NCBI GenBank assembly: GCA_002269645.1
Contig: NIVC01002729.1
Location: forward strand, 33,289 to 97,288
Direction: 5' to 3'
Origin: Macrostomum lignano
Lineage: Eukaryota
Length of the DNA: 64,000 bases
Shown: positions 1 to 64,000 of the stretch, in pieces
Layout: every line of letters starts with the position of its first letter
Position numbering within the stretch: the first letter of the stretch is position 1
Made by a program: the position numbers and the translations under genes
Notes under the pieces: generated by a model
Told to the model about the DNA's origin: nothing
The model's input: the letters and a program-made list of their open reading frames with translations, nothing else
Databases searched by the model: none

Positions 1-804
1 ATCGAGGGCGCTGATATCTGAGTTTGGCGCCTAATTAATGAGCATCGAGGGCGCTGATATCTGAGTTTGGTGCCTAATTAATGAGCATCGAGGGCGCTGA
101 TATCTGAGTTTGGCGCCTAATTAATAAGCATCGAGGGCGCTGATATCTGAGTTTGGCGCCGAATTATTGAGCATCGAGGGCGCTGATATCTGAGTTTGGC
201 GCCTAATTAATGAGCATCGAGGGCGCTGATATTTGAGCTTTGGCGCCTAATTAATGAGCATCGAGGGCGCTGATATTTGAGCTTTGGCGCCTAATTAACG
301 AGCATCGAGGGCGCTGATATTTGAGCTTTGGCGCCTAATTAACGAGCATCGAGGGCGCTGATATTTGAGCTTTTGCGCCGAATTAATGAGCATCGAGGGC
401 GCTGATATTTGAGCTTTTGCGCCGAATTATTGAGCATCGAGGGCGCTGATATCTGAGTTTTGGCGCCTAATTAATGAGCATCGAGGGCGCTGATATCTGA
501 GTTTGGCGCCGAATTAATGAGCATAGAGGGCGCTGATATTTGAGCTTTGGCGCCGAATTATTGAGCATCGAGGGCGCTGATATTTGAGCTTTGGCGCATA
601 ATTAACGAGCATCGAGGGCGCTGATATTTGAGCTTTTGCGCCGAATTAATGAGCATCGAGGGCGCTGATATTTGAGCTTTTGCGCCGAATTAATGAGCAT
701 CGAGGGCGCTGATATTTGAGCTTTTGCGCCGAATTAATGAGCATCGAGGGCGCTGATATTTGAGCTTTGGCGCCGAATTAATGAGCATCGAGGGCGCTGA
801 TATC
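1..804. repeat. Tandem array, 43/44-bp unit, ~18 copies, runs off the window start
   Basis: Unit ATCGAGGGCGCTGATATCTGAGTTTGGCGCCTAATTAATGAGC recurs at 1, 44, ...; 44-bp variants carry TTTGAGCTTT; array ends at GATATC ~804. Confidence 0.95.
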
Positions 805-1651
805 ACTGCACTTCGCAGTCCATATTCTCCGTTTCAATCCCAGCGTGCTGTCCTTGTATTGAATAAGGTCAAAGCTCCTTCGATCACGCTACATGACGTC
901 ACTTTTGTCACGTGAGACCTGCCTCCCTCGTTTTTCGCTGCGTGATTGAATTGATTGAATTGTTCCTAGTAGCACCAGAAATGAGACGACGCGCCTGCGT
1001 ATCTCAATTGGATCTCAACCTGACTGAACTTAACTGCACAGAACAAAGCGCACAGAACCACAGACTGAGTTGTTCGAGAAAATGAATTAATTTTATTAAA
1101 CTAATTACAATTTCAATTCAATTAAACCAATCAGCTTAAAGCATTTTAAATGAAATTGAACACGAGTCTGTAAGCAACGAAGTGTTTCGCGCCCTGCTTG
1201 AAATTCCTTAGTTGCAGTGAGGAGTTTGCTTTTTCTATTTGCTAAATAAAGTCTAACCCAGTGAAATAAAACTTCCTGAAATTTTCTTTGTCGACAAAGA
1301 AATCGCCTGATGATTTGTTTTTCTACCGGGGACAGATCTCTACAAGGAATTGTGGCAACGTCTTGGTCACGCACTCTCCGGGTCTTCTACCTGAGGCTCG
1401 GCAGCTGCTGCAGAACTTCATTTAGTCTGTCCCCATGGCGCCCAGACTGGTGCAGGACCGGAGCAGCTGGTGCCACCGCGAACAAAAGCCGCCTGGAAGT
1501 TGTTTTTGCCACAGACTTTAGTGCTTGCTTATAGCCGGATAAAAAAATTATCCCTCAAATACACAGTTAGAATCATTTCGCTCTCAACTAAGCCTCGTTC
1601 AGTTCAATCATTTAATTGAAGTGGAAGATAAACTTATGATCAAATTGTACT

Positions 1652-2724
1652 GCGTCCCACCAAAGGACCAAGATTAAAGGGTCCATTTCCCATTTCCTTT
1701 GGCTTCCCACCAAAGGACCAAGATTAAAGGGTCCATTTCCCATTTCCTTTGGCTTCCCACCAAAGGACCAAGATTAATGGAAATGGCGTCCCACTAAAGG
1801 ACCAAGATTAATAGAAATGGCGTCCCACTAAAGGACCAAGATTAAGGGAAATGGCGTCCCACCCACTAAAGGACCAAGATTAAGGGAAATGGCGTCCCAC
1901 CCACTAAAGGACCAAGATTAAGGGAAATGGCGTCCCATCCACTAAAGGACCAAGATTAAGGGAAATGGCGTTTCAACTACTAAAGGACCAAGATTAAGGA
2001 AAATGGCGTTCCAACCACTAAAGGACCAAGATTAAGGGAAATGGCGTCCCACCCACTAAAGGACCAAGATTAAAGGAAAATGGCGTCCCACCAAAGGAAC
2101 AAAATTAAAGGGTCCATTTCCCTTTTTTGGCTTCCCACCAAAGGACCAAGATTAATAGAAATGGCGTCCCACTAAAGGACCAAGATTAAGGGAAATGGCG
2201 TCCCACCCACTAAAGGACCAAGATTAAAGGAAAATGGCGTCCCACCAAAGGAACAAAATTAAAGGGTCCATTTCCCTTTTTTGGCTTCCCACCAAAGGAC
2301 CAAGATTAATAGAAATGGCGTCCCACTAAAGGACCAAGATTAAGGGAAATGGCGTCCCACCCACTAAAGGACCAAGATTAAGGGAAATGGCGTCCCACCC
2401 ACTAAAGGACCAAGATTAAAGGAAAATGGCGTCCCACCAAAGGACCAAGATTAATAGAAATGGCGTCCCACTAAAGGACCAAGATTAAGGGAAATGGCGT
2501 CCCACCCACTAAAGGACCAAGATTAAGGGAAATGGCGTCCCACCCACTAAAGGACCAAGATTAATGGAAATGGCGTTCCAACCACTAAAGGACCAAGATT
2601 AATGGAAATGGCGTCCCACCAAAGGACCAAGATTAAAGGAAAATGGCGTCCCACCAAAGGACCAAAATTAAGGGAAATGGCGTCCCACCAAAGGACCAAG
2701 ATTAGGGAAATGGCATTCCACCCA
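1652..2724. repeat. Tandem array, 34-38-bp core unit with longer variant units
   Basis: CCCAC(CCAC)TAAAGGACCAAGATTAAGGGAAATGGCGT repeated; variants carrying GGGTCCATTTCCC...TTTGGCTT recur periodically. Confidence 0.93.
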
Positions 2725-3362
2725 ATGAAATAGTTGCCCGCAGCCGAATTTCATAGATAACAATGCAACAAACGCGCTAATATTTGGTAGCTAAGCGAAA
2801 CACCGATGCAACAAAAACCAGAAATAATAAGCAACTAATTGCGAATGATTGCAAAATTTAATGATCACTTTTTGTTGGCAGCTCCAAACAGGGGGTTGCA
2901 ATGATTGAACAATAGAAAAAATTACCTTGGCTTACAATCTGTTAGACCTGTGAATGCCAACCGAAATAACCCAGAGAATTTGTGACGGTAAGCGGGTGCC
3001 ATCAGCTGATTCTCCCTTTCTCCTCTCTCTCTCTCTCGCTGCTCTATTTTTTTTACTAATCACTTTAAGCTAGCGGGGTCTCAAGTGGTTTTGTTTAATC
3101 CACTTAAAAAAGCAACGCCGGCACGACAGCAGCTGAGAGCAAAAAATGAACCAAATTAAAATTTTCTGACTTTTTCAGTTTAAATTTTAATATGCCTGGG
3201 CTGGTCTAAACATCGCTTTTTAGAATCATTTTTAAAAAGAAACGAGTCGCAAATACACTTCTAAATATACTACTAGTGAGTAGTGAATGATGTAGCGCAT
3301 CGCTTATAAATGCAAGTAGGTTTAGGAGCAGAGAAGTCTCAGGCAAAGGAGGTGGCGGATGT

Positions 3363-4203
3363 CAGATGAGACAGTCAAGTGTCAGACATAAGAGAGACAA
3401 GTGTCAGAAATAAGAGAGAGAGTCAAATGTCAGACAAAAGAGAGACAGTCAAGTGTCAGACTTTAGACAGTCAAGTGTCAGACTAAAGAGAGACAGTCAA
3501 GTGTCAGACAAAAGAGAGACAGTCAAGTGTCAGACAAAAGAGAGACAGTCAAGTGTCAGACATAAGAGAGATAGTCAAGTGTCAGACAAAAGAGAGACAG
3601 TCAATTGTCAGACAAAAGAGCGACAGTCAAGTGTCAGACATAAGAGAGACAGTCAAGTGTCAGACTAAAGAGAGACAGTCAAGTGTCAGACATAAGAGAG
3701 ACAGTCAAGTGTCAGACTAAAGAGAGACAGTCAAGTGTCAGACTAAAGAGAGACAGTCAAGTGTCAGACATAAGAGAGACAGTCAAGTGTCAGACATAAG
3801 AGAGAGAGTCAAGTGTCAGACATAAGAGAGACAGTCAAGTGTCAGACAAAAGAGAGACAGTCAAGTGTCAGACATAAGAGAGACAGTCAAGAAGTGTCAG
3901 ACATAAGAGAGACAGTCAAGTGTCAGACATAAGAGAGACAGTCAAGTGTCAGACATAAGAGAGACAGTCAAGTGTCAGACAAAAGAGAGACAGTCAAGTG
4001 TCAGACATAAGAGAGACAGTCAAGTGTCAGACTAAAGAGAGACAGTCAAGTGTCAGACTAAAGAGAGACAGTCAAGTGTCAGACATAAGAGAGACAGTCA
4101 AGTGTCAGACATAAGAGAGACAGTCAAGTGTCAGACATAAGAGAGAGAGTCAAGTGTCAGACATAAGAGAGACAGTCAAGTGTCAGACTAAAGAGAGACA
4201 GTC
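3363..4203. repeat. Tandem array, 26-bp unit
   Basis: CAGACATAAGAGAGACAGTCAAGTGT repeated ~32 times; explains ORF 3453-3668. Confidence 0.95.
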
Positions 4204-4660
4204 TTTGTTTACAAAAGTTTTTTGTTTTAATCTTGTCTATCACTTACAAATCGATGTGGCATCGATGTCGCCTCAGCGATGTGACATTGGCGCTGGAAAA
4301 TTGTGGCAGTAATACAACGAAGATCGAGTTCTAAATTTCTATGAGAAAATGACTGTAAATTATGTCAGCTAGATTCCATATCTGTAAAGTTCTGTGCCAC
4401 ATTGATCCCACTAAGGCTGTAGTGCGAGATTATAATTAAAATTCTTAATTAACTTTTGTAGAACCGAATGCTTCAAGCAAATTTTTATTAGAGCTCAGCT
4501 CTGTAATTAGACCTAAGCGATTGTATTTATATTCAGCATTGAAAAGTAATATGGCTATTAGTAGTATGACTGAAATCATTTATTAGGAAAAATTTTTTGG
4601 CGAAATTGAAAAGAAAATAAGAGAAAATACGCTCGTAGCTCTAGTTATGTGCCACATGTC

Positions 4661-5569
4661 TCACCTATTAGACAGATGCATCACCTGTTAGACAGGTGGG
4701 ACGTCGCTTGTTAGACAGGTGTGACGTCGCTTGTTAGACAGGTGTGACGTCGCTTGTTAGACAGGTGTGACGTCGCTTGTTAGACAGGTGTGACGTCGCT
4801 TGTTAGACAGGTGTGACGTCGCTTGTTAGACAGGTGGGACGTCGCTTGTTAGACAGGTGGGACGTCGCTTGTTAGACAGGTGTGTCACCTGCTAGACAGA
4901 TATGACGTCGCTTGTTAGACAGGTGTGTCACTGTTAGACAGGTGTGTCAACTGTTAGACAGGTGTGTCAACTGTTAGACAGGTGTGTCACTGTTAGACAG
5001 GTGTGTCACTGTTAGACAGGTGTGTCAACTGTTAGACAGGTGTGTCACTGTTAGACAGGTGTGTCAACTGTTAGACAGGTGTGTCACTGTTAGACAGGTG
5101 TGTCAACTGTTAGACAGGTGTGTCAACTGTTAGACAGGTGTGTCAACTGTTTAGACAGGTGTGTCAACTGTTTAGACAGGTGTGTCAACTGTTTAGACAG
5201 GTGTGTCAACTGTTTAGACAGGTGTGTCAACTGTTTAGACAGGTGTGTCAACTGTTTAGACAGGTGTGTCAACTGTTTAGACAGGTGTGTCAACTGTTTA
5301 GACAGGTGTGTCAACTGTTTAGACAGGTGTGTCAACTGTTTAGACAGGTGTGTCAACTGTTTAGACAGGTGTGTCAACTGTTTAGACAGGTGTGTCAACT
5401 GTTTAGACAGGTGTGTCAACTGTTTAGACAGGTGTGTCAACTGTTTAGACAGGTGTGTCAACTGTTTAGACAGGTGTGTCAACTGTTTAGACAGGTGTGT
5501 CAACTGTTTAGACAGGTGTGTCAACTGTTTAGACCGGTGTGTCAACTGTTAGACAGGTGTGTCAACTGT
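4661..5569. repeat. Tandem array grading from 23-bp to 19/20-bp to 21-bp units
   Basis: TTAGACAGGTGTGACGTCGCTTG (~4690-4920), then GTGTCA(A)CTGTTAGACAGGT, then homogeneous GTGTCAACTGTTTAGACAGGT (~5145-5545); explains ORFs 5100-5590. Confidence 0.95.
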
Positions 5570-6371
5570 AAAATAGGGGTGCCATCATAAAGTAAATCTT
5601 ATAAATACAGTAAAAATTGCCTTAAACGAAGCATAGAGATAGTCTAATTAGATCCAGGCAGAATTCATCTTTAAATAATTTAAAAATCAAGGGTGCAATG
5701 AGTTCGGTTCGATACAGATTATTACGAGCTATTTTATTGAAATTAAAAGTAATTTTTAAACGGAAGTCTACCAACCAGCCACATGACTTGCGCGTCACTT
5801 TCGCCTATCCACCTAATTCGAAATCGGAAGAGTTTTCCTGATGTATAACTTTTTCATTGCTCGAGGTTCATCCTCTTAAGGCAGTAAACAGTTCGTTCGC
5901 ATTCGATAAGCTCGTACAAGTAAATCCTGGAAAAGTTAATTTTCAGTCTTTGCAGCGACGAATTTCACATTTCCGGCCCCAATGGCTATCGTGAGGGCAT
6001 CGATTACTGGTGTATTTACCCGCGTGTCCAGACTGTACATGTGGATGCATGTATGAGGCTGTTAGTCATGCCTAATAAACACAGATGTCGAAGCATTACA
6101 ATACAAACCCAATAGCTTATTTGGGTAGGCATTAAAGCCTATAATTATAAATCACTTTTAAAATGGGTACGCGGAGCTCATGGACAACCAGCGTATGGAG
6201 TTCTTAATTTTGAATCTTGGAATAGAAAACTCGTGTCGTTAAGCATGGATTTCTAGTTATAGATGTACGTGTAGCTATATGCACGTGTAGATTTCGGAAC
6301 GGTTGCTTGGGTTTTTAGAAATACATTAAGAACCAATAGAGTAACTGTTTAATAGACGCTCGTGTTAGTAT

Positions 6372-6417
6372 CAAGGACTTCTAGACTAACTAGTCTAGTT
6401 TAGTCTAGAAGTCCTTG
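6372..6417. mobile_element. 46-bp palindromic mini-MITE with 8-bp target-site duplication (hAT-like)
   Basis: CAAGGACTTCTAGACTAACTAG-T-CTAGTTTAGTCTAGAAGTCCTTG is a near-perfect palindrome (one extra T). It is flanked by GTTAGTAT at 6364-6371 and 6418-6425. 8-bp TSDs are typical of hAT elements. Confidence 0.7.
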
Positions 6418-6788
6418 GTTAGTATCTGTATGAATTCTACTAGCATAAAAGTCTGGAAAGGAAAGCGTATATACTGCACCGAATTTCCTTGTAGCTACAG
6501 AAATTTAAGCCTGGTCATTTGCTGAAAGCATTCCAATAAAAGCTACATAGCCTATATCAAGAGAGGACTGAGAGATATACAAGGCTGTGCAGAGCCAGCT
6601 GACACATTTAATCAGTTTTATCAGATCCAATAGTTTTATAAACTTGTCACCATCGCTCCTTTATAGACTTTATAGTTAGCAGCTTTCAACCTGCGCCAGG
6701 TCTTTCAGGTGAATTTCTGAATTTCCTATATATTTCGCATTTATCGCAACAGGTTTTCAGTGGACGAATACAACTAAGAGCAACAGGT

Positions 6789-8987
6789 ATGAGCTTTCTG
6801 CAACGATGCATCTGGCCTCATGGAAGGTAAGTAAAAATGATTACTCGTTTGAAAAATTAAAATCGTAGATTTTGCAGCAGAATTTTCAATATAATAAAAC
6901 CCATTTTGCCCCTCTTTCAGCGACGAGAATTTGCACCTGGCAGACAGACAAGACGCCGAGACCCGCTACAGCAGCTGGCTGGTGATGTCGCCCATTGAGT
7001 TCCCCGGTCGAGAACCCGGGACTGTGACTTTTTCAAGGCGGGTGAGTAACGTCGCTGTAGAGCATTCAAAATTACAGTGGTAGATTTTTTTCATCATGAC
7101 CGGCTTTTGCTGTGAAACGCATTTTAACATAGCTACAAGTAGTTGTATCCTCTGAAAGACCCCGTGGAAGTAGTTGTGTCCTCTGAGACCCCGTGGAAGT
7201 AGTTGTGTCCTCTGAGACCCCGTGGAAGTAGTTGTGGCCTCTGAGACCCCGTGGAAGTAGTTGTGGCCTCTGAAAGACCCCCGTGGAAGCATTTATGTCC
7301 TCTGAAAGACCTCGTGGAAGTAGTTGTGGCCTCTGAAAGACCTCGTGGAAGTAGTTGTGTCCTCTGAAAGACCCCGTGGAAGTAGTTGTGTCCTCTGAGA
7401 CCCCGTGGAAGTAGTTGTGGCCTCTGAAAGACCCCCGTGGAAGTATTTATGTCCTCTGAAAGACCCCGCGAAAGTAGTAGTGGCCTCTGAAAGACCCCGT
7501 GGAAGTAGTTGTGTCCTCTGAAAGACCTCGTGGAAGTAGTTGTGGCCTCTGAAAGACCCCCTAGTTGTGTCGTCTGAAAAACAACGTGGAATAAGTTGTG
7601 GCTTCTGAAAGACCCTGTGGAAGTAGTTGTGTCCTGAAGGCTCTGGACGAAGTGGCGTCCAAAGGACTCAAATATCTTTTCAGGCACTTTTTTCTGATGC
7701 ATCATCTAATTGTTGCACCTTCTCCGCGACACAGCACTGGAAGCGACAGTTCTTTGAGCTATCGCTGGTCCGCGGCCAGACCACCCAGGACACCAACCGG
7801 TTCCATCTGATCTGCTATTCCAAAAACGATCGCAACAAGCGACCGAAAGGCTGCATCGATCTGAACACTGTGACGGACCTGCGCAAGATGTCCGTGCCAC
7901 CGGATGAACTGCTGGCGACGCTGAGCAGGAAGCATCTCTGCGAGGATTGCCAGTTGATGGATGCCGACCCTAGGCGTCGAGTTCTCATCTGCGATCAGCT
8001 GCCGTTCTTCAGCTTCGAGGCGATGTTCGGCGAGCACCGCGGTCGGGTCTACTTGTTGGCTGAGGATGCCAGGCAGATGCTGGATTGGGTGAGGCTGCTC
8101 TGCTCAGTTTTTTGTGCATTTATTCTTGCGTCTTTTTGAGAAGATGCTCAAACCAAAGAGCACCTTGTCAAGAAGGTGCTTAGAAAAATATGCTCTTTGG
8201 CTTGTATCTTTCTGCAGATTTCACAGTTTACATCACCAAGCGTTCAACCGACGCTTTCCAGGTGCGCCAATTAAGCTCCGCTTGCGGCATGCCAGACGCT
8301 CAAAACGCGAAACCCCTAGGAATGCCACATGCCATTCCATCACCGGTAACGCCTGTAGCTCCGCTTCTGCCAATTCCTCGACCTTGGGGCGGTGAAGTCA
8401 ACGCCAACACTAACCGGCGTCGCTCTGGCAGTCCAGATGGCCGCCACCAGCCTGTTGTTGACTCGGCTGTCGACTTTGAAATCTACAACAGTTCGGCTTT
8501 AGCTGATTTAGCTGACGAGACCTACGGAGTTGTTGGGGGAAATCAATTAGCTGACGAGACCTACGGAGTTGTTGGGGGAAATCAATCAGCTGACGAGACC
8601 TACGGCAATCTGCTGAGCTCAAGCCGCGATGACACCTATGGAGAACTGCTGAACACAACCGGAGATGACACCTACGGAGATCTTCGAAACGCTGGCAGTC
8701 AAGAGGACGACGGCCTCTACGGGCGTATTGATGCTGCCAGTCTAAAAAAGAAAATGATGACGACAACTGCGCCCGGGGCGGCGGTAGCCAGGGAGAGCGT
8801 CGATAGTGGCGCATTCGACGCGCCGCCGAGCATCGCGCCGCGCCAGTTCCGGCCGCAGAATAGCGGCAAAGGCGTAGTCAGGCAGTCGTCTACAGACTAC
8901 GAAAACCTCAACCAGCTTAGTGCGTTGGTTGGCGCCGCTAATGCACCAGATAATGTGTACGGCAACGTGTCGGACATGCAAAAGTGA
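6789..8987 (+). CDS. GAB/DOS-like PH-domain adaptor, ~412 aa; exons 6789-6826, 6921-7041, 7735-8088, 8262-8987
   Basis: All introns are GT-AG and phases match. The spliced PH domain (YSSWLVMSP...SRR|HWKRQFFEL...LICYSKNDRNKRPKGCIDLN...RVYLLAEDARQMLDW|VRQLSSACG) parallels recalled GAB1 PH (GWLRKSP...AWKRRWFVL...YYKNDHAKKPIRIIDLN...[23 protein letters not shown]). The tail is disordered with many acidic-Tyr motifs. The first exon is the least certain. Confidence 0.8.
7136..7636. repeat. Intronic tandem array, 29-32-bp unit (intron 2 of the PH-domain gene)
   Basis: GTGGAAGTAGTTGTGTCCTCTGA(AA)GACCCC with starts at 7164, 7193, 7222... Confidence 0.92.
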
Positions 8988-10029
8988 CCTTCTGCCGCAG
9001 TTTGCTCACTTGCAAAAACACTCTGTGGATTGTCAATTTTCCTCCTGTGGTTTCTTCTCATCGAACATCTATACGTAATGAATGGCTTCAATCAATTCAA
9101 TACGCCCAGTGAATTTTTGTATTGCACACGTGAATTTCGGCGACTGTTAACAGAACACAAAATTAAGCTTAATTTACGTAGGATAGCATGCAGGGTTTAG
9201 ACAGAATTATCTTTAATCTTTAATCCATAAATCACATGACGAAATTTTTCCTTAGCTATTTAATGGCTGTGTGAATGAGCCTTCCCTTTGAGAATTCATT
9301 TGATATATATGGTCCGGTGTGTCAATTATGACTTCATTAACGAAGACTCTAAATTTTAGTTTAATTTGCGAGCGTACTACTATAGTACGAGCGTATATCC
9401 GATTTATAGGGATTTTTAGCCCTGTCAAAATGGTGAAAATCATTTGAATTTAGGATAGGCTCCCCTTCCAAGCAAAAAGCTTCCATTTTGTCATTGTATT
9501 TTTGCTAAGCTAGACTTTTAACTATATGATAAAATTAAATTTAAAAAGTCGAAAACTTTTTTAAGAAATTAACTGTTGTAAATTTTTCAGTGCCTTTCTG
9601 GCTGTAATTTTAACTACTTAAATAATTACACTATTTTTTGAAAATCTATATTAAGCACTAATTTTGTACATATTTCTCTGCAAATTTCTATACAAAACTA
9701 ATAAAAATTAAACGAAAATGGCTAAGATATTTCTCCCTCTCCGTAGTTACGTCTCAACAGTTTAAACAGTTAAGCCAAATCCAAGGACGATTTTAATTCA
9801 TAATTTAGCAGTCATTGTAATTCATACTTTTTAAATAAATTTGATAGAAATCCTCAAATAATAGAGATGAATTATTAACCATTGTTAATGATGTTACTAA
9901 AATTATTTAAGAAGTTATTAGTTATAAGTTATTTAAACGAGCGTAAGTTACTAAATAATTAAAATAAAACGATATAATTGTACTAATGTGGCAAGTCATG
10001 TTTGAGCCATGGATCGTGCTCTGTGTGTC

Positions 10030-10452
10030 AGATGACATCGAGGCTGCAATTTTATGCCGAGACGCTGATGGACAGGTGACGGAGCTTCCGCGTTGTCAGC
10101 AGTTCGTCTACCTCGGCCAAGCGACCTGTTGCGCTGTCGGCGACTTCAGTTGGCAGGCCACATCATCCACGCAGAGTCGTACTGCCCACAGCCGGTGCAG
10201 GAGGTGCTTCTGCTGCCGGAGTCCAACAGGCGCAGACCGGCTGTGGCGCGCAGCGCTACGCAGGTGACGGCGCGTTGCGGCTCCGGCAGCTGCAGGCACC
10301 CTACCGGCGGGGGCAGGCCCGCACTCGGCGTTTCGTCGACTGCCTGCTGGCTGACGCCGGCGCCCCGGATTCGGTCGGCGGCATGGCTTTCGTTCGCGAC
10401 CTGGCCCTGAGGCGCGCCCTGTGACGTTGACCGCGTATTTTGTTGTTGTTGT
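10030..10452 (+). mobile_element. Degenerate 3' end of a non-LTR retrotransposon (RTE-like)
   Basis: Fragments read CRDADGQVTELPRCQQFVYLG (late RT motif), then RPSDLLRCRRLQLAGHII...PQPVQEVLLL, then YRRGQARTRRFVDCLLADAG...RRAL* (stop 10422-10424), followed by a (TTG)n-like tail. The linker between the first two blocks appears deleted. Confidence 0.7.
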
Positions 10453-10579
10453 GTCGCTGCAAATAATATAATGAGTTTCCTAGGTACTTGGCACCACCAT
10501 TGTGCATCCCAAGGCTACAACAAGAACTAATATCCAGTCCAGAAATTTTCATTATTATTAAACAGACACTGGCACAGGG

Positions 10580-11505
10580 GGGTCAGCAAAGCACCTGTTG
10601 GTGGAAAACAGCTGAGTCCAGCGTAGCTGCAGACTGAGGGGTCAGGCACAGAGCCTGCAAGTCAGAGAGCAAAGTGTCAGCCAGAGTGGTGCAGCGGGCC
10701 TGGCCGCGCGGCAGAGTCTCCCACAGGGCCGGCTGAGCAGCTGGTCGGCCAGCGGGGGCCCGGCGTTCCGTGCATGGGCACGCACACAGTGGCCGATCAA
10801 CATCTGGCGTCGCCTCTGCAGAGTGCGGCCAAAGGGGCGGCACGCTGGTCCGGCCCGCCAGCTCGGCGTTGCTCAGGCACTTCCAGGGCGTTGTGCACGA
10901 GATGGCGATGGCAGGCCTCCAAGCTCGTCTCACAAGTGGCCGTCATGGAAACAGCCTCCAGCCCGTAGGTCAACTGCCCAGCGGAATAGGGCGACCTTCA
11001 GGCTGTCGGTGGCGAGCCGGCAATTGAAGATAGAGCGGAAAAATTGGGAGGCCCGCCAAGCCTGCTGCTAACGGTTGTTGACAATGGCATCCGGGTCAGT
11101 GACCAGGACGCCCAAATACTTGAACTAGTTGCACTGGGCGATGGTGTTGCCGTCCGGTATGTTGTCCTCTGTCTTGCCGTAGTTGATTTGGAGCCACATG
11201 CGTCTCCCCTCATCAGTCAGCCGACTCACCGCCCTCTACGCAGCTTTGGGGCTGCAGCAGATCAGCGCCAGGTCGTTGGGTTAGGCGAGGCAGGTCAGCT
11301 TGACACAGGGAAAGCGGAAGCCGTCTTCATCCCGCAGAGCCAACCCCATGAGGTAGTCGATCAGGAAGACAAATAAAAATGGGGATAAGGTGTCCTCTTG
11401 CCGGACCCCCGGGTGGTGGCAAATTCAAATGTAGGGCCGTGGTCAGTCTGGACAACAGCCTTGGACGAGCTGTAGAGGTCCATGATTGCCTGGACTAGCA
11501 GCTGA
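10580..11505 (-). mobile_element. Decayed non-LTR retrotransposon RT fragment with stops and frameshifts
   Basis: Minus-strand frames give LLVQAIMDLY...TTRGVRQEDTLSPFLFVFLIDYLM, KLTCLA*PNDLALI (degenerate YADD box), QINYGKTE, FKYLGVLV, LTYGLEAVSMT, LSNAELAGR and RRQMLIGHCVR. Confidence 0.8.
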
Positions 11506-11523
11506 GGAACTCAATGGGTCTAC

Positions 11524-11588
11524 GGCTGCCTCGTCTGCCAACTCATTGCCGACCAGGCTTACCGTGGGCTGAGACCCACTGCAACCGG
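11524..11588 (-). mobile_element. Short RNase H-like C-terminal motif fragment
   Basis: Reads LQWVSAHG...GNELADEAA (with a frame slip), resembling the WVPAH-x-G-x-GNE-x-AD motif of RNase H; abuts the RT fragment upstream. Confidence 0.5.
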
Positions 11589-12474
11589 ACAGCTTCAGAC
11601 GGCTTCGAAGTGCTGGGTCTGTGGGCGCTTCAGAGAACGACTGACTTAAAAAAGAAATCAGTCACGCGTTAGTAGAGAAAATATTGCAACAGCTTGAAAT
11701 AATTTTTAGTGCGAAGCCAGTCGCAGGCGAGGGTGAGCGTCCGCCTTTCTTCGTCAAAGCTGCATGTTAGGGAGGCCTTACGTGCAGCGATCGTCTCGAT
11801 AATGGCAGGCTTAGCGGGATCTCCGCAGCAGAGTCACCCACGTCCCACGCAACGCGTCATCCAGACGGACCTTTTGGCGTCGGGGTGGTTCAACCGATGG
11901 CGGACGCCACCGGGCTTCCCAAAATCGAACGCAAATCAATCAACGGGCATGGGCTAGAGATACAAATAACATGCACATGCACACGCACAGTAAAGCACTT
12001 CAGTCATCGGTCGACAGACAGGAGTTCCGCAAAATCCTAGCGTACCGGTAACAACGGAACGCGCACAAAATTGACACGAAGAAATAGTTGATGATCAAAA
12101 GTGTTCACGTTTCTGCATGCTGCACCATCGAGAGTAGGGGTTGTTCAACAAACGGAGGAGATATTCAAGTATTTTAAACCTGTCAAAAACTATAAAATAC
12201 ACTAATCACTATTCAAAGCTTAAACAAGTTTCCCTGTCTAAATTCCTTATAGTTGGCAAAACTACGCATTAAGTGATATTATAAAGTGAATTACCAGCGC
12301 TCGTAAATGAAATCCGATGAAATTTCTATAGAAACAATCTGCCATAGACAAAACCTGTTCGATTCGGAATGATTAATCTATTAAATAAATCTTCAGCTCG
12401 AATTACTCGGGCTACGAGCTATGCAAGTTCTTATATTCGGTTGAAACAGACTAAATACTATATAGGACTAGAGA

Positions 12475-15400
12475 ATGTTTAGCAACAACAGTAAAGTTGA
12501 AGTTCAAAAGAAGTTGAGATTAAAGTCCACCAATCGGCTCTCCCCAGCTCTGTGGCCAGTTAAGGCTTCGGTTAAGCGTTTCGAGGAAGTTGACGAAGGA
12601 TGCCAGTCGGTGGCGGTTCCGCGGTGCGCCAGTCGTTTGGAGACGCTGGCGTACGCCGTCCTCTTTGCGGCGGCGTTTATCTACGGAGCCTACGACTTCT
12701 ATGAGGCCATTGGGTCGCAGCCAAATCTAGGTAATTAATTGGTTGACTTCCTTTCGCTTGATGAAATATGAAATATGAGATTGGTAATTTTTGGTGTTTA
12801 AAATGGCGTTCATTGGAATCGAAATGTCACTCATTAGATTCGAAATGGCACCTTTATATCCTATTAATCCCATACACATTTTTTATTTATAGAGCCATGA
12901 ATGTTTGAGTTCGAGGTGTGACGCATTAACTATTTATACATATGCGATTCTCTTTTCATTGCAGTTCTGCCAGCGGAGCAGCTCACCGCTGGATGGCTTG
13001 CCGATTGGCAGGTGAGGCAAAATATATTGCTATGCCAAAGTTTGAATGCAACTGTTAAATCAAAATCTTCATAGTAATCGTAATATATTCATAAACAAAG
13101 AAACTTACAATTATATACACTTTGGAATTGACAGGAATCTCTGTCGATACCGTTGGAGTCGGAAATGATGGCCGGTTATAAATATTACTTGCTCGCTTGT
13201 CTCGGATTTCTGCTGGTCAGTCAGTTGACTCTTCGATTAGCGCCGAGATGGGTGAGCTAATTAGCGTTTTTAATGAGACTGTACAGCTGTTGCACTGTTC
13301 ACAAGTGCCCTTTATCCTGTTCTCAAGTCTCTTTTTTCCGGTGTCAAGTGTCCTCAAACCTATTCTCAAGTGTCCTCAAACCTATTCTCAAGTGTCCTCA
13401 AACCTATTCTCAAGTGTCCTCAAACCTGTTCTCAAGTGCCCTCTAACCTGTTATCAAGTGTCCTCAAACCTGTTCTCAAGTGTCCTCAAACCTGTTCTCA
13501 AGTGTCCTCAAACCTGTTCTCAAGTGTCCTCAAACCTGTTCTCAAGTGTCCTCAAACCTGTTCTCAAGTGTCCTCAAACCTATTCTCAAGTGTCCTCAAA
13601 CCTGTTCTCAAGTGTTCTCAAACCTATTCTCAAGTGTCCTCAAACCTGTTCTCAAGTGTCCTCAAACCTATTCTCAAGTGTCCTCAAACCTATTCTCAAG
13701 TGTCCTCAAACCTATTCTCAAGTGTCCTAAAACCTGTTCTCAAGTGTCCTCAAACCTATGCTCAAGTGTCCTCAAACCTGTTCTCAAGTGTCCTCAAACC
13801 TATTCTAAAGTGTCCTCAAACCTGTTCTCAAGTGTCCTCAAACCTGTTCTCAAGTGTCCTCAAACCTGTTCTCAAGTGTCCTCAAACCTGTTCTCAAGTG
13901 TCCTCAAACCTATTCTCAAGTGTCCTCAAACCTATTCTCAAGTGTCCTCAAACCTGTTCTCAAGTGTCCTCAAACCTATTCTCAAGTGTCCTCAAACCTA
14001 TTCTCAAGTGTCCTCAAACCTATTCTCAAGTGTCCTAAAACCTGTTCTCAAGTGTCCTCAAACCTATGCTCAAGTGTCCTCAAACCTGTTCTCAAGTGTC
14101 CTCAAACCTATTCTAAAGTGTCCTCAAACCTGTTCTCAAGTGTCCTCAAACCTATTCTCAAGTGTCCTCAAACCTGTTCTCAAGTGTCCTCAAACCTGTT
14201 CTCAAGTGTCCTCAAACCTGTTCTCAAGTGTCCTCAAACCTGTTCTCAAGTGTCCAACACTCCGTAGTCAAGTGCTCTACACCCTGTTTTTGGATGTCCA
14301 CCACACAATGCAAAAATATCGTAAACGCTCCTGTTGTTCTCGTAGTCCTCTATAACCTAATCTGCTCATCTCTCATATTGACGGTCTCAAAATATGAACT
14401 CAGGTTCACTACCTATCAACCGCTGGGTGTACATTCGCTGCGACAGTCCTGGTGATTGGCGCCAGAAAATCGCTGTACCTGCTGCTGCTGTTCTGCGGTG
14501 AGATCGTCCTGGCTTATTTTTCTTGGGCCGCCGTTTGGGCGCTGGGCCTGGCAGCTCTGATGCTGCAGAATTCAAATCACTGGATTGACATTCTTGACAC
14601 TGGCACTCTCAGTCAAAAAGGCTACATGGAATCTCTGTTCTACCCAATCTCTGGCTACCTGTACTGCCGCTGCATCTCCGCTGGACTCAGCCTCAACCAA
14701 ATGCTGCGGGACCAGAGACGCCAACCTGCAGATGAGGCACAGCAGCTGAGCCTGCTCCAGTTCCTTAAACTGCACCTTCCCCGAGCTCTGGCTTACGGAT
14801 TTTACCTGCCCTGGCACTTTTCCGGCCCGATCCTCACCTTTGCTGACTTCTGTCGGGAGGCTGAGAGACCCGACAGGCTGGTGTGGAAGCCGAACCTGCT
14901 GCTGCTACTGGCGTGGCGAGCGACTCGCCTGTTGGTGTGGATGCTGCTGCTTCAGGTGCTGCATCATTTCCTACCTGTTGGAGCATTTCTGGAGAGCATT
15001 CGGTCTTACGAGTCCGTGCCCTACAAGCGGCTCGTGTTCTCAATGTACCTGCATGGCCAGAACTTCATGCTGGTCTACGTGCAGCTGTACGGCTGGCCGG
15101 GTCTCGTGTCCAGCATTGACGGAGTCGAGCTGCCGCACTGGCCCGACTGCATCAGCCGAGTCTATACTTACAGGCAGATGTGGCGCGTGTTCGACAGGGG
15201 GCTGGCCTCCTTCATGTACAGCCACATCTACATCCCCATGGGAGGCAGTCGGCACGGCATTGTGAGACAGGTAGCTGCTGTGGCTGCCAGCTTCGCCTTT
15301 GTCTCCATTTACCACGGCGACTCGACCAGCGTCCGCATCTGGGCTGCGCTGAACGCGTTTCATTTACTGCTGGAGATTGCGGCCTGCAGGCTGTACGAAT

Positions 15401-18400
15401 GGAAGCTGAAGGCTTGGCTGGTGAGGTGGCAATTGTTTCCATGTTATGTATATCAGGATAGCCCCGCTTTTCTTATTAAATAAAACAAAATTTGTCAACA
15501 GGTTTGGCTCTTGAATGATGAAAGTAGCGGATTGCTAACCTAACCATTCTCGGTGGGGCTTAAGCGTGAGCGACATCCTTAAGCTTTTACACAGACACGG
15601 CGCGTAGCAAAAGAGGGATTTGTTTTGTAAACTGCAAATCAAAGTTTTGCATGTTTACTCAATCTAAATACTCACCCTTAACTAAGGCATAGCTAGCTCC
15701 CTCGTCTGTATACTTGTATGCAAGAGCATAAAGTACTCTTAACTATTAATAACTAACCATCGAACCCGGTGAACCCTGTCTGATGGGCAGTTCTTGTGCT
15801 TGCACTCAATGAGACAGCAGGTTCACAGACAGCTCGGTGGGAAGAGCCCGATAACGGGCCCTTCCAAACCCCTCAGTGGGAAATTTTCAACTTATTCTGG
15901 TGGCCCGAGATTTATTTCCTCATAAACCAGACGACCGAAATTCCGTATGAAAATAGATTAAACTAGCCATCTAGGGCTTTGGGGCGCCCAATAAGCAAGG
16001 AAAAAATAATTCAAGGAAAACAATTAAAATAGCAAATTTTCTTAAAAAACCAATTCCTTCTTCAATTTTATAAATCACCTTATTCATTCAAGTAAAACTG
16101 TCACGGACAAAGATGCTTGCTATGAATTTCTTTTTTTTATAAAACTAACCAAAAGACAACAAAATAAAGCTTTCACAAAGATAGCAGGCATTCCCCCTAA
16201 ATAGAAAACATCCCCACAGATAGCAAGCATCCCCCAGATAGCAAGCATCCCGCAGATAGCAAGCACCCCCAAATAGCAAGCATCCCCCATCCAAGAGTCA
16301 GCAACCCCAGATAGCAAGCATCCCCAGATAGCAAGCACTGCCAGATACCAAGCATCCCCCAGATAGCAAGCATCCCCCAGATAGCAAGCATCCCGCAGAT
16401 AGCAAGCATCCCCCAGATAGCAAGCACCCCCCATCCAAGAGTCAGCAACCCCATATAGCAAGTATCCCGCAGATAGCAAGCACCCCCCATCCAAGAGTCA
16501 GCAACCCCAGATAGCAAGCATCCCCCAGATAGCAAGCATCCCGCAGATAGCAAGCATCCCCCAGATAGCAAGCATCCCGCAGATAGCAAACATCCCCCAG
16601 ATAGCAAGCATCCCCCAGATAGCAAGCATCCCCCAGATAGCAAACATCCCCCAGATAGCAAGCATCCCCCAGATAGCAAGCATCCCCCAGATAGCAAGCA
16701 TCCCGCAGATAGCAAACATCCCCCAGATAGCAAGCATCCCCCAGATAGCAAGCATCCCCCAGATAGCAAACATCCCCCAGATAGCAAGCATCCCCCAGAT
16801 AGCAAGCATCCCCCAGATAGCAAGCATCCCGCAGATAGCAAGCATCCCCCAGATAGCAAGCACCCCCAGATAGCAAGCATTCCCCAGATAGCAAGCATCC
16901 CCCAGATAGCAAGCATCCCCCAGATAGCAAGCATCCCGCAGATAGCAAGCATCCCGCAGATAGCAAGCATCCCGCAGATAGCAAGCATCCCGCAGATAGC
17001 AAGCATCCCCCAGATAGCAAGCATCCCCCAGATAGCAAGCACCCCCCAGATAGCAAGCATTCCCCAGATAGCAAGCATCCCCAAGACAGCTCAATTAAAC
17101 GTCCGAACTTGGGATTTACACAGCTTATCGTTAGGTGCATCTGGCTGGCAAATCGTTTGATAAAAAAAATCAGTTAGTGAAACCTGAGGCTTGAGACAAA
17201 ACACAATTTATAGCTCGAATTGGTCAGCATTCAGTTGCTACGATCTTTGAGTCGTTGCAATATTATTATTATAAAATGAAACTAACCGATTTCAGAGTCG
17301 CCGCGTTAGTCCCGCCAACCACCAGCGCCTGGTGGCCTACATTATCGGCTTCAATCTGGCCGTGACATCCTGCTTCATTTTTGTCTTCCTAATTGGCGAC
17401 GTATCTGCGCTGCTGTTTATAGTCGAAATTTTCAAGCCTCTACTGCTTTACAGTGAGTTGTAATTCCAATTTTTCCGGGTGTAGAAGCTCGAACTCAAGG
17501 CTGCGCAACAATTTTAATTATGCCAATCCCATTAAACAAGTCAGCACCAAGTGCCACAATTAAGTGCTGTAACCAACCAGAATACCTGATTTGAAAATTC
17601 TGTAAAATCAACTTGATTGGCTGTATTGTCGATGACCGAGTGTTGTCCTGTGGCGGTGGCTTATAGTCACGCAAGTATTCAAAGATAATGGTCGCCACAT
17701 TGACAACTGTTAGTAGAAGGACGCTGAAAATTCGATTTTCTTAGAAATGAGCTGGATTTTCTCGAGCATATCTGTCTATGACACAAATTCAGCACTACGC
17801 TTTCTCATGAGAAAGGGAATGTGAACTTAGAGTCAAAATGGAGCCCCAAACATTCCTATTCCGGTTTCTCTACGTCTACGCCAATCCCTTTATTTGGAGC
17901 CAAGTAGCTCCCGTTGTGCCTGAAACCGACCACTTTAGCATTTGGGGATCTCTATGGGGAGAAATGGGATAAATTATTATTCATGTGAACCAAAAGCTCT
18001 AGAATGGAGCCTGAAGCATTGGATCACGGTTCCTCTATGTCAATCCCTTAATTTGGAGCTTCAAATGCTTAAATGACGAGATGACCACGATAAACGCTCT
18101 TTATTTGTATGAAGAATTGTAGTGATAGTTATCTTTTAACAATGTGTCTGTTATCCTCCTACCCAAGCTCTCATTGTGTTACCTCGCCTTGATGGAGACA
18201 CATTATAGACAGATGATTTCTACCTCGACGAAGTGGAGGGTTAACTCGACGTTTCGAGACGTTTCGGAAGGCTTCCGATCACATGAAATCCCCATTTCTC
18301 CCCATAGAGATCCCCAAATTCTAATTGGTGGTCGGTTTTTGAGATAACGGGAGCTATTTGGCTCCAAATGAAGGGATTGGCGTAGAAAAATCGGGACCGA

Positions 18401-18649
18401 ATATTTGAGTGTAGCCGCCTTCTACTTCAGCTGTCCATGGGCCGCTATCTAGAGAGCAAAGGGATCCGTGATCTAAAATATATTATATCTACAACTACAT
18501 CAACGATCCACTGCATTGCAGGACCCTGGTGGCATCTGTTTGTGGGCCTATTATTGACCTATTTCACTGTCCAACTGTCTCTCCGATACGAAGAATGCGT
18601 CGAGGCTAAGAGAAAGAAAGTCAACAAGGTCTGTCAGAAAATTAATTGA
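12475..18649 (+). CDS. HHAT: Hedgehog acyltransferase-like MBOAT, paralogue 1, ~573 aa; exons 12475-12730, 12965-13011, 13135-13251, 14404-15420, 17296-17452, 18522-18649
   Basis: Six GT-AG exons sum to 1722 nt with consistent phases. Motifs match recalled HHAT: RLETLAYAVLF (cf. RWELALYLL), PDCISRVYTYRQMWRVFDRGL (cf. PRCVSTMFSFTGMWRYFDVGL), FAFVSIYHGD (catalytic His) and RPWWHLF. Exon structure is identical to paralogue 2. Confidence 0.88.
13295..14255. repeat. Intronic tandem array, 22-bp unit (HHAT-1 intron 3)
   Basis: TCAAGTGTCCTCAAACCT(G/A)TTC repeated ~43 times; explains ORFs 13197-14355. Confidence 0.95.
16180..17083. repeat. Intronic tandem array, 18-bp unit (HHAT-1 intron 4)
   Basis: GATAGCAAGCATCCCCCA repeated, with three interspersed CCATCCAAGAGTCAGCAACC variant units. 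Confidence 0.95.
17876..18385. mobile_element. MITE-like foldback element with ~95-bp imperfect inverted repeats (HHAT-1 intron 5)
   Basis: 17876-17969 (CTACGCCAATCCCTTTATTTGGAGCCAAGTAGCTCCCGTT...TTTGGGGATCTCTATGGGGAGAAATGGGA) is the approximate reverse complement of ~18290-18385. No TSD identified. Confidence 0.65.
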
Positions 18650-19194
18650 TCTGAAACACCTGGAAACATATTCAAATTCATATATCAATAATTCATTCAC
18701 AGATCCGTATGAAATATGACTGCTAAATATTAATTAATATTTTATTTACTTAGTTAACTACTATTCCCCATCAACCTGAACCAATATGTTGATTATTCGG
18801 ATTAGCAAGGTGACTGTAATTTTCCCAAGTGCTTATCCTGCTTTGATTTGAATAAATAATCCTGAAGCTTACTGTATGAGTTCTAATCTGAACTTAAATT
18901 AATGCGTCTCGTGGATAGACTACAGCACAAGCAAACATTAATGAATATATATAGTCACTGAAGTCTAACAATCTATTGAATAAAAATCTGATCGGCATAC
19001 AAACAGCTCTCCCAATTAAACTTTAGTGAATTTGAGTCATCCGTTCTCTTTTATATATGAGCTGAGTGAAGGGTAAATATAAATAAATAAGGATAACAAT
19101 GGCAGAAGAGCTGTGGGGCGACCTGGCGCAATGCCCTCGGCAACATGGTCCCACAGCCAGTGCTGACACCAATTCTGCCCATCCCGCTGGCTCC

Positions 19195-19345
19195 TGAGCA
19201 CATGCAAGCGCGCCAATACTGTACGCAGGCACGCACTCACACACACGCTCACACAGGGTGTACAGCGGCCCTGACTTACCTGATCGTCAATCATGTACAC
19301 TGTCTGTGCCTTGGGGTTTGGCACTCATGGCTGTGAATCGCATGA
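19195..19345 (-). mobile_element. Diverged fragment of the SINE family at 25367-25723
   Basis: Shares CAAGCGCG...GTACGCAGGCAC...GTGTACAGCGGCCC...CATGTACAC...GCCTTGGGG with the SINE body; a further fragment lies at ~22185-22235 (+). Confidence 0.65.
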
Positions 19346-19923
19346 CCCGGTGTCAAAAAAAAATGGTCCGAATGACGTCCTGAAATCAGAGTCCTCTGGT
19401 ACGCATTATGTACAAAGTTTTATAGTCGAAATGACGTCCGTTTGCTACTGACGCGGGACTATTTTAGTACTGGGAAATTTGTCTTCTATTCTACTATTAG
19501 TAGAAAATGAAACTTTTTTGTTTCTATACAATACAGTACGGTGTTTAGGGTTGGTTGCTGAAATTTACTTGTTTATTTTTATTTCAATTATTTGCTGCAA
19601 AGGTTAACCACTTCTGGCCAACAGAAAATATTTTACGGTATATACAGTATACTGAGTATAAATGTTTACGAGCAAACGTACTTATTACCAGGAAAGGAAA
19701 ATAGCAAAATTTTTAATGATCGGAAATAAGAATAAAACGCAGATTAAAAGTTATTGAAATAGTTACTAAACTTACTCGAAATACACTACAGCTACAGTAA
19801 AATTTAAACCTGTCGCCCAACAAGTCGTTACTAAGCAGAAATACATGTAAAAACTAGCGAGAAACGAAGCAAAAGCATGGTTTTTAAAATCTGTCAGTCT
19901 TCTAATCATCGTCGCTACTGGAA

Positions 19924-20120
19924 TTAATTATTCTTCGACGCCGTTGCCTGCTGATGCCGAGCCGCATCTGGCTGTTGGTGCCCAGCCGGAGGTCCTACTG
20001 TTCGGCGGCGCTTCACCTCGGCGGCTTCTCTCTCTGAAGCGTGCTTCAGTAGGTCTCGAATCGCACCCTCTACCTCAGCCTCGGAGGGCCTCTGTCTCTC
20101 ATCAGGGTAGAGATCCTCAA
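19924..20120 (-). other. Orphan terminal-exon-like ORF with a helical BEN/DUF4806-like ending
   Basis: After acceptor CACGCAG the frame reads EDLYPDERQRPSEAEVEGAIRDLLKHASER..., resembling from memory the E-V-E-x-A-I-x-x-(W/L)-L-K-H-A-x-(D/E)-R ending of transposon-associated BEN-like proteins. No upstream exon could be joined. Confidence 0.3.
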
Positions 20121-20169
20121 CTGCGTGTGCAGGTTGTGATGGGGTGAATGGATTTGGTTTGTTAATTTG

Positions 20170-20342
20170 ACAACAGACCTCCAAGGAAAACAGCGACAAT
20201 ATTCAAGAAAAGAGAACAAGAAGGGATCGAAGCCCACCTGGCCAATATTCGTGCACAAGCCCTAAATGAATGTGGCTGCCGGAATCGAACCCGGGACCGT
20301 GGTTTGCGAGTCGGACGCGTTTACCGCCGAGCTGCTCTGCCC
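20170..20342 (-). mobile_element. tRNA-derived SINE-like element
   Basis: Minus strand GGGCAGAGCAGCTCGGCGG (A-box-like)...GGGTTCGATTCCGG (B box); no proper cloverleaf acceptor stem. Confidence 0.5.
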
Positions 20343-20734
20343 AAAGCAACAGACATCATCTGGATAGTTGTGTTTCGGTCTGTGTATTGCATATTTTTTA
20401 GAGTTTGAATTGCTGTGTTGAGCAAATTTGAAGCAAACTGCAATTAATCGTTTGAAGCGCTGTGCTGCATTGAAGTCCTTTGACTTTGCAGCCCTCTTTA
20501 GCTGCAGGCCGCTGACGCTATTACTAAACGAGTGATAAAAGGAGGAGAAAGGGGAAGAAATCCCATCGCCAGAATTCCATTCCCTGTAATCCATCAGCGG
20601 AAATCCCATGTCTTGAATCTCATCTTCCAAATCGTCTCCAAATCCTCTACAAAACCTTTCAAACACCATATCTTGCTTTCCCTGTTTGCAGAAACTGACT
20701 GCTGCCATTATCCAGACTCCAGACCCAGCCTCTC

Positions 20735-21195
20735 CTGTCTGCTCTCTCATCTCTAGTCTCTCATCTCTCATCTCTCCTCTCTGCGCTCTCATCTTTATCC
20801 TATTCTTTCTCCTCACTACTTTCTCCTCTCTCTACTCTCTTACCTCTCTCATCTCTCTGATCTTTCATCTCTCGTCTCTCTCCCCTCTCTCTCTTCTATT
20901 TCTTCTCTCTTCTCTTTCGTCTATATTCTCTCCTCTCTCCTCTTTCTCCTCTATTTCCTCGATCTGTACTCTTTTATCCCTCCTCTCTCCCATCTCCTCA
21001 CCTCTCTCCTGCTCTCTCGTTTCTTCCCTCTACTCTACTCTATTCTCTTTCTTCTTCTCTTCTCTCTCCCTCTTCATTCCCGCCTCACTCCTCTCTTCTC
21101 TTCCACCTGTCATCTCTAATCTCCCCTCTCTCATGTCTACTCTCTTTTCTATCATCTCTCCTCTCTTCTCTTTTTACTCTTCTCTTCTCTTGCGC
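20735..21195. repeat. CT-rich low-complexity tract
   Basis: Almost pure pyrimidine on the + strand; explains ORF 20686-21216. Confidence 0.85.
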
Positions 21196-21840
21196 CACGC
21201 ACGAAGTTTAGTTTAGTTTAGAGGCCTTTAGTTTAGAGAAGTATAATTTAGAGGCCTAAATTATCGATCGTGAACCTATTATACTGTACGAACCGTTCTA
21301 AATACGCACACAACAAGCACAAAGTAAAACGGCCCAATTGGGGGCCACACCAAACGCAAATTACACAGAGAAGAATGGAAATGATACGATTAATTGTCAG
21401 TTTATGTGGATAAATCATGATAGCTTGAATGTGCGTACGCAACCCCCCCCCCAAACTTTATCTCTGACATATCACAAAAATGACTACAATCTTTGCAGAC
21501 ATCAAATTTTCTTCATGAAACTGATTTTCAATTTTTCATTAAAATCTTCTCCGTTAAACGACTATCTAATTATATCAATATTATTATCTTATCTTATCTT
21601 ATTGAAGTGGCAGCTTTTGTTTTCCATCTCCATATTACACGTCCATTTTATTCCTTCTTCACCAATGCGGTACACTCGCATGAATGTCTATGGTCGAACT
21701 TGTACTTTTCAAAATCTACAGTGCTCTGTTCAACCCCTGCAAGGCTGCAAAACAAACAGCATGTTTTACTTAAGTCAGAGAAGAAAAGCTTAGCTTAAAA
21801 GAACGTTCAGCCTTGTCCTACCAGATAAGATCGAACATCC

Positions 21841-24800
21841 ATGACGATGGCTTCCACTTCGTCAACTGCAAACTCGGTGCAGACAAGCGGAGACCTTCAA
21901 GGCAAGGAAGCCGAACCGATCAAACGCTCAGCCGCCGCCTCGGTGTCAACTTCCGTTCCCCCCAGCGCTGGGCCTCGGGAAACCCTGCTGTACGCCTCCG
22001 TGTTCGCTGCCGCATTCGGCTACGCGGCTGGCGACTTCTATCTAAACATTGGCAGGTCGCCAAAGAAAGGTTCGATATGATAAATTCACTCTGGTGGCAA
22101 TCAGGTGTATAGGTACATGTTGGCCAGGTATAAATATCGTTCGAGAATCTTGTCGTGTGACTTCCGTCCAAGAGAAAGTCTGTGCTGCTGTACACCCTGT
22201 ATGAGCGTGTGCCTGCGCACGTATCCGTGTGAGTGCTCAGGGATCAGCGAAGTGGGCCGGACTGCTTGCCAATAGTAGTGTACTTCTATTACTTCTATTA
22301 GTAACAGTGTACTTCGTTATTCCTTATCAGAACTCTATCAATCATATGTCGCTCGTAAAACCTTTCTATCTAGCTCGTACGCTATCATTATAGAACAGTA
22401 TAATTATTTAATTGTTTCGCATTCGCTTGCAGAGTTGCACCCTATGACGCTAACGAATGGCTGGCTATCCAAGTGGATGGTAAGAAGGATCCGAGAGAAT
22501 GGATTAATTTCTTAACTTGATCTTTAGTGTTGTAGTCTCTGCATGGTAACTATCTCTGAAAAAACTACAAGTTCAATGTGTTTAAAGGAGTTGCTTAGAT
22601 GTAGTCTTTGTCTCGCGTAGATACACCGCAGGCAATAAAATGTTATCAGCTCGTTCAGCCTCGCCGGTGGTCCAATCTTAATCCACAGGAGCGCTCCTTT
22701 TCGTTGGAATCGGATCTGAAAGACGGCTACAAATTCTTAATCTTTGCTAGCGTCGGCTTCTTGTTGGTCAGTCAGGTCACGATTCGTTTGGCTCCGAGAT
22801 GGGTGAGTCAATATTCAATGCTGGCGGAATCGATTTCTAATGACAAGATAGGAGAGACCGTAACAGAGTGATCAGTCAGGATAGGAGTGACAATGGCAGA
22901 GTGATCAGTCAGGATAGGAGTGACAGTGGCAGATTGATCAGTCAGGGTAGGAGTGACAGTGACAGAGTGAACAGTCAGGAAGGAGTGACAGTGACAGAGT
23001 GATCAGTTAGGATAGGAGTGACAGTGACAGAGTGCTCAACCGAAATGCCATATCCTGCAAGAGCAGCTGAGAAACTGTCAAGTTCCCCATTCCTCATCAG
23101 GTGCACTACCTGGCTACTACAAGCTTCACCTTGGCTGTGACAGCGGCTATCCTTGGTTACAGAACAGCGATGTACTTTCTGGTGTTGCACTGCGGTGCTG
23201 TCTGCATGGGATATTTCTCCCAGTTCGGTGTCTGGCTGTTTATTCTGTCGGCAATGATGCTGCAAAACTCGGATTACAGCAGCGCGCTCTTTCAAGTCCT
23301 GGATCTCGAAGGTGATTACTCTCACCTGTTCTACCCAATCTCTGGCTACCTGTACTGCCGCTGCATCTCCGCTGGACTCAGCCTCAACCAAATGCTGCGG
23401 GACCAGAGACGCCAACCTGCAGATGAGGCACAGCAGCTGAGCCTGCTCCAGTTCCTTAGACTGCACCTTCCCCGAGCTTTGGCTTACGGATTTTACCTGC
23501 CCTGGCACTTTTCCGGCCCGATCCTCACCTTTGCTGACTTCTGTCGGGAGGCTGAGAGACCCGACAGGCTGGTGTGGAAGCCGAACCTGCTGCTGCTACT
23601 GGCGTGGCGAGCGACTCGCCTGTTGGTGTGGATGCTGCTGCTTCAGGTGCTGCATCATTTCCTACCTGTTGGAGCATTTCTGGAGAGCATTCGGTCTTAC
23701 GAGTCCGTGCCCTACAAGCGGCTCGTGTTTTCAATGTACCTGCATGGCCAGAACTTCATGCTGGTCTACGTGCAGCTGTACGGCTGGCCGGGTCTCGTGT
23801 CCAGCATTGACGGAGTCGAGCTGCCGCACTGGCCCGACTGCATCAGCCGGGTCTATACTTACAGGCAGATGTGGCGCGTGTTCGACAGGGGGCTGGCCTC
23901 CTTCATGTACAGCCACATCTACATCCCCATGGGAGGCAGTCGGCACGGCCTTGTGAGACAGGTAGCTGCTGTGGCTGCCAGCTTCGCCTTTGTCTCCATC
24001 TACCACGGCGACTCGACCAGCGTCCGCATCTGGGCTGCGCTGAACGCACTGCAGCTGCTTCTGGAGACCCTGGCCTGCGCTTTCTATGAGAGGAAGTTGA
24101 AGACGTGGCTGGTGAGTCCGGGGATCAGATTGACTGACCCAGAGTGAGCTCCGAGTGACTGATCCAGAGTGAGCTCCGAGTGACTGACCCAGAGTGAGCT
24201 CCGAGTGACTGACCCAGAGTGAGCTCCGAGTGACTGACCCAGAGTGAGCTCCGAGTGACTGACCCCAGAGTGAGCTCCGAGTGACTGACCCAGAGTGAGC
24301 TCCGAGTGACTGACCCCAGAGTGAGCTCCGAGTGACTGACCCCAGAGTGAGCTCCGAGTGACTGACCCAGAGTGAACTCCGAGTGACTGACCCAGAGTGA
24401 ACTCCGAGTGACTGACCCAGAGTGAGATCCGAGTGACTGATCCCAGAGTGAGCTCCGAGTGACTGACCCCATAATGATGATACAGAATGAACTCGAAATG
24501 ATTTGATTCTGGGCTAGTTCAGGACTGGACTTAAGTCCATTGTGAGAGCATGCTTAATTCTGTAATGATTAGGGAAACACTCGTACCTTTAAATATTTCA
24601 GAGCCTGATCCTGAGTCCAAAAAGCCACCAGCGCTTGGTTGCGTACATTATTGGCTGCAATCTGATCCTCACGTCTTGTTTCATCTTTGTTTTTCTCATG
24701 AATACTCTGGACGCTTTGTGGCTCGTTGTTGAAATCTTCAAACCGCTTCTTTTTTATAGTAAGGCTACATTTCTTACATCCATGTACATGTATATTGCAA

Positions 24801-24981
24801 TAAGCCTTTCTTTACAGATGAAAATAGCCTACCCAATCGAAACTATAAACTTAATAAACACATTGCAGGACCCTGGTGGCATCTTTTTTTGACATTAACC
24901 CTATCCTACTGCAGCGTACAAATCTCATTGTGGTATGAAAGTCGCGATCAGTCCAAAAATAAGGTCCAGAAAGACAATTGA
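21841..24981 (+). CDS. HHAT: Hedgehog acyltransferase-like MBOAT, paralogue 2, ~556 aa; exons 21841-22069, 22433-22479, 22689-22802, 23101-24111, 24602-24758, 24869-24981
   Basis: Exons sum to 1671 nt with the same phases as paralogue 1; 47-nt exon 2 and 157-nt exon 5 lengths are conserved; catalytic YHG and MWRVFD are intact. The exon 1 donor (G|GTTCGA) is weak. Confidence 0.87.
22847..23034. repeat. Intronic tandem array, 33-bp unit (HHAT-2 intron 3)
   Basis: GATAGGAGTGACAGTGACAGAGTGATCAGTCAG, ~5.5 copies; same family as 63465-64000 (inverted). Confidence 0.9.
24130..24470. repeat. Intronic tandem array, 25-bp unit (HHAT-2 intron 4)
   Basis: GACTGACCCAGAGTGAGCTCCGAGT, ~13 copies, starting ~18 nt after the donor; same family as 60268-62378 (inverted). 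Confidence 0.93.
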
Positions 24982-25366
24982 TTTGTGAAATGATAATCGA
25001 TGAGTGGCTCTAGATGGTAAGCAAATGAGCCAGCCCATAACGCTATTGATAGTTTCATTTTTTATTCTTATGCGCAGTTACTAACTAGCTCATTTTCATC
25101 ATTTTACGTTGCAAACACAATGAAACTACAAGTACATGAATGTATATTTTACATACATGTATCGGTCTGAAAGTAAAAACTTTCCGTCTTCTTAGACATC
25201 GCTTGGATCTGCATGGTTATCTGAACTGGTTACCATTAGTTTTGACCCATAAAGCTTTTCTTAATACTGTTCATACAGTGTTCCGTGGTCTTCCTGCCCA
25301 AGACAAATATATCTAAGAAAGGGCTTGCATACTTTGATCTCTTCATTGTCGCTATTTGTTGATGAT

Positions 25367-25723
25367 TTTTTTTTCTTAGAGGCAGGGGGGTTGTGTGCAC
25401 CCTAGCGCACTTTAAGCGACATAGGCACACAACCGGCGAGAGGCATTACTGCGGCATACAAGCTGAGCAGGCATACAAGCGCGCGGATACGTACGCAGGC
25501 ACACACTCACACAGGAGTGTACAGCGGCCCTTAACTTTATATTATCGTTAGGCATGTACACTTCACTGCGCCTTGGGGGGTTGGCTCTCAAGGCCGTTAA
25601 TTGCACGAGCAGAGCCAAGCCGAGATTCCAATTCAGCCCCAAAATAATGTGACTGCACTTGGAATCGAGCCTGGGTCGCTGGCACACCAGAGCAGCTGCA
25701 CTACCGCTGGGCTACGGCCCCCC
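25367..25723 (-). mobile_element. Full-length tRNA-derived SINE (copy A) with A-tail and TSD
   Basis: Head GGGGGCCGTAGCCCAGCGG (A box)...GGCTCGATTCC (B box); tail CTCTAAGAAAAAAAAA; TSD TATTTGTTGATGA(T) at 25353 and 25725. Confidence 0.88.
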
Positions 25724-26607
25724 TTATTTGTTGATGATATTTACAAACATACATTTAGTACGCGCAGTTTTAAACATGAAAGAAATATGAAATTAATAAA
25801 AGCATCAGCTTTGTATGTGGTTTTGTTTTAACGGTCTGTTCGTTTGTTTAACAATTTAACTTTCACATCAAAGTTGGAAATAAAAACTATTTGGGCAAGC
25901 CTCGAAACAAGTAGGTAGGCCTATGGATAAAATCATCACAAATGCTAAGATGCTATGTTAAGACGAAGTCGAGGCGTTGAGATTGAGACTGTCATTTACT
26001 GTCATTGAGAAGGCATTTATACATACTAACTATGCTATGCATTTATTTATTTGCTGTGCATATTAGAATGAGTGCAGCCCATTTCGGCGAAGGAATTTTC
26101 GGCGAAAGACGCTTCGGCGAAAGGGAATTTTAAGTTTCAATAGATGTATAGACCTAGCCTAGGCCTGTATATTTAATCAGTGACTTCAAAAATGTACCTT
26201 TTTACTTCTTGACCTTGGCTTGAAAGACAAGAATAGAGTATCACTATCAGCAAGCCAGTCAGTGTGAGTGAGTGAGGCATAGCTAAAAGCTTCCTGTACT
26301 AGATAGTTTACAAACCACAATCAAGCAAAGTTGTGTTTTAGGTAGATCCAGAAATTTTTGAATGGGGTATACTAGTGCATAGATTACTTGGCTTAATGTG
26401 TTTTGCTTTTGATTAATTTATTTATATAACAATATTTAAAAAAATGAAACTTAATGGCAGGGTGCCACCCTAAATCTTCTAGACTATATAGTTATTGTTT
26501 AAAATGTATTTTTTTTATCATTTTTTAATTTAGCTTTGCATAGCGGCAATTGAAATATTTATAATTATTTTAACCTTTAGTTTATAATAATTGTATATTG
26601 ATAGGCT

Positions 26608-26961
26608 GGGGGCTGTAGCCCAGCAGTAGCACAGCTGCTCTGGTGTGCCAGCGACCCAGGCTCGATTCCAAGTGCAATCACATTAATTTGGGGCTAAATT
26701 GGAATCTCAGCTTGGCTCTGCTCGTGCAATTAACGACCTTGAGAACCAACCTCCCAAGGCGTAGTGAAGTGTACATGCCTAAAGATAATATAAAGTTAGG
26801 GCCACTATATACTCCTATGTGAGTGTGTGCCTGCGTATGTATCCGCACGCTTATATGCCTGCTCAGCTTATATGTAGCAATAATGCCTTTCGCCGGTTGT
26901 ATGTCTATATCGCTTAAAGTGTGCCAGGATACACACAACCCCCCTGCCTCTAATAAAAAAA
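26608..26961 (+). mobile_element. Full-length tRNA-derived SINE (copy B), head-to-head with copy A, heavily transition-mutated
   Basis: Colinear with the reverse complement of copy A over ~350 bp; TSD ATATTGATAGGC at 26595 and 26962. Confidence 0.88.
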
Positions 26962-27943
26962 ATATTGATAGGCCCCCTATAAATAAATTTTATGGTCAAA
27001 ATATATAAAACATGAAAAAGTGAATTATTTTTAAATGAAAATACAAGTTAGTTTTATTATGACTTGCACAAATTTTGTTTTTGTTTTATATATAAAACTA
27101 TTGCATTCTTTTCAAATTGTTCATTGAAATTTTTTCAATGTAAAATTAATAACTTTGTTTTTAGCACTTTTTTCATTTTTACAATTCCTAATAATTTCTA
27201 AACAGTTAGAAATTTTAAAGTTTTTGCTTTTAGATTAGTGCAAAAATGTGGCAATCATATTGTCTAATATAGCATTAATGCTTGGGAGTGTCTATGGTCC
27301 AAAGCCTAAAGGGATGAGTTAGTTAGAAAGAGGAGAAATACATTTAGACTTATGTTCTTGCTACTAGGTTCTTACTAAGACCATTAACCATTAAGTTGAT
27401 TGTCACCATGCTAGTAGGCTACCTTGCAGAACTATCATTTACTGTAAATCCAAACTCGCTATATAATACTATCAAGCTGACTAAGGAGAGAAACATGTCA
27501 ATGGTGGCAAAGTTGGCTAGGCTGACATGGGACACCCAGCAAATGGCTAGCAACCTACTGACTTCTTAAGAATTAGCACATTATCCCATCAATGTTTTTG
27601 GCCACATAATATATTGGATTGCCTATTATTTGAGTTTTGACAAGAGTCTTGACACTTATTGTTTCATTGTTTCTGATAAATTGTTTTATTGTTTCCTGCA
27701 CTTTTGTACCAATCTAAAATAAGAAACTTCAAAACTATGAATTGATAGGAATCATTAAGAATTGCTAGAATTAGAAGAATTGCAAAAAACAAAGTTCTTA
27801 ATTTATTGTTTTAATAGCTTAGGAGATATCCAAACATGCTAAAATCAGCTTTTCAAGTGGAAAAAATATAAAAAACATTGAAAAAATAGTTTAATGAAGG
27901 ATTTGAGAAGTTTACCAAAACTTTATACAAATATAATTATTGT

Positions 27944-28340
27944 CAGTGTTGGGAACTATTAATGAAAATCTTATCTTCCATTAATGGCAAAAGCATTTAA
28001 TGTAAAAACAAAATAATCTTAACTTATTAACTCTTAATTTTGTTAAGTTAATTGAAAGTTAACTGATAATTGTTAATAAGTATTAATCTGTTAATTTGTA
28101 ATGTTTTAACTTCTTATCAGACATATATTTTTGTTCTTTTTTTGTATCTTTGGTCATTGACACTGTCATTAATGTTAACAATGAATGTGTCATTAACTCA
28201 CAAAATTATTATTGCAAATTCATTAATCCCTTAGTGCAAAAAATCTTAATGGCAGTCTATTAACATTAATAAGAAATGTTAATGCTTATTAACACTTAAT
28301 AATGGGTTGATGCTTATTAATAGACAGGTGTCCAACAGTG
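27944..28340. mobile_element. Possible decayed non-autonomous DNA element
   Basis: Begins CAGTGTTGGGAACTATTAAT and ends ATTAATAG...CCAACAGTG (imperfect inverted termini). The interior is dense in TTAATG/CATTAA/TGTTAA/TTAACA, which look like deaminated CGTTAACG-type motifs (inference). Confidence 0.35.
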
Positions 28341-29634
28341 TTTATTGTTTATTGTTTTGAACTTTTTTAATTGAAATGAAATATCAAAATCATTAGTCTA
28401 GTAGTACTGTTACAAAATTGATGATTTGAAGCTTTGTATATGATAATAGGGGCCTATATTTGGCATATATTGGTATATATTAAAATGTGATCATTTTTTC
28501 CAGGGTACTTACTGACTATTCCAAACTATGAAAATATAAATATTTTTTATTTTTATGATTGATATACTTATAAAGCATGAATGTATATTAAGAAGTCCTA
28601 ATAAGCCCATAGGTAAAAATACAAATAAAAGCTAATTTATATGTTTTTGTATATATTTGGATTATTGCATTTATATTTTTATTATTAAACTATAATCATA
28701 AAGACTTTATTACTTTTTTTACTGAACATTCTTTATACATTGCTTTGAATGGTCTTTGTGTAAAGCTTACTAAATTTCAATTAAGCTAAAGACTAAAATT
28801 AAAGAACAAATATATTGGTTTAACAAAATGAAAGCTACTTTAATTGGCTAAAGTAATTTGTTATAAAACATTAAATAAACTAGGTTATTTTATTATTTAG
28901 TGCATTTGATTCTAATTTCTATTTTAGGCATTAAAAAGAAGCAGGTAAACATGTTAAAAATACTTAAATAAGAAATGTTCAAGTTATAACTATATAAAAA
29001 CTTATTAAGTAATTACTCAATAAGTAAAAAAGAAACTGAGTATAGTTAGGTTAAGCCTAACTTTTATATATTTGCATATTTGAATATATTCTTATTTTTT
29101 AGATTGGCTCAAATATCCATAAACCTATAAAAGTCTAAAAATAACTTTGATCCTTCTAGCACTCATTTCATAACATTGTAGGCTAGACCCTAACACTTAA
29201 TACCCTATACTTTATGGGAAGAGGCACAATATATTATATATGATAAAGGCAGGTGCTACAAGCAGAATGAATCTTAGCTTAGATCTTATATATTTCTAAT
29301 TATATTTAGTGATTTAGAACTAAGGCAACCAAATCATTTAGTTTTTTAAACTGTGACTAAGGAAGTATATTACTCTAATACAAACTGGTTGATAAGACTC
29401 TTGGTAAGATGAAATCAGTAGGGGATAATAACAATAAATTCCGTATACTAATATGATAACTACAATTATTAGTTTTTTGGCCTAATTTTTAGTAAAGAAT
29501 TCTTTAATTGACTCATACAAAATAAAACAATTACAAAATAAACAAATTACAGTTAATTTTTGACTTGTTAATTTTTGCATGAGTTGCAATGGTTGAGTAG
29601 CTACTGGCTGTCTTTCTAACAAAATCAATGCACA

Positions 29635-32600
29635 ATGGATAAAAATATGCTGCTGATTGGACGGGTGAGTTGCTGTTGGCAAATTTTGCCATTCTACTCG
29701 TAGATTTAGTGCAGGTCATTGTTTATTAAATAAATTTTCTGTTTGCTTATCTCTATATCTTGGGCCAGCTGGGAGTGGAAAAAGGGAATAGAGTGAGAGA
29801 GGAGAGGAGAGGCAAGACAAGGCGAGGCGAGAGATGGGATGAGAGAAAAGATAAGACGAGAGAGAGGAGAGGTAGAGAAGACTGGAGAGAGGAGAGAAGA
29901 GAGAAGATATGAGAGAGGAGAGATGTAGAGAAGAGGGGAGAAAAGAAAGGTAGAGAAGAGGGGAGAAAAGAAAGGTAGAGAAGAGGGGAGAAAAGAGAGG
30001 TAGAGAAGAGGGGAGAGAGGAGAGAGGTAGAGAAGAGGGGAGAGAGGAGAGAGGTAGAGAAGAGGGGAGAGAGGTAGAGAAGAGGGGAGAGAGGTAGAGA
30101 AGAGGGGAGAGAGGAGAGAGGTAGAGAAGAGGGGAGAGAGGAGAGAGGTAGAGAAGAGGGGAGAGAGGAGAGAGGTGGAGAAGAGGGGAGAGAGGAGAGA
30201 GGTAGAGAAGAGGGGAGAGAGGAGAGGTAGATAAGAGGAAGAAAAGAGAGGTAGAGAAGAGGGGAGAGAGGAGAGAAGAGAGAAGATATGAGAGAGGAGA
30301 GATGTAGAGAAGAGGGGAGAAAAGAAAGGTAGAGAAGAGGGGAGAAAAGAGAGGTAGAGAAGAGGGGAGAGAGGAGAGGTAGAGAAGAGGGGAGAGAGGA
30401 GAGGTAGAGAAGAGGGGAGAGAGGAGAGGTAGATAAGAGGGAGAGAGGAGAGGTAGAGAAGAGTGGAGAGGAGAGGTAGAGAAGAGGGGAGAGAGGAGAG
30501 GTAGAGAAGAGTGGAGAGGAGAGGTAGAGAAGATGGGAGAGAGGAGAGGTAGAGAAGAGGGGAGAGAGGAGAGAAAGAGCTGAAGAGACAAGCCTTGAGC
30601 GGACCTGATTGCTATTGTAAAGTTTCAGAGACCAAGGGCTAGATAGATAGGCTTTTCGGGCCGGACTTTGCCGACCCCTGAACCACACGATTGCACTGAC
30701 TTGTTTTGGTATTATCTTTATTTTAGAGTCTGTCCTGATTTAATTAGTAAATTTAAGTTACCTTAAAGCTTTCAAAGTAAGTTATCAGTTTACGAAGTGA
30801 GTGTTTAACCACACTTTATAAATAACGTTTTGTGAATTGAACTCAGCGATTATTTGACTGATTTAACTTTAATTAGTCATGCTTTATGATATTATTTAAA
30901 TTCTCTAAAAGAGCTGTGCTTAAATTTTCATTGCAATTTCATTTAACCGATCTAATTAGTCTAATTTGTTTAACTTGAATTAATTATGCGAAACCAAATG
31001 ATATAAAGCGCTTATCTCCCACGCTTGTGCAGCTGTGCGAGAGCGCCTACCCGGCGGTGAGCAGCGGAGCCCTGCCTCGCTCTGTTAGTTATCCGCACGA
31101 GATGGCCGAATCTACGGCCCAGGATCTGGCTTATGATGAAGACTTCCTGCAGCCGTTCGAGCCTTTGTCCTGTGAGTAGCAGGGAATGAGATATGGGATG
31201 CAGGGAAGTCAAGGAATGAGATTCAGAAAAGAATTGAGATTCAGGAAAGTTAAGCATTAAGGAATGAGATTCAGGGAGATTAAGGAATGAGATTCAGGAA
31301 AGTTAAGGATTGAGATTCAGGGAAAAAGGAATGAGATTCGGGGAAATGAAGGAATGAGATTCAGGGAAATGAAAGAATGAGATTCAGGGAAATTAAGGAA
31401 TGAGATTCTGGGAAATGAAGGAATGAGACTCAGGGAAAAGGAATGAGATTCAGGGAAATTAAGGAATGAGATTCTGGGAAATGAAGGAATGAGACTCAGG
31501 GAAAAGGAATGAGATTCGGGGAAATGAAGGAATGAGATTCGGGGAAATAAAGGAATGAGATTCAGGAAGGTTAAGGATTGAGATTCAGGAAAGTTAAGGA
31601 TTGAGATTCAGGAAGGTTAAGGATTGAGATTCAGGAAAGTTAAGGATTGAGATTCAGGAAAGTTAAGGATTGAGATTCAGGAAGGTTAAGGATTGAGATT
31701 CAGGAAGGTTAAGAATTTAGGAATGAGATTCAGGGAAATGAAGGAATGAGATTCAGGAAAGTTAAGGAATGAGATTCAGGAAAGTTAAGGATTGAGATTC
31801 AGGAAGGTTAAGGATTGAGATTCAGGAAAGTTAAGGATTGAGATTCAGGAAAGTTAAGGATTGAGATTCAGGAAGGTTAAGGATTGAGATTCAGGAAGGT
31901 TAAGAATTTAAGAATGAGATTCAGGGAAATGAAGGAATGAGATTCAGGAAAGTTAAGGAATGAGATTCAGGGAGATTAATGAATGAGATTCAGTGCGATT
32001 AAGAAATAAGATTCAGGACAGGATTGAGATTCAGAAAAGGATTAAGATTCAAACAAGGATTGAGATTCAGGAAAGTTAAGGATTAAGGAATGAGATTCAG
32101 GGAGTTTAGAGAATGAGATTCAGGAAGATTAAAGAATGAGATTCAGGGAGTTTAGAGAATGAGATTCAGGAAGATTGGACAACGAGATTCGGGTAAACTC
32201 AGGAAATGAGTTTGAGAACGAACATCTCTTCGATTTCTCTTCATCGCAGACCACTCAGGAGGGCGCGCCATCCACTCCGGCCTGGACTCGGCCGTTTCCA
32301 ACTTGGACCTGTTCGCCCAGCTGGAGCTGGCCCATCTGGACCCCGTCCGGGCCACCAGCCAGTTCTCGTCGGCCGCAGCCGCAGCAGCCGCCGCCTGTCT
32401 GGCCAATTCGTCTCTATCCGAGCAGATGTCGCGCAGCGATTCGTGTTTAGCCGCAGCGGCCGCTGCCGCCGCAGACGCCGAAGAGGCCGGAGTTGGCAAG
32501 CCGCTATTCGAACCGGAGGACTCCGCGAGAACGGACGCCGGCGTCGGGGGAGCCGGCGCTGGCTCTCTGTTGCTAGGCAACAGTGTAGCTGGCATGACAA

Positions 32601-35600
32601 CTAGTGTTAGTCAATCGTCAGCTAATGTTAAACAGATATTGGGGAAAAGCGCCAGTCCTAACTATCAAGTAGTGGTTGGCATGGACGCTTCCGTTGCTAT
32701 GAGCGGCGCATCGGCCGGCAGCAATATGAGCACCTGGATGGCGCTGGCCAAGTCTAACAAGCGATTCGTCAGTACCAGCGATTTGGAGGCCAGCGACGAT
32801 GCCACCGCTGATGACAGTCGGCTACCGGCCGCTGCCGCCACCTCCGCTGGCTCCGGCAGGCCTCCCATGACTACTTGGTCCGCGGTTCGAACTTCGTCTA
32901 TCAAAGACGTCTCCGCCGCCGCTTCCCCCGGCGTTGCCAATGGCAACAACAACGCCCCCGGGGCGCCGCCGCCGCCGCCTCCTACTAGCGCCGGATCTGC
33001 TGGCAGCGGCGGCGACAGCGCCTGGCGCCAATTGAAATCTGCCGGCGGCGGCCATCTGGTGTCTTGGAAAGAGTTGAATAGAATTGTGCGCGATGCTAGG
33101 CCGCTGGATAGCGATCAGGTGCGATTCGGGATGCTTGTCAGAATTAGATATTTATTTATGGTTTCAGGATGTCTTTGTTTATTATATAGTAATGGGGATA
33201 AAATATTAACGATTGGCTAATTATGAGGATGGGATATTTATGAGGATGGAAGATTTATAAAGATGGGATATTTATGAAAATAGGATATTTATGAAGATGG
33301 GATATTTATGGAAATAGGATATTTACGAAGATGGGATATTTGTGAGGATGGGATATTAATAAAGATGAGATATTTATGAAAATAGGATATTTATGAAGAT
33401 GGGATATTTGTGAGGATGTGATATTTGTGAGGATGGAATATTTGTGAGGATGGGATATTTGTGAGGATGGGATATTTCTGAGAATGGGATATTTGTGAGG
33501 ATGGGATATTTTTTACAGAGGATTATTTTACTGTCTTGACATTTGCCAATTTATAGAAGTCCCGTCACGAGATGTCCTCCAGCACAGCTCAGCAGAACGC
33601 TGTTGCCTGGCGCAAGCAGCAGCAGCAACCCCAACAGCAGCAGCAACAACAGCATCAACGGCTTCAGCAGCAATTGACACCCGAACAGCAGCAGCAGGTG
33701 CGCCAGCAGCAGCAGCAGAACAGGTACTCAGGCACCCTGCTGGAGCTATTCAAACGAGCCACCAACACGCCTGCATCCGCTTCGCCATCGGGTGCGCCGC
33801 CTGAGCCAGCGCCCCAGCAGCAGCAGCAGCCGCAGCCCGAGTCCACTCTCCGCTTCCTACACGGTGGCGGCCCGGGATTTCGCGAATTTCGTCGCCGAGC
33901 CCGAGAGCTGGTCGACCAGCAGCAGCAGTTCCCGGCGTCTGCGGCGGCGGCGGGGTCGGCAGCTCGACGAACAGCCGGCCGGCCCGTCGGAGTCGGCCGC
34001 AGCCACTCGGATCTTCAGCACGGCAGGCGGTACATCGCCGCTCAGCAGCAGCAGCAGCTGCCCAGTCTGGCTTTCCTGCGCGATTCCCTGCCGCTTGCAG
34101 ACCCGTCGTCTGTCGCTGCTGCCGCCGCCGCCGCCTCAGCTTCGTCGGCGACAACAACGGCCGACGCTGCCGGCGACTCCGGCATCGGGACGGCAGTCGG
34201 CGACGGCAGCGTCTCGGCTTCGGCGGCGTCGAATTTTGTGTGTCGAAACTGCGGCCATCCGCAGCATCAGCAGCAGCTGGCTAGGCGACTTGCCGGTGGC
34301 AAGCAGAAGCGATCGCAGTCCTTGGATACAACAGCCGCCTCTGCGGCTGCTGCTGCCGCTGATGAGGTAAGTAATTTAGAATATGGGAGATTTCCTGATT
34401 GTTTACGTTGTTTGTATGGGATATTTTGTGTAAATGGGACATTTTGTGTATGTAGAATATTTTGTGTATATGGGATATTTTTGTGCATATGGGATATTTT
34501 TGTGCATATGGGATATTTTGTGTATATGGGATATTTTGTGTATATGGGATATGTTGTGTATATGGGATATTTTGTGTATATGGGATATGTTGTGTATATG
34601 GGATATTTTGTGCATATGGGATATTTTTGTGCATATGGGATATTTTGTGCATATGGGATATTTTTGTGCATATGGGATATTTTTGTGCATATGGGATATT
34701 TTTGTGCATATGGGAAACGCGAGTTCCAATTCTATTCCATCACTTGCCGTCTCCCAGGCGGAAGCGCCCGAATCCAAATCGGCCGAGCGTCTTCGACGCG
34801 CTGCTCGTCGTCGCGTTGCCCGCGCCACCGACTCGTCCAGGAAGCAGCGCGGCGGCCTCGGCGGCAGCGGCGCCAAACGGACGCTCAGCGAGCCGCACCG
34901 GCTCTGCTCTGTCAGCTCCGCCGCCGCTGCTGGTGGCACCGCAGCCAACAGCGGCAGCGGCGCCGGCGCATCTGGAAGCGGCGTCGGCTACGAGATGACG
35001 CAGAGCCTGACAGACTCGCAGGAGGAGGAGTCCTCAGCGGCGGCTGCCGCGACGCCTCATCGTTCAACCACGCCGCAGGCGGCTTCCTCGTCGGCCAGGC
35101 GCGACTACCCCGACGACAGCGACGACGGCGGCGGCGGCTTCCGCGCCAAGAAGTCGGTGTCCTTCTGCGACCGGATCCAGTTCCATAGTCCGAAAGGCCA
35201 GGCCGCTGCCAGCCCGACTGCAGGCTCGGCTGCTGCCGGTCAGATCTGGCGCGGCGGCGTCGGGTCCACGGTGGATTTAGGCGCCGCCGCCGCCGTCCTG
35301 CCGTCTGGCGACTCGCCGCACCGTCAGCAGACTCTGCTGCGCCGGCCGCTCAGTTTGCAATTGAACTACGATGTACAGGTAAGCATAATTCATTTACACT
35401 ACATATCAGCAACAATCCAAGGCTGTAGCCTTCTGGTTAGAGCGTCGGACTCGCGACTGGAAGGTCAGGGGTTCGATTCTCGACCACTCGGAACAATCTG
35501 TGTCCTTGAACAAGACGCTTAACTCTGCATTGCTTCAGTTCACCCAGCTGTAAAATGGGTGCCAGAATTAGCTGGGGTAATTGAGGCTGTGTGTGGCGAC

Positions 35601-37239
35601 CCCCCAGTCCTTGGACTGAACAGCCGTACGCAGCTTTCAGATGCGCTCGCAATAGCTGCGGCTGAGCTGTCGATTGTACATCTGCTTAGAGCAGGTGTAA
35701 TCAATTATTATATATTACAATAAATTTTGTAGCCCCTAAGTAAGTAAGTAGTATATACAAATTAAATATCCGCTGTTGGCCCGGCAGGTCATCCCGCAGC
35801 AGGTCGGCCTCTACGGCGACAACGACAGTCCGCCGCTGGTGTTCTGCGGTTCTCCAGTCGGCTCGCCCAGGCGCACTGCGGAGTCCACCGCCGCCGCCGC
35901 CAGCCAGCAGCAGCGGCAGTCTCGGCTGGACCGCCTCAGCCAGCTCGTGTCCGACGCTATCCGCGGCGTCAACGACCTGATCCTGGCTGCCACCGCCTCC
36001 CCGCTGGCTGCCGGCACGGCCGACGCCTCCGACCAGCAGCGTCAGCAGCAGCGGCTGTCCAGCGTGCTGTCGCAGAGCCTCTGCCCGCCGCTGCACGGCC
36101 TGCTGACCGACGAGCTGCTGTCTTCTGGCGGCAGCGGCGGCAGCGGCCCGGGCAGCCGGCTGTCCTTTGGTCGCAGCAGATCCCAGCTGTGGCAGCTGAT
36201 TGAGGAGACTTGCAAGCCGAGCGGACAGCCCGCCAGCCGACGGCTCAACGAGGTGCTGCGGCAGGTCCGCTCGGTAGGCGGGCTGTCTACGGAGCGGCTG
36301 AAGTTCAACGCCTTTGTAGCCGCCTGCCTCAAGTGAGCTCTGGGGGAATTTATTCTGTATTAGTGGGTCTGTCTGTCTGCCTGTCTGTCTGTCTGTCTGT
36401 CTGTCTGTCACTGTCTGTCTGTCTCTCTTTCAGTCTGTCTGTCTGTCTCTCTTTCAGTCTGTCTGTCTGTCTCTCTTTCAGTCTGTCTGTCTGTCTCTCT
36501 TTCAGTCTGTCTGTCTGTCTCTCTTTCAGTCTGTCTGTCTGTCTCTCTTTCAGTCTGTCTGTCTGTCTCTCTTTCAGTCTGTCTGTCTGTCTCTCTTTCA
36601 GTCTGTCTGTCTGTCTCTCTTTCAGTCTGTCTGTCTGTCTCTCTTTCAGTCTGTCTGTCTGTCTCTCTTTCAGTCTGTCTGTCTGTCTCTCTTTCAGTCT
36701 GTCTGTCTGTCTCTCTTTCAGTCTGTCTGTCTGTCTCTCTTTCAGTCTGTCTGTCTGTCTCTCTTTCAGTCTGTCTGTCTGTCTCTCTTTCAGTCTGTCT
36801 GTCTGTCTCTCTTTCAGTCTGTCTGTCTGTCTCTCTTTCAGTCTGTCTGTCTGTCTCTCTTTCAGTCTGTCTGTCTGTCTCTCTTTCAGTCTGTCTGTCT
36901 GTCTCTCTTTCAGTCTGTCTGTCTGTCTCTCTTTCAGTCTGTCTGTCTGTCTCTCTTTCAGTCTGTCTGTCTGTCTCTCTTTCAGTCTGTCTGTCTGTCT
37001 CTCTTTCAGTCTGTCTGTCTGTCTCTCTTTCAGTCTGTCTGTCTGTCTCTCTTTCAGTCTGTCTGTCTGTCTCTCTTTCAGTCTGTCTGTCTGTCTCTCT
37101 TTCAGTCTGTCTGTCTGTCTCTCTTTCAGTCTGTCTGTCTGTCTCTCTTTCAGTCTGTCTGTCTGTCTCTCTTTCAGTCTGTCTGTCTGTCTCTCTTTCA
37201 GTCTGTCTGTCTGTCTCTCTTTCAGTCTGTCTGTCTTTA

Positions 37240-37297
<58 letters not shown>

Positions 37298-37591
37298 TGT
37301 CTGCCTGTCTTTGTGTGTGTCTGTCTGTCTGCCTGTCTTTGTGTGCGTCTGTCTGTCTGCCTGTATTTGTGTCTGTGTCTGTCTGTCTGCCTGTCTTTGT
37401 GTGCGTCTGTCTGTCTGCCTGTCTTTGTGTCTGTGTGTGTGTCTGTCTGTCTGTCTGTCTGTCTTTGTGTGTGTCTGTCTGTCTGCCTGTCTTTGTGTCT
37501 GTGTCTGTCTGTCTGCCTGTCTTTGTGTCTGGCTTTCTGTCTGTCTGTCTCTGTCTGTCTATCTGTCTGTCTGTCTGTCTGTCTGTCTTTA

Positions 37592-37628
<37 letters not shown>

Positions 37629-37647
37629 TTCTGTCTGTCTGTCTTTA

Positions 37648-37724
<77 letters not shown>

Positions 37725-37739
37725 TTATGTCTGTGTGTG

Positions 37740-37796
<57 letters not shown>

Positions 37797-37815
37797 TTCT
37801 GTCTGTCTGTCTTTA

Positions 37816-37876
<61 letters not shown>

Positions 37877-38636
37877 TTATGTCTGTGTGTGTGTCTGTCT
37901 GTCTGCCTGTCTTTGTGTCTGGCTGTCTGTCTGCCTGTCTTAGTGTCTGTCTGTCCGCCTGCCTTCTTTCTGCTTCAGTTCCAAAGCAGTTAGATCTTTA
38001 GTAATAATATTCCCAGCAGCTTGCTAAGCCACTCGCCCCGCCCCGCCATGCAGCTCCAAGCAGCTCAGCGCCTGGTTCCACCACGCCGCCAGCAGCGAGT
38101 CCATTCTGAAGCGCTACTACAAACCGGGCGCCTTCCTGCGCAGCGCCCAGACCGTCCACTGCGAGCTGTTTGCCGATCTGTCCACCTCCCTCGAGCTGCT
38201 CAACTCGCACTCTTTCGGCATCGAACTGGCCGCCTCGGCCTCCTCATCTGTGACCGCGGCCGGCCAGAACAATTCCCGCAGCAAGCCGGCCGGCCAGCAG
38301 CCGTTGAAGGCCCGGCACGACATCAAAACTCAGCAGCCGCCGCCGCCGCCGCCGCCGCAGCATCAGAGACCGGCGGCCCCGGCCCCGCCGCCCCGGGTGC
38401 AGAGCCGGCTACCCCGGCCTACCAGCTCGGCCGATTCCGCCGCCGCCTCGTCAAGCGTCTCTATTGGCAGTTCGGCCTCGTCAACGGCCTCATCCGCTGC
38501 TGCTGGCGTTAAAACCAAATCTGCCAGCTCTGGCGGCTCCGGCGGCGGCCTTCGGTCCACCCTGTCTGGCCTGATGAGGCGCCCGGGCTCGTCTTCGTCT
38601 AGCAAACAGCAGCAGCCCGGCACTGGGAAGCGCTGA
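29635..38636 (+). CDS. RUSC-like RUN-domain protein, ~1200 aa; exons 29635-29664 (tentative), 31033-31171, 32250-33118, 33557-34366, 34758-35378, 35788-36332, 38054-38636
   Basis: GT-AG junctions with matching phases. The RUN domain ([13 protein letters not shown]...[17 protein letters not shown]...[12 protein letters not shown]...[13 protein letters not shown]|SKQLSAWF...[11 protein letters not shown]...[13 protein letters not shown]) parallels the recalled RUSC1/2 RUN domain (LCPALHALVADGL...PWSVVEASVKP...RFHAFILGLLNTKQLELWF). The rest is Ala/Gln/Ser-rich low complexity. The start exon is uncertain. Confidence 0.78.
29775..30585. repeat. AG-rich low-complexity/minisatellite tract
   Basis: GGTAGAGAAGAGGGGAGAG(AGGAGA)-like units; explains ORFs 29716-30688. 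Confidence 0.9.
31183..32205. repeat. Intronic degenerate tandem array, ~21-23-bp unit
   Basis: GGAATGAGATTCAGGGAAATTAA / GGATTGAGATTCAGGAAAGTTAA variants fill the RUN-gene intron. Confidence 0.92.
33225..33515. repeat. Intronic tandem array, ~17-bp unit
   Basis: GAGGATGGGATATTTGT and variants. Confidence 0.9.
34380..34715. repeat. Intronic tandem array, 18/19-bp unit
   Basis: ATATGGGATATTTT(T)GTG(T/C) repeated; it artificially bridges ORFs 33572-35188 and 34434-35522 across an intron. Confidence 0.92.
35421..35715 (+). mobile_element. tRNA-derived CORE (MIR-like) SINE in a RUN-gene intron
   Basis: tRNA-like head (GTAGCCTTCTGG...GGGGTTCGATTCTC) followed by TGTGTCCTTGAACAAGACGCTTAACTCTGCATTGCTTCAGTTCACCCAGCTGTAAAATGGG (35499-35559). 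This aligns with the recalled MIR CORE TGTGTGACCTTGGGCAAGTCACTTAACCTCTCTGAGCCTCAGTTTCCTCATCTGTAAAATGGG. Confidence 0.72.
36367..37955. repeat. Intronic (GTCT)n-based array: homogeneous 24-bp unit, then (GT)n and degenerate (GTCT)n
   Basis: GTCTGTCTGTCTGTCTCTCTTTCA ~34 times (36410-37225), then dinucleotide and tetranucleotide repeats. Confidence 0.95.
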
Positions 38637-38702
38637 GTGAGGCTATTGCAGGCTCTGCTTTGTAGTTTACAGATGTTTTTGAATTGATATGTTCGAAGTT
38701 TT

Positions 38703-39080
38703 CAATTCAGAGTTGGGATATCTGCGCGCTTAGAGAGTAGCGCAGTTCAGAATTGGGATATCTGCGCGCTGAGAGAAGCTCAGTTCAGAGTTGGGATATC
38801 TGCGCGCTTAGAGAGCAGCGCAGTTCAGAGTTGGGATATCTGCGCGCTTAGAGAGCAACTCAGTTCAGAGTTGGGATATCTGCGCGCTTAGAGACCAACT
38901 CAGTTCAGAGTTGGGATATCTGCGCGCTTAGAGACCAGCTCAATTCAGAGTTGGGATATCTGCGCGCTTAGAGACCAGCTCAGTTCAGAGTTGGGATATC
39001 TGCGCGCTTAGAGACCAACTCAGTTCAGAGTTGGGATATCTGCGCGCTTAGAGACCAGCTCAGTTCAGAGAATGCGCGCT
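38703..39080. repeat. Tandem array, 40-bp unit, just downstream of the RUN-gene stop
   Basis: CAGTTCAGAGTTGGGATATCTGCGCGCTTAGAGACCAACT, ~9 copies. Confidence 0.93.
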
Positions 39081-40187
39081 AAAGGAAACAAAAATGCGTT
39101 CTATTATTTCTATATTTTATTCACGTTGTTGTCTATTGCATGTGTGTTCAGCTCTTTTACTCTAGTATTAAAATCTATGCATGTGCACAGCTAAGTTTAA
39201 CAAACCAAATCTGTCATTTGCTACTTACTGAAATACGTTTCTCTGCAGTAGTATGCCTGGAGAATTTGTGTGTCTTTTTGTTTCCAAGCTGCAAACCAGA
39301 CCGAGAGCGCGGACCAGCCATTCCTTTGATTTGACTGCTGGATTCGCGCTACGGTTTGCGCTGTGGCAAACTCTATACAAATATAGAGAACCCAGACTTT
39401 CCTGCGCACCGAACGCCATTTGTCATTTATCTCTAGTGATTATCGTAACTGTAGTTCTTCCATATACCACCATTCATAACTTGTTTGGTTCTTTAGGGTT
39501 AGTTAGATAACTGATTACTTGATAACTGTTTACTGATTAACTGAACAAGCTTAACCTCCCAGCATCTCTAGTCATAACCATGTTTATTAATATTATATAA
39601 TAATTATTCATTTTATCAAATTTTCCTCAACCTTGCTGTTTTGCTGTTTGTCTGTTCGTTGTGTTTTTTAAAATAAATTTTGAATCTCTAATAAAGCGAA
39701 AGTTCCATGTGATTATATAATTAGTTTTGTTATAGTCTGTCAGCTGAAGTATATTTATGTTTATATATTTACTATTTATTATACATAATCACTATAAATT
39801 TGCTTTGACTTCATTATGCTGTGTTTAAACTGTTATTAACACGTTGACTAAATGACTGCTTATTAATAATGTTATTCTGTTACCACTGTTATTAATGAGG
39901 ATCATCGATGATATTATAGTTCTCTGAATCGGTGACAGTTCACTGACTTGTGTACTATTGCGTAATGTTTCAAGCAAAGAATTAATTAATTAATTAATTA
40001 TATATTCACTGCCTTGCCACCTGCTCGACTTTGACCGACGAATTCAAGCAGATTTAAATTAAATTGAATCTTGCTTTTTGTGTCGGCCTGTTGTGTTTTA
40101 CTTTTACTGTCAAAAAAGGAAAAATTTCTTGCAGTTTTATAACTCCTTTATATGAAATAGCTCACAAAATATCCCGCCATGATGATG

Positions 40188-41543
40188 AGCTTTTCCCATC
40201 ATGAGCTTTTCCCATCATGAGCTATTCCCATCATGAGCTGCTTCCATCATGAGCTATTCCCATCATGAGCCATTCCCATCATGAGCTGCTTCCATCATGA
40301 GCTATTCCCATCATGAGCTATTCCCATCATGAGCTGCTTCCATCATGAGCTATTCCCATCATGAGCCATTCCCATCATGAGCCATTCCCATCATGAGCTA
40401 TTCCCATCATGAGCTATTCCCATCATGAGCCATTCCCATCATGAGCTATTCCCATCATGAGCTATTCCCATCATGAACTTTTCCCATCATGAGCTATTCC
40501 CATCATGAGCTATTCCCATCATGAGCTATTCCCATCATGAGCCATTCCCATCATGAGCTATTCCCATCATGAGCTTTTCCCATCATGAGCTATTCCCATC
40601 ATGAGCTGCTTCCATCATGAGCTATTCCCATCATGAGCCATTCCCATCATGAGCTGCTTCCATCATGAGCTATTCCCATCATGAGCTATTCCCATCATGA
40701 ACTATTCCCATCATGAGCTATTCCCATCATGAGCTATTCCCATCATGAGCTATTCCCATCATGAGCCATTCCCATCATGAGCCATTCCCATCATGAGCTA
40801 TTCCCATCATGAGCTATTCCCATCATGAGCTATTCCCATCATGAGCCATTCCCATCATGAGCTATTCCCATCATGAACTTTTCCCATCATGAGCTATTCC
40901 CATCATGAGCTATTCCCATCATGAGCCATTCCCATCATGAGCCATTCCCATCATGAGCTATTCCCATCATGAGCTATTCCCATCATGAGCTATTCCCATC
41001 ATGAGCCATTCCCATCATGAGCTATTCCCATCATGAGCTATTCCCATCATGAACTATTCCCATCATGAGCTATTCCCATCATGAGCTATTCCCATCATGA
41101 GCTATTCCCATCATGAACTTTTCCCATCATGAGCTATTCCCATCATGAACTATTCCCATCATGAGCTCTTCCCATCATGAGCTCTTCCCATCATGAACTA
41201 TTTCCATCATGAGCTCTTCCCATCATGAACTATTCCCATCATGAGCTATTCCCATCATGAACTATTCCCATCATGAGCTATTCCCATCATGAACTATTCC
41301 CATCATGAGCTCTTCCCATCATGAACTGCTCCCATCATGAGCTATTCCCATCATGAACTATTCCCATCATGAGCTATTCCCATCATGAGCTATTCCCATC
41401 ATGAGCTATTCCCATCATGAGCTATTCCCATCATGAGCCATTCCCATCATGAGCTGCTTCCATCATGAGCTGCTTCCATCATGAGCTATTCCCATCATGA
41501 GCTATTCCCATCATGAGCTGCTTCCATCATGAGCTATTCCCAA
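40188..41543. repeat. Tandem array, 16-bp unit
   Basis: ATGAGCTATTCCCATC, ~85 copies; palindromic TCATGA at each unit junction. Confidence 0.95.
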
Positions 41544-42384
41544 TGTGACCGGAGCTGGAGGTCGCTTTGATCGCGATAGAGTGGGTCTTGAAGTGTCTAC
41601 GTGGACTCCTCATTTAGCCTGATAGAATTACGGGGATTTTCAGCGCCATCGAAATCGAAGCTAAGAAGTTCTATCTTAAGTTCTATCTTCTATCTAAGAA
41701 CTTCTAACTTAGAAGTTCTAAGTTCTACTATAAATATATAGTAGAATAGCAAATTGCTAGTATCTAATTATGCTACTTAATTCGAATTTTCAGTAGTACC
41801 ATCATGATTCTGTTTCCAGTTTAAGTTCAACCATATGTTTCCTACAGAGTTGTCTTTCAATATTTGCAGAAGCCAGTCAGCTCTGTGTGAAACGCTCGTG
41901 TTTATATTGCCCCATTTCTATGAAGTTGGATTGCCCGATAAAGTGCGCGCTATCCAATCCACTGCAAGCTGATACATGTCGGGCCGAGGCCACTGGCGCG
42001 TGCTCGCTAAACGTCGTGTCCCTCCTACAAAGGCAAACACTTGGGGGAGGGGTCCGAGTTTTCAATGTCCAACTGGAGGGTAACTTACAATAAGCATGCA
42101 GGTTCTGTTGCTGAGTGTGCAATACTTTGTAGGGAATTAATTTACTCAGCACTCGAATATGTTGGGCTGAATTTTTGACACAATGGATAGAAGGGACCGG
42201 CGCTGTGATGCGGGGCTTAACAGCGATGCAATAATGCACAGAGACATCTGCCAGTCAGGAATAAGCAGTTGGCTAAGTTTATGTGAGCTTTTTATACACT
42301 CTTGCGAGTTGAGTAGTTCTGGTTATTTTCCTGCGACAGTTTCACTTTGTGTTCTCTTACCACCGCTAATGTCTGTCACCTATA

Positions 42385-42962
42385 GCTATGTCCAGTGTCT
42401 GTCTCCACCCTCCGTGTCTATCCCCAGTGTCTGTCTCCAGTGTCTGTCTCCACTCTCCGTGTTTATCCCCAGTTTCTATCTCCACCCTCCGTGTTTATCT
42501 CCAGTGTCTATCTCCACTCTGTGTCTATCTCCACTCTCTGTGTTTATCCCCAGTGTCTGTCTCCAGTGTCTGTCTCCACTCTCCGTGTTTATCGCCAGTT
42601 CTATCTCCACTCTCTGTGTCTATCTCCACTCTCCGTGTTTATCCCCTGTGTCTATCTCAACCCCTCCGTGTTAATCCCAGTGTCTGTCTCCACCCTCCGT
42701 GTTTATCGCCAGTTCTGTCTCCACTCTCCGTGTTTATCTCCACCCTCCGTGTTTATCCCAGTGTCTGTCTCCACCCTCCGTGTTTATCCCCAGTGTCTGT
42801 TTCCAACCTCCGTGTTTATCCCCAGTGTCTGTCTCCACTCTCCGTGTTTATCTCCACCCTCCGTGTCTATCTCCAGTGTCTATCTCCAGTGTCTATCGCC
42901 AGTGTCTATATCCACCCTCCGTGTCTATCTCCAGTGTTTATCTTCACTCTCTGTGTCTATCT
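42385..42962. repeat. Degenerate tandem array, ~32-bp unit with shorter subunits
   Basis: CTCCAC(C/T)CTCCGTGTTTATCCCCAGTGTCTGT variants. Confidence 0.88.
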
Positions 42963-42964
42963 CA

Positions 42965-44245
42965 GCCAGTCAGGCATGATAGAGACAGCAGCCTCCTCCA
43001 TGTCAATCTCATAGCCAGTCAGGCAGTATAGAGACAGCAGCCTCCTCCATGTCAATCTCATAGCCAGTCAGGCATGATAGAGACAGCAGCCTCCTCCATG
43101 TCAATCTCATAGCCAGTCAGGCAGTATAGAGACAGCAGCCTCCTCCATGTCAATCTCATAGCCAGTCAGGCAGTATAGAGACAGCAGCCTCCTCCATGTC
43201 AATCTCATAGCCAGTCAGGCAGTATAGAGACAGCAGCCTCCTCCATGTCAATCTCATAGCCAGTCAGGCAGTATAGAGACAGCAGCCTCCTCCATGTCAA
43301 TCTCATAGCCAGTCAGGCAGTATAGAGACAGCAGCCTCCTCCATGTCAATCTCATAGCCAGTCAGGCAGTATAGAGACAGCAGCCTCCTCCATGTCAATC
43401 TCATAGCCAGTCAGGCAGTATAGAGACAGCAGCCTCCTCCATGTCAATCTCATAGCCAGTCAGGCAGTATAGAGACAGCAGCCTCCTCCATGTCAATCTC
43501 ATAGTCAGGAAGGGCAGTATAGAGACAGCAGCCTCCTCCATGTCAATCTCATAGCCAGTCAGGCAGTATAGAGACAGCAGCCTCCTCCATGTCAATCTCA
43601 TAGTCAGGAAGGGCAGTATAGAGACAGCAGCCTCCTCCATGTCAATCTCATAGCCAGTCAGGCAGTATAGAGACAGCAGCCTCCTCCATGTCAATCTCAT
43701 AGTCAGGAAGGGCAGTATAGAGACAGCAGCCTCCTCCATGTCAATCTCATAGTCAGGAAGGGCAGTATAGAGACAGCAGCCTCCTCCATGTCAATCTCAT
43801 AGCCAGTCAGGCAGTATAGAGACAGCAGCCTCCTCCATGTCAATCTCATAGCCAGTCAGGCAGTATAGAGACAGCAGCCTCCTCCATGTCAATCTCATAG
43901 TCAGGAAGGGCAGTATAGAGACAGCAGCCTCCTCCATGTCAATCTCATAGCCAGTCAGGCAGTATAGAGACAGCAGCCTCCTCCATGTCAATCTCATAGC
44001 CAGTCAGGCAGTATAGAGACAGCAGCCTCCTCCATGTCAATCTCATAGTCAGGAAGGGCAGTATAGAGACAGCAGCCTCCTCCATGTTAATCTCATAGTC
44101 AGGAAGGGCAGTATAGAGACAGCAGCCTCCTCCATGTCAATCTCATAGCCAGTCAGGCAGTATAGAGACAGCAGCCTCCTCCATGTCAATCTCATAGTCA
44201 GGAAGGGCAGGATAGAGACAGCAGCCTCCTCCATATCAACCTCTA
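42965..44245. repeat. Tandem array of two interleaved unit types, 49 and 50 bp
   Basis: TAGAGACAGCAGCCTCCTCCATGTCAATCTCATAG followed by CCAGTCAGGCAGTA (49) or TCAGGAAGGGCAGTA (50). Confidence 0.95.
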
Positions 44246-44744
44246 TCCCCGTCACACTCCAGTACGCCGCCCAGTGTGAGCAGGGCATTTTGACTTCTTT
44301 CCAACAGAACCGCCTACTGCTTGGACAGGGAAATCTATCTTGAGGCCAGGAGAAATTCAATAAACCCCCGCCCTCCTCCGCTGCCTTATTCCTTCCGCTT
44401 AGTTCCTCAGTATCCGCTCTTGCAGTTCCGTCCGCAATGTCCAGCTCAAAAATGCATTAGCAGTTCCGTCGCGTTTTTGAAGTTGCCTCTGAGAAAGGGC
44501 GCATTGTAGCTCTCAGTGCTGCTATATTTCCGCAAATTCGATTTCCCACGCGATAAAAATAACTTGGCAAGGCAATTTACGAGTCAGTTGCTAACGGCAT
44601 TGTGTGCACTCCTGGAGTCCTAAACTGTCTGGGCTTGTAGCAGACGCCCACACATTGGGGAATGAGATTTTAATGTGATAATGACACCTACGATTGCGAT
44701 AAGAGGGAACCAAACAAATGGCTGAGCTGTATCTCAGTAGTGCC

Positions 44745-45320
44745 AAAATGGACCCAAAGATGGCGCCAAAATCGACCGAAGGATGGCGCCAAAATAGACC
44801 CAAGGACGGCGCTAAAATAGACCCAAGGATAGCGCAAAAATGAAACTAAGGATGGCGCCAAAATCGACCCAAGGATGGCGCCAAAATCGAGCCAAGGATG
44901 GCGCCAAAATCGACCCAAGGATGGCGCCAAAATCGACCCAAAGATGGCGCCAAAATCGATCCAAGGATGGCGCCAAAATAGACCTAAATATGGCACCAAA
45001 ATGAAACTAAGGATGGCGCCAAAATCGATCCAAAGATGGCGCCAAAATCGACCCAATAATGGCGCCAAAAAGACCCAAGGATGGCGCCACAATGAATCTT
45101 AAACATAACGCTAAAATGGACCCAAGGATGGTGCTACAATGGGCCTCAGACATAGCGCCAAAATGGACGTTAAGTATAGCACCAAGATGGATCTCAAGTA
45201 TAGCACCAAAATGGACCTTAAGTATAGCACCAAAATGGACCTTAAGTATAGCGCCAAAATGGATCTTAAGTACCAGTACAGCACCAAAATGGACCTTAAG
45301 TACCGGTATAGCGCCAAAAT
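44745..45320. repeat. Tandem array grading from 23-bp to 24-bp units
   Basis: GGATGGCGCCAAAATCGACCCAA grading into GTATAGCACCAAAATGGACCTTAA. Confidence 0.9.
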
Positions 45321-46674
45321 AGGCCTTGATAGCATTACAAAACAGACTGCACCAACAAAATAACTGGTATCCAGAAAAAACGTTTAAACAGCCTAAAAAA
45401 TAAGAGAGTTCGATAAAGTTCGGCAGCACGCAGCGATACAGCTGCACACACACACACAGATGTCTTATGTTGCACACGCATGGCTAGCAACCGGGTCAGC
45501 GTCATCATGCAAAGCAAATTAGTTGCCACATCGCATATAAAAGGGAATTACTGTATCCTATCAATAGCTACCGTGCCTATTGGATGGGTGTCTAAATAAA
45601 TTACCCCACGCGACAGGCCTCGCTGCTCTGTTTAAGAGACAGACGCATGAAAAGAGGGAAGGCGAGAGAGGCCTAATTGCTTTCCGCCCAAAGAAGCTTT
45701 CCGCTCAAGGCGGCTCCGGGATCGGCGAGATGAAATGTAGCAGCGGAGTTCCGCCGCCGCCCCTCAGTTCCTCCAATGTCCCTCGGGGGGGGGGGGGGCT
45801 GCTCTGTAAAGCCGAACGGGAACGGCTAGATGAAAATACGAGGAAGGAATTCGGCTTAGGAGGCTGCGTGATGGCGGCTTGCCTTAGCCTTCGGTTTCGG
45901 GCCAAAGTAGACCGAACAGCCCGCGATAATGAATATGCCGGGCCGGCCTTAGTATAGGATATCTCCAGGGGAACTTCTGACAGAAACTTTTCCATCTTCC
46001 TGCGCGCCTTCGCAGGATCCGACAAGAGACGGGGGTTCGAGATGAATTGGGAGAGGGAGAGTGAGGAAAAATTCCCCTCCCTTACCAGATTCTCTACCCA
46101 GCTCCCCCCTCCCTCTCCTGTCACACTTGCCCGGACTGCAGCTCTCACACCGCCCGCACCAGGGGTTGGGGTTGCGGCTAATCCCATTCACATCGGCGCG
46201 CATATCTTTGGTGAAATCCTAGCGTGCACAGGGCTTGGGCGGGGCAGGCAGGCAGTCAGGCATACCAAACTGCGGCTGCTGCCCCCTTCCCTGTACTTCA
46301 GACGGTGGAGGGGGGCTTGCAATGTCGATCTGGGCTTTGGTTCCCTCCTCTCTCGCAATTTCCACCCTCGTCTCCGCTCTCTCCTCTCTCTACCCCTCTC
46401 TGGTCTTCCGACTGGGCCAGCCCCCCCCCGCCCCAGTGACACGAGGAGGAAGGCGGGCTGGCGGGCCAGGACTAAAGGCGGGAGGCCCAGAGTTTATCGG
46501 TTGGATAGAAAGGCAAAAAGGCTTGAAGTGGAAAAGGTGGCCGTTAGTTTTGCCTGAAGGCCTTGCTTGGTTCTAGCGTAGCTTGTATCGGATTTTCAGC
46601 CGGGGCCGAAGCAGCGAATCTCGGTTAGGACAGATCGTTTTTATCATTCTTCAAGCCTCAGTCACAGCCGCAAC

Positions 46675-47835
46675 ATGAGTGGCAAGAAAGTGGTGCAAAT
46701 TCCGCCCGGCTTCAAAGACCTGCTGCAGGACTTCACTGTGGCTGTGCTCAAGGAGACGCCTGAGGATGTCGTGGAATTCGCAATCGAGTATTTCACCAGG
46801 CTGCGCATGGAAAAAATCTCGCAGAGTCAGGAGGGGGCCGAGGCCGCCGCCGAAGCTGCCGAAGCCGACTCAGACATCGACGACGAGCCTATGCAGGCGC
46901 CGCCGCCGCGTCGCGGACCTCGCCGAGTTGCCGTCGCCGGCGAGAGCTTCGACCCGGAAAAAGAGGACGACGACGACACTCCGGTAGTGAACCACCCCAA
47001 GACCGAGGAGCAGCGGCAGCGCCTGAACGAGGCCGTCAAGCACATCCTGCTGTTCCGCTGCCTGGACGAGGACCAGATGCGTGACGTCATCAACGCCATG
47101 TTCGAGCGGCGCTGCCAGCCGGGCGAGAAGGTCATCACGCAGGGCGAGGACGGCGACAATTTCTACGTGATCGAGTCGGGAGTCTACGACATCTACGTCC
47201 TGATCAACGGCCAGGACACCAAGGTCGGCCAGTACGATAACAAAGGCTCCTTCGGCGAGCTCGCCCTGATGTACAACGCTCCGCGGGCTGCCACCATCCA
47301 ATGCGCCTCCTCCGGCAGCATCTGGGCGATGGACCGTGACACTTTCCGACGTCTGGTGCTGAAGAAGGCCTTCCAGAAGCGAGTGATGTACGAGAACCTC
47401 ATCGACTCCGTGCCGCTGCTCAAGGAGCTGGCGCCCTACGAACGGATGAACATCGCCGACGCGTTGAAGTCCCGCGTGTACGAAGACGGCGACTGCATCA
47501 TCGTCCAGGGCGACGTTGGCAACGAGATGTACTTTATCGAGGATGGCGAGGTGCGAATCACGCGGAAAACCCAGGACGGCAGCGGCGAGATGGAGCTGTC
47601 CAGACTGCAGAAGGGCGGCTACTTCGGCGAGCTGGCCCTGCTGACCAAGCAGCCCCGAGCCGCCAATGTCTACGCCTGCGGCGGCAAGTGCAAAGTAGCC
47701 GTGCTGGACGTCGGCTCGTTCGAGCGGTTGCTCGGCCCCTGCCTGGACATCATGCGCCGCTCCATCGACAACTACCAGCAGCAGCTCACCAGTCTGTTCG
47801 GCAGCATGGAGGCCGTGCCCGACCTGCGCGCCTGA
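46675..47835 (+). CDS. PRKAR2: cAMP-dependent protein kinase type II regulatory subunit, 386 aa, intronless CDS
   Basis: RII-type D/D domain [35 protein letters not shown]; inhibitor site RRVAV; two cAMP-binding cassettes [18 protein letters not shown] and [18 protein letters not shown]. Confidence 0.95.
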
Positions 47836-47914
47836 GTTGGCTGGGGCTCCGCATCTGCCCCCCCCCCCTAGCTCTGCATCTGCTATCAGCCTGGCTGCCT
47901 TTCCAGACTGCAGC

Positions 47915-48660
47915 GCCTTCCTGTCTCTCCAGCCCCTCCTGTCTCTCCCAACCCCTTCCTGTCTCTCTCATCTCTTCCTGTCTCTCCCAACCCCTTCCTG
48001 TCTCTCTCATCTCTTCCTGTCTCTCCCAACCCCTTCCTGTCTCTCCCAACCCCTTCCTGTCTCTCTCAGATCATTCCCGTCTCTCCCAACTCTTTCCTGT
48101 CTTCCTCAACCCTTTCCTGTCTCCCTCAACCCTTTCCTGTCTTCCTCAACCCCTACCTGTCTCTCCCAACCCCTTCCTGTCTTCCTCAACCCTTTCCTGT
48201 CTTCCTCAACCCCTTCCAGTCTCTCCAAACCCCTTTCTGTCTCTCCAAACCCCTTCCTGTCTCTCCCAACCCCTTCCTGTCTCTCCCAACCCCTTCCTGT
48301 CTCTCCCAACCCCTTCCTGTCTCTCTCACCCCTTCCAGTCTCTCCAAACCCCTTCCAGTCTCTCCAAACCCCTTTCTGTCTCTCCAAACCCCTTCCTGTC
48401 TCTCCCAACCCCTTCCTGTCTCTCCCAACCCCTTCCTGTCTCTCTCACCCCTTCCAGTCTCTCCAAACCCCTTTCTGTCTCTCCAAACCCCTTCCTGTCT
48501 CTCCAAACCCCTTCCTGTCACTCCCAACCCCTTCCTGTCTCTCTCACCCCTTCCTGTCTCTCCCAACCCATTCCTGTCTCTCTCACCCCTTCCCGTCTCT
48601 CCCAACCCCTTCCTGTCTCTCTCACCCCTTCCTGTCTCTCCCAAATCCTTCCCGTCTCTC
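47915..48660. repeat. Pyrimidine-rich minisatellite, ~20/21-bp unit
   Basis: CCCCTTCCTGTCTCTCCCAAC variants; same family as 58275-58965 and 59330-59935. Confidence 0.92.
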
Positions 48661-49299
48661 TACCCCAACGCACTAAAAGCAATTTCTCAACCCAACGAGC
48701 TGCCGGCTAACAAAATCGAGTTGAAAAGTTGGAACGCGAAAAAGATTGGCCTGACCACTATTGTGTTTAGACTGACACTTAGTTATTAAAATGCTATGCA
48801 TACTTAGCTACTAATAAACAATCTCATTCGTTTATCCATTTTTCGTGTGCCCCCACGTAATTTTGTTTGTTATTTTCAGTCGAATCCATCTAATCTTCTT
48901 AAAACTAAAGTTACAAACAATGTCATAGTATGGAGTTCGACATGTTTTTTATTTAGGCCTCGCTTAATAAAAATGTCTGTTTGAATTGCTGCAATTGTTT
49001 TAACAATATTTTCTCAAGCTGTCTTAAGTTGAGTAGATATTCGAATTTCGGCGTAGCTGACCAGAGACCGCACATGCCGCACAGAACCCACATGCACTGC
49101 CGCCGAATTTTGCACGGCCTTCCCCATCCAACAGCTTCAGCAGCTCTTGCCCCGGCACTCTTGTTAGCTGGCGCTTTGAAATGTGCGTACAGAAAGCCGA
49201 AACTTTAGAAATTTAAATTCTAACAATACAAAGAAGCATTCAAACAAAAATTCCACTTTTGTTTTGAAGTATTTTTTGTCTGATTTAAAAAAACGACCG

Positions 49300-50560
49300 C
49301 TACTCTCTCCTCTTCTCTGTTTTTTCTCTTTCTCTGCCCTCTTCTCCCTCTTCTTTCTCTTCTCTCTCTTCCCACTCTTTGCCCTCTTCTCTCTCTTCCC
49401 ACTCTTTGCCCTCTTCTCCCTCTTCTCCCTCTTCTCCCTCTTCTTTCTCTTCTCTCTCTTCTCTCTCTTCCCACTCTTTGCCCTCTTCTCTCTCTTCCCA
49501 CTCTTCTCCCTCTTCTCCCTCTTCTCTCTCCTCCCTCTTCTCTCTCTTCTCCCGCTTCTCCCTCTTTTCCTCTTCGCCCTCTTCTCTCTCTTCGCCCTAT
49601 TCTCTCTCTTCTCCCTCTTCTCTCTCTTCTCCCTCTTCTCCTTCTTCCCCCTCTTCTGTCTCTTCCCCCTCTTCCCCCTCTTTGCCCTCTTCCCCCTCTT
49701 TGCCCTCTCCTCCCTCTTCTCTCTCTTCTCCCTCTTCTCTCTCTTCTCCCTCTTCCCCCTCTTTGCCCTCTCCTCCCTCTTCTCTCTCTTCTCCCTCTTC
49801 TATTTCTTCTCCCTCTTCCCCCTCTTCTCCCTCTTCTCCCTTTTCTCCCTCTTCTCCCTCTTCTCCCTCTTTGCCCTCTCCTCCCTCTTCTCTCTCTTCT
49901 CCCTCTTCTCTCTCTTCTCCCTCTTCTCCCTCTTCTCCCTCTTCTCCTTCTTCCCCCTCTTCCCCCTCTTCCCCCTCTTCTGTCTCTTCCCCCTCTTCCC
50001 CCTCTTTGCCCTCTTCCCCCTCTTTGCCCTCTTCTCCCTCTTCTCTCTCTTCTCCCTCTTCCCCCTCTTTGCCCTCTCCTCCGTCTTCTCTCTCTTCTCC
50101 CTCTTCTCTCTCTTCTCCCTCTTCCCCCTCTTTGCCCTCTCCTCCCTCTTCTCCCTCTTCTATTTCTTCTCCCTCTTCCCCCTCTTCTCCCTCTTCTCCC
50201 TTTTCTCCCTCTTCTCCCTCTTCCCCCTCTTTGCCCTCTCCTCCCTCTTCTCTCTCTTCTCCCTCTTCTATTTCTTCTCCCTCTTCCCCCTCTTCTCCCT
50301 CTTCCCCCTCTTCTCCCTCTTCTCCCTCTTCTCCCTCTTCTCCCTCTTCTCTCTCTTCCCCTCTTCCCCTCTTCCCCCTCTTCCCCCTCTTCTCCCTCTT
50401 CTCCCTATAGCCCCTTCCCCCTCTTCTCTCTTCCTCCTCTTCCTTCTCTTCTCTTGCTTCTCCATCTTCTCCCTCTTGCCCCTCTCCTTTCCCTCCTTTC
50501 CCTCTTTGTCCTTTTTGTCCTCTTTGCCCTCTCTTCCCCCTCTTCTACCTCTTTTCAGTC
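49300..50560. repeat. 9-bp-periodic CT microsatellite
   Basis: (TTCTCCCTC)n with variants; explains ORF 49183-50736. Confidence 0.93.
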
Positions 50561-51189
50561 TTCCCTTCCTTCATCTGGTTTTTAACTTTTCCTTCGCCAA
50601 GGAAACGAGTTGTCCCAAGCCAAGTCATGCTCTGCCAGTCACCGTGACAGAGCGGTCCTCATACCTTGCTTCCTCTCCTAGCCCAGTTCCCTGTTGGCGG
50701 CATGGGGCACGGGGAGGAGAGGGGGGAGGTCGCTGAATTCCGCTCATTTCCCGGACCCTTAACCATAAATTAAGGACCCAACCCGTGGACAAGAATCCCA
50801 CAGATCTACCCCAACGCTTTCACCCCTCCCTCCTCATAGGTGGGGCTTTCATCGATTTCTCCGTATCGAGGTCATGCAGTTAACTGGTGAAAACGCACCG
50901 ATTATGCACAGAGCTTGGGGGATTTTGTTTCACTTTAGTTATAAATATATTCTGTGCACTGTAGCTGTCTAGCTGTTCGCTTTTGCTGCGTTGCTAAAGA
51001 ATTCTTTGCGGCGTTATCTACATAAGCAGCGCAATTTAGAGCGGACAAACTGTACACTTTTTGGGTTGCGCAGGATTCGCTGCCTATCTTAGCGCTATCT
51101 TGCTGAATTCGTCCTGCAATTAATGGCCTTTCTTCATCTAGTACATCCAGTCTCCCGCAGTCTTGTCTTCTGTCTATTTTGTCTTCACT

Positions 51190-52670
51190 TTTCTGTCTCT
51201 CCCTTCCTCTCTCTCCCTTTCTCTCTCTCCTTTCCTCTTTCCCTTCCTCTCTCTCCCTTTCTCTCTCTCCCTTCCTCTCTCCCTTTCTCTCTCTCTCCCT
51301 TCCTCTCTCTCCCTTTCTCTCTCTCCCTTCCTCTCTCTCCCTTCCTCTCTCCCTTTCTCTCTCTCCCTTCCTCTCTCTCCCTTCCTCTCTCTCCCTTCCT
51401 CTCTCTCCCTTCCTCTCTCTCCCTTTCTCTCTCTCCCTTCCTCTCTCTCCCTTCCTCTCTCCCTTCCTCTCTCTCCCTTCCTCTCTCTCCCTTCCTCTCT
51501 CTCCCTTCCTCTCTCTCCCTTCCTCTCTCTCTCCCTTTCTCTCTCTCCCTTCCTCTCTCTCCCTTCCTCTCTCTCCCTTCCTCTCTCTCCATTCCTCTCT
51601 CTCTTCCTCTCTCTCTCTCCCTTCCTCTCTCTCTCCCTTTCTCTCTCTCCCTTCCTCTCTCTCCCTTCCTCTCTCCCTTCCTCTCTCTCCCTTCCTCTCT
51701 CTCCCTTCCTCTCTCTCCCTTCCTCTCTCTCCCTTTCTCTCTCTCCCTTCCTCTCTCTCTCCCTTTCTCTCTCCCTTCCTCTCTCTCCCTTCCTCTCTCT
51801 CCCTTTCTCTCTCTCCCTTCCTCTCTCTCTCCCTTTCTCTCTCCCTTCCTCTCTCTCCCTTCCTCTCTCTCCCTTCCTCTCTCTCTTTCTCTCTCTCCCT
51901 TCCTATCTCTCTTTCTCTCTCTCCCTTCCTCTCTCTCTTTCTCTCTCTCCTTTCCTCTCTCCCTTCCTCTCTCTCCCTTCCTCTCTCTCCCTTCCTCTCT
52001 CTCCCTTCCTCGCTCTCCCTTCCTCTCTCTCCCTTCCTCTCTCCCTTCCTCTCTCTCCCTTCCTCTCTCTCCCTTCCTCTCTCTCCCTTCCTCTCTCTCC
52101 CTTCCTCTCTCTCCCTTCCTCTCTCTCCCTTCCTCTCTCTCCCTTTCTCTCTCTCCTTTCCTCTCTCCCTTCCTCTCTCTCCCTTCCTCTCTCTCTTCCT
52201 CTCTCTCTCTCCCTTCCTCTCTCTCTCCCTTTCTCTCTCTCCCTTCCTCTCTCTCCCTTCCTCTCTCCCTTCCTCTCTCCCTTCCTCTCTCCCTTCCTCT
52301 CTCCCTTCCTCTCTCTCCCTTCCTCTCTCTCCCTTCCTCTCTCTCCCTTCCTCTCTCTCCCTTCCTCTCTCTCCCTTCCTCTCTCTCCCTTCCTCTCTCT
52401 CCCTTCCTCTCTCTCCCTTCCTCTCTCTCCCTTTCTCTCTCTCCCTTCCTCTCTCCCTTTCTCTCTTTCCTTTCCTCTCTCCCTTCCTCTCTCTCCCTTC
52501 CTCTCTCCCTTCCTCTCTCTCCCTTCCTCTCTCTCCCTTCCTCTCTCTCCCTTCCTCTCTCTCCCTTTCTCTCTCTCTCCCTTCCTCTATCCCTTCCTCT
52601 CTCTCCCTTCCTCTCTCTCCCTTCCTCTCTCTCCCTTCCTCTCTCTCCCTTCCTCTCTCTCTCTTCCTCT
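51190..52670. repeat. 12-14-bp CT minisatellite (first copy)
   Basis: (CTCTCT(CT)CCCTTC)n; explains ORFs 50935-52831. Confidence 0.93.
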
Positions 52671-52981
52671 CATGCTTTCCTTTTCCACCTTTTGGTCCTT
52701 CACCGAAGCAGACGCAGCTCCTTTTAATTTCTCGAATCGCCTCTATCAATCTTCTAGCTTTGGCAAACAATGCTGGCACCCAATTGCCTGCAGTTGACAC
52801 TTCGGTGTCTGAAATTGATCGGTTGAATTAAACTGCGAAAACTGTGCCACTGCTGTGGAGACCTGCTAGTTGTCCACGGGCTGATTATACTCACCCTAAT
52901 TTATCATAGCTCATCGTTTTTCTCCCAAATAATAATTTCCCGCTCTCATCATTTCTGTCAATGGAAGAAAATTAAAGGATG

Positions 52982-54510
52982 GAAGTGGACACTCAGGTGA
53001 GAAGTGGACACTCAGGTGAATAGTGGACACTCAGGAGAGAAGTGGACACTCAGGTGAGGAGTGGATACTCAGGTGAGAAGTGGACACTCAGGTGAATAGT
53101 GGACACTCAGGTGAGAAGTGGACACTCAGGTGTGGAGTGGACACTCAGGTGAATAGTGGACACTCAGGAGAGAAGTGGACACTCAGGTGTGGAGTGGACA
53201 CTCAAGTGAGAAGTGGACACTCAGGAGAGAAGTGGACACTCAGGTGAGAAGTGGACACTCAGGTGAGAAGTGGACACTCAGGTGAGAAGTGGACATTCAG
53301 GTGAGGAGTGGACACTCAGGTGAGGAGTGGACACTCAGGTGAGGAGTGGACACTCAGGTGAGGAGTGGACACTCAGGTGAGAAGTGGACACTCAGGTGTG
53401 GAGTGGACACTCAGGTGAGAAGTGGACACTCAGGTGTGGAGTGGATACTCAGGTGAGGAGTGGACACTCAGGTGAGAAGTGGACACTCAGGTGAGGAGTG
53501 GACACTCAGGTGAGAAGTGGACACTCAGGTGAGGAGTGGACACTCAGGTGAGAAGTGGACACTCAGGTGAGAAGTGGACACTCAGGTGAGGAGTGGACAC
53601 TCAGGTGAGAAGTGGACACTCAGGTGAGAAGTGGACACTCAGGTGTGGAGTGGACACTCAGGTGAGAAGTGGACACTCAGGTGAGGAGTGGACACTCAGG
53701 TGAGGAGTGGACACTCAGGTAAGAAGTGGACACTCAGGTTAGGAGTGGACACTCAGGTGAGGAGTGGACACTCAGGTGAGGAGTGGACACTCAGGTGAGG
53801 AGTGGACACTCAGGTTAGGAGTGGACACTCAGGTGAGAAGTGGACACTCAGGAGAGAAGTGGACACTCAGGTGAGGAGTGGACACTCAGGTGAGGAGTGG
53901 ACACTCAGGTGAGAAGTGGACACTCAGGTGTGGAGTGGACACTCAGGTGAGAAGTGGACACTCAGGTGTGGAGTGGATACTCAGGTGAGGAGTGGACACT
54001 CAGGTGAGGAGTGGACACTCAGGTGAGGAGTGGACACTCAGGTGAGAAGTGGACACTCAGGTGAGGAGTGGACACTCAGGTGAGAAGTGGACACTCAGGT
54101 GAGAAGTGGACACTCAGGTGAGGAGTGGACACTCAGGTGAGAAGTGGACACTCAGGTGAGAAGTGGACACTCAGGTGTGGAGTGGACACTCAGGTGAGAA
54201 GTGGACACTCAGGTGAGGAGTGGACACTCAGGTGAGGAGTGGACACTCAGGTGAGAAGTGGACACTCAGGTTAGGAGTGGACACTCAGGTGAGGAGTGGA
54301 CACTCAGGTGAGGAGTGGACACTCAGGTGAGGAGTGGACACTCAGGTGAGAAGTGGACACTCAGGTTAGGAGTGGACACTCAGGTGAGAAGTGGACACTC
54401 AGGTGAGAAGTGGACACTCAGGTGAGGAGTGGACACTCAGGTGAGAAGTGGACACTCAGGTGTGGAGTGGACACTCAGGTGAGGAGTGGACACTCAGGTG
54501 AGAAGTGGAC
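52982..54510. repeat. Tandem array, 19-bp unit (first copy)
   Basis: GTGGACACTCAGGTGAG(A/G)A, ~80 copies. Confidence 0.95.
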
Positions 54511-54524
54511 CCTGAGAGAGTGTC

Positions 54525-55740
54525 CTCTCTCTCCCTTCCTCTCTCTCCCTTTCTCTCTCTCCCTTCCTCTCTCTCCCTTCCTCTCTCCCTTCCTCTCTAT
54601 CCCTTCCTCTCTCTCCCTTCCTCTCTCTCCCTTCCTCTCTCTCCCTTCCTCTCTCTCTCCCTTTCTCTCTCTCCCTTCCTCTCTCTCCCTTCCTCTCTCT
54701 CCCTTCCTCTCTCTCCATTCCTCTCTCTCTTCCTCTCTCTCTCTCCCTTCCTCTCTCTCTCCCTTTCTCTCTCTCCCTTCCTCTCTCTCCCTTCCTCTCT
54801 CCCTTCCTCTCTCTCCCTTCCTCTCTCTCCCTTCCTCTCTCTCCCTTCCTCTCTCTCCCTTTCTCTCTCTCCCTTCCTCTCTCTCTCCCTTTCTCTCTCC
54901 CTTCCTCTCTCTCCCTTCCTCTCTCTCCCTTTCTCTCTCTCCCTTCCTCTCTCTCTCCCTTTCTCTCTCCCTTCCTCTCTCTCCCTTCCTCTCTCTCCCT
55001 TCCTCTCTCTCTTTCTCTCTCTCCCTTCCTATCTCTCTTTCTCTCTCTCCCTTCCTCTCTCTCTTTCTCTCTCTCCTTTCCTCTCTCCCTTCCTCTCTCT
55101 CCCTTCCTCTCTCTCCCTTCCTCTTTCTCCCTTCCTCGCTCTCCCTTCCTCTCTCTCCCTTCCTCTCTCTCCCTTCCTCTCTCTCCCTTCCTCTCTCTCC
55201 CTTCCTCTCTCTCCCTTTCTCTCTCTCCTTTCCTCTCTCCCTTCCTCTCTCTCCCTTCCTCTCTCTCTTCCTCTCTCTCTCTCCCTTCCTCTCTCTCTCC
55301 CTTTCTCTCTCTCCCTTCCTCTCTCTCCCTTCCTCTCTCCCTTCCTCTCTCTCCCTTCCTCTCTCTCCCTTCCTCTCTCCCTTCCTCTCTCCCTTCCTCT
55401 CTCCCTTCCTCTCTCCCTTCCTCTCTCTCCCTTCCTCTCTCTCCCTTCCTCTCTCTCCCTTCCTCTCTCTCCCTTCCTCTCTCTCCCTTCCTCTCTCTCC
55501 CTTTCTCTCTCTCCCTTCCTCTCTCCCTTTCTCTCTTTCCTTTCCTCTCTCCCTTCCTCTCTCTCCCTTCCTCTCTCCCTTCCTCTCTCTCCCTTCCTCT
55601 CTCTCCCTTCCTCTCTCTCCCTTCCTCTCTCTCCCTTTCTCTCTCTCTCCCTTCCTCTATCCCTTCCTCTCTCTCCCTTCCTCTCTCTCCCTTCCTCTCT
55701 CTCCCTTCCTCTCTCTCCCTTCCTCTCTCTCTCTTCCTCT
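54525..55740. repeat. 12-14-bp CT minisatellite (second copy)
   Basis: Same unit and diagnostic variants as 51190-52670. Confidence 0.93.
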
Positions 55741-56051
55741 CATGCTTTCCTTTTCCACCTTTTGGTCCTTCACCGAAGCAGACGCAGCTCCTTTTAATTT
55801 CTCGAATCGCCTCTATCAATCTTCTAGCTTTGGCAAACAATGCTGGCACCCAATTGCCTGCAGTTGACACTTCGGTGTCTGAAATTGATCGGTTGAATTA
55901 AACTGCGAAAACTGTGCCACTGCTGTGGAGACCTGCTAGTTGTCCACGGGCTGATTATACTCACCCTAATTTATCATAGCTCATCGTTTTTCTCCCAAAT
56001 AATAATTTCCCGCTCTCATCATTTCTGTCAATGGAAGAAAATTAAAGGATG

Positions 56052-57862
56052 GAAGTGGACACTCAGGTGAGAAGTGGACACTCAGGTGAATAGTGGACAC
56101 TCAGGAGAGAAGTGGACACTCAGGTGAGGAGTGGATACTCAGGTGAGAAGTGGACACTCAGGTGTGGAGTGGACACTCAGGTGAATAGTGGACACTCAGG
56201 AGAGAAGTGGACACTCAGGTGTGGAGTGGACACTCAAGTGAGAAGTGGACACTCAGGAGAGAAGTGGACACTCAGGTGAGAAGTGGACACTCAGGTGAGA
56301 AGTGGACACTCAGGTGAGAAGTGGACATTCAGGTGAGGAGTGGACACTCAGGTGAGGAGTGGACACTCAGGTGAGGAGTGGACACTCAGGTGAGGAGTGG
56401 ACACTCAGGTGAGAAGTGGACACTCAGGTGTGGATTGGACACTCAGGTGAGAAGTGGACACTCAGGTGTGGAGTGGATACTCAGGTGAGGAGTGGACACT
56501 CAGGTGAGAAGTGGACACTCAGGTGAGGAGTGGACACTCAGGTGAGAAGTGGACACTCAGGTGAGGAGTGGACACTCAGGTGAGAAGTGGACACTCAGGT
56601 GAGAAGTGGACACTCAGGTGAGGAGTGGACACTCAGGTGAGAAGTGGACACTCAGGTGAGAAGTGGACACTCAGGTGTGGAGTGGACACTCAGGTGAGAA
56701 GTGGACACTCAGGTGAGGAGTGGACACTCAGGTGAGGAGTGGACACTCAGGTGAGAAGTGGACACTCAGGTTAGGAGTGGACACTCAGGTGAGGAGTGGA
56801 CACTCAGGTGTGGAGTGGACACTCAGGTGAGGAGTGGACACTCAGGTTAGGAGTGGACACTCAGGTGAGAAGTGGACACTCAGGAGAGAAGTGGACACTC
56901 AGGTGAGGAGTGGACACTCAGGTGAGGAGTGGACACTCAGGTGAGAAGTGGACACTCAGGTGAATAGTGGACACTCAGGAGAGAAGTGGACCCTCAGGTG
57001 AGGAGTGGACACTCAGGTGAGAAGTGGACACTCAGGTTAGGAGTGGACACTCGGGTGAGGAGTGGACACTCAGGTGAGGAGTGGACACTCAGGTGAGGAG
57101 TGGACACTCGGGTGAGGAGTGGACACTCAGGTGAGGAGTGGACACTCAGGTGAGGAGTGGATACTCAGGTGAGAAGTGGACACTCAGGTGAGGAGTGGAC
57201 ACTCAGGTGAGAAGTGGACACTCAGGTGAGAAGTGGACACTCAGGTGAGAAGTGGACACTCAGGTGAGAAGTGGACACTCAGGTGAGGAGTGGACACTCA
57301 GGTGTGGAGTGGATACTCAGGTGAGAAGTGGACACTCAGGTGAGGAGTGGACACTCAGGTGAGAAGTGGACACTCAGGAGAGAAGTGGACACTCAGGTGA
57401 GGAGTGGATACTCAGGTGAGAAGTGGACACTCAGGTGTGGAGTGGACACTCAGGTGAATAGTGGACACTCAGGAGAGAAGTGGACACTCAGGTGTGGAGT
57501 GGACACTCAAGTGAGAAGTGGACACTCAGGAGAGAAGTGGACACTCAGGTGAGAAGTGGACACTCAGGTGAGAAGTGGACACTCAGGTGAGAAGTGGACA
57601 TTCAGGTGAGGAGTGGACACTCAGGTGAGAAGTGGACACTCAGGTGAGGAGTGGACACTCAGGTGAGAAGTGGACACTCAGGTGAGGATGGACACTCAGG
57701 TGAGAAGTGGACACTCAGGTGAGAAGTGGACACTCAGGTGAGGAGTGGACACTCAGGTGAGAAGTGGACACTCAGGTGAGAAGTGGACACTCAGGTGAGA
57801 AGTGGACACTCAGGTGAGGAGTGGACACTCAGGTGAGGAGTGGACACTCAGGTGAGAAATGA
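56052..57862. repeat. Tandem array, 19-bp unit (second copy)
   Basis: GTGGACACTCAGGTGAG(A/G)A, ~95 copies. Confidence 0.95.
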
Positions 57863-58274
57863 GGAGGTGAGGAGTTCAAAAATTTTTATTTCATTCTTTG
57901 TTCCCTCCCTAACGGGTGGGGCTCTGATTGCTAGTCTATAACTAAGTTTATTTACTGACATCATTCCAGTCCAATTAGTAAGTGTCGGAGAAAAAATGTA
58001 ATGACAGATACATTACAAAGTTCTTAAAACTGAGAGCAGCTTAAAATGTCGAGAAACAAATAGAAATTACAATAGCAAAGATCAGCTGACCATTAAAATA
58101 CATCACATCATTCAATCACACCATTAAAATACGTGGAGAACTATCATACTGCATACATATACTACTGCACATGCGACAATATGGATTATTAAAGTAGTAA
58201 GTAAGAAACATATCGAGAATTTTGTCCTTGTACTTTAACCTAATTTGCATAAACAGCAAAACGGTAGTCCTGTC

Positions 58275-58965
58275 TCAACCGACCCCTGCCTGTCTCTCCG
58301 GCCCCTTCCTGTCTCTCCAGCCCCTTCCTGTCTCTCTCACCCCTTCCTGTCTCTCCCAACCCCTCCCTGTCTCTCCAAACCCCTTCCTGTCTCTCCAAAC
58401 CCCTTCCTGTCTCTCCCAACCCCTTCCTGTCTCTCCAAACCCCTTCCTGTCTCTCTAAACCCCTTCCTGTATCTCCAAACCCCTTACTGTCTCTCTCAAC
58501 CCTTCCTGTATCTCCAACCCCCTTCCTGTCTCTCCAAACCCCTTCCTGTCTCTCCAAACCCCTTCCTGTCTCTCTAAACCCCTTCCTGTATCTCCAAACC
58601 CCTTACTGTCTCTCTCAACCCTTCCTGTATCTCCAACCCCCTTCCTGTCTCTCCAAACCCCTTCCTGTCTCTCCAAACCCCTTCCTGTCTCTCCAAACCC
58701 TTCCTGTCTCTCCAAACCCCTCCCTGTCTCTCCAAACCCCTTCCTGTATCTCCAAACCCCTTACTGTCTCTCTCAACCCTTCCTGTATCTCCAACCCCCT
58801 TCCTGTCTCTCCAAACCCCTTCCTGTCTCTCCAAACCCCTTCCTGTCTCTCCAAACCCCTTCCTGTCTCTCCAAACCCCTTCCTGTCTTCCTCAACCCCT
58901 TACTGTCTCTCCCAACCCCTTCCTGTCTCTCTCACCCCTTCCTGTCTCTGTCAACCTCTTCCTGC
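58275..58965 (+). repeat. ~21-bp pyrimidine-rich minisatellite
   Basis: CCCCTTCCTGTCTCTCCAAAC variants. Confidence 0.92.
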
Positions 58966-59159
58966 CTGTCTCGTCCCTTTCCTTTCTTTCACGTACCCCT
59001 TCTTCTCTGAGAAGCTGGGTCATTGCCCCCCCGAAGCTGAACCGCCACCAAATTTAAAAGCAAGATCTCAAAGAAGCACAATTGCAAGTTAAATTAGTTC
59101 AGCTCTCAGAAGTTAATCTTGTCAATTTTAGTTCACGAATCAGTAAATTCATTCTCAAT

Positions 59160-62100
59160 TTAACTGACTTTCTTCGCCTCCTTCCCAGAATTCGGGGTTC
59201 GACTCTCATACCACAGTGAGATCTGTACACAGCAATAGGACAAGGCCAGGACCACCTGCAGATGCCACCAAGGTCCTGCGAAAGTGTATTTGTTTTGCTT
59301 ACTTTTCATCTTCTTTGAGAGAGACAGGAATGGCTTGAGAGAAAGACAGGAAGGGGTTTGGAGAGACAGGAAGGGTTGAGAAACAGGAAGGGGTGAGAGA
59401 CAGGAAGGGTGAGAGACAGGAAGGGGTGAGAGACAGGAAGGGGTGAGAGACAGGAAGGGGTGAGAGACAGGAAGGGGTGAGAGACTGGAAAGGGTGAGAT
59501 AGACAGGAAGGATGAAGGACAGGAAGGGGTTAGAGAGACAGGAAGGGGTGAGAGAGACGAGAAAGGGTGAGAGACAGGAAGGGGTGAGAGAGACAGGAAG
59601 GGGTTGGGAGAGACAAGAAGGAGTGAGAGAGACAGGAAGGGGTTGGGAGAGACAGGAAGGGGTGAGAGAGACAGGAAGGGGTTGGGAGAGACAGGAAGGG
59701 GTGAGAGAGACAGGAAGGGGTTGGGAGAGACAGGAAGGGGTGAGAGAGACAGGAAGGGGTGAGAGAGACAGGAAGGGGTTGGGAGAGACAGGAAGGGTGA
59801 GAGAGACAGGAAGGGGTTGGGAGAGACAGGAAGGGGTGAGAGAGACAGGAAGGGGTTGGGAGAGACAGGAAGGGGTGAGAGAGACAGGAAGGGGTGAGAG
59901 AGACAGGAAGGGGTTGGGAGAGACGGGAAGGGTTGACAGTGATATTAATGAATAAAAAGGCCAAATTACTATCGTGCGACATTCTTACTGTATAGAAAAA
60001 GAGGTTTAAAAATCTCCACCATGAGATGAACAGCCGGGTGCTTGCCGGTCAGGAAGACAAATATAAAGCAGGAAGTCAGGACCAAATTGCAGCCAATGAC
60101 GTAAGCAACCAACCGCTGGTGATTGTTGGGGCTGAGGATCAAATTCTGAAATATTTGTGCAGGATTGTTGCGGGGAAAAGTTTTCAGGCTGAATGACATC
60201 ATAAACGGGGTGTTGTGTTAACTACTCTTCATTCAAACTCTGTTCTCGGACACACAAGAAGGTCAAAGTGAGTTCGAGATCACTCTGGACCAGTCACTCG
60301 GAGCTCACTCTGGGTCAGTCACTCGGAGATCACTCTGGGTCAGTCACTCGGAGCTCACTCTGGGTCAGTCACTCGGAGGTCACTCTGGGTCAGTCACTCG
60401 GAGCTCACTTTGGGTCAGTCACTCGGAGCTCACTCTGGGTCAGTCACTCGGAGCTCACTCTGGGTCAGTCACTCGGAGCTCACTCTGGTCAGTCACTCGG
60501 AGCTCACTCTGGGTCAGTCACTCGGAGCTCACTCTGGGTCAGTCACTCGGAGCTCACTCTGGGTCAGTCACTCGGAGCTCACTCTAGATCAGTCACTCGG
60601 AGCTCACTCTGAGGTCAGTCACTTAGAGCTCACTCTAGATCAGTCACTCGGAGCTCACTCTGGGTCAGTCACCCGGAGCTCACTCTGGGTCAGTCACTCG
60701 GAGCTCACTCTGGATCAGTCACTCGGAGCTCACTCTGGTTCAGTCACTCGGAGCTCACTCTGGGTCAGTCACTCGGAGATCACTCTGGGTCAGTCACTCG
60801 GAGCTCACTCTGGGTCAGTCACTCGGAGCTCACTCTGGGTCAGTCACTCGGAGATCACTCTGGGTCAGTCACTCGGAGCTCACTCTAGATCAGTCACTCA
60901 GAGCTCACTCTGGGTCAGTCAATCGGAGCTCACTCTGGGGTCAGTCACTCGGAGATCACTCTGGGTCAGTCACTCGGAGCTCACTCTGGGTCAGTCACTC
61001 GGAGCTCACTCTGGGTCAGTCACTCGGAGCTCACTCTGGGTCAGTCACTCGGAGATCACTCTGGGTCAGTCACTCGGAGCTCACTCTGGGTCAGTCACTC
61101 GGAGATCACTTTGGGTCAGTCACTCGGAGCTCACTCTGGGTCAGTCACTCGGAGCTCACTCTGGGTCAGTCACTCGGAGCTCACTCTGGGTCAGTCACTC
61201 GGAGGTCACTCTGGTTCAGTCACTCAGAGCTCACTCTAGATCAGTCACTCGGAGCTCACTCTGGGTCAGTCACTCGGAGCTCACTCTGGGTCAGTCACTC
61301 GGAGCTCACTCTAGATCAGTCACTCAGAGCTCACTCTGGGTCAGTCACTCGGAGCTCACTCTGGGTCAGTCACTCGGAGCTCACTCTGGGTCAGTCACTC
61401 AGAGCTCACTCTAGATCAGTCACTCGGAGCTCACTCTGGGTCAGTCACTCGGAGCTCACTCTAGATCAGTCACTCGGAGCTCACTCTGGGTCAGTCACTC
61501 GGAGATCACTCTGGGTCAGTCACTCGGAGCTCACTCTGGGTCAGTCACTCGGAGATCACTCTGGGTCAGTCACTCGGAGCTCACTCTGGGTCAGTCACTC
61601 GGAGCTCACTTGGGTCAGTCACTCGGAGCTCACTCTGGGTCAGTCACTCGGAGCTCACTCTGGGTCAGTCACTCGGAGCTCACTCTGGGTCAGTCACTCG
61701 GAGCTCACTCTGGGTCAGTCACTCGGAGATCACTCTGGGTCAGTCACTCGGAGCTCACTCTGGGTCAGTCACTCGGAGATCACTTTGGGTCAGTCACTCG
61801 GAGCTCACTCTGGGTCAGTCACTCGGAGCTCACTCTGGGTCAGTCACTCGGAGCTCACTCTGGGTCAGTCACTCGGAGCTCACTCTGGGTCAGTCACTCG
61901 GAGCTCACTCTGGGTCAGTCACTCGGAGCTCACTCTGGGTCAGTCACTCGGAGCTCACTCTGGGTCAGTCACTCGGAGCTCACTCTGGGTCAGTCACTCG
62001 GAGCTCACTCTAGATCAGTCACTCGGAGCTCACTCTGAGGTCAGTCACTTAGAGCTCACTCTAGATCAGTCACTCGGAGCTCACTCTGGGTCAGTCACCC

Positions 62101-63399
62101 GGAGCTCACTCTGGGTCAGTCACTCGGAGCTCACTCTGGATCAGTCACTCGGAGCTCACTCTGGTTCAGTCACTCGGAGCTCACTCTGGGGTCAGTCACT
62201 CGGAGCTCACTCTGGGTCAGTCACTCAGAGCTCACTCTAGATCAGTCACTCGGAGCTCACTCTGGGTCAGTCACTCGGAGCTCACTCTGGGTCAGTCACT
62301 CAGAGCTCACTCTAGATCAGTCACTCGGAGCTCACTCTGGGTCAGTCACTCGGAGCTCACTCTGGGTCAGTCACTCTGATCCCCGGACTCACCAGCCACG
62401 TCTTCAACTTCCTCTCATAGAAAGCGCAGGCCAGGGTCTCCAGAAGCAGCTGCAGTGCGTTCAGCGCAGCCCAGATGCGGACGCTGGTTGAGTCGCCGTG
62501 GTAGATGGAGACAAAGGCGAAGCTGGCAGCCACAGCAGCTACCTGTCTCACAATGCCGTGCCGACTGCCTCCCATGGGGATGTAGATGTGGCTGTACATG
62601 AAGGAGGCCAGCCCCCTGTCGAACACGCGCCACATCTGCCTGTAAGTATAGACTCGGCTGATGCAGTCGGGCCAGTGCGGCAGCTCGACTCCGTCAATGC
62701 TGGACACGAGACCCGCCAGCCGTACAGCTGCACGTAGACCAGCATGAAGTTCTGGCCATGCAGGTACATTGAAAACACGAGCCGCTTGTAGGGCACGGAC
62801 TCGTAAGACCGAATGCTCTCCAGAAATGCTCCAACAGGTAGGAAATGATGCAGCACCTGAAGCAGCAGCATCCACACCAACAGGCGAGTCGCTCGCCACG
62901 CCAGTAGCAGCAGCAGGTTCGGCTTCCACACCAGCCTGTCGGGTCTCTCAGCCTCCGACAGAAGTCAGCAAAGGTGAGGATCGGGCCGGAAAAGTGCAGG
63001 GCAGGTAAAATCCGTAAGCCAAAGCTCGGGAAGGTGCAGTCTAAGGAACTGGAGCAGGCTCAGCTGCTGTGCCTCATCTGCAGGTTGGCGTCTCTGGTCC
63101 CGCAGCATTTGGTTGAGGCTGAGTCCAGCGGAGATGCAGCGGCAGTACAGGTAGCCAGAGATTGGGTAGAACAGGTGAGAGTAATCACCTTCGAGATCCA
63201 GGACTTGAAAGAGCGCGCTGCTGTAATCCGAGTTTTGCAGCATCATTGCCGACAGAATAAACAGCCAGACACCGAACTGGGAGAAATATCCCATGCAGAC
63301 AGCACCGCAGTGCAACACCAGAAAGTACATCGCTGTTCTGTAACCAAGGATAGCCGCTGTCACAGCCAAGGTGAAGCTTGTAGTAGCCAGGTAGTGCAC
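59160..63399 (-). CDS. HHAT: Hedgehog acyltransferase-like MBOAT, paralogue 3 (5'-partial); exon 4 63399-62393, exon 5 60145-59989, exon 6 59275-59160
   Basis: Exon 4 is nearly identical to HHAT-2 exon 4 but 4 nt shorter (four single-base deletions, each in a G or C run). Exon 5 is NLILSPNNHQRLVAYVIGCNLVLTSCFIFVFLTGKHPAVHLMVEIFKPLFLY (157 nt) and exon 6 is RPWWHLQVVLALSYCCVQISLWYESRTPNSGKEAKKVS*; both are intact with GT-AG sites. Exons 1-3 are expected beyond 64000. The frameshifts may be consensus errors or genuine pseudogenisation. Confidence 0.8.
59330..59935 (-). repeat. ~21-bp minisatellite in opposite orientation (HHAT-3 intron 5)
   Basis: GAGAGACAGGAAGGGGT(TGG/GA), the reverse complement of the 58275-58965 family. 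Confidence 0.92.
60268..62378. repeat. Intronic tandem array, 25-bp unit (HHAT-3 intron 4), ~84 copies
   Basis: ACTCGGAGCTCACTCTGGGTCAGTC, the reverse complement of the HHAT-2 intron 4 unit. Confidence 0.95.
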
Positions 63400-63464
63400 C
63401 TGATGAGGAATGGGGAACTTGACAGGTTCTCAGCTGCTCTTGCAGGATATGGCATTTCGGTTGA

Positions 63465-64000
63465 GCACTCTGTCACTGTCACTCCTATCCTAACTAACTG
63501 ATCACTCTGTCTCTGTCACTCCTCTCCTGACTGATCACTCTGTCACTGTCACTCACTGCTCTCGACTGACTGATCACTCTGTCACTGTCACTCCTACCCT
63601 GACTGATCAATCTGCCACTGTCACTCCTATCCTGACTGATCACTCTGCCACTGTCACTCCTACCCTGACTGATCACTCTGCCACTGTCACTCCTTCCTGA
63701 CTGATCACTCCGTCTCTGTCAATCTTCTCCTGACTGATCACTCTGTCACTGTCACTCCTCTCGTGACTGATTAGTCTGTCACTGTCACTCTTCTCCTGAC
63801 TGATCACTCTGTCACTGTCACTCTTCTCCTGACTGATCACTCTGTCACTGTCTGTCACTCCTATTCTGACTGATCACTCTGCCACTGTCACTCCTTCCTG
63901 ACTGATCACTCCGTCTCTGTCACTCCTTCCTGACTGATCACTCTGTCACTGTCACTCCTCTCGTGACTGATCACTGTCACTGTCACTCTCTCCTGACTGA
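63465..64000. repeat. Intronic tandem array, ~33-bp unit (HHAT-3 intron 3), runs off the window end
   Basis: CTGACTGATCACTCTGTCACTGTCACTCCTATC, the reverse complement of the HHAT-2 intron 3 unit. Confidence 0.93.

Follow-up and report, generated by a model that had tools for sequence, protein, structure and literature searches.

Non-allelic gene conversion between tandem duplicates is known from the gamma-globin genes HBG1/HBG2 and from RHD/RHCE. Walsh in 1987 and Teshima and Innan in 2004 are said to have formulated similarity-dependent concerted evolution and 'escape' models, in which self-reinforcing, sharp-edged islands are predicted once the flanks have diverged past a threshold. The genes for the red and green opsins of humans likewise exchange sequence by conversion between tandem duplicates (PMC3924837); there, most of the gene is homogenized, with a small region under selection resisting. 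Polymorphism shared between duplicates strongly indicates conversion, and mosaics of divergence inside them are expected (PMC3924837). Conversion tracts of a few hundred base pairs, GC enrichment and dependence on similarity have been reported, and similarity-dependent conversion has been modeled (bioRxiv 10.1101/135152).

Here, we analyze two HHAT-like genes on contig NIVC01002729.1 of Macrostomum lignano, in its final 64 kb (hereafter the window), define a near-identical tract within them, and compare it with other copies of the locus. The locus resembles the opsin, globin and RH cases in having a near-identical tract in diverged paralogues, low synonymous divergence, incongruent tract and flank trees, shared polymorphisms, a GC enrichment that may be due in part to conversion, and copies lying close in cis. 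It differs from them in an extreme contrast (pS of 0.72 in the flanks against 99.2% tract identity), in that 42% of the coding sequence is homogenized while the rest is fully diverged, the reverse of the opsin proportions, and in a mosaic replicated with identical breakpoints in what are probably three subgenome copies of a neopolyploid. Our literature search returned no paper connecting the M. lignano HHAT genes to gene conversion.

A near-identical tract within two diverged HHAT-like genes

HHAT-1 and HHAT-2 form a head-to-tail tandem 8.7 kb apart, with six exons each (Table 1). Judged by their sequences, they are old duplicates encoding HHAT-like MBOAT acyltransferases: the Pfam MBOAT family (PF03062) matches both (E 6e-24 and 2e-23; 85.4 and 83.6 bits against a gathering cutoff of 27), and the HHAT-1 protein matches the human HHAT structures 7q1u and 7mhy at E 5e-30. 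The likeness to human HHAT and its HHAT/Rasp/GUP1 clade lies in the MBOAT domain and in the alignment of residues 263–525 to human HHAT 199–461, with the Asp339 and His379 equivalents kept; D404 and H444 of P0012, numbered by eye from the printed alignment to 7q1u, stand opposite human D339 and H379. What sets M. lignano apart from this clade is that two tandem clusters together hold at least five of its HHAT-like genes.

Table 1. Window features of the HHAT-like genes, with positions counted from the first base of the window.
Feature	Position	Strand	Details
HHAT-1	12475–18646	+	MBOAT family, 573 aa; PAA55620.1 / Mlig018939.g1; spliced translation equals P0012 exactly
HHAT-1 exons	12475–12730, 12965–13011, 13135–13251, 14404–15420, 17296–17452, 18522–18646	+	6-exon model
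Probable conversion tract, HHAT-1 exon 4	14635–15356	+	aa 218–458; catalytic Asp codon 15193–15195, His codon 15313–15315
HHAT-2	21841–24978	+	556 aa; PAA55621.1 / Mlig013745.g1; spliced translation equals P0017 exactly
HHAT-2 exons	21841–22069, 22433–22479, 22689–22802, 23101–24111, 24602–24758, 24869–24978	+	6-exon model
33-bp minisatellite, HHAT-2 intron 3	22844–23038	+	
Probable conversion tract, HHAT-2 exon 4	23326–24047	+	catalytic codons 23884–23886 and 24004–24006 (HHAT-1 positions + 8691)
25-bp minisatellite, HHAT-2 intron 4	24131–24469	+	similarity of HHAT-2 to HHAT-3 has its 3' limit here
HHAT-3, third paralogue	59169–63399	-	truncated by contig end; putative exon 4 63399–62393, exon 5 ~60156–60000, exon 6 59282–59169
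25-bp minisatellite array, HHAT-3 intron 4	60276–62376	-	84 copies; unit as in HHAT-2 intron 4
Third tract copy, putative HHAT-3 exon 4	62457–63174	-	coordinate 62457 derived from the exon-4 limits; 3–5 substitutions against the other window copies; four 1-base deletions in short homopolymers
33-bp minisatellite, upstream of putative HHAT-3 exon 4	63462–64000	-	unit as in HHAT-2 intron 3; contig ends inside the array

Direct alignment of the two exon-4 tracts at a constant offset of 8691 yields 722 bp without gaps and six mismatches: 14768 A/G, 14788 C/T, 15039 C/T, 15159 A/G, 15259 A/C and 15309 T/C. In frame, these are four synonymous changes plus K/R and I/L, reproducing exactly the count given in an initial annotation of this DNA. 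Upstream (5') of 14635, identity at this offset drops to the random level, and in the last 64 bp of exon 4 it is about 66%; the flanks within the exon differ at 99 of 225 and 22 of 64 positions (121/289 in total). The flank peptides cited by the initial annotation for an abrupt divergence inside the exon (GYMES versus DYSH, FHLLLEIAACRLYEW versus LQLLLETLACAFYER) are all present, and its placement of the tract in exon 4 holds, as both six-exon models translate exactly to the deposited proteins. The edges are base-exact and in frame, and identity drops without a gradient.

We compared divergence inside and outside the tract and found that pS and pN (NG86) are 0.028 and 0.004 within it and 0.72 and 0.33 in all other coding sequence, where synonymous sites are saturated in every exon segment. 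The tract comparison has only six informative sites. The contrast lies far outside what chance would give: synonymous differences number 4 of 176 in the tract and 159 of 219 elsewhere (Fisher 4e-53), and at the gene-wide rate six or fewer differences in 722 would have a probability of 1e-75. When two breakpoints were scanned for by maximum chi-square, the tract was recovered to the base as the best segment (chi-square 378), the highest value in 200 permuted datasets being 22. The initial annotation had named uniform dS along exon 4 as evidence against conversion; because pS is instead 0.028 in the tract and 0.62–0.71 in the exon-4 flanks, that objection falls away. Its description of the tract as confined to the catalytic region also stands, since the codons for both catalytic residues lie inside, but we found no support for function or selection as the setter of the boundaries.

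Third-position GC content (GC3) is 0.76 in the tract and 0.60 and 0.63 in the non-tract parts of the two genes. In the unconverted paralogue P0004, the region equivalent to the tract is also richer (0.634 versus 0.559), the tract excess being about twofold larger, and therefore only part of the excess can be attributed to conversion; that part is compatible with GC-biased conversion. We considered GC3 as a pointer to donor and acceptor and set it aside, as the non-tract values are alike in both genes. Rfam and tRNA scans for an embedded RNA gene as a cause of tract conservation gave no match.

The mosaic on other contigs and a possible tract copy in a third paralogue

The gene pairs on NIVC01004183.1 (L001) and NIVC01003352.1 (L004) have breakpoints identical to those in the window. 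M. lignano is a neopolyploid, and we regard these three assembled versions of the locus as probably representing its subgenomes S, L1 and L2. NIVC01002730.1 (L006), a candidate fourth version, is 99.8–99.9% identical to L001; it represents one haplotype with L001 and was left out of the count of independent copies. Two other candidates (L003 and L008) proved to be the window itself. Among the six HHAT-1 and HHAT-2 copies, fixed differences between the genes number 0 in the tract and 113 in 295 flanking exon-4 columns. Both flanks group strictly by gene (label-permutation rank 1/35), whereas the tract carries no gene structure (between minus within = -0.72, rank 30/35).

In the tract, four polymorphisms are common to both paralogues and nine site pairs are four-gamete incompatible (Rm = 4, falling to 3 once the doubtful HHAT-3 copy is dropped). 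These sites are few, and short reads map to multiple places in a tract that occurs in at least seven copies in the assembly; individual SNP states could be partly polishing noise, and so could the signs of recurrence that rest on them, the shared polymorphisms and the four-gamete violations. Sites 14788 and 15039, 251 bp apart, show the same split (W_H1 and L1_H2 against the rest). Site 14907 is A in 3/3 window copies and G in 4/4 copies on other contigs. Tract distances are 5–6 differences between paralogues within a contig and 2–8 between orthologues on different contigs. For HHAT-2, the window and L001 diverge by 4.4% in the exon-4 5' flank and by 1.0% in the tract (Fisher p 0.002).

The initial annotation spoke of two paralogues; the HHAT-1/HHAT-2 tract is real, but a third copy on the minus strand, in HHAT-3 at the contig end, had been missed. 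Exons 5 and 6 of HHAT-3 are intact, end in a stop codon, and are present also on NIVC01002730.1 and NIVC01003353.1. They share only 75–78% nucleotide identity with HHAT-2, in contrast to more than 99% over the full length of exon 4. The putative HHAT-3 exon 4 would thus be HHAT-2-type including the tract, as seen only at the contig end. On sister contigs, the PKA-R gene, which is identical there, led to two loci (L007 and L009) where HHAT-3 exons 5/6 are present but the 10-kb flank or the contig ends before exon 4, and querying the protein collection with an HHAT-3-specific C-terminal peptide returned no candidates for an independent full HHAT-3.

Origin of the tract

The tract is very probably an island of concerted evolution that non-allelic (interlocus) gene conversion produced; its founding would be older than the split of the subgenomes, and exchange has probably recurred since. 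In this model, a break in one copy would have been repaired homologously with the paralogous exon 4 as template, overwriting 722 bp in which the codons for the catalytic Asp and His lie. The breakpoints coincide in all three locus copies, which indicates that this founding event is older than their split, so that the two-breakpoint mosaic would already have been in place when they separated. Afterwards, exchange of the tract among copies probably continued. It would not have spread beyond the island, because the similarity needed to initiate and resolve recombination exists nowhere else. The initial annotation's central claim, non-allelic conversion of the segment with the catalytic residues between old paralogues, is thus strengthened by the pS contrast and by the mosaic on two further contigs. 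Its notion of a recent, single event fares less well, given the common breakpoints and the shared polymorphisms and four-gamete violations, which suggest repeated exchange.

If identity between the cores had by then sunk to about 70%, converting one by the other for the first time would be mechanistically difficult; the tract may go back to a late event, or it may have been maintained as an island from the duplication onward. In the latter case, continuous exchange, both among three paralogues and between the three homeologous subgenomes, would have kept the tract identical since the ancient duplication, leaving the N- and C-terminal modules free to diverge; we regard this as doubtful. An orthologue from another Macrostomum species that could polarize the conversion was sought in the protein collection, and none was present.

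The closest competitor to recurrent conversion is a single conversion shortly before the three locus copies split, with no later exchange and with the shared polymorphisms arising by recurrent mutation or Pilon mis-polishing. Inheritance from one event is the simplest source of identical breakpoints, comparable paralogue and orthologue distances are expected if event and split were close in time, and polishing of the Canu assembly of PacBio reads relied on multi-mapping short reads together with RNA-seq (PMC5730564). Yet recurrent mutation would rarely produce the common split at 14788 and 15039, Rm is at least 3 even when HHAT-3 is omitted, paralogue distance does not exceed orthologue distance in a tract without any gene-wise structure, and HHAT-2 diverges between the window and L001 significantly less in the tract than in its 5' flank; we therefore consider a single event unlikely. 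The same sequence outcome, a homologous segment replaced in place, would follow from a reciprocal exchange through two unequal crossovers or from segmental replacement of another kind, for instance replication template switching, and the locus is rich in minisatellites, which are prone to recombination. Such an origin is nonetheless very unlikely, since two coincident crossovers within about 1 kb between tandem copies would be required, single unequal crossovers would alter copy number, and the tract length lies inside the range of detected conversion tracts (bioRxiv 10.1101/135152).

All DNA compared here comes from one assembly, and an artefact of assembly, read correction or polishing could in principle have replaced a truly divergent HHAT-1 (or HHAT-2) core with a paralogue consensus. 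Mlig_3_7 is redundant, with 36% of its length in chimeric scaffolds (PMC10733133), and the homopolymer 1-base deletions in the tract of W_H3 and L4_H1 attest to imperfect polishing there. Against this, the mosaic appears on three separately assembled contigs with private SNPs in each, reads of a core diverged by about 30%, as the flanks and the L002 control described below are, would neither cross-map nor undergo co-correction, the PacBio reads extend far past 722 bp and have their anchors in unique flanks, and an artefact would hardly yield base-exact, in-frame boundaries. Proteins derived from a second assembly, ML2 (P0002, P0013 and P0014; UniProt A0A1I8 entries), which was built with a different assembler from the same PacBio reads, carry the tract as well, and we judge an artefact extremely unlikely. 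Constraint on the catalytic core, whether by purifying selection or at the codon level, has next to no chance of explaining the tract by itself, in agreement with the initial annotation, even though both catalytic residues lie in the region that is best conserved across the family (amino acid identity to P0004 of 0.49 inside the tract region versus 0.31 outside). Tract pS of 0.03 against saturation elsewhere refutes it, and identity falls abruptly instead of gradually. A second HHAT-like tandem pair (L002) serves as an unconverted control: its homologous core, in which a comparable conversion tract was sought and none was found, is only 70% identical in nucleotides and 61% in amino acids, so constraint alone does not give 99%.

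Consequences for the HHAT-like genes of M. lignano

The case is a real, unusually clean and conceptually ordinary example of non-allelic gene conversion, by a well-known mechanism and with none that is new. For work on these genes its consequences are direct. Trees or dS-based ages drawn from the HHAT-like genes will come out wrong if the tract is left unmasked, and whatever is directed at exon 4, be it the mapping of short reads, RNA-seq quantification, RNAi or a CRISPR design, will match two or three genes together. Because the mosaic is replicated in what are probably three subgenome copies, the genome duplication could serve as a reference for timing the conversion, and homeologues could be tested for exchange. 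Should the doubtful alternative of an island maintained since duplication be true, the HHAT-like genes would share a catalytic cassette fitted with diverged accessory parts, datable against the known recent whole-genome duplication, and would offer, in a flatworm amenable to transgenesis, a natural system in which rates of interlocus and inter-homeologue conversion could be measured.

Gene models and the extent of the tract

The source contig in Mlig_3_7 (L003, NIVC01002729.1, assembly GCA_002269645.1) is identical to the window over positions 2475-28649, and its last base (97,288 bp) is window base 64000. In a protein search, exon translations matched Macrostomum lignano proteins at 99% identity. 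HHAT-1 and HHAT-2 both encode MBOAT proteins, and their nearest relative with a solved structure is human HHAT (E 5e-30). The initial annotation had placed a near-identical tract in the catalytic core within exon 4, and these labels are accurate because the six-exon models match annotated proteins and, by alignment to human HHAT, the equivalents of Asp339 and His379 lie inside the tract.

Coordinates of the HHAT-like genes, the tract and nearby repeats in the window
Feature	Position (nt)	Strand	Remark
HHAT-1 exons 1-6	12475-12730, 12965-13011, 13135-13251, 14404-15420, 17296-17452, 18522-18646		translation exactly PAA55620.1
HHAT-2 exons 1-6	21841-22069, 22433-22479, 22689-22802, 23101-24111, 24602-24758, 24869-24978		translation exactly PAA55621.1
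HHAT-3 exon 4	63399-62393	minus	HHAT-2-like along entire length, >99% identity
HHAT-3 exon 5	about 60156-60000	minus	intact, spliced, terminated (with exon 6)
HHAT-3 exon 6	59282-59169	minus
HHAT-3, truncated	59169-64000	minus
Tract, HHAT-1	14635-15356
Tract, HHAT-2	23326-24047
Tract, HHAT-3	62457-63174	minus
Tract differences, HHAT-1/HHAT-2	14768, 14788, 15039, 15159, 15259, 15309		HHAT-1 positions
Asp339 equivalent	15193-15195
His379 equivalent	15313-15315
Minisatellites in HHAT introns	13295-14255, 16179-17090, 24131-24469, 60276-62376
Kinase regulatory subunit ORF	46675-47835	plus	intronless, 386 aa
~3-kb tandem duplication	51465-54510, 54523-57580		95% identity
~150-bp repeat	19194-19345, 25463-25608, 26722-26866		last copy reverse; 67-73% identity

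HHAT-1 and HHAT-2 are colinear across all six exons and, judging by their sequences, are old duplicates; outside the tract, amino acid identity per exon segment is 39-68% and synonymous differences are saturated (pS 0.72, 159 of 219 synonymous sites). Within the tract, pS is 0.028 and pN 0.004. As previously claimed, the two copies form a gapless alignment at a fixed offset of 8691 with exactly six differences (in frame, four are synonymous and the other two are K/R and I/L), and divergence outside is abrupt: at that offset, identity is at random level directly 5' of 14635 and ~66% across the exon's last 64 bp. A two-breakpoint maximum chi-square scan of the entire aligned CDS recovered 14635-15356 base-exactly (chi2 378; the highest value among 200 permutations was 22). 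At the gene-wide rate, finding no more than six differences in 722 sites has a binomial probability of 1e-75.

A second tandem HHAT-like pair (L002, on NIVC01000421.1) served as control. It contains no conversion tract, and its homologous core is only 70% identical in nucleotides and 61% in amino acids, which is the level that constraint alone reaches. Constraint without exchange is excluded for HHAT-1 and HHAT-2, contradicted by both this control and the synonymous contrast. That the tract was created by assembly or polishing is extremely improbable, as reads from a ~30% divergent core would have had to co-correct or cross-map with an identical outcome in three contigs, at boundaries that are base-exact and in frame. 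Double crossover or template switching is improbable; either would leave the same footprint as conversion, and present sequence does not separate them.

A mosaic carried by three copies of the locus

The HHAT-1/HHAT-2 pair is also assembled on NIVC01004183.1 (L001) and NIVC01003352.1 (L004), whose non-coding sequence is 92-99% identical to the window; NIVC01002730.1, considered as a fourth copy, represents the L001 haplotype and was left out of the counts. The sequenced DV1 line carries three homeologous subgenomes (S, L1 and L2) with SNP divergence of 1.9-2.4% (PMC10733133), a description that the three contigs fit. The breakpoints are identical in all three, at window positions 14635 and 15356, and the two genes differ at 5-6 tract sites in each. 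Exon-4 flanks group strictly by gene, differing between genes at 99-104 of 225 bp and at 22 of 64 bp, and within genes at 0-10 positions. In the tract, between-gene distances (3-12) do not exceed within-gene distances between contigs (2-8), and the label-permutation statistic is -0.72, with 30 of 35 labelings scoring as high or higher. Across the six copies there are no fixed HHAT-1/HHAT-2 differences in the tract, versus 113 in 295 flanking exon-4 columns.

Four informative tract sites vary within both genes. Positions 14788 and 15039 share a split that unites window HHAT-1 with L001 HHAT-2, 15324 pairs the HHAT-1 and HHAT-2 of the window, and at 14907 all three window copies carry A and all four copies elsewhere carry G. 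In the four-gamete test, which draws on only six informative sites, nine pairs of sites are incompatible; at least four exchanges are required, or three without the doubtful HHAT-3 copy. Shared polymorphism is a strong indicator of conversion (PMC3924837). Between the window and L001, HHAT-2 differs by 4.4% in the 5' part of exon 4 versus 1.0% in the tract (p 0.002), and the tract therefore appears to have been homogenised between locus copies too. These 5' differences number 10 in 225 bp (23101-23325 versus L001:26318-26542), all transitions, with four amino acid changes; the window and L004 fall on one side and L001 on the other. The counterpart region of HHAT-1 (14404-14634) differs by only 0.4%.

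Given its identical breakpoints, the mosaic would date from before the separation of the three locus copies. Of the earlier reading as recent non-allelic gene conversion, homogenisation is borne out; recency is not, as the founding would predate the split. Exchange has probably been ongoing since the founding, with later events within the tract probably continuing after the copies separated. Because the flanks have diverged too far to sustain recombination, these would stay within the island, a confinement that similarity-dependent conversion predicts (bioRxiv 10.1101/135152). A single founding event with no exchange afterwards is unlikely, and would require the shared variants to be noise. 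The assembly was polished by Pilon with short reads and RNA-seq (PMC5730564), and reads of this kind multi-map in the tract, which occurs in at least seven copies; its existence is robust, and the fine SNP pattern within it is less so.

The protein collection searched yielded no orthologue from another Macrostomum species that would give the conversion a direction, and GC3 does not tell donor from acceptor, being alike in both genes outside the tract (0.60-0.63). Inside it is 0.76, an excess about twice that found at the corresponding region of a paralogue without conversion, itself raised there. This is consistent with GC-biased conversion but is no proof of it.

HHAT-3 and the surrounding sequence

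HHAT-3 is evidently a real gene, because its exons 5-6 are present on two other contigs (97-99% identity). These exons share only 75-78% nucleotide identity with HHAT-2 and have diverged from HHAT-1 too. Exon 4 and the intron sequence next to it are >99% identical to HHAT-2. The exon shows no differences from HHAT-2 in either flank, and 1,092 bp of unique sequence contain four substitutions and four single-base deletions. Similarity reaches into both introns up to two minisatellites (33-bp and 25-bp units), found in all sequence examined only beside exon 4 of HHAT-2 and HHAT-3, and past these arrays the introns are unalignable. We somewhat favor a second, larger exchange with HHAT-2, of at least 1.1-1.6 kb; in its favor, the 25-bp array adjoins HHAT-3 exon 5 on another contig as well. 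Alternatively, exon 4 belongs to a chimeric contig end joined via that array: only 600 bp of contig remain upstream of the exon, the gene is truncated there, and scaffold chimerism is common in this assembly (PMC10733133).

All four deletions lie in short homopolymers inside the tract and break the frame. HHAT-1 of L004 (L004:2642-3657), modelled by NCBI as a 254-aa fragment, has one frame-breaking homopolymer deletion, common to HHAT-3 and equivalent to 14779. Probably they are PacBio errors that polishing left in place in a region with many copies, although real frameshifts marking pseudogenisation are possible. Two HHAT-2 models from the ML2 assembly (UniProt A0A1I8IKW8 and A0A1I8G1D0) omit most of the tract, joining ...SSALFQ to NFMLVY..., probably because frameshift errors misled the gene prediction and not as a real isoform.

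The L002 pair (L002:386-3738 and 10001-17437) has ~40% amino acid identity to HHAT-1/2, and one member (protein P0004) matches their layout of six exons; with this pair, M. lignano has five or more HHAT-like genes. The intronless ORF encodes a cAMP-dependent protein kinase regulatory subunit with RIIa and cNMP-binding domains, identical in protein across all three contigs carrying it. Minisatellite density is exceptional over 12000-64000 (~20 large arrays of up to 2.1 kb, with periods of 9-49 bp), giving long spurious ORFs and strong composition skews, and the ~3-kb tandem duplication is composed of 14-bp and 19-bp satellite arrays. HHAT-1 intron 4 spans 8.3 kb in L001 (12190-20446) versus 1.9 kb in the window (15421-17295); the ~6.3 kb lacking a window counterpart (13734-20015) is probably an insertion or satellite expansion. 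The ~150-bp repeat, downstream of HHAT-1 and HHAT-2 and once inverted, is possibly a small dispersed element.

Significance of the mosaic

That tandem duplicates undergo non-allelic gene conversion is textbook biology, and the tract is a new, very clean example of it. Duplicates in which converted and unconverted stretches occur side by side are well documented (PMC3924837); our literature search found no paper reporting the M. lignano HHAT locus. What stands out is the contrast of saturated flanks with 99.2% identity, the replication of the breakpoints in three, probably subgenome, copies, and the possibility that a third gene took part. In practice, the mosaic affects annotation, phylogeny and reagent design at HHAT-like genes, and it opens the way to dating conversion against a recent genome duplication.
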